Of a stretch of DNA of 19,103 nt, positions 1-19,103 are shown one piece after another (within the stretch, counting starts at the first letter, position 1; each line of letters begins with the position of its first letter). Position numbers and translations under genes: made by a program. Source of the stretch: Candidatus Hermodarchaeota archaeon (GTDB lineage Archaea; Asgardarchaeota; Hermodarchaeia; Hermodarchaeales; Hermodarchaeaceae). The DNA lies in assembly GCA_016839365.1 (NCBI GenBank), contig JAEOUH010000002.1:1-19103 (forward strand), read 5' to 3'. Below the pieces are notes generated by a model that worked only from the letters and a program-made list of their open reading frames with translations, was not told the DNA's origin and did not search any database.

Positions 1-84
1 AGCTGTTGTGTGATGCACCCGGCGTGTTGCGATTAATAGGACAGTAATGAAGAAGATGATTAGAATCAGTAACCAGAGCTCCAC
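1..84 (-). CDS. 5' part of a probable ArsB/NhaD/SLC13-type ion or anion transporter (runs off the window)
   Basis: GTG at 84 opens MELWLLILIIFFITVLLIATRRVHHTTA. A hydrophobic helix followed by 'LIAT-RRVH-TTA' resembles the N-terminus of IT-superfamily permeases. Not in the ORF track. Confidence 0.55.
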   Translation of the reverse strand, partial: MELWLLILIIFFITVLLIATRRVHHTTA

Positions 85-163
85 CTTGAATCACAGACAT
101 CCGATTGTTAAGCTTAGTAAACAAGCTTTCAGCTATTCTACTCTGCTCTCATAGTATTAGAAT

Positions 164-490
164 TCATTTTATTCGTTCGAGTTTCTGTAACATCTGCTGA
201 CGATAGCGTTCTAACGCAGTTTTCCCTTCCTCGGTGAGCTGGATGAGGGTGTGAGGGATTTTTTCCACGAATTCTTTGGTAATCTTAACATAGCCAACGG
301 ATTCAAGTTTGCTGAGGTGGGAGGAGAGGTTGCCACGTGTGAGATCGGTATGGCGTAAGATGAAAAGAAAATCTGCCCGCTCGACTTCTTTGAGGACGGT
401 CAAAATCCTGAGTCGTGCTGGAGAATGGACAAGGGGATCCAACTCGTCATTGCTGAGGGAGAGGGCCGGTGGGGATTCAGAGGAGGGCAT
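164..490 (-). CDS. Winged-helix transcriptional regulator (HTH_34/MarR-ArsR-like)
   Basis: Contains LDPLVHSPARLRIL, LTRGNLSSHLSKLESVGYV and LTEEGK. Start moved to ATG 490 because the upstream Pro/Ser-rich part of ORF 164..631 overlaps the preceding gene in another frame. Confidence 0.9.
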   Translation of the reverse strand: MPSSESPPALSLSNDELDPLVHSPARLRILTVLKEVERADFLFILRHTDLTRGNLSSHLSKLESVGYVKITKEFVEKIPHTLIQLTEEGKTALERYRQQMLQKLERIK

Positions 491-1163
491 GGGGATTCTC
501 ACCTTCGACGGGGGCGAGGGGTTCAACGGGAGAGCGGTGTAGGAATCGGAGAAAGAGGAAGGTTCCGGAACAGAGGGCAAGGAGACCGATGATGGCGGTT
601 TGGATGGCAACGGTGGTGAAAAACGCGGCATAAGGGGTGGGGAAGCTGAGGTGCAACCAGGGAATGATTACTCCGACGAGTGGGGGGAGGAGCGCGAAGA
701 GATAGTAACGGGTAAGATGGTGCTTGCGTGCAATGATCAAGGGTCCGATAGCGACCATTAAGCCAAATCCGGTGGGTGCGAGCCAGATCAACCACAGGAA
801 CAGTCCTGCATACCCGGAGAGAATGAATAGGACTATGGCTGTGAGGAGGAGTAGAAACCCTATGACGGCTAAAACCAAAAGCGCCCCTCGTGTACTCGTT
901 TCTTCATACGATTTGGGTTTGACGTAGCCGGCGCGGGGGTAGACCCATACCTGTTTTGCTCGCTCAATGAGGTTTCCATATATCAGCGGATTGAGCGTGA
1001 TGATGAATAGCCATAATAAGAATGTGATATTGTATGCCAGCAGGGTGAACAAGGCTGCCAGGCCGAGAAGGATGAAGCCCATGAAGAGGTCGGCCAGTCC
1101 ATCGGCATAATAGGCTTGTTGGACTTTCAGGGCGAGGGTGTCTAATTCCGTGGAGGTTGACAT
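477..1163 (-). CDS. Multi-pass membrane protein, co-transcribed with the wHTH regulator
   Basis: 228 aa with about 6 hydrophobic segments. Motifs 'YYADGLADL' and 'VYPRAGYVKP' are typical of membrane proteins encoded upstream of HTH_34 regulators. The stop overlaps the regulator start. Confidence 0.85.
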   Translation of the reverse strand: MSTSTELDTLALKVQQAYYADGLADLFMGFILLGLAALFTLLAYNITFLLWLFIITLNPLIYGNLIERAKQVWVYPRAGYVKPKSYEETSTRGALLVLAVIGFLLLLTAIVLFILSGYAGLFLWLIWLAPTGFGLMVAIGPLIIARKHHLTRYYLFALLPPLVGVIIPWLHLSFPTPYAAFFTTVAIQTAIIGLLALCSGTFLFLRFLHRSPVEPLAPVEGENPHALL

Positions 1164-1179
1164 TGTTGTTCATCTTGAG

Positions 1180-1228
1180 GTTCCAGTATCAAACTGGTTT
1201 GCTCTGCAAACTTGTTTGAAGAATGAAC
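1180..1228. promoter_or_regulatory. Three tandem 15-bp palindromic operator-like boxes (GTTTG-N5-CAAAC), 17-bp period
   Basis: GTTCCAGTATCAAAC 1180-1194, GTTTGCTCTGCAAAC 1197-1211 and GTTTGAAGAATGAAC 1214-1228, directly downstream (minus strand) of a TATA box. Confidence 0.7.
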
Positions 1229-1240
1229 TTATAAAGCTTT
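1229..1240 (-). promoter_or_regulatory. BRE/TATA promoter of the membrane protein-wHTH operon
   Basis: Minus strand reads AAAGC-TTTATAA about 65 nt upstream of ATG 1163. Confidence 0.6.
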
Positions 1241-1320
1241 GGATTCAGGCACCTAGTTTCACTCGTCTCGAGTAAAGCTCCTTACCCGTGAAAAAGGAGG
1301 CATTGGCTCAGTGAATCTTA

Positions 1321-1518
1321 CTAGTCAGCCTTTCTGACTACAATACTAGCCACTAAGCCAACGAGAAGTCCAATGAGCCAAGCAATAAAAAGGAAGAACG
1401 CATTGTTGGTCAAAATCCAGACGGATGAACCTATCACGAGACCAAAACACATTCCATACAGCATGAATTGTACTACTCTACTCAACTTAGCCATTTCAAC
1501 CAGCATTACATACTTCAA
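1321..1518 (-). CDS. Small two-TM hypothetical protein
   Basis: 65 aa with two hydrophobic helices and a basic C-terminus. Start is uncertain. Confidence 0.5.
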   Translation of the reverse strand: MKYVMLVEMAKLSRVVQFMLYGMCFGLVIGSSVWILTNNAFFLFIAWLIGLLVGLVASIVVRKAD

Positions 1519-1572
1519 AATTCAGACCTTTTAGCGTTAGCATAAAAATTCTTCAATGCTGATTAAGAACGA

Positions 1573-1657
1573 TTTAAATATTAACAACAGGCATAGGAAG
1601 CTTTTGGAAATGGTTTCGCCTCCTTTCTTGAAAAGGCAAACCATTTCCTATAGGAGG
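1573..1657 (+). promoter_or_regulatory. TATA box, 5'-leader hairpin and RBS of the peptide ABC operon
   Basis: TTTAAATA at 1573-1580. Inverted repeat GGAAATGGTTTCGCCT (1606-1621) / AGGCAAACCATTTCC (1634-1648). AGGAGG at 1652-1657 before TTG 1668. Confidence 0.65.
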
Positions 1658-1667
1658 AAACTTCAAT

Positions 1668-3389
1668 TTGAAAAGAAGCTACGCGATTGCAATTGCGTTA
1701 GTAGTTATCATTGTCGTAGGTGGTATTGGTGTCTACGTCTTCATGAGACCCCCACCAATTGCCAATCTAGTCGTCATGGGAACTACTGATTCAATAGAGA
1801 CAGTCCTTGATCCTGCTAGAGCGTATGATTACTTCGGTTGGTCGATAATTGGTGCTCTCGGCTCCGGGCTAGTAGATATTGAACCCGGGTCGACGGCTGC
1901 ACCAGACGATATCATACCGTCATTGGCAGCGAGTTGGACATCGAGTGGCGCTGGAACAATATACGACTTTACATTGAAGCAAGGTATAACCTTCGAAGAT
2001 GGAGCTCCATTTAATGCAACAGTTGTCAAGTACACCTTTGATAGATGTTGCAACCTTACAGGTGATGGGCTCTACCATCCTGAAGGATTCCAACTTGGCA
2101 TCGGCTTAGCCGACGTCATTGATAATGTGACAGTAACCGGTGAGTATACCGTCAGGTTCTACTTGCAATTCCCCTGGGCTCCATTCTTACAAACAATGGC
2201 GGCACAAGGTTGCTTCATAGTCCATCCAGGCTATGCACCAAAGGATCAATTGGTGAACTACACGGCGGGCAATCCCCGCGGCAGCCATGCAGTAGGTCTT
2301 GGTCCATACCTTCTGCAAAGCTGGAGTCGTACTGGTGGAACCGATGAAGAGATTGTACTAGTTAGAAATCCCGACTATTGGGATGCTGCCAATGGAATAC
2401 CAAAGACCGACGTTTTCATCATTAAATTCTACGAAACCGACACCGCCCTCGCAACTGCGATGACGGCTGGTGAGATTGACGTAGCCTACCGACAGCTCAG
2501 TGCAACTCAGATTAACGCTTTTCGGGCTAATCCTGGTGTACGGGTTTGGGAGGTGGCAGGTCCATTTATCCAGTATATGTGCTTCCAACAGAGAATTTAT
2601 CCTTTCAACGAAACGCTGATCCGGCAAGGAATAGCGGCCGCGTTGAACCGAACCAACTTAGTTAATACAGTATTTCTTGGCACAGCACAACCACTGTATA
2701 CCATCATCCCCCAGGGAATGGCCTACCATAAGCCAAGCTTTGAGATACATGGAGAAGCAAATTATACTTACACCCAAACTGTGTTTGACCTCTTTGGCTA
2801 TAATACAACTAACAAACTAGTAATCGAACTGTATTACGAGAGTTCTGGTCACTACCCACAAAGCGCAGAACAGGCTCTCTTTTACAAGAGTAATCTTGAG
2901 GCAAGCGGTGTAATGACCGTTAATCTAAATGGTCTCGAATGGGCGAGTTATAGGGCTGCAAGAAGTGCTGGCACAATGCCAGTCTACTGCTACGGATGGT
3001 ACCCAGACTACATTGATCCCGATAACTATGCCTTCTTACCATTTGCTACTTGGCTTAACATGGGATACAATGACACATATCCAGCTGGTGGTGTTCAGCA
3101 ATACAACCTATGGGTATGGGGCCGAAGTAATACAACTGATAGTGGAAGACAGACCTCATATTATGCTCTACAAGATCTTCAAGCTCAAGAATGTTCAGTG
3201 ATTCCATTGTATCAAGGTGGTGCTTATGCGGTGAGTAAAACCACCATCCATGGTATCATCTTGGATATCACAATTAACTTCCGACAGTGGCTCATCTATT
3301 GGGGCGCACCAGCGACCACAGGTCCCTTTTTGGCACTCCAAACCAATGAAATAAGTGTCATCAGATACCAAGGCAAGTTCGACTATTAG
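1668..3389 (+). CDS. dppA: Peptide/nickel ABC transporter substrate-binding protein (family 5)
   Basis: N-terminal TM anchor, LDPA, 'PSLAASW...YDFTLKQGITFEDGAPFNA..VKYTFDR', 'GLGPYLL' and 'GWYPDYIDPD'. About 10 N-X-T sequons, as in archaeal surface glycoproteins. Confidence 0.95.
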   Translation: MKRSYAIAIALVVIIVVGGIGVYVFMRPPPIANLVVMGTTDSIETVLDPARAYDYFGWSIIGALGSGLVDIEPGSTAAPDDIIPSLAASWTSSGAGTIYDFTLKQGITFEDGAPFNATVVKYTFDRCCNLTGDGLYHPEGFQLGIGLADVIDNVTVTGEYTVRFYLQFPWAPFLQTMAAQGCFIVHPGYAPKDQLVNYTAGNPRGSHAVGLGPYLLQSWSRTGGTDEEIVLVRNPDYWDAANGIPKTDVFIIKFYETDTALATAMTAGEIDVAYRQLSATQINAFRANPGVRVWEVAGPFIQYMCFQQRIYPFNETLIRQGIAAALNRTNLVNTVFLGTAQPLYTIIPQGMAYHKPSFEIHGEANYTYTQTVFDLFGYNTTNKLVIELYYESSGHYPQSAEQALFYKSNLEASGVMTVNLNGLEWASYRAARSAGTMPVYCYGWYPDYIDPDNYAFLPFATWLNMGYNDTYPAGGVQQYNLWVWGRSNTTDSGRQTSYYALQDLQAQECSVIPLYQGGAYAVSKTTIHGIILDITINFRQWLIYWGAPATTGPFLALQTNEISVIRYQGKFDY

Positions 3390-3470
3390 GTAACAACCAT
3401 AAACCTAAACTAAGACTTGTTTGGAACTGATGACACCCACATTTTCTTTGGTAAACAGGTGGGAAATCAA

Positions 3471-4481
3471 ATGTCACTAAAATCATACGTTGTCACCCGC
3501 ATCCTACTGGCTATCCCGATGGTTTTATTACTCCTGACATTCGTGTTCTTCGTCATCCGAGTTATGCCTGGTGACCCAGCACTATTGCATTTTGAGCGGC
3601 GAGTGGATCCTGCTGCCCTTGCTGAATTTCGGAGGCGTTTAGGATTGGATCAGCCCATTCCCATTCAGTATATCACTTATCTTGGGGGGCTTTTTGTCGG
3701 CAATTTCGGACTATCGATGCAGGACTTTTCACCTATTGTAGATCACCTTATCGCAAGGTTTCCTGCAACACTCGAATTGGCCATCTATTCCATGCTATTT
3801 GCGGTCATACTCGGAATCATCCTTGGAGTTTTTTCCTCGAAGAGATATGATTCTACTACCGATCATTCAATCAGACTTTTCGGTATTATAACCTACGCTA
3901 TTCCAGTATTTTTCTTGGGTATGATCTTGCAGCTTATCTTTGCAGTATGGCTGAGAGTATTACCTTCGGGGACTAGATTTGATCCACACTACGTCCCACC
4001 ACCACGTATAACGGGTCTCTATACAATTGATAGCCTTTTAACTGGCAATTTATGGGCGTTCATGGTCTCTGTGCGATATCTTATACTTCCTACTGTCACT
4101 TTGGGTCTCGTGCTTTGTGGGATTTTTATTCGTTTGACCCGAACCAACATGATTGAGACACTTCGAAAAGACTTCGTCGTCGCAGCAGAAGCCAGAGGTC
4201 TTTCAGACTCAAGAATCACTTATCAGTATGCACTCAGGAATGCATTTCTCCCAATCTTGACAATGATTGGCCTCCAATTCGCTGTTCTTCTTGCTGGAGC
4301 TGTTCTTACTGAGACCACCTTCAGTTGGCCAGGTCTAGGAACTTATATTGTTGATCGAATTGCGCATCGAGACTACACAGCTATTCAAGGCACTGTCGTG
4401 TTTTATGCAATCTTGGTAGCTGTTGTTACTTTGATAGTCGACCTTCTATACGCGGCTTTTGATCCCCGAATAAGATTCTAA
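3471..4481 (+). CDS. dppB: Peptide ABC transporter permease
   Basis: 'MPGDPA', 'LGLDQPIPIQY', 'RFPATLELA', EAA-type loop 'DFVVAAEARGLS' and C-terminal 'DPRIRF'. Start set at ATG 3471 after AGGTGG. Confidence 0.95.
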   Translation: MSLKSYVVTRILLAIPMVLLLLTFVFFVIRVMPGDPALLHFERRVDPAALAEFRRRLGLDQPIPIQYITYLGGLFVGNFGLSMQDFSPIVDHLIARFPATLELAIYSMLFAVILGIILGVFSSKRYDSTTDHSIRLFGIITYAIPVFFLGMILQLIFAVWLRVLPSGTRFDPHYVPPPRITGLYTIDSLLTGNLWAFMVSVRYLILPTVTLGLVLCGIFIRLTRTNMIETLRKDFVVAAEARGLSDSRITYQYALRNAFLPILTMIGLQFAVLLAGAVLTETTFSWPGLGTYIVDRIAHRDYTAIQGTVVFYAILVAVVTLIVDLLYAAFDPRIRF

Positions 4482-4490
4482 GAGTGGATA

Positions 4491-5759
4491 ATGATGGGGA
4501 AAAGCATAACGATTAGCGGTGTATTCATCTACCTGAGACTTGTTCAAGAATCCTTCCGGGATCGGTCAAAACTTTGGTGGATTGTATTAGGAGTAATATT
4601 GGGGGGCACAATAGCTTTAGTTGCCAGTCTGATAATATTAGCTGCAAGGTCCAATAGTGGTTTGGGAATTCCGGTTGTCGTAGGGACTATACTATTCGGA
4701 GTGTCTATGCTAGTTGTGGGTTTATTCCGGACTCTTTTGATTCGCAAGGGAACCTTCTCACCAAGAATGGGAACGCTGTTTCTAGTTGGTGTTACTTGTA
4801 TACTTGGAGTCATCACTATTCCTGTGAGCATTTTCATTCTTCCCGCCGGTTGGTTTGATCTTTGGACAGTATTTGTAATGGGTGGCGTTGCAATAGGCAT
4901 TATCCTACTCTTTCTCTACTCCAGATATTCGTGGTTGAAAGAAAGGGGTTCTCCTGGCTTTCTGACCATCACGGGTTTCTTGATGGTACTTTCTATCATC
5001 TATATGACCGTTATCTCTTACTGGATTGTGCCTTATGATCCCGCCGCCATCAATGTTGGACCAATCTTGTGGCCTCCCCACCCTGGCTTCCCCTTAGGAA
5101 CCACGTCGTTAGGACAGGACTTACTCAGTAGAACCATTGCCGGTGGTGGAATCATGTTACAGGTGGCATTTCTTTCGGTATTGATTTGTTTCTTTGTTGG
5201 GGTTCCATTGGGGCTTCTCTCCTCATTTAGGGGTGGAGCCCTTGACCGAGTTCTATCACTTATCATGGATGCTATCTTTGCTTTCCCCGGTCTGATTCTA
5301 GCAATCGCCATTGCTGCAATGCTTGGCCCAGGCGTTATTAACATGGCTTTGGCAATTGCGGTCGTATACATCCCTTCCTACTTCAGGGTACTCCGGAGCC
5401 AAGTTCTTACAATCAAAGAACTCCCTTATGTCGAGGCCGCGAAAGCCTTGGGTGCTAGAGATCGAGACACCATGCTTCGATATGTCCTTCCTAACTCTTT
5501 ACCCTCAATCATTGTCGTGATGTCGATTAATTTCGCAGATGCTGTTCTCACTGCTGCGGGATTAACATTTGTTGGATTGGGCCTTCCGATCGATGTTGCC
5601 GATTGGGGATGGGATTTGACATTTGGCTGGCATCAACTAATAACTGGCGCGTGGTGGGTGATTACTTTCCCTGGAATTATGATTGTCCTTCTTGCCTTAG
5701 GATTTACTTTGGTTGGTGAAGGACTTAATGAAATACTTACACCGATGCTTAAGGAATAG
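4491..5759 (+). CDS. dppC: Peptide ABC transporter permease with N-terminal membrane extension
   Basis: 'PLGTTSLGQDLLSR', 'YVEAAKALGA' and 'WWVITFPG', plus about 150 extra hydrophobic residues at the N-terminus. Confidence 0.93.
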   Translation: MMGKSITISGVFIYLRLVQESFRDRSKLWWIVLGVILGGTIALVASLIILAARSNSGLGIPVVVGTILFGVSMLVVGLFRTLLIRKGTFSPRMGTLFLVGVTCILGVITIPVSIFILPAGWFDLWTVFVMGGVAIGIILLFLYSRYSWLKERGSPGFLTITGFLMVLSIIYMTVISYWIVPYDPAAINVGPILWPPHPGFPLGTTSLGQDLLSRTIAGGGIMLQVAFLSVLICFFVGVPLGLLSSFRGGALDRVLSLIMDAIFAFPGLILAIAIAAMLGPGVINMALAIAVVYIPSYFRVLRSQVLTIKELPYVEAAKALGARDRDTMLRYVLPNSLPSIIVVMSINFADAVLTAAGLTFVGLGLPIDVADWGWDLTFGWHQLITGAWWVITFPGIMIVLLALGFTLVGEGLNEILTPMLKE

Positions 5760-5765
5760 ACAGAA

Positions 5766-6776
5766 ATGCCAACCCTTCTTGAAATCCACAACTTGTCCAT
5801 TGAATATAAAACGCGGTTGGGCACCGCCCGGGCAGTGGATAATGTTTCCATAACTCTGGACGAGAATAAAACCCTTGGTCTTGCAGGGGAATCCGGTTGT
5901 GGAAAATCAACTTTGGGGCGATCGATTATCCGACTTGTTCCTTATCCTGGTCGCATACTTGAAGGTGAAATTCTTCTCAACCTTGATGAGGATGTACCGT
6001 ATGAGAATGGTGTCGTCGAGAAGGGCCAAATAAATCTCCTGCAGCTTGATGGTGACCAGATGCGGGCACTTCGAGGCAAAAAACTCGCTTATATCTTTCA
6101 AGACCCTATGACCTCCCTGAACCCAATGGAAAGAATTGGAAAACACTTTGTTGAGATCATAAAAGCACACGAACCAGACACTCCCAAGGAAGATGCACAA
6201 GTCAGAACAAAAGATCTCCTGGAGGCATTAGATATTCTTCCTGAACGTGTCTTAGACTACCCCCACCAGTTCAGTGGAGGGATGCGCCAACGCGTGATGA
6301 TCGGTTTAGGACTTACTTTGACACCCCAGCTGTTGATTGCCGATGAGCCGACTACTTCCCTCGATGTAATCGTGGAGGCGCAGATTCTAAATCTAATCTC
6401 AGATCTCAAAGACAAGTTCAATCTTACTATGATGTTAATTACGCATAATTTGGGAGTATTGGCTGAAACAGCCGATAGTATCGCAATCATGTACACTGGT
6501 AGAATCATGGAAGTAGCTCCGACTGAGGCATTGTTCGAGTCTCCCCAGCACCCTTATACACAGGCCTTACTTCAATCAGTTCCCGATGTCAGAAAACCGG
6601 ATAGAAAACTTTCTTGGATTCCTGGGTCACCCCCCAGCCTCACCGAACCTATCCCGGGATGCATGTTTAGACCGCGATGTCCACATGCTATGGAAATTTG
6701 TGCAACGGAGCCACCCCCGCTGATGAAGAGTACATCAGGTGGGATCGTTGCATGCTATCTCTATGAGGGATCGTAA
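5766..6776 (+). CDS. dppD: Peptide ABC transporter ATP-binding protein
   Basis: Walker A GESGCGKS, signature FSGGMRQR, LLIADEPTT, HPYT and a C-terminal Cys cluster. Confidence 0.96.
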   Translation: MPTLLEIHNLSIEYKTRLGTARAVDNVSITLDENKTLGLAGESGCGKSTLGRSIIRLVPYPGRILEGEILLNLDEDVPYENGVVEKGQINLLQLDGDQMRALRGKKLAYIFQDPMTSLNPMERIGKHFVEIIKAHEPDTPKEDAQVRTKDLLEALDILPERVLDYPHQFSGGMRQRVMIGLGLTLTPQLLIADEPTTSLDVIVEAQILNLISDLKDKFNLTMMLITHNLGVLAETADSIAIMYTGRIMEVAPTEALFESPQHPYTQALLQSVPDVRKPDRKLSWIPGSPPSLTEPIPGCMFRPRCPHAMEICATEPPPLMKSTSGGIVACYLYEGS

Positions 6777-6778
6777 CT

Positions 6779-7759
6779 ATGCCATTAATCGAAGTAAAAA
6801 ATGTCATGAAGCATTTTCCGGTTCAGAAAGGCTTCCTTGATACCCTTTTTACCAGGCAAAAAGAATTCGTCAAAGCAGTAGATGGCGTTTCCTTTGAAAT
6901 AGAAGAAGGAGAAGTGTTTGGCCTTGCAGGAGAGAGTGGCTCAGGTAAAACGACTATGGGACGACTGATCGTACGATTGATAGACCCCACAGCCGGTCAA
7001 ATTCTCTTTGCAGGCCAAGACATAGCCACGATCCGCGGAAAGCAATTACGATTATTAAAGCGGAGACTTCAGTTCACGTTTCAAGATCCTTATTCTTCAC
7101 TCAATCCGCGATTGACCATCGGGAACGCTATTGCTGATGCGCTACGGCTCCAAGGGATTGGTAACAAGAGTGAACAGAAGCAGCGAACAATGAAAATTCT
7201 AGAACGAGTTGGCCTTTCCCCCGCTAGCTCTTTTTATGATAGGCTGCCTCATCAACTTAGTGGCGGGCAAAGGCAGAGAGTTGTGTTTGGAAGAGCCATC
7301 ATTCTCGAACCTAAATTTGTTGTCACTGATGAACCGGTTGCGATGGTAGATGTGTCAGTGCGAGCGCAGATTTTGGAGCTCATGAAAGATTTACAGGATG
7401 AATATAGCCTGACTTATCTTTTCATCTCTCATGATCTTGCCACGGCTCGGCATATCTGTGACCGGATTGGTATTATGTACCTAGGAAAGATAGTAGAGAT
7501 TGCTGATAAAGACCGAATCTATACGGATTCCCTTCATCCGTATACTGTTAGTCTAATGGCTGCAATACCTGTGCCAGATCCCAAGGCGAAGAAGGGAGAG
7601 GCGCTTCCTAAGGGAGAGATTCCCAGTCCCATTAATCCTCCCTCTGGATGCAACTTTCATCCTCGCTGTCCTAGAACCTTCGAACGATGCGCGGAGGAAG
7701 AACCCGCGCTCCGTGAAGTTAAGAAGGAGCATTGGGTTGCCTGTCATCTATATGATTAA
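6779..7759 (+). CDS. dppF: Peptide ABC transporter ATP-binding protein
   Basis: [24 protein letters not shown] and '[11 protein letters not shown]...VACH'. Confidence 0.96.
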
Positions 7760-7786
7760 TCTCTCTATCATCTCAAATCGAGCAGA

Positions 7787-7804
7787 TTGGTCGTCCACCA
7801 CAAC
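7787..7804 (+). repeat. Intergenic repeat copy R1 (short, first copy of the array)
   Basis: TTGGTCGTCCACCACAAC, starting 28 nt after the dppF stop. Confidence 0.7.
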
Positions 7805-7928
7805 TTCGCAGATGACACTATGGTAGTGTTCATTTCACAGGGGTTTTTCCACTTGCTGAAAAGTAATTGACCCACAACCATGAGTTTTTAAAGACTCACC
7901 AAACGAGTGTCTGAAGGAGATTTACAGA

Positions 7929-8507
7929 TTGAACGAAATACCACCTCATGACGCCATGTTCCTTCTTGATCAACAAAAATGTGTGGTAAATGATTTTGAT
8001 GCCTCAGGATGGATTCTTGATATCGGTGGAGGTGGTGAGGGTGTTATTGGACGCCTCAAAGGTTCCAACGTCATAGCCATCGACATTAGGCGCGATGAAC
8101 TGGTTGAAGCTCCAGCCGGACCCTTAAAACTAATAATGGATGCGACCGACCTCCAATTCCTTGACCACACCTTCGACACAGTCACCGCCTTCTTCTCCCT
8201 CATGTATTTCAACCACGATACCCGCCCTCAAGTTTTCCACGAGGTACACCGCGTCCTCACATCCGGGGGCAAATTCCACCTATGGGACGTTACGATTCCG
8301 CCCCCAACGGATCCCTCAAAACGCGTGTTCGCCGTCCCCCTTACCATCCACCTCCCCCATGAAACAATCCAAACCGGTTATGGCGTCACCTGGCAACACC
8401 GCGAGCAAACCCTCGACGACTACCTCCAACTCGCTCAAGAAACTGGACTTAAGGTGGTCTCCCAAGAAACCACCGAACACCTCTTCTACATAGAATTCAA
8501 AAAATAA
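7929..8507 (+). CDS. Class I SAM-dependent methyltransferase
   Basis: 'ILDIGGGGEG', 'VIAIDI', 'MDATDLQF.D.TFDTVT' and 'EVHRVLTSGG'. GAAGGAG RBS and TTTTTAAA (7885-7892) upstream. Confidence 0.9.
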   Translation: MNEIPPHDAMFLLDQQKCVVNDFDASGWILDIGGGGEGVIGRLKGSNVIAIDIRRDELVEAPAGPLKLIMDATDLQFLDHTFDTVTAFFSLMYFNHDTRPQVFHEVHRVLTSGGKFHLWDVTIPPPTDPSKRVFAVPLTIHLPHETIQTGYGVTWQHREQTLDDYLQLAQETGLKVVSQETTEHLFYIEFKK

Positions 8508-8524
8508 CAACCATATAATGAAAA

Positions 8525-8618
8525 AAAGTGGTTGCCCACAGCAACGAATCGTCTACAACATCCGTGTTCGCAGCATTACACGACACACCGCATCAGGAAA
8601 CATTGAGCTGTAACGATT
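8525..8618 (+). repeat. Intergenic repeat copy R2 (with inverted right arm)
   Basis: AAAGTGGTTGCCCACAGCAACGAATCGTCTACAACATCCGTGTTCGCAGCAT matches the consensus 44/52 by manual count. GCTGTAACGATT (8607-8618) is a near complement of AATCGTCTACAAC. Confidence 0.9.
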
Positions 8619-8664
8619 AAAAGGAGCCGTTCTCCCTCTATAACTGAATTGGTGTCTTCGGGAG

Positions 8665-9186
8665 GTGAAGAACTTGCAAGATGTTTTCACACAGATATCT
8701 GTGTTCTTAGCTGCGTCGGGCGTAATTATTGCCGTGGTCTACTATTTCTTTTATCTACGAAATCTCGGGAAGACCAGACGATCTGAGACCTTCATGAACC
8801 TATTTACAAACATTAACACTGAAGCATTTCATAAAGCCGATCTGTTGGTCCAGTATGTCGAGTATTCCGATTACGCCGACTTTAAGAAACGCTACGGACC
8901 CTTTTCGGCGCAAAAGCCAATTCATGTGGCTATTCGTACAATTTCTTATTACTTTGAGGCCTTGGGCATGTTGATGTATCGGAAACTCGTCGATGAACAA
9001 ATGGTCTGGGACACGTTTCAAATCAAACACCGGTGGGAAAAAGTCGCTCCAATTGTTAAAGAGCTCCGAAAAGAACTCAATGAACCTCGCTATATCGAAT
9101 GGTTTGAATATCTCTACAACTGGCAACTGAAACAGGAAACGAAACGAAAAGTTAGACAACAACCAATTTACATTTTAGAATCGTAG
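8665..9186 (+). CDS. Membrane-anchored hypothetical protein, DUF4760-like
   Basis: N-terminal TM helix. The pattern 'YYFEALGMLMYRKLVD..MV...WEKVAPIVKELR....YIEWFEYLY' resembles DUF4760 proteins. GGAG/GTG start. Confidence 0.7.
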   Translation: MKNLQDVFTQISVFLAASGVIIAVVYYFFYLRNLGKTRRSETFMNLFTNINTEAFHKADLLVQYVEYSDYADFKKRYGPFSAQKPIHVAIRTISYYFEALGMLMYRKLVDEQMVWDTFQIKHRWEKVAPIVKELRKELNEPRYIEWFEYLYNWQLKQETKRKVRQQPIYILES

Positions 9187-9239
9187 ACACGGCGTTCAAA
9201 ACCGATTATTGCTATCTTAACCTATCACCATCTTGTTCA

Positions 9240-9267
9240 GTGGAAAATCGTCCAAACCTATGATCTA
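9240..9267 (+). repeat. Possible highly degenerate repeat copy R3
   Basis: GTGGAAAATCGTCCAAACCTATGATCTA retains TCGTCCA...GATC at the expected intergenic position. Confidence 0.3.
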
Positions 9268-9424
9268 TTTGCTTTTCTCTTCAGCGGCTTCGTTGGATTA
9301 CACTACCGCGTACTAGCTGGCTGACAGTTACTGATACAACGAGAGTAATAACCGAAGGGCCTATTGATTTTAATCCGGGTGTTCGGTTAGTGTATCCTAT
9401 CACAAATTCAAGGATGCATACATC

Positions 9425-10081
9425 ATGAGCTGTTGTCAGTGCCGAGTTCTCGACGCGACATTCGATCGGAACCTTGCCGAATCCGAACTCAAACACTATC
9501 GGGAAAAGGGCATGAAAAAAACTACCCGCCTGCTTGTTGACGCCCTCAAAAGCCAAGGAGTCCGGGGAAAAACCTTACTTGATATTGGCGGGGGTATCGG
9601 CGCAATTCAGCACGAATTACTCCAATCCGGGGTTCGGCACAGCATCAACGCCGAAGCTTCTCTGGCTTATATTGAGGCCACAAAAGAGGAGGCAACGCGA
9701 CAAGGTCATGCAGATCGCATAAGCCATCATCATGGCGATTTCGTCGATATTGCCAACACTCTCTCTCCTGCCGATATTGTCACCCTCGACAAGGTCATCT
9801 GTTGTTACGATGATTGGCAAGGTCTCGTCAGACAATCTTCCGCACTTGCTCGCACCTTCTATGGCATCGTCATCCCTCGAATGAATTTGATGAGCAAACT
9901 ATACAACGGGTTGGAAAATTTCACTCTATGGCTGCGACGCCAGCCCTTTCGAACCCTTATCCACCCTGTTGACGCAATTGATACCATGCTGCAAAACAAC
10001 GGCTTCAAACAACACCTCCATCAAAACACCTTGGTTTGGCATATGAAAGTCTATGTCCGCGACGCAACACCAGATAGATGA
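9425..10081 (+). CDS. Class I SAM-dependent methyltransferase (BchM-like family) with N-terminal MSCCQC
   Basis: 'LLDIGGGIGA', 'HGDFVD' and 'ADIVTLDKVICCY'. Confidence 0.9.
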   Translation: MSCCQCRVLDATFDRNLAESELKHYREKGMKKTTRLLVDALKSQGVRGKTLLDIGGGIGAIQHELLQSGVRHSINAEASLAYIEATKEEATRQGHADRISHHHGDFVDIANTLSPADIVTLDKVICCYDDWQGLVRQSSALARTFYGIVIPRMNLMSKLYNGLENFTLWLRRQPFRTLIHPVDAIDTMLQNNGFKQHLHQNTLVWHMKVYVRDATPDR

Positions 10082-10082
10082 C

Positions 10083-10115
10083 TGGTCGTCCATCCCGACA
10101 GATCGTACAGCACCC
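10083..10115 (+). repeat. Intergenic repeat copy R4
   Basis: TGGTCGTCCATCCCGACAGATCGT (21/24 to consensus) followed by ACAGCACCC. It starts one base after the methyltransferase stop. Confidence 0.85.
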
Positions 10116-10147
10116 CCTGGTCCACTCGTCCCGAGTAGTTTCTCTGC

Positions 10148-10642
10148 TTATTCTTTCCCTTTACGTCGAACATGATAGGCAAGCACAAACATCACCAACG
10201 TCACGACTGTACCAATAACCAATGAAATAACATAGTAGAGCAGGAGCAGTTCACCCATGAGCAGAAAATAGCGTGTAATGAAATACATGAGAATCCAATA
10301 AATGGGACTGGAAATCAGACCCGGTGAATACTCACGTAACACAATCGTTTGCAGGAAATGCCAGACCCCATTCGTCACAAACATAAAGGCCAAACTCAAC
10401 GGCCAGATTACCCAAATCCCCCCAAACAACTCAAACACGACGATGCTCGCCACCAACACCAGAAGAATCATGAAATTAAACCCAAAGAACATCCCCCAGG
10501 AAGCCTTCAGATAAAACGTCTTGCGCATCATCCCAAGGAACCCCTCACCAACTGCTGCCTCCTCAATCACATGCACACAAAACGCCATCGCATACCCCCA
10601 AAATAACACACTCAATGTAATCTCCATCACTGCAATAACCAC
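10148..10642 (-). CDS. HXXEE-domain membrane protein (copy 1)
   Basis: 'HVIEE', 'NGVWH', 'YSPGLISS' and about 5 TM helices. Confidence 0.9.
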   Translation of the reverse strand: MVIAVMEITLSVLFWGYAMAFCVHVIEEAAVGEGFLGMMRKTFYLKASWGMFFGFNFMILLVLVASIVVFELFGGIWVIWPLSLAFMFVTNGVWHFLQTIVLREYSPGLISSPIYWILMYFITRYFLLMGELLLLYYVISLVIGTVVTLVMFVLAYHVRRKGKE

Positions 10643-10740
10643 CTACCAACACTCACAGGCATAAACGCCAACTCCTAAAAAAAGCCTAGCAAAACGAATC
10701 AAATCACGTACTCCCCCCCTCTAAGCCTCTGACAAAGAAA

Positions 10741-10775
10741 AAACGTTAATCCACAGCAACGGATCGTACTACACC
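10741..10775 (+). repeat. Intergenic repeat copy R5
   Basis: An A-tract, then AAACGTTAATCCACAGCAACGGATCGTACTACACC. Shares the AGCAAC variant with R2 and R8. Confidence 0.7.
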
Positions 10776-10836
10776 AACGGTTCAGGCTCAACGACTCTGA
10801 CTTAATGTGAAAGATAGTAAGTATTCTCTTGTTCTC

Positions 10837-11466
10837 CTACATATGTTCCAGCTCCTTAGTGGGCGGAAACAGTGCGAGTTTTCTATCAATTTCATCGATT
10901 AAAGGAAGGATTCCTCTAAGATCTCTGAGGGTTTTGAGGCGACCTTTGGCAAAAATCTCATATTCAAACTGATGATAGAGTGAGTAAAAATAGGATTCAG
11001 TGTATACGGCGTCGTTGAAGTGGCTGCAAAGCCCCCTGAGCGAGATTAGTCCCCTATAAGTTGAATCTACTAACATCATAAGGGAGACAAACATACCACT
11101 CAGAAAGTTAGGATTCCCGTATTCATCTGCCGGCGTATCTTTTTCTTCTAGAAAGGCGTTTAGTGCTTTTTTCTTTCCGTTTTTCCATTCTTTGGGCTCT
11201 TTCTCCCACTCATGGAGAGTAAAATATGCAGGAAGCACTAAGAGCATCTCCTCTGCCAAGGATTCAGGTAACTGCTCTTGCAGCTGATAGACCAGAGGAA
11301 AAATCGCTCTCATCACGGTTGTGAATCCCTGAACACCTTCTTGACGAGTCGGATACTCCTTCTCCAAAAAAGCCCGTATTTTCGGCACATACTCCCTGGC
11401 AAAAAATGTGACCAAGTATGGGATTTGTTCGGGCTTCACTCTTTTTCCATGCAAGAACTGCGACAT
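10837..11466 (-). CDS. Hypothetical protein (soluble, probably helical)
   Basis: 209 aa ORF with natural composition, GAGGG upstream and a TTTTTAGG box about 40 nt upstream. No family recognised. Confidence 0.7.
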   Translation of the reverse strand: MSQFLHGKRVKPEQIPYLVTFFAREYVPKIRAFLEKEYPTRQEGVQGFTTVMRAIFPLVYQLQEQLPESLAEEMLLVLPAYFTLHEWEKEPKEWKNGKKKALNAFLEEKDTPADEYGNPNFLSGMFVSLMMLVDSTYRGLISLRGLCSHFNDAVYTESYFYSLYHQFEYEIFAKGRLKTLRDLRGILPLIDEIDRKLALFPPTKELEHM

Positions 11467-11557
11467 ACGAAACCCTCTATTCGAGAATAATTTCTTTGAA
11501 AAATCCTAAAAACCTCAGTAATTTCCTCTGACAGCTTTCTACAATTTTTACATTTAT

Positions 11558-11577
11558 ACGTTAGTCCACTCAATTGA
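11558..11577 (+). repeat. Possible highly degenerate repeat copy R6
   Basis: ACGTTAGTCCACTCAATTGA resembles R5 (ACGTTAATCCAC) and lies at the expected intergenic position. Confidence 0.3.
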
Positions 11578-11641
11578 AGAGACATTAAGTAAGCTTTATT
11601 CTAAGTCCCTCTTAAGGAAAACCTTGCCTTGGGGTCATTTA

Positions 11642-12466
11642 ATGGAAAAATATTCAATTACTGATTATAACGAGGAACTTGAAACCACGATAAATTTACC
11701 TGAACGAATCAATCAAGCTATGCAAATCTTTGATTTGTTCCTTGGCTTACTTGTACAAGAAAATCCTGAAAAAACGCCACGATTTATCCAATTACTAGAA
11801 AACCGATTCGAGGAATTCGATACTGAAAGGTTTAATGATGTTTTCCGAGTGAAGTCTGAGACGTTCACAGGTCCCCTGAAAGAGCATCTCCAACTCATAA
11901 AACTAGGTCAACGGGTCCTACTTTCATTTCTTAAATTCCGAAATTATAGAGACCAACAAGATATTACAAGCTTGCGTGTGGCATTCAAGGATTTTCTTCG
12001 CTGTTTTCATTTCTTTAATTTTTGGCTAGCACAGACATTGACTACCATCATGTCAAAGTCCAAAGCTATTGAATTTTTCAAACGGTTTGTCGAATATCGA
12101 ACACCAATTATTGAGGCCGGAAGTAAATTTCCGAATATAGATTTGTTATATGAACGATCGATGAATTTCCTATCAACTGGCACACATAACGGGACACTAC
12201 TCAAAACACAAGATGGCGTAATCTGCATAAAAATCACAAGATGCATGTGGCATGAAATAATGGAAGAGTTCAAAGACCCAGAGTTAGTTTATGTCAATAT
12301 TTGTTATGGGGATTTTGCTGCGGCCAAATGTTACAACGAGCATTTCGTCCTCACACGAACCCAGACCCTGGTACAAGGGAAGCCATATTGCGACTTTTGC
12401 TATCATGACAAACGGATTGACAAAGCCATCATCCACCCCTCCAAGCGATTTTTCGATGAACTTTAG
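11642..12466 (+). CDS. L-2-amino-thiazoline-4-carboxylic acid hydrolase family protein
   Basis: C-terminal 'ITRCMWHE...ICYGDF...LTRTQTLVQGKPYCDFCY' Cys pattern of the ATC_hydrolase family. ATG 11642 preferred over TTG 11624. Confidence 0.85.
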   Translation: MEKYSITDYNEELETTINLPERINQAMQIFDLFLGLLVQENPEKTPRFIQLLENRFEEFDTERFNDVFRVKSETFTGPLKEHLQLIKLGQRVLLSFLKFRNYRDQQDITSLRVAFKDFLRCFHFFNFWLAQTLTTIMSKSKAIEFFKRFVEYRTPIIEAGSKFPNIDLLYERSMNFLSTGTHNGTLLKTQDGVICIKITRCMWHEIMEEFKDPELVYVNICYGDFAAAKCYNEHFVLTRTQTLVQGKPYCDFCYHDKRIDKAIIHPSKRFFDEL

Positions 12467-12484
12467 CAAGACTCACATTATACG

Positions 12485-12536
12485 AAATTATTCGTCCACC
12501 CCCAAACTGCCAATCATCGAAGTGAATAACGGATCC
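12485..12536 (+). repeat. Intergenic repeat copy R7 (interrupted)
   Basis: AAATTATTCGTCCACCCCCAAAC, with AACGGATC reappearing about 20 nt later. Confidence 0.55.
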
Positions 12537-12600
12537 AGGAAGGAACTGAAGACTTTTAATAGAAGAATCCGTGCATGGTAACGCGGAGGGTTTCTTCGGA

Positions 12601-13332
12601 ATGCTTTACATCCTTGAAACACCATTACATTTTGGACTCCTACTCATCAGCTGGATCCTTCTCTTGCTGTTCGTCTTGGTAGGTTTTTACGACACGTCTA
12701 CTAAGGAAAAACGCTTGGCTAACGTTTGGCTTAATTTCATAACGATCTTCTTTCTGTTTTTCGCCTTTTCCGTTCTCTTGATCATGATCTATCAACTTCC
12801 TGCCGCCGCCACCGCTGATCAACTCCTGCCCTACTTCATGGCCTTATGGTCATGTTATGCAGTGTACGGCTTCTTTGCGATTTTCACTTCGTTGAGCACT
12901 GACTTCCTCAAGGCGCCGATTTGGCTTCGCTACCTGTTCCTTATTGGCACGATTTCTTTCCTCGCCCTACTCTGGTTCTTAGTCACCCCAGCGACCATCT
13001 TCCTGGTCTTCGACGGGGCCATGAACTGGCTCGCTATGCCTCTGGTTCTCCTAGCCTATGGCGGATTCCTCTGGTTCATCTACCTACTTCTCTTTCCCTT
13101 CTTTCTCACCTATCGGGTCAACAAAACCCGACAACACCCCATTAAGACGGGCAACTGGATCGTCTGGGTTGGCGGGGTCATCGTCGACATCGGCGCCCTA
13201 CTAATCGCCTTGGTTCTCTTCCTCGCTCCATATACGCTCATTGCCCTAAGCATCATCGTCATCGGCATGGTGATTCTCTTCATCGGCGGTATCATCAACT
13301 ACCGCGCTAAACCACCGACACCCGAACCCTAA
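12601..13332 (+). CDS. Hypothetical integral membrane protein (about 7 TM)
   Basis: Seven hydrophobic segments. ATG 12601 follows GGAGG, with TTTTAATA at 12554-12561. Confidence 0.8.
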   Translation: MLYILETPLHFGLLLISWILLLLFVLVGFYDTSTKEKRLANVWLNFITIFFLFFAFSVLLIMIYQLPAAATADQLLPYFMALWSCYAVYGFFAIFTSLSTDFLKAPIWLRYLFLIGTISFLALLWFLVTPATIFLVFDGAMNWLAMPLVLLAYGGFLWFIYLLLFPFFLTYRVNKTRQHPIKTGNWIVWVGGVIVDIGALLIALVLFLAPYTLIALSIIVIGMVILFIGGIINYRAKPPTPEP

Positions 13333-13441
13333 TCCTATATCTGCCCGCAAGCCCACCAAACAGCTTCCGGGCTCCTCTCTTTTTTTATCATCCTTTTCTG
13401 AAACAGCTCAGATTCACCAAACTAGACTATCAAGAACATTA

Positions 13442-13568
13442 TGTCAAAGCAACTGCCGGTCTAAAACACCCGTATTTTCACCAAAATCACCCAGCTCTCT
13501 TTCCACACATATGTCTCCCACGGTATTCTGCGAGGACACCTCAGAAGAAAATGAGGTCTAAGTTTAGG
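13442..13568 (+). repeat. Intergenic repeat copy R8 (long form)
   Basis: TGTCAAAGCAACTGCCGGTCTAAAACACCCGTATTTTCACCAAAATCACCCAGCTC, then AGGACACCTCAGAAGAAAATGA (13533-13554), which is shared with R13. Confidence 0.8.
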
Positions 13569-13664
13569 CTCAGCTGCCTTTGAAGAAAAAGCGGTATCGT
13601 CTTTTACAGGAATATGAACTCTAGAGTACACGTCACCCTGCATTGATGATTTAATAAACACGGG

Positions 13665-14246
13665 ATGAGTACTATGATTATGAGCCAGCTCAAAAAGGGG
13701 TTATCACCACAACAACGTGCAGAACTACTCCGCGTGTTGAAGGTCCGGTTTGAGAACAACCTGCACCGCCATAAAGGGGTTGAATGGGCTAACATCCAAA
13801 CAAGGCTGGAAGCGAACCCTGACAAACTGTGGTCCCTCAACGAAATGGAACGAACCGGCGGGGAACCAGATGTAGTTGGTCATGACAAAAAGACGGGCGA
13901 ATACATCTTCTATGATTGTTCACCAGAAACTCCAACAGGCCGCAGAAATGTCTGCTACGACCGCGAAGCGCAGGAAGCACGGAAAACCGCGAAACCCAAA
14001 AATAACGCCATCGATATGGCCGCTGCCATGTGTATTGAGCTTCTCACCGAAGACCAATATCGCACGTTACAGAAACTCGGAAAGTTCGATACAAAGACAT
14101 CAAGCTGGATTAAAACCCCGTTGGATATCAGAAAACTTGGTGGCGCGCTCTTTTGTGATTGCCGATACAACACCGTTTTCGTGTATCACAACAGTGCCCC
14201 CTCCTACTATAGTTCTCGGGCGTTCCGTGGCTCGCTACGAGTCTAA
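13665..14246 (+). CDS. DUF4256 domain-containing protein
   Basis: 'KLWSLNEMERTGGEPDVVG', 'DCSPETPTGRRNVCYD', 'FDTKTSSW', 'IRKLGGALFCD' and 'YYSSRAFRGSLRV' match the highly conserved DUF4256 family. Confidence 0.92.
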   Translation: MSTMIMSQLKKGLSPQQRAELLRVLKVRFENNLHRHKGVEWANIQTRLEANPDKLWSLNEMERTGGEPDVVGHDKKTGEYIFYDCSPETPTGRRNVCYDREAQEARKTAKPKNNAIDMAAAMCIELLTEDQYRTLQKLGKFDTKTSSWIKTPLDIRKLGGALFCDCRYNTVFVYHNSAPSYYSSRAFRGSLRV

Positions 14247-14310
14247 ACTCTGACTTGGACTTTTCACAGCTCATTGATTTTCTCTTTCGATTTTAACGAG
14301 CTGCATTTTG

Positions 14311-14360
14311 ATGGTTACACCCACTGTCCTTCGTGAAGGAACACCCATATTTACCGGCAA
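14311..14360 (+). repeat. Intergenic repeat copy R9a (degenerate)
   Basis: ATGGTTACACCCAC...TCGTGAAGGAACACCCATATTTACCGGCA retains TGGT..CCAC, TCGT and AACACCC(A)T(A)TT. Confidence 0.5.
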
Positions 14361-14363
14361 GCC

Positions 14364-14388
14364 AAATGGTTGGCTACCCCAGTGGATC
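14364..14388 (+). repeat. Intergenic repeat copy R9b, tandem to R9a
   Basis: AAATGGTTGGCTACCCCAGTGGATC matches TGGTCGTCCACCCCAACGGATC at 17/22. Confidence 0.65.
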
Positions 14389-14428
14389 CCGTGGTCTATT
14401 TTTATCGTCTGTTTCACCTTGGGGTAGC

Positions 14429-14923
14429 TTAGGTTTTCATCTGTCGTCGAAAACGATAGGCTAACAAAAACGTTACAAGCGTGATAAGGGTTCCAACAAC
14501 TACCGCGACAAGAAAGTATAGCAGCAGAATTTCACCAGGTACCAAAAAATACCGGACAATAAACCCCATCAGAATCCAATAGATCGGGCTCGTAATGAGA
14601 CCTGGGGCAAATTTTCGGGTCACAATTGTTTGGAGCAGATGCCAGAATCCGTTGGTCACAAACATAAAGGCCAAACTCAACGGCCAAATCACCCAAATCC
14701 CCCCAAACACTTCAAACACCACAATCCCGACAACAAACACGAGAAAAATCATGAGATTAAACCCGAAAAACATCCGACCCGAATACTCCGGATAAAAGGT
14801 GTTCCGCATCATCTCAATGAACCCTTCACCCACGGCTACTTCCTCGATGACATGCACACAGTAGGCCATCACATATCCCCAAAACAAGACGCCCAACGTA
14901 ATCTCCATCATTGAACCAAACAC
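14429..14923 (-). CDS. HXXEE-domain membrane protein (copy 2)
   Basis: 'HVIEE'. Same length (164 aa) as 10148..10642 and about 70% identical by manual ungapped count. Confidence 0.9.
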   Translation of the reverse strand: MFGSMMEITLGVLFWGYVMAYCVHVIEEVAVGEGFIEMMRNTFYPEYSGRMFFGFNLMIFLVFVVGIVVFEVFGGIWVIWPLSLAFMFVTNGFWHLLQTIVTRKFAPGLITSPIYWILMGFIVRYFLVPGEILLLYFLVAVVVGTLITLVTFLLAYRFRRQMKT

Positions 14924-15022
14924 CTACTACTACTCACAGCTATACAATCCTAAAAATAACTTGCATCTTGTTTCAGTCTCGTTAGATAATAGTGAAATTT
15001 CTCTGAAGAGCCATCAATATTG

Positions 15023-15772
15023 TCAAAGATGATGTATTTCTGCTAAAAGTCGTTTAACCGCCTCAGGTTCTCGCTTTACAAGCCGGTTTTTCTTTAGATT
15101 TTTCTCCAATATCTTATCAATGAGTTTGCATTTTCCTATCCATTTCCTCATAAAGGGGAAACCAAGTGTTGGATTGACCGCAACAAATACACTGATAGTG
15201 AATTCTAATCCTTTTTTTAAGACATCAAAATATTCTCCATTATCTATTTGCATCAAGATTACATCGGTGATTTCAAAACAGAATTTCGTTCGTCCCTCAT
15301 TGAGGAATGGGGGATGGGCTAAGGAGACGAGTATGGCTCGCTTTTCCAGATTATTAGCCTCGTCAATCCATTCCGAAAAAATTGTTCTTAATTCGTTAAA
15401 ATCGTGTTCACCAATTATTTGAAAGCCAAAAGCAACGGCTTCTCGCATTCGCCATCGCCCATCATTGGCCAATCGCTTTAAGATTTTGGTAAGGCTCGGG
15501 TCTTTCGTTTTGGTGTAGATTTTTCCCAAGCACACAGCAGCACAGAATGCCAAAAATGACTTAGGATCATTAACATCCGCTTGATCCTCACTGATGTCAG
15601 CCCATTTCAATAAAACATTCACATTCGAATATACCTCTGCCAATGCAAATGCTAATTCCAGATTCCCCCTTGGCCCTGGAAGATTAGAATGCTCAACAAT
15701 AAAGTTCTCTAATCTGACTGTATCACTAATAATTGGTTTTAGTCTACTGACTAACTCCTCTCTTTTTCCCAT
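15023..15772 (-). CDS. HEAT-repeat / AlkD-like helical-repeat protein
   Basis: 'SNLPGPRGNLELAFALA', 'LANDGRWRMREAVAFGFQ' and 'ILEKNLKKNRL'. ATG 15772 preferred. AT-rich. Confidence 0.8.
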   Translation of the reverse strand: MGKREELVSRLKPIISDTVRLENFIVEHSNLPGPRGNLELAFALAEVYSNVNVLLKWADISEDQADVNDPKSFLAFCAAVCLGKIYTKTKDPSLTKILKRLANDGRWRMREAVAFGFQIIGEHDFNELRTIFSEWIDEANNLEKRAILVSLAHPPFLNEGRTKFCFEITDVILMQIDNGEYFDVLKKGLEFTISVFVAVNPTLGFPFMRKWIGKCKLIDKILEKNLKKNRLVKREPEAVKRLLAEIHHL

Positions 15773-15875
15773 ACGCTTAGATTGCACTGCTTTCTATAAA
15801 GAAAATGTGGTGGAATTCTTATTGAAGACGAATATCGGTAAGCGAAACCCCCATGACCCAAAGGCGTGATTAACA

Positions 15876-15940
15876 GAAGTGGTCGTCTGTCCCAATACAT
15901 CGTCTATAACATCTGTGTCCTCAGAATATTCATTCAGTAC
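15876..15940 (+). repeat. Intergenic repeat copy R10
   Basis: GAAGTGGTCGTCTGTCCCAATACATCGTCTATAACATCTGTGTCCTCAGAAT aligns without gaps to the consensus over about 52 nt. Confidence 0.85.
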
Positions 15941-16001
15941 CCCTTGCCACTGGTAATGCAACTGATACTGATTGTCCTTTACAGCGAAGGCCGATTCTAT
16001 G

Positions 16002-16031
16002 AAAAAAAGGAAGGGTGCACTATGCACCCTT
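16002..16031 (-). terminator. Hairpin plus U-tract terminator-like element
   Basis: Perfect 9-bp stem AAGGGTGCA-cta-TGCACCCTT followed on the minus strand by CC-T7, about 60 nt downstream of the stop at 16090. Confidence 0.65.
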
Positions 16032-16089
16032 TAAAAAACAATGTGAGATATGGACGCTCTGGATATACTACAGGCGGTTTTTTGCACAT

Positions 16090-16824
16090 TCATGATTTCT
16101 TGACTCTTCGTTGGAGGATGAAGCCAACCAGAATTAGATACCAGCCAATGGTTAGAGAGCTGACCATCGTCAATGCTAGAGAGCTAAAGAACGAGTCGTA
16201 GCCTGGCAGCATAAACAGGAACCCGCCGAAGAGCAGGGAGATTGCGATAGCCCAGATTAGAGTTCCAAGCATAAAGAGCCAAATCCATAACACTTGGGAT
16301 GCGCCGCCGACCCGCTCCTGTCGGGTATACTGAAATGTCGCAAATAGTGGAATCAAGATCATGAAGAGTATGGCTAAGATTAGCCCTGTCGCAAGCCATG
16401 CATTCCCATACAGAGCGTAAGAAATCGCGTTGGCACTGTACATGAGAGCCTCATAGACGATAAATCCGATGAGAGGAAATATGATAATCCATTTGCGTTC
16501 GTTGAAAAAGGCAGGAAAGGCTAGGATAATCGCATAGATTACAATTAGGAACATATAGAAACCAATCATACCAAAGTCGACATACAGACCCCACAGCGCC
16601 CAAGCGCTATAGGGAAGAATTCCCAGTCGAGTCAACTGAACAACCGTTTGACCAATTAAAACGCTGAGAAAGATGAGAAATCCCAACAGTAAGAGCGTCC
16701 TTTGTCTACCAGAGCTGGTCAAGACGCCCCACAAAGCGAGGACAATCATCAGGACCACGGGAATTAAACCCAGCAGCCCTAAGCTGTGCACAAACATTTC
16801 AAATTGCAACAAAACAGCCTCCAC
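16090..16824 (-). CDS. Hypothetical integral membrane protein (about 7 TM)
   Basis: 244 aa with seven hydrophobic segments and weak motif similarity to 12601..13332. Confidence 0.8.
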   Translation of the reverse strand: MEAVLLQFEMFVHSLGLLGLIPVVLMIVLALWGVLTSSGRQRTLLLLGFLIFLSVLIGQTVVQLTRLGILPYSAWALWGLYVDFGMIGFYMFLIVIYAIILAFPAFFNERKWIIIFPLIGFIVYEALMYSANAISYALYGNAWLATGLILAILFMILIPLFATFQYTRQERVGGASQVLWIWLFMLGTLIWAIAISLLFGGFLFMLPGYDSFFSSLALTMVSSLTIGWYLILVGFILQRRVKKS

Positions 16825-16904
16825 AACCGCGTGCGACCAAACTTATACATAAATTACTAGTATAACAAGTACTTACGCTCTATGCGTTTTTGGATGCAAA
16901 CACC

Positions 16905-17033
16905 ATGAGTTGTTGTCAACGGCAGGTCCTTGAAACCGTCTTTGATCGGGCTGTCGCGGAGACTGAACTCAAACAATATTGAGAGAAGGGCATGAAGCAC
17001 ACCACCCGTCTTCTGGTTGATGCGCTACAAACC
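16905..17033 (+). pseudogene. Truncated 5' fragment of a paralog of methyltransferase 9425..10081
   Basis: MSCCQRQVLETVFDRAVAETELKQY*EKGMKHTTRLLVDALQT versus MSCCQCRVLDATFDRNLAESELKHYREKGMKKTTRLLVDALKS. In-frame TGA at 16980-16982. Confidence 0.92.
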
Positions 17034-17106
17034 TTAGCTAGACCGCTTCTTTCGTTACTTAATTTCATCGAGAAATGAATAGCATCAGCGAAATTACTGT
17101 AAAAAG

Positions 17107-17141
17107 AAAGTGGTCGTCCACCCCAACGGAGCCTCCACTAC
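17107..17141 (+). repeat. Intergenic repeat copy R11
   Basis: AAAGTGGTCGTCCACCCCAACGGA then GCCTCCACTAC, preceded by an A-tract. Confidence 0.9.
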
Positions 17142-17164
17142 CTACTCTCCCGCTCTCTAATGAC

Positions 17165-17686
17165 TTATGTTGAAAACTTGTTGAAACTCGTAATCTTGTC
17201 AATTGACTTCTTTCTTTTGGGTCCTGGAATCTTTGATGGATAACCAAACGGAATGATAGCAACGACATCATATTTGTCAGGGATTTCAAGCAATCGTCTG
17301 ACTTTATCTTCACTAAACGCTCCAATCCAACATGACCCTACTTCTAGCGCCCAGGCCGCAATGACCATGTTTTGCAAAGCGATAGTCGTACTAATGATTG
17401 ACCATCTTCCGGCAAACCGGTCTTTATGGGCACATCCCACAATCGTCACGGGCGCATCCTTAATGAATCGACTAAACAACCCTTTCGCCAATTCTCTCTT
17501 GAGCTCCTCATCCGTTACCACAATGAAGTGCCACGGCTGTTTATTTGCCGCAGACGGAGCCATTCTACCAGCTTCAAGGATTTGGTCAAGAACCTCTTTG
17601 GGAATATCCCTCTTTTCATAATTACGGATGCTTCTTCGACTCAGCAAAGTATCCACTAATGTCACTTTTTTTCCCAACTCAGCCAT
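17165..17686 (-). CDS. Nitroreductase family protein
   Basis: 'SRRSIRNY', 'APSAANKQPWHFIVV', 'LQNMVIAAWALEVGSCWIG' and 'IIPFGYP'. Start at 17686 or 17719. Confidence 0.95.
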   Translation of the reverse strand: MAELGKKVTLVDTLLSRRSIRNYEKRDIPKEVLDQILEAGRMAPSAANKQPWHFIVVTDEELKRELAKGLFSRFIKDAPVTIVGCAHKDRFAGRWSIISTTIALQNMVIAAWALEVGSCWIGAFSEDKVRRLLEIPDKYDVVAIIPFGYPSKIPGPKRKKSIDKITSFNKFST

Positions 17687-17815
17687 ATTGAATGACTCAG
17701 AGATTGAAGGGTCTCGCATAAATCTAACTAATGTCTCAACCAGAGGTATTCACTTAAAATGAAAATGCGAAGAAACTATTCCATACCAGCACGGAAAAGC
17801 CACAAACCAACAAGA

Positions 17816-17916
17816 AAAGTGGTCGTCCACTCCATCTGATCGTTACAATACCCGTGTTTCCGGTTGATACACCCAGCTCCCGTACCGCACAAAACGTCTC
17901 TCAAGGTATGTTAGAT
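17816..17916 (+). repeat. Intergenic repeat copy R12
   Basis: AAAGTGGTCGTCCACTCCATCTGATCGTTACAATACCCGTGTTTCCGGTTGATACACCCAGCTC, with GGTATGTTAGAT ending at 17916. Confidence 0.9.
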
Positions 17917-17960
17917 TTTTATAACATCAATGAATTCAAACCCAATCGAGGTAAATTCCA

Positions 17961-18851
17961 TTGAAAATTAGAGCTGTTAAAGTCATCAGTTTTTCTCCAA
18001 CCGGGGGCTCAAGGAAGGTAGCCGAAGCTATCGCCCAAGGCATCCAAGCCCCCATAGAACACATCGACCTGACTCCACCCAGTGCACGCACCCAGCAATT
18101 TAAGGAATTCACCGATGAGCTCGCCATCATCTCCGTGCCCGTCTACGCCGGACGGGTCCCCACCGAAGCCGCCTACCGGATACGAAGACTCACAGGTAAC
18201 AGGGAACCCTATGGCGCTAAACGGGCACAAAAAATCCCAGCCGTCATTGTCGTCACCTACGGCAACCGCGCCTACGAGGACGCCCTCTATGAACTAGGTG
18301 ACATTGTCTCCGAGGTGGGATTCCAACCCATCGCTGCAGGGGTTTTCCTATGCGAACACTCCTTTAGCGTCCCCGAAGTACCTACAGCCCATGGACGACC
18401 CGACACCAAAGATCTCGCCAAAGCTAAAGCGTTTGGCCAACAGATCCGGGACAAGTATGCACAGGTCGATACCATCGAGGCCCTCTCCCCCGTCACTCCT
18501 CCTGGTACATCGCCATACTCGTTATCCATGCGTGCCAATCTCACCTGGTACGACTACAGCGCATTAGCCACCCCCTCCACCAACGAAGACCAATGCACCA
18601 AATGCGGCACGTGCGTGGACGTCTGCCCCACTGCTGCAATTCGAATCCAACATGTGTCATCCAATCCCTCCCCCATGATCGGATACAACCTGCGGTTGAT
18701 TACCACCGACCATAATGCGTGCATCTGGTGCTGTGCCTGCGTTAAAAACTGTCCCACCGGCGCACGGGTCATGAGCAAACGCGTGCTCAAATCACAAAGC
18801 GACCTACACAAAGGCTACCCCGACCGAAAAGAACCCGAAACCTACCTCTAA
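17961..18851 (+). CDS. EFR1-family ferredoxin (flavodoxin-like N-domain plus two 4Fe-4S clusters)
   Basis: 'FSPTGGS', 'PVYAGRVP', 'TYGNRAYEDAL', 'GRPD', CTKCGTCVDVCP and CIWCCACVKNCP. Confidence 0.93.
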   Translation: MKIRAVKVISFSPTGGSRKVAEAIAQGIQAPIEHIDLTPPSARTQQFKEFTDELAIISVPVYAGRVPTEAAYRIRRLTGNREPYGAKRAQKIPAVIVVTYGNRAYEDALYELGDIVSEVGFQPIAAGVFLCEHSFSVPEVPTAHGRPDTKDLAKAKAFGQQIRDKYAQVDTIEALSPVTPPGTSPYSLSMRANLTWYDYSALATPSTNEDQCTKCGTCVDVCPTAAIRIQHVSSNPSPMIGYNLRLITTDHNACIWCCACVKNCPTGARVMSKRVLKSQSDLHKGYPDRKEPETYL

Positions 18852-18881
18852 CATCCCGCATCCACAAATACCACGAAACAG

Positions 18882-18995
18882 AAAGTGGGCATCCACCTCA
18901 GCCTAGGCCAACACCCGTGTTTCCAGCATCATACACCCGCTCCCATTGCCCACTCCACTCCGAAGTGCCCAAGAAGGACACCTCAAAGGAAATGA
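18882..18995 (+). repeat. Intergenic repeat copy R13 (long form)
   Basis: AAAGTGGGCATCCAC...CAACACCCGTGTTTCCAGCATCATACACCCGCTC...AGGACACCTCAAAGGAAATGA. Confidence 0.9.
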
Positions 18996-19053
18996 TTTCT
19001 TAGGAGGACCGATTCCACAGAAAAAATATACACCTACATTCCAATCACATCTT

Positions 19054-19103
19054 ATGGAATTGCTTGAAGAGCTTAACCAAATCCACACCGAGATTCAATC
19101 AAA
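19054..19103 (+). CDS. Possible start of the next gene (runs off the window)
   Basis: ATG 19054 opens MELLEELNQIHTEIQS, downstream of R13 as for the other units. Too short to verify. Confidence 0.35.
   Translation, partial: MELLEELNQIHTEIQS

Follow-up and report, generated by a model that had tools for sequence, protein, structure and literature searches.

The window, which comprises all 19,103 nucleotides of contig C1 from the MAG of a Candidatus Hermodarchaeota archaeon, carries a series of small genes parted by copies of a degenerate repeat, raising the question of what this repeat is and how the genes between its copies are acquired. Judged by its homology, the repeat corresponds, in reverse complement, to the ca. 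135-nt trailer that follows the 16S rRNA gene and forms the 3' arm of its processing stem. It is found behind the 16S 3' end in three genomes and several metagenome contigs, and the 16S leader pairs with the trailer (-83.6 kcal/mol), explaining the dyads of the repeat as part of an rRNA processing stem, in which a canonical BHB motif was not identified.

Copies were scored with a model built without the source genome, which returned seven solid copies in the window (E 1e-5 to 1e-25) and two probable ones (Table 1). All supported copies are intergenic and share a single orientation, with none in 1-7759, as an earlier note on this DNA had described, and the model search found none on the other 92 contigs of the MAG. 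Two further copies proposed there, at 14362 and 12484, are weak, while those at 9240, 11558 and 14311 are unsupported. The repeat unit, previously taken as ca. 65 nt on the plus strand, in fact reaches ca. 135 nt, with the minus strand as its sense strand. Rfam matched no family in the window, and a 15-mer scan across all genomes gave mostly chance matches.

Table 1. Trailer copies (orphans), cargo genes and remnants in the window, from the 16S-proximal to the distal end.
Feature	Position	Strand	Evidence or remark
Cargo start, family F52, cut by contig end	19054..19103	+	Cassette in G011 and G013
Orphan 16S tail, youngest of the set, comprising the final 5 nt of 16S (anti-Shine-Dalgarno), the entire type-B trailer and a T-tract	18878..19007	-	E 9.5e-26; model match 18878-19002
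Cargo: flavodoxin/4Fe-4S protein (EFR1-like)	17961..18851	+	93.7% identical unit in G007, different neighbour
Orphan trailer, type A, 5'-truncated at +36	17812..17909	-	E 6e-23; identical junction in G007
Cargo: nitroreductase	17165..17719	-	
Orphan trailer, only 3' 40 nt	17102..17143	-	E 3e-7
67-nt remnant of F22 gene 3' end	17036..17102	+	83.6% over 67 nt, E 8e-13 against whole genome
5' fragment of methyltransferase gene, paralogue of 9425, with stop codon, fused to F22 remnant	16905..17035	+	Intact in G002 beside the same membrane gene
Cargo: membrane protein, no family	16090..16824	-	
Orphan trailer, degenerate	15875..15949	-	E 9e-7; common to G002
Cargo: protein without Pfam match	15023..15787	-	
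Cargo: HXXEE membrane protein	14429..14923	-	
Weak orphan trailer remnant (3' box)	14362..14388	-	Expected 0.11 times by chance
Cargo: DUF4256 protein	13665..14246	+	
Orphan trailer, type A, 5' part retained, 3' box gone	13459..13560	-	E 3e-11
Cargo: membrane protein, no family	12571..13332	+	
Weak orphan trailer remnant	12484..12509	-	Expected 0.23 times by chance
Cargo: ATC-hydrolase-domain protein	11624..12466	+	
Cargo: protein, no family	10837..11466	-	
Probable orphan trailer	10739..10791	-	E 0.0095
Cargo: HXXEE membrane protein	10148..10642	-	73% DNA identity to 14429
Orphan trailer, 3' part	10078..10114	-	E 1.4e-5
Cargo: SAM methyltransferase	9425..10081	+	Present in 5 other arrays
Cargo: DUF4760 protein	8665..9186	+	
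Orphan trailer, 3' half	8521..8580	-	E 6e-8
Cargo: SAM methyltransferase	7929..8507	+	
Probable oldest orphan trailer, adjoins dppF	7783..7818	-	E 0.017; box score expected 0.01 times per window; weak match at the equivalent place beside dppF in G002
dpp/opp ABC transporter operon	1668..7759	+	Older, distal portion of variable region

The repeats are all former copies of the 16S 3' end with its trailer, intact at their own 3' end and shortened at the 5' end. Of 56 such orphans, 49 have their 3' end no more than 12 nt from the end of the trailer, while the 5' starts span -61 to +87, with 18 clustered between -12 and +5 and none extending past site 1513. Three Thorarchaeia-like copies start at -42, counted as an intron homing site. 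The 5' boundary is therefore variable, and the junctions differ and travel with the gene. Decay of the orphans follows a gradient in the 16S-anchored contigs (rho -0.6 to -1.0), and not in all contigs. Long 16S duplications are absent from the data; they may be unstable or have been collapsed in assembly. As a separate observation, the anti-Shine-Dalgarno remnant could serve the following gene as its Shine-Dalgarno site in four suggestive cases, a number that chance may also yield.

Across 28 contigs all 111 repeat copies are co-oriented, and 47 of the 79 intervals between copies hold one gene, with cargo on both strands (55 vs 61) and most units free of any nuclease gene. All 13 cargo genes of the window recur in congeneric arrays beside other neighbours, and among relatives gene order breaks and is reshuffled at the repeats, the order of single-gene units being variable. 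Cargo genes transfer between species as units delimited by orphan copies. The shuffling and capture of single-gene units, as first proposed, is thus borne out, and one gene per interval holds for the most part, although without the copies at 9240 and 11558 three intervals of the window carry two genes. The dpp operon was mistaken for the anchor, since in G002 it lies within the array, with copies on both sides. The array is attached at the 16S end, beyond base 19103, and the window is its distal part; that it continues past the window was correctly foreseen, the gene at 19054 being a cassette in other arrays. PADLOC found no defence genes among ten proteins. A contig joint from read mapping that skips 17843-18931 (exactly one cassette) was left out of account; its short side spans only 21 nt, and it may stem from the repeat of another organism.

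The earlier note had proposed an integron-like platform, and an array of that kind, or one of dif modules, equipped with a site and a recombinase of its own, would fit the single-gene intervals, the co-oriented sites and the shuffled order, while XerA is encoded elsewhere in the genome. It is nevertheless extremely improbable: a pattern test gave no attC box pairs at 11 copies on either strand, genes lie on both strands, the processing stem accounts for the dyads, and the sole 11-6-11 dyad forms a hairpin that varies from one trailer type to another and that many orphans lack. The lack of consistent attC boxes and of a dif layout had already been recorded. The repeat is not a dedicated recombination site, because of its identity with the 16S trailer, its leader-paired dyads, its variable 5' boundary and the absence of a linked integrase of the tyrosine class. 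This last point rests on PF00589, which matched nothing on the array contigs of 15 genomes. The same search weighs against integrase elements or satellites that would insert one behind another at the 16S 3' end, in the manner seen at tRNA genes, before decaying to single genes. Their direct-repeat layout would resemble attL/attR, and in Heimdallarchaeum HeimM2 and HeimV2 occupy this site (Wu et al., 2022; PMC8813620), but tyrosine recombinases were also not detected in the complete genomes G042 and G238, both with orphans, and the 5' boundaries are not fixed, leaving this origin quite improbable. A regulatory motif or MITE with no link to gene capture has next to no chance of being the explanation: in four copies the 3' end has the score of a terminator-like hairpin, but within the MAG the repeat is confined to one contig, at one locus and in one orientation, and is homologous to the 16S trailer, not scattered as a MITE. 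An RNA-based route was dropped because reverse transcriptase is absent in 14 of 15 genomes, and nine matches in one MAG lie off the array contigs.

The 16S-proximal end of related arrays points to a different agent. All six strains whose contigs reach 16S carry a free-standing LAGLIDADG gene in slot 1, encoding a monomeric protein of 209 amino acids with two motifs and no other domain, an I-DmoI-like predicted fold (pLDDT 91.5, Foldseek E 1e-8), an invariant first catalytic Asp and a nearly invariant second one. The protein nests in a clade (99/96) whose five intron-encoded members are all located at 16S 1513, the site at which allele-specific cleavage of 16S is predicted. An ORF-less intron occupies 1513 in 8/8 carriers of the free-standing nuclease with a visible 16S end (six Hermod strains, Atabeyarchaeia-1 and L282/L283) and is a putative means of self-protection. 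Nuclease and intron are associated (7/0 vs 3/4, p about 0.035) in a table whose rows are related and ascertained on the nuclease, and three intron-bearing alleles are without the nuclease. In the source MAG neither slot-1 nuclease is intact; no LAGLIDADG gene was found in slot 1 of the arrays of G127, G238, G053, G237 and G016, and none of the viral contigs encodes the nuclease. H. aukensis has an intronless 16S and a nuclease of another clade, behind an orphan.

A pair of alleles, G005 and L257, is the most direct view of an exchange. They are 99.7% identical over 2390 nt and diverge beginning exactly at 1513, with live trailers only 68% alike, while the orphan behind the nuclease begins at site 1513 and is 89-91% like the trailer of the intronless G005. 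Both alleles are present within one assembly. The host 16S 3' end appears to have been replaced from the predicted cut site onward.

In the source archaeon and its relatives, putative DNA-cutting enzymes appear to replace the 16S tail repeatedly, shifting the old tail downstream. We consider it fairly probable that homing replaces the 16S 3' end and that old tails act as homology arms for cargo exchange. The array would grow behind the 16S rRNA gene as follows. The free-standing LAGLIDADG enzyme would cut intronless 16S alleles at 1513/1514, in helix 45, and the donor would repair the break, with the 16S body as the left homology arm and its own first orphan tail as the right. The recipient would thereby receive the protected 16S end of the donor (ORF-less intron, new trailer) together with the nuclease gene, and its own previous tail would become a new orphan. 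Cargo without a nuclease might enter or move through the same repair when annealing takes place at an orphan further along; orphans might also exchange cargo by ordinary homologous recombination.

A second slot-1 gene, F22, might act likewise near the very end of 16S. Its product looks like a PD-(D/E)XK nuclease, with an invariant PD..ECK motif and a C-domain comparable to MspJI/AspBHI (Z 7.3/6.8; for MspJI rmsd 4.0 over 138 aligned residues) at middling fold scores, without a Pfam match or a PDB sequence match. It is located in slot 1 in 3/3 cases, and its remnant in the window lies directly behind the 17102 copy, an arrangement repeated in G007. We put forward only tentatively that two unrelated free-standing nucleases alternately overwrite the 3' end of the sole 16S gene, each tied to its own trailer type, and that the discarded tails form an integrase-free, head-growing capture platform through which several Asgard classes gain and exchange accessory genes.

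Plain homologous recombination could also build the array. The conserved 16S gene would then anchor incoming DNA on one side, with a microhomology joint or an orphan tail doing so opposite, and the nucleases would merely exploit a landing pad already in place. The nuclease-free majority of units, the junctions that vary and travel with the gene, crossover points that appear, by eye, to be spread along the repeat, and the arrays of several classes in which no slot-1 nuclease was detected would all agree with it. It leaves unexplained, however, why the freshest orphans have their starts where introns home (for Hermod and Atabeya at 1513, for the Thorarchaeia-like copies at -42) and why starts cluster between -12 and +5, and we judge it unlikely as the sole builder.

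Homing with replacement of the 16S tail has known counterparts. In Torulaspora/Lachancea yeasts, the WHO elements at FBA1 (Coughlan et al., 2020; PMC7282813) likewise place a nuclease gene downstream of an essential host gene and before a duplicate of the host 3' end (here in relatives, the window holding a remnant only); homing replaces the host 3' end, the displaced end becomes the second homology arm, the newest element lies closest to the host gene, and the 5' part of that gene is discordant with its 3' part. Here, however, the host is an archaeal rRNA gene, the enzyme is a bare LAGLIDADG protein of ca. 210 amino acids rather than an intein-zinc finger fusion related to HO, immunity would come from an ORF-less intron, and the array holds mostly non-nuclease cargo, with a second, PD-(D/E)XK-type gene using the same slot. 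By analogy, the slot-1 enzyme would act in a WHO-like mode, while not being a member of the WHO family. Collaborative homing by F-CphI and the psbA intron of cyanophage S-PM2 (PMC6083498) similarly relies on a free-standing nuclease next to the gene it targets and on a separate intron that protects the cut site (here a predicted site and a putative protection), but joins a group I intron with an Endo VII motif, whereas the present case pairs a BHB-type rRNA intron with LAGLIDADG, and each proposed event would leave a duplicated 3' end and build an array.

Among Asgard elements, HeimM2/HeimV2 of Ca. Heimdallarchaeum also carry an rRNA-type homing endonuclease directly behind the single 16S gene, and our analysis found a duplicated 16S tail within the element; the accessible part of Wu et al. 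describes one 8-kb element and is silent on duplicated tails, arrays, target sites and immunity through an intron, and its nuclease belongs to another clade. Integrons and CALINs, including archaeal ones (Ghaly et al., 2022; PMC9668308), share a polar array of mostly single accessory genes, co-oriented sites and genes held by relatives in different orders, but the array studied here lacks attC by pattern and IntI by PF00589, is headed by the 16S gene, uses a host rRNA processing arm as its site, and has variable junctions and genes on both strands. Neither the conserved 28-bp 11-6-11 site of dif modules at each boundary nor, in the tyrosine recombinase search, the element integrase and fixed crossover of tandem islands at RNA-gene 3' ends was seen. 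Archaeal 16S BHB introns with LAGLIDADG nucleases (Jay and Inskeep, 2015; PMC4496867) share the enzyme class, short hairpin introns and co-conversion of neighbouring introns, but sites 1513 and 1519 are absent from the loci listed in the accessible part of that paper, and the nuclease gene here lies outside the intron. Our literature search, incomplete in coverage, turned up neither a description of such arrays nor one of WHO-like elements at rRNA, with HeimM2 as the sole related case.

Array loci disrupt assemblies, with 16S assembled in only 3/15 genomes of the genus and unassembled in the source MAG. With two enzymes named and their targets predicted at base level, the model is open to in vitro tests that need no culture of the host. 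If it is true, the 16S 3' end and trailer undergo lateral movement, and WHO-type homing would extend from yeast to archaea and rRNA, combined with intron-based immunity. It would also mean that the archaeal lineage nearest to eukaryotes can gain genes without an integrase, with the most conserved gene of the cell as the anchor.

The repeat is a copy of the tail of a 16S rRNA unit. Its reverse complement sits 70–135 nt downstream of where the 16S ends in the related genomes G005, G007 and G014 as well as in metagenome contigs, and the last copy of the window reaches back into the final five bases of the 16S. In G005 this trailer terminates in a hairpin and T-tract and base-pairs with the leader of the 16S in a duplex of −83.6 kcal/mol, a pairing that accounts for the dyads in the repeat. 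As the repeat is 16S trailer and its last copy runs into a 16S end, the array is most probably anchored at a 16S gene past base 19103; this gene is absent from the assembled contigs of the window's MAG, so for this genome we infer the link from relatives. The dpp operon, previously proposed as the anchor, is not one, with G002 carrying repeat copies on both sides of dpp. In the same genome ca. 14 kb of former cargo lies between dpp and a regulator and membrane protein pair, and the variable region therefore reaches left of dpp.

The window is the entire contig C1 of a 2.2-Mb MAG, and the nearest relatives of its dppF are in Hermodarchaeia-type Asgard genomes. A repeat model trained on other genomes only and then run on the window recovers 7 solid, 2 probable and 2 weak copies from the earlier list, lending no support to those at 9240, 11558 and 14311. 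Repeat searches including this model returned zero copies from the remaining 92 contigs of the MAG. The repeat is found in 12 of 14 congeneric genomes, its orientation uniform within each contig (111 of 111 copies, 28 contigs).

The idea of a gene capture or shuffling array holds: cargo units are modular, their order differs between species and breaks often fall at repeats. All 13 window cargo genes have homologues in the arrays of other species, with none of their neighbour pairs repeated there in the same order. Stretches common to species frequently begin or stop at repeats, and the flavodoxin unit shares 93.7% identity with G007 from repeat to next repeat. One-gene intervals make up 47 of 79, and genes in arrays use both strands (55 versus 61). 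Among 56 displaced copies of the 16S 3' end and trailer, here termed orphans, 3' ends are preserved (49 within 12 nt of the trailer end) while 5' starts are scattered from −61 to +87 relative to the 16S 3' end. The junction of gene to orphan is unit-specific and moves along with the gene; crossovers, judged by eye, occur at differing points of the repeat. The array is not an integron. No attC boxes were found at the repeats, and the tyrosine recombinase that the earlier note had suggested seeking is missing from the array contigs, with none detected anywhere in 2 complete genomes carrying orphans. Two HXXEE paralogues in the window array (73% DNA identity) suggest that the same cassette family entered repeatedly.

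Coordinates of features in the window and in related loci
Locus	Positions	Feature
Window	164-1163	Paired genes for a winged-helix regulator and a membrane protein
Window	8661-8668	Strong Shine-Dalgarno ahead of DUF4760 gene, ~140 nt from end of 8521 copy, coinciding with expected 16S end of that copy; 3 similar cases in relatives
Window	10146-10445; 14427-14726	HXXEE paralogues
Window	17036-17102	67 nt of F22 3' end
Window	18878-19007	Last repeat copy
G000:C57 (another contig of the window's MAG)	7029-11281	Direct repeats (107-128 nt) in two pairs, ~3 kb apart
L234 (G014:C19)	81-1341	33-kb contig that opens with two fresh trailer copies plus F22 remnant
L239 (G005:C71); L229	619-4212; 1-1460	Insertion-rich Hermodarchaeia 16S
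L319 (G127:C9)	1-8100	Thorarchaeia-like array, units largely PIN-type toxin-antitoxin-like pairs (ORFs read by eye); identical −42 junction common to two orphans
L352	115-883	Heimdall-type 16S, short intron near 1499, then directly free-standing LAGLIDADG of H. aukensis clade; no orphan visible

In 6 strains with contigs extending to the 16S end, slot 1, the gene position immediately downstream of the live trailer, encodes an antisense LAGLIDADG protein of ~210 aa (74–100% identity over ten clusters) with an I-DmoI-like predicted structure, followed downstream by a near-perfect orphan beginning in the helix-45 loop. All 6 strains carry an ORF-less 59–60-nt intron after 16S position 1513 (E. 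coli numbering, from our own alignment). A tree of 52 homologues places these proteins within a 99/96 clade whose five intron-encoded members, from DPANN-type archaea, are all located at 1513. The ORF-less 1513 intron likewise accompanies the remaining free-standing members of the clade, found in Atabeyarchaeia-1 and L282/L283. In Atabeyarchaeia-1 the nuclease gene has an internal stop and precedes an orphan beginning at the 1513 site; all three, intron, nuclease and orphan, are absent from Atabeyarchaeia-2. Slot-1 position and clade are established; the nuclease probably cleaves, and the intron would confer immunity.

A second slot-1 family, F22 (419 aa; twelve clusters, 43–100% identity), is antisense and occupies the position next to the trailer in G005/L255, G007 and L389, its orphan starting at −8 to −3. 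It is a candidate nuclease: its PD..ECK motif is invariant, and its C-domain shows middling similarity scores to nucleases of the restriction type. GCA_016840185.1 contains two states: one combines the intron with trailer A and LAGLIDADG, the other is intronless with trailer B and F22. Window orphans include both trailer types, and the F22 remnant, fused to a broken methyltransferase, is the only direct nuclease trace there. The L234 contig, distinct from the 16S contig of its MAG, may be the allele of a second strain.

Orphan tails also lie behind the 16S in H. aukensis, Freyarchaeia, two Thorarchaeia-like genomes, G237 and a second Hermod genus, with none seen in the 3–17 kb read behind the 16S of nine other Asgard genomes. 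Three Thorarchaeia-like orphans begin at −42, close to another intron site. In the Freyarchaeia genome G053 (L320-L321), a 7241-aa ORF separates the live 16S tail from three orphans 27–30 kb downstream. Hermodarchaeia 16S genes (3.6 kb in G005) are rich in insertions, of which several carry LAGLIDADG-type ORFs, and have short introns near 1391, 1513 and 1519.

Allele replacement at 1513 is captured by a before/after pair, G005 and L257, which are 99.7% identical along 2390 nt, split exactly at 1513 and have live trailers 68% alike. The orphan behind the nuclease resembles the G005 trailer at 89–91%, and in L258 the orphan holds the G005-type 1519 intron and is succeeded by the terminal part of G005's slot-1 gene. 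In the proposed mechanism, a helix-45 cut would separate the 16S body, to its left, from a 26-nt exon with trailer to its right; repair off a protected donor would copy intron, new tail and slot-1 gene before annealing at the donor's first orphan, making the recipient's former tail the new orphan. If annealing took place at a later orphan, cargo would come along too; units would be reordered or lost when orphans recombine with one another, and the first tail of a gene might, as a guess, come from end-joining after one-sided repair.

The same repair scheme, replacing a host 3' end and displacing the old tail, has been put forward for yeast WHO elements at FBA1 (PMC7282813), and the proposed intron-based immunity resembles that of F-CphI (PMC6083498). 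The 16S-tail array works like WHO, yet is no member of that family; HeimM2 is the nearest archaeal report (PMC8813620). The main rival, in which plain homologous recombination builds the array with nucleases as passengers, appears rather unlikely. Under the preferred reading, it is breaks that would drive cargo gain.
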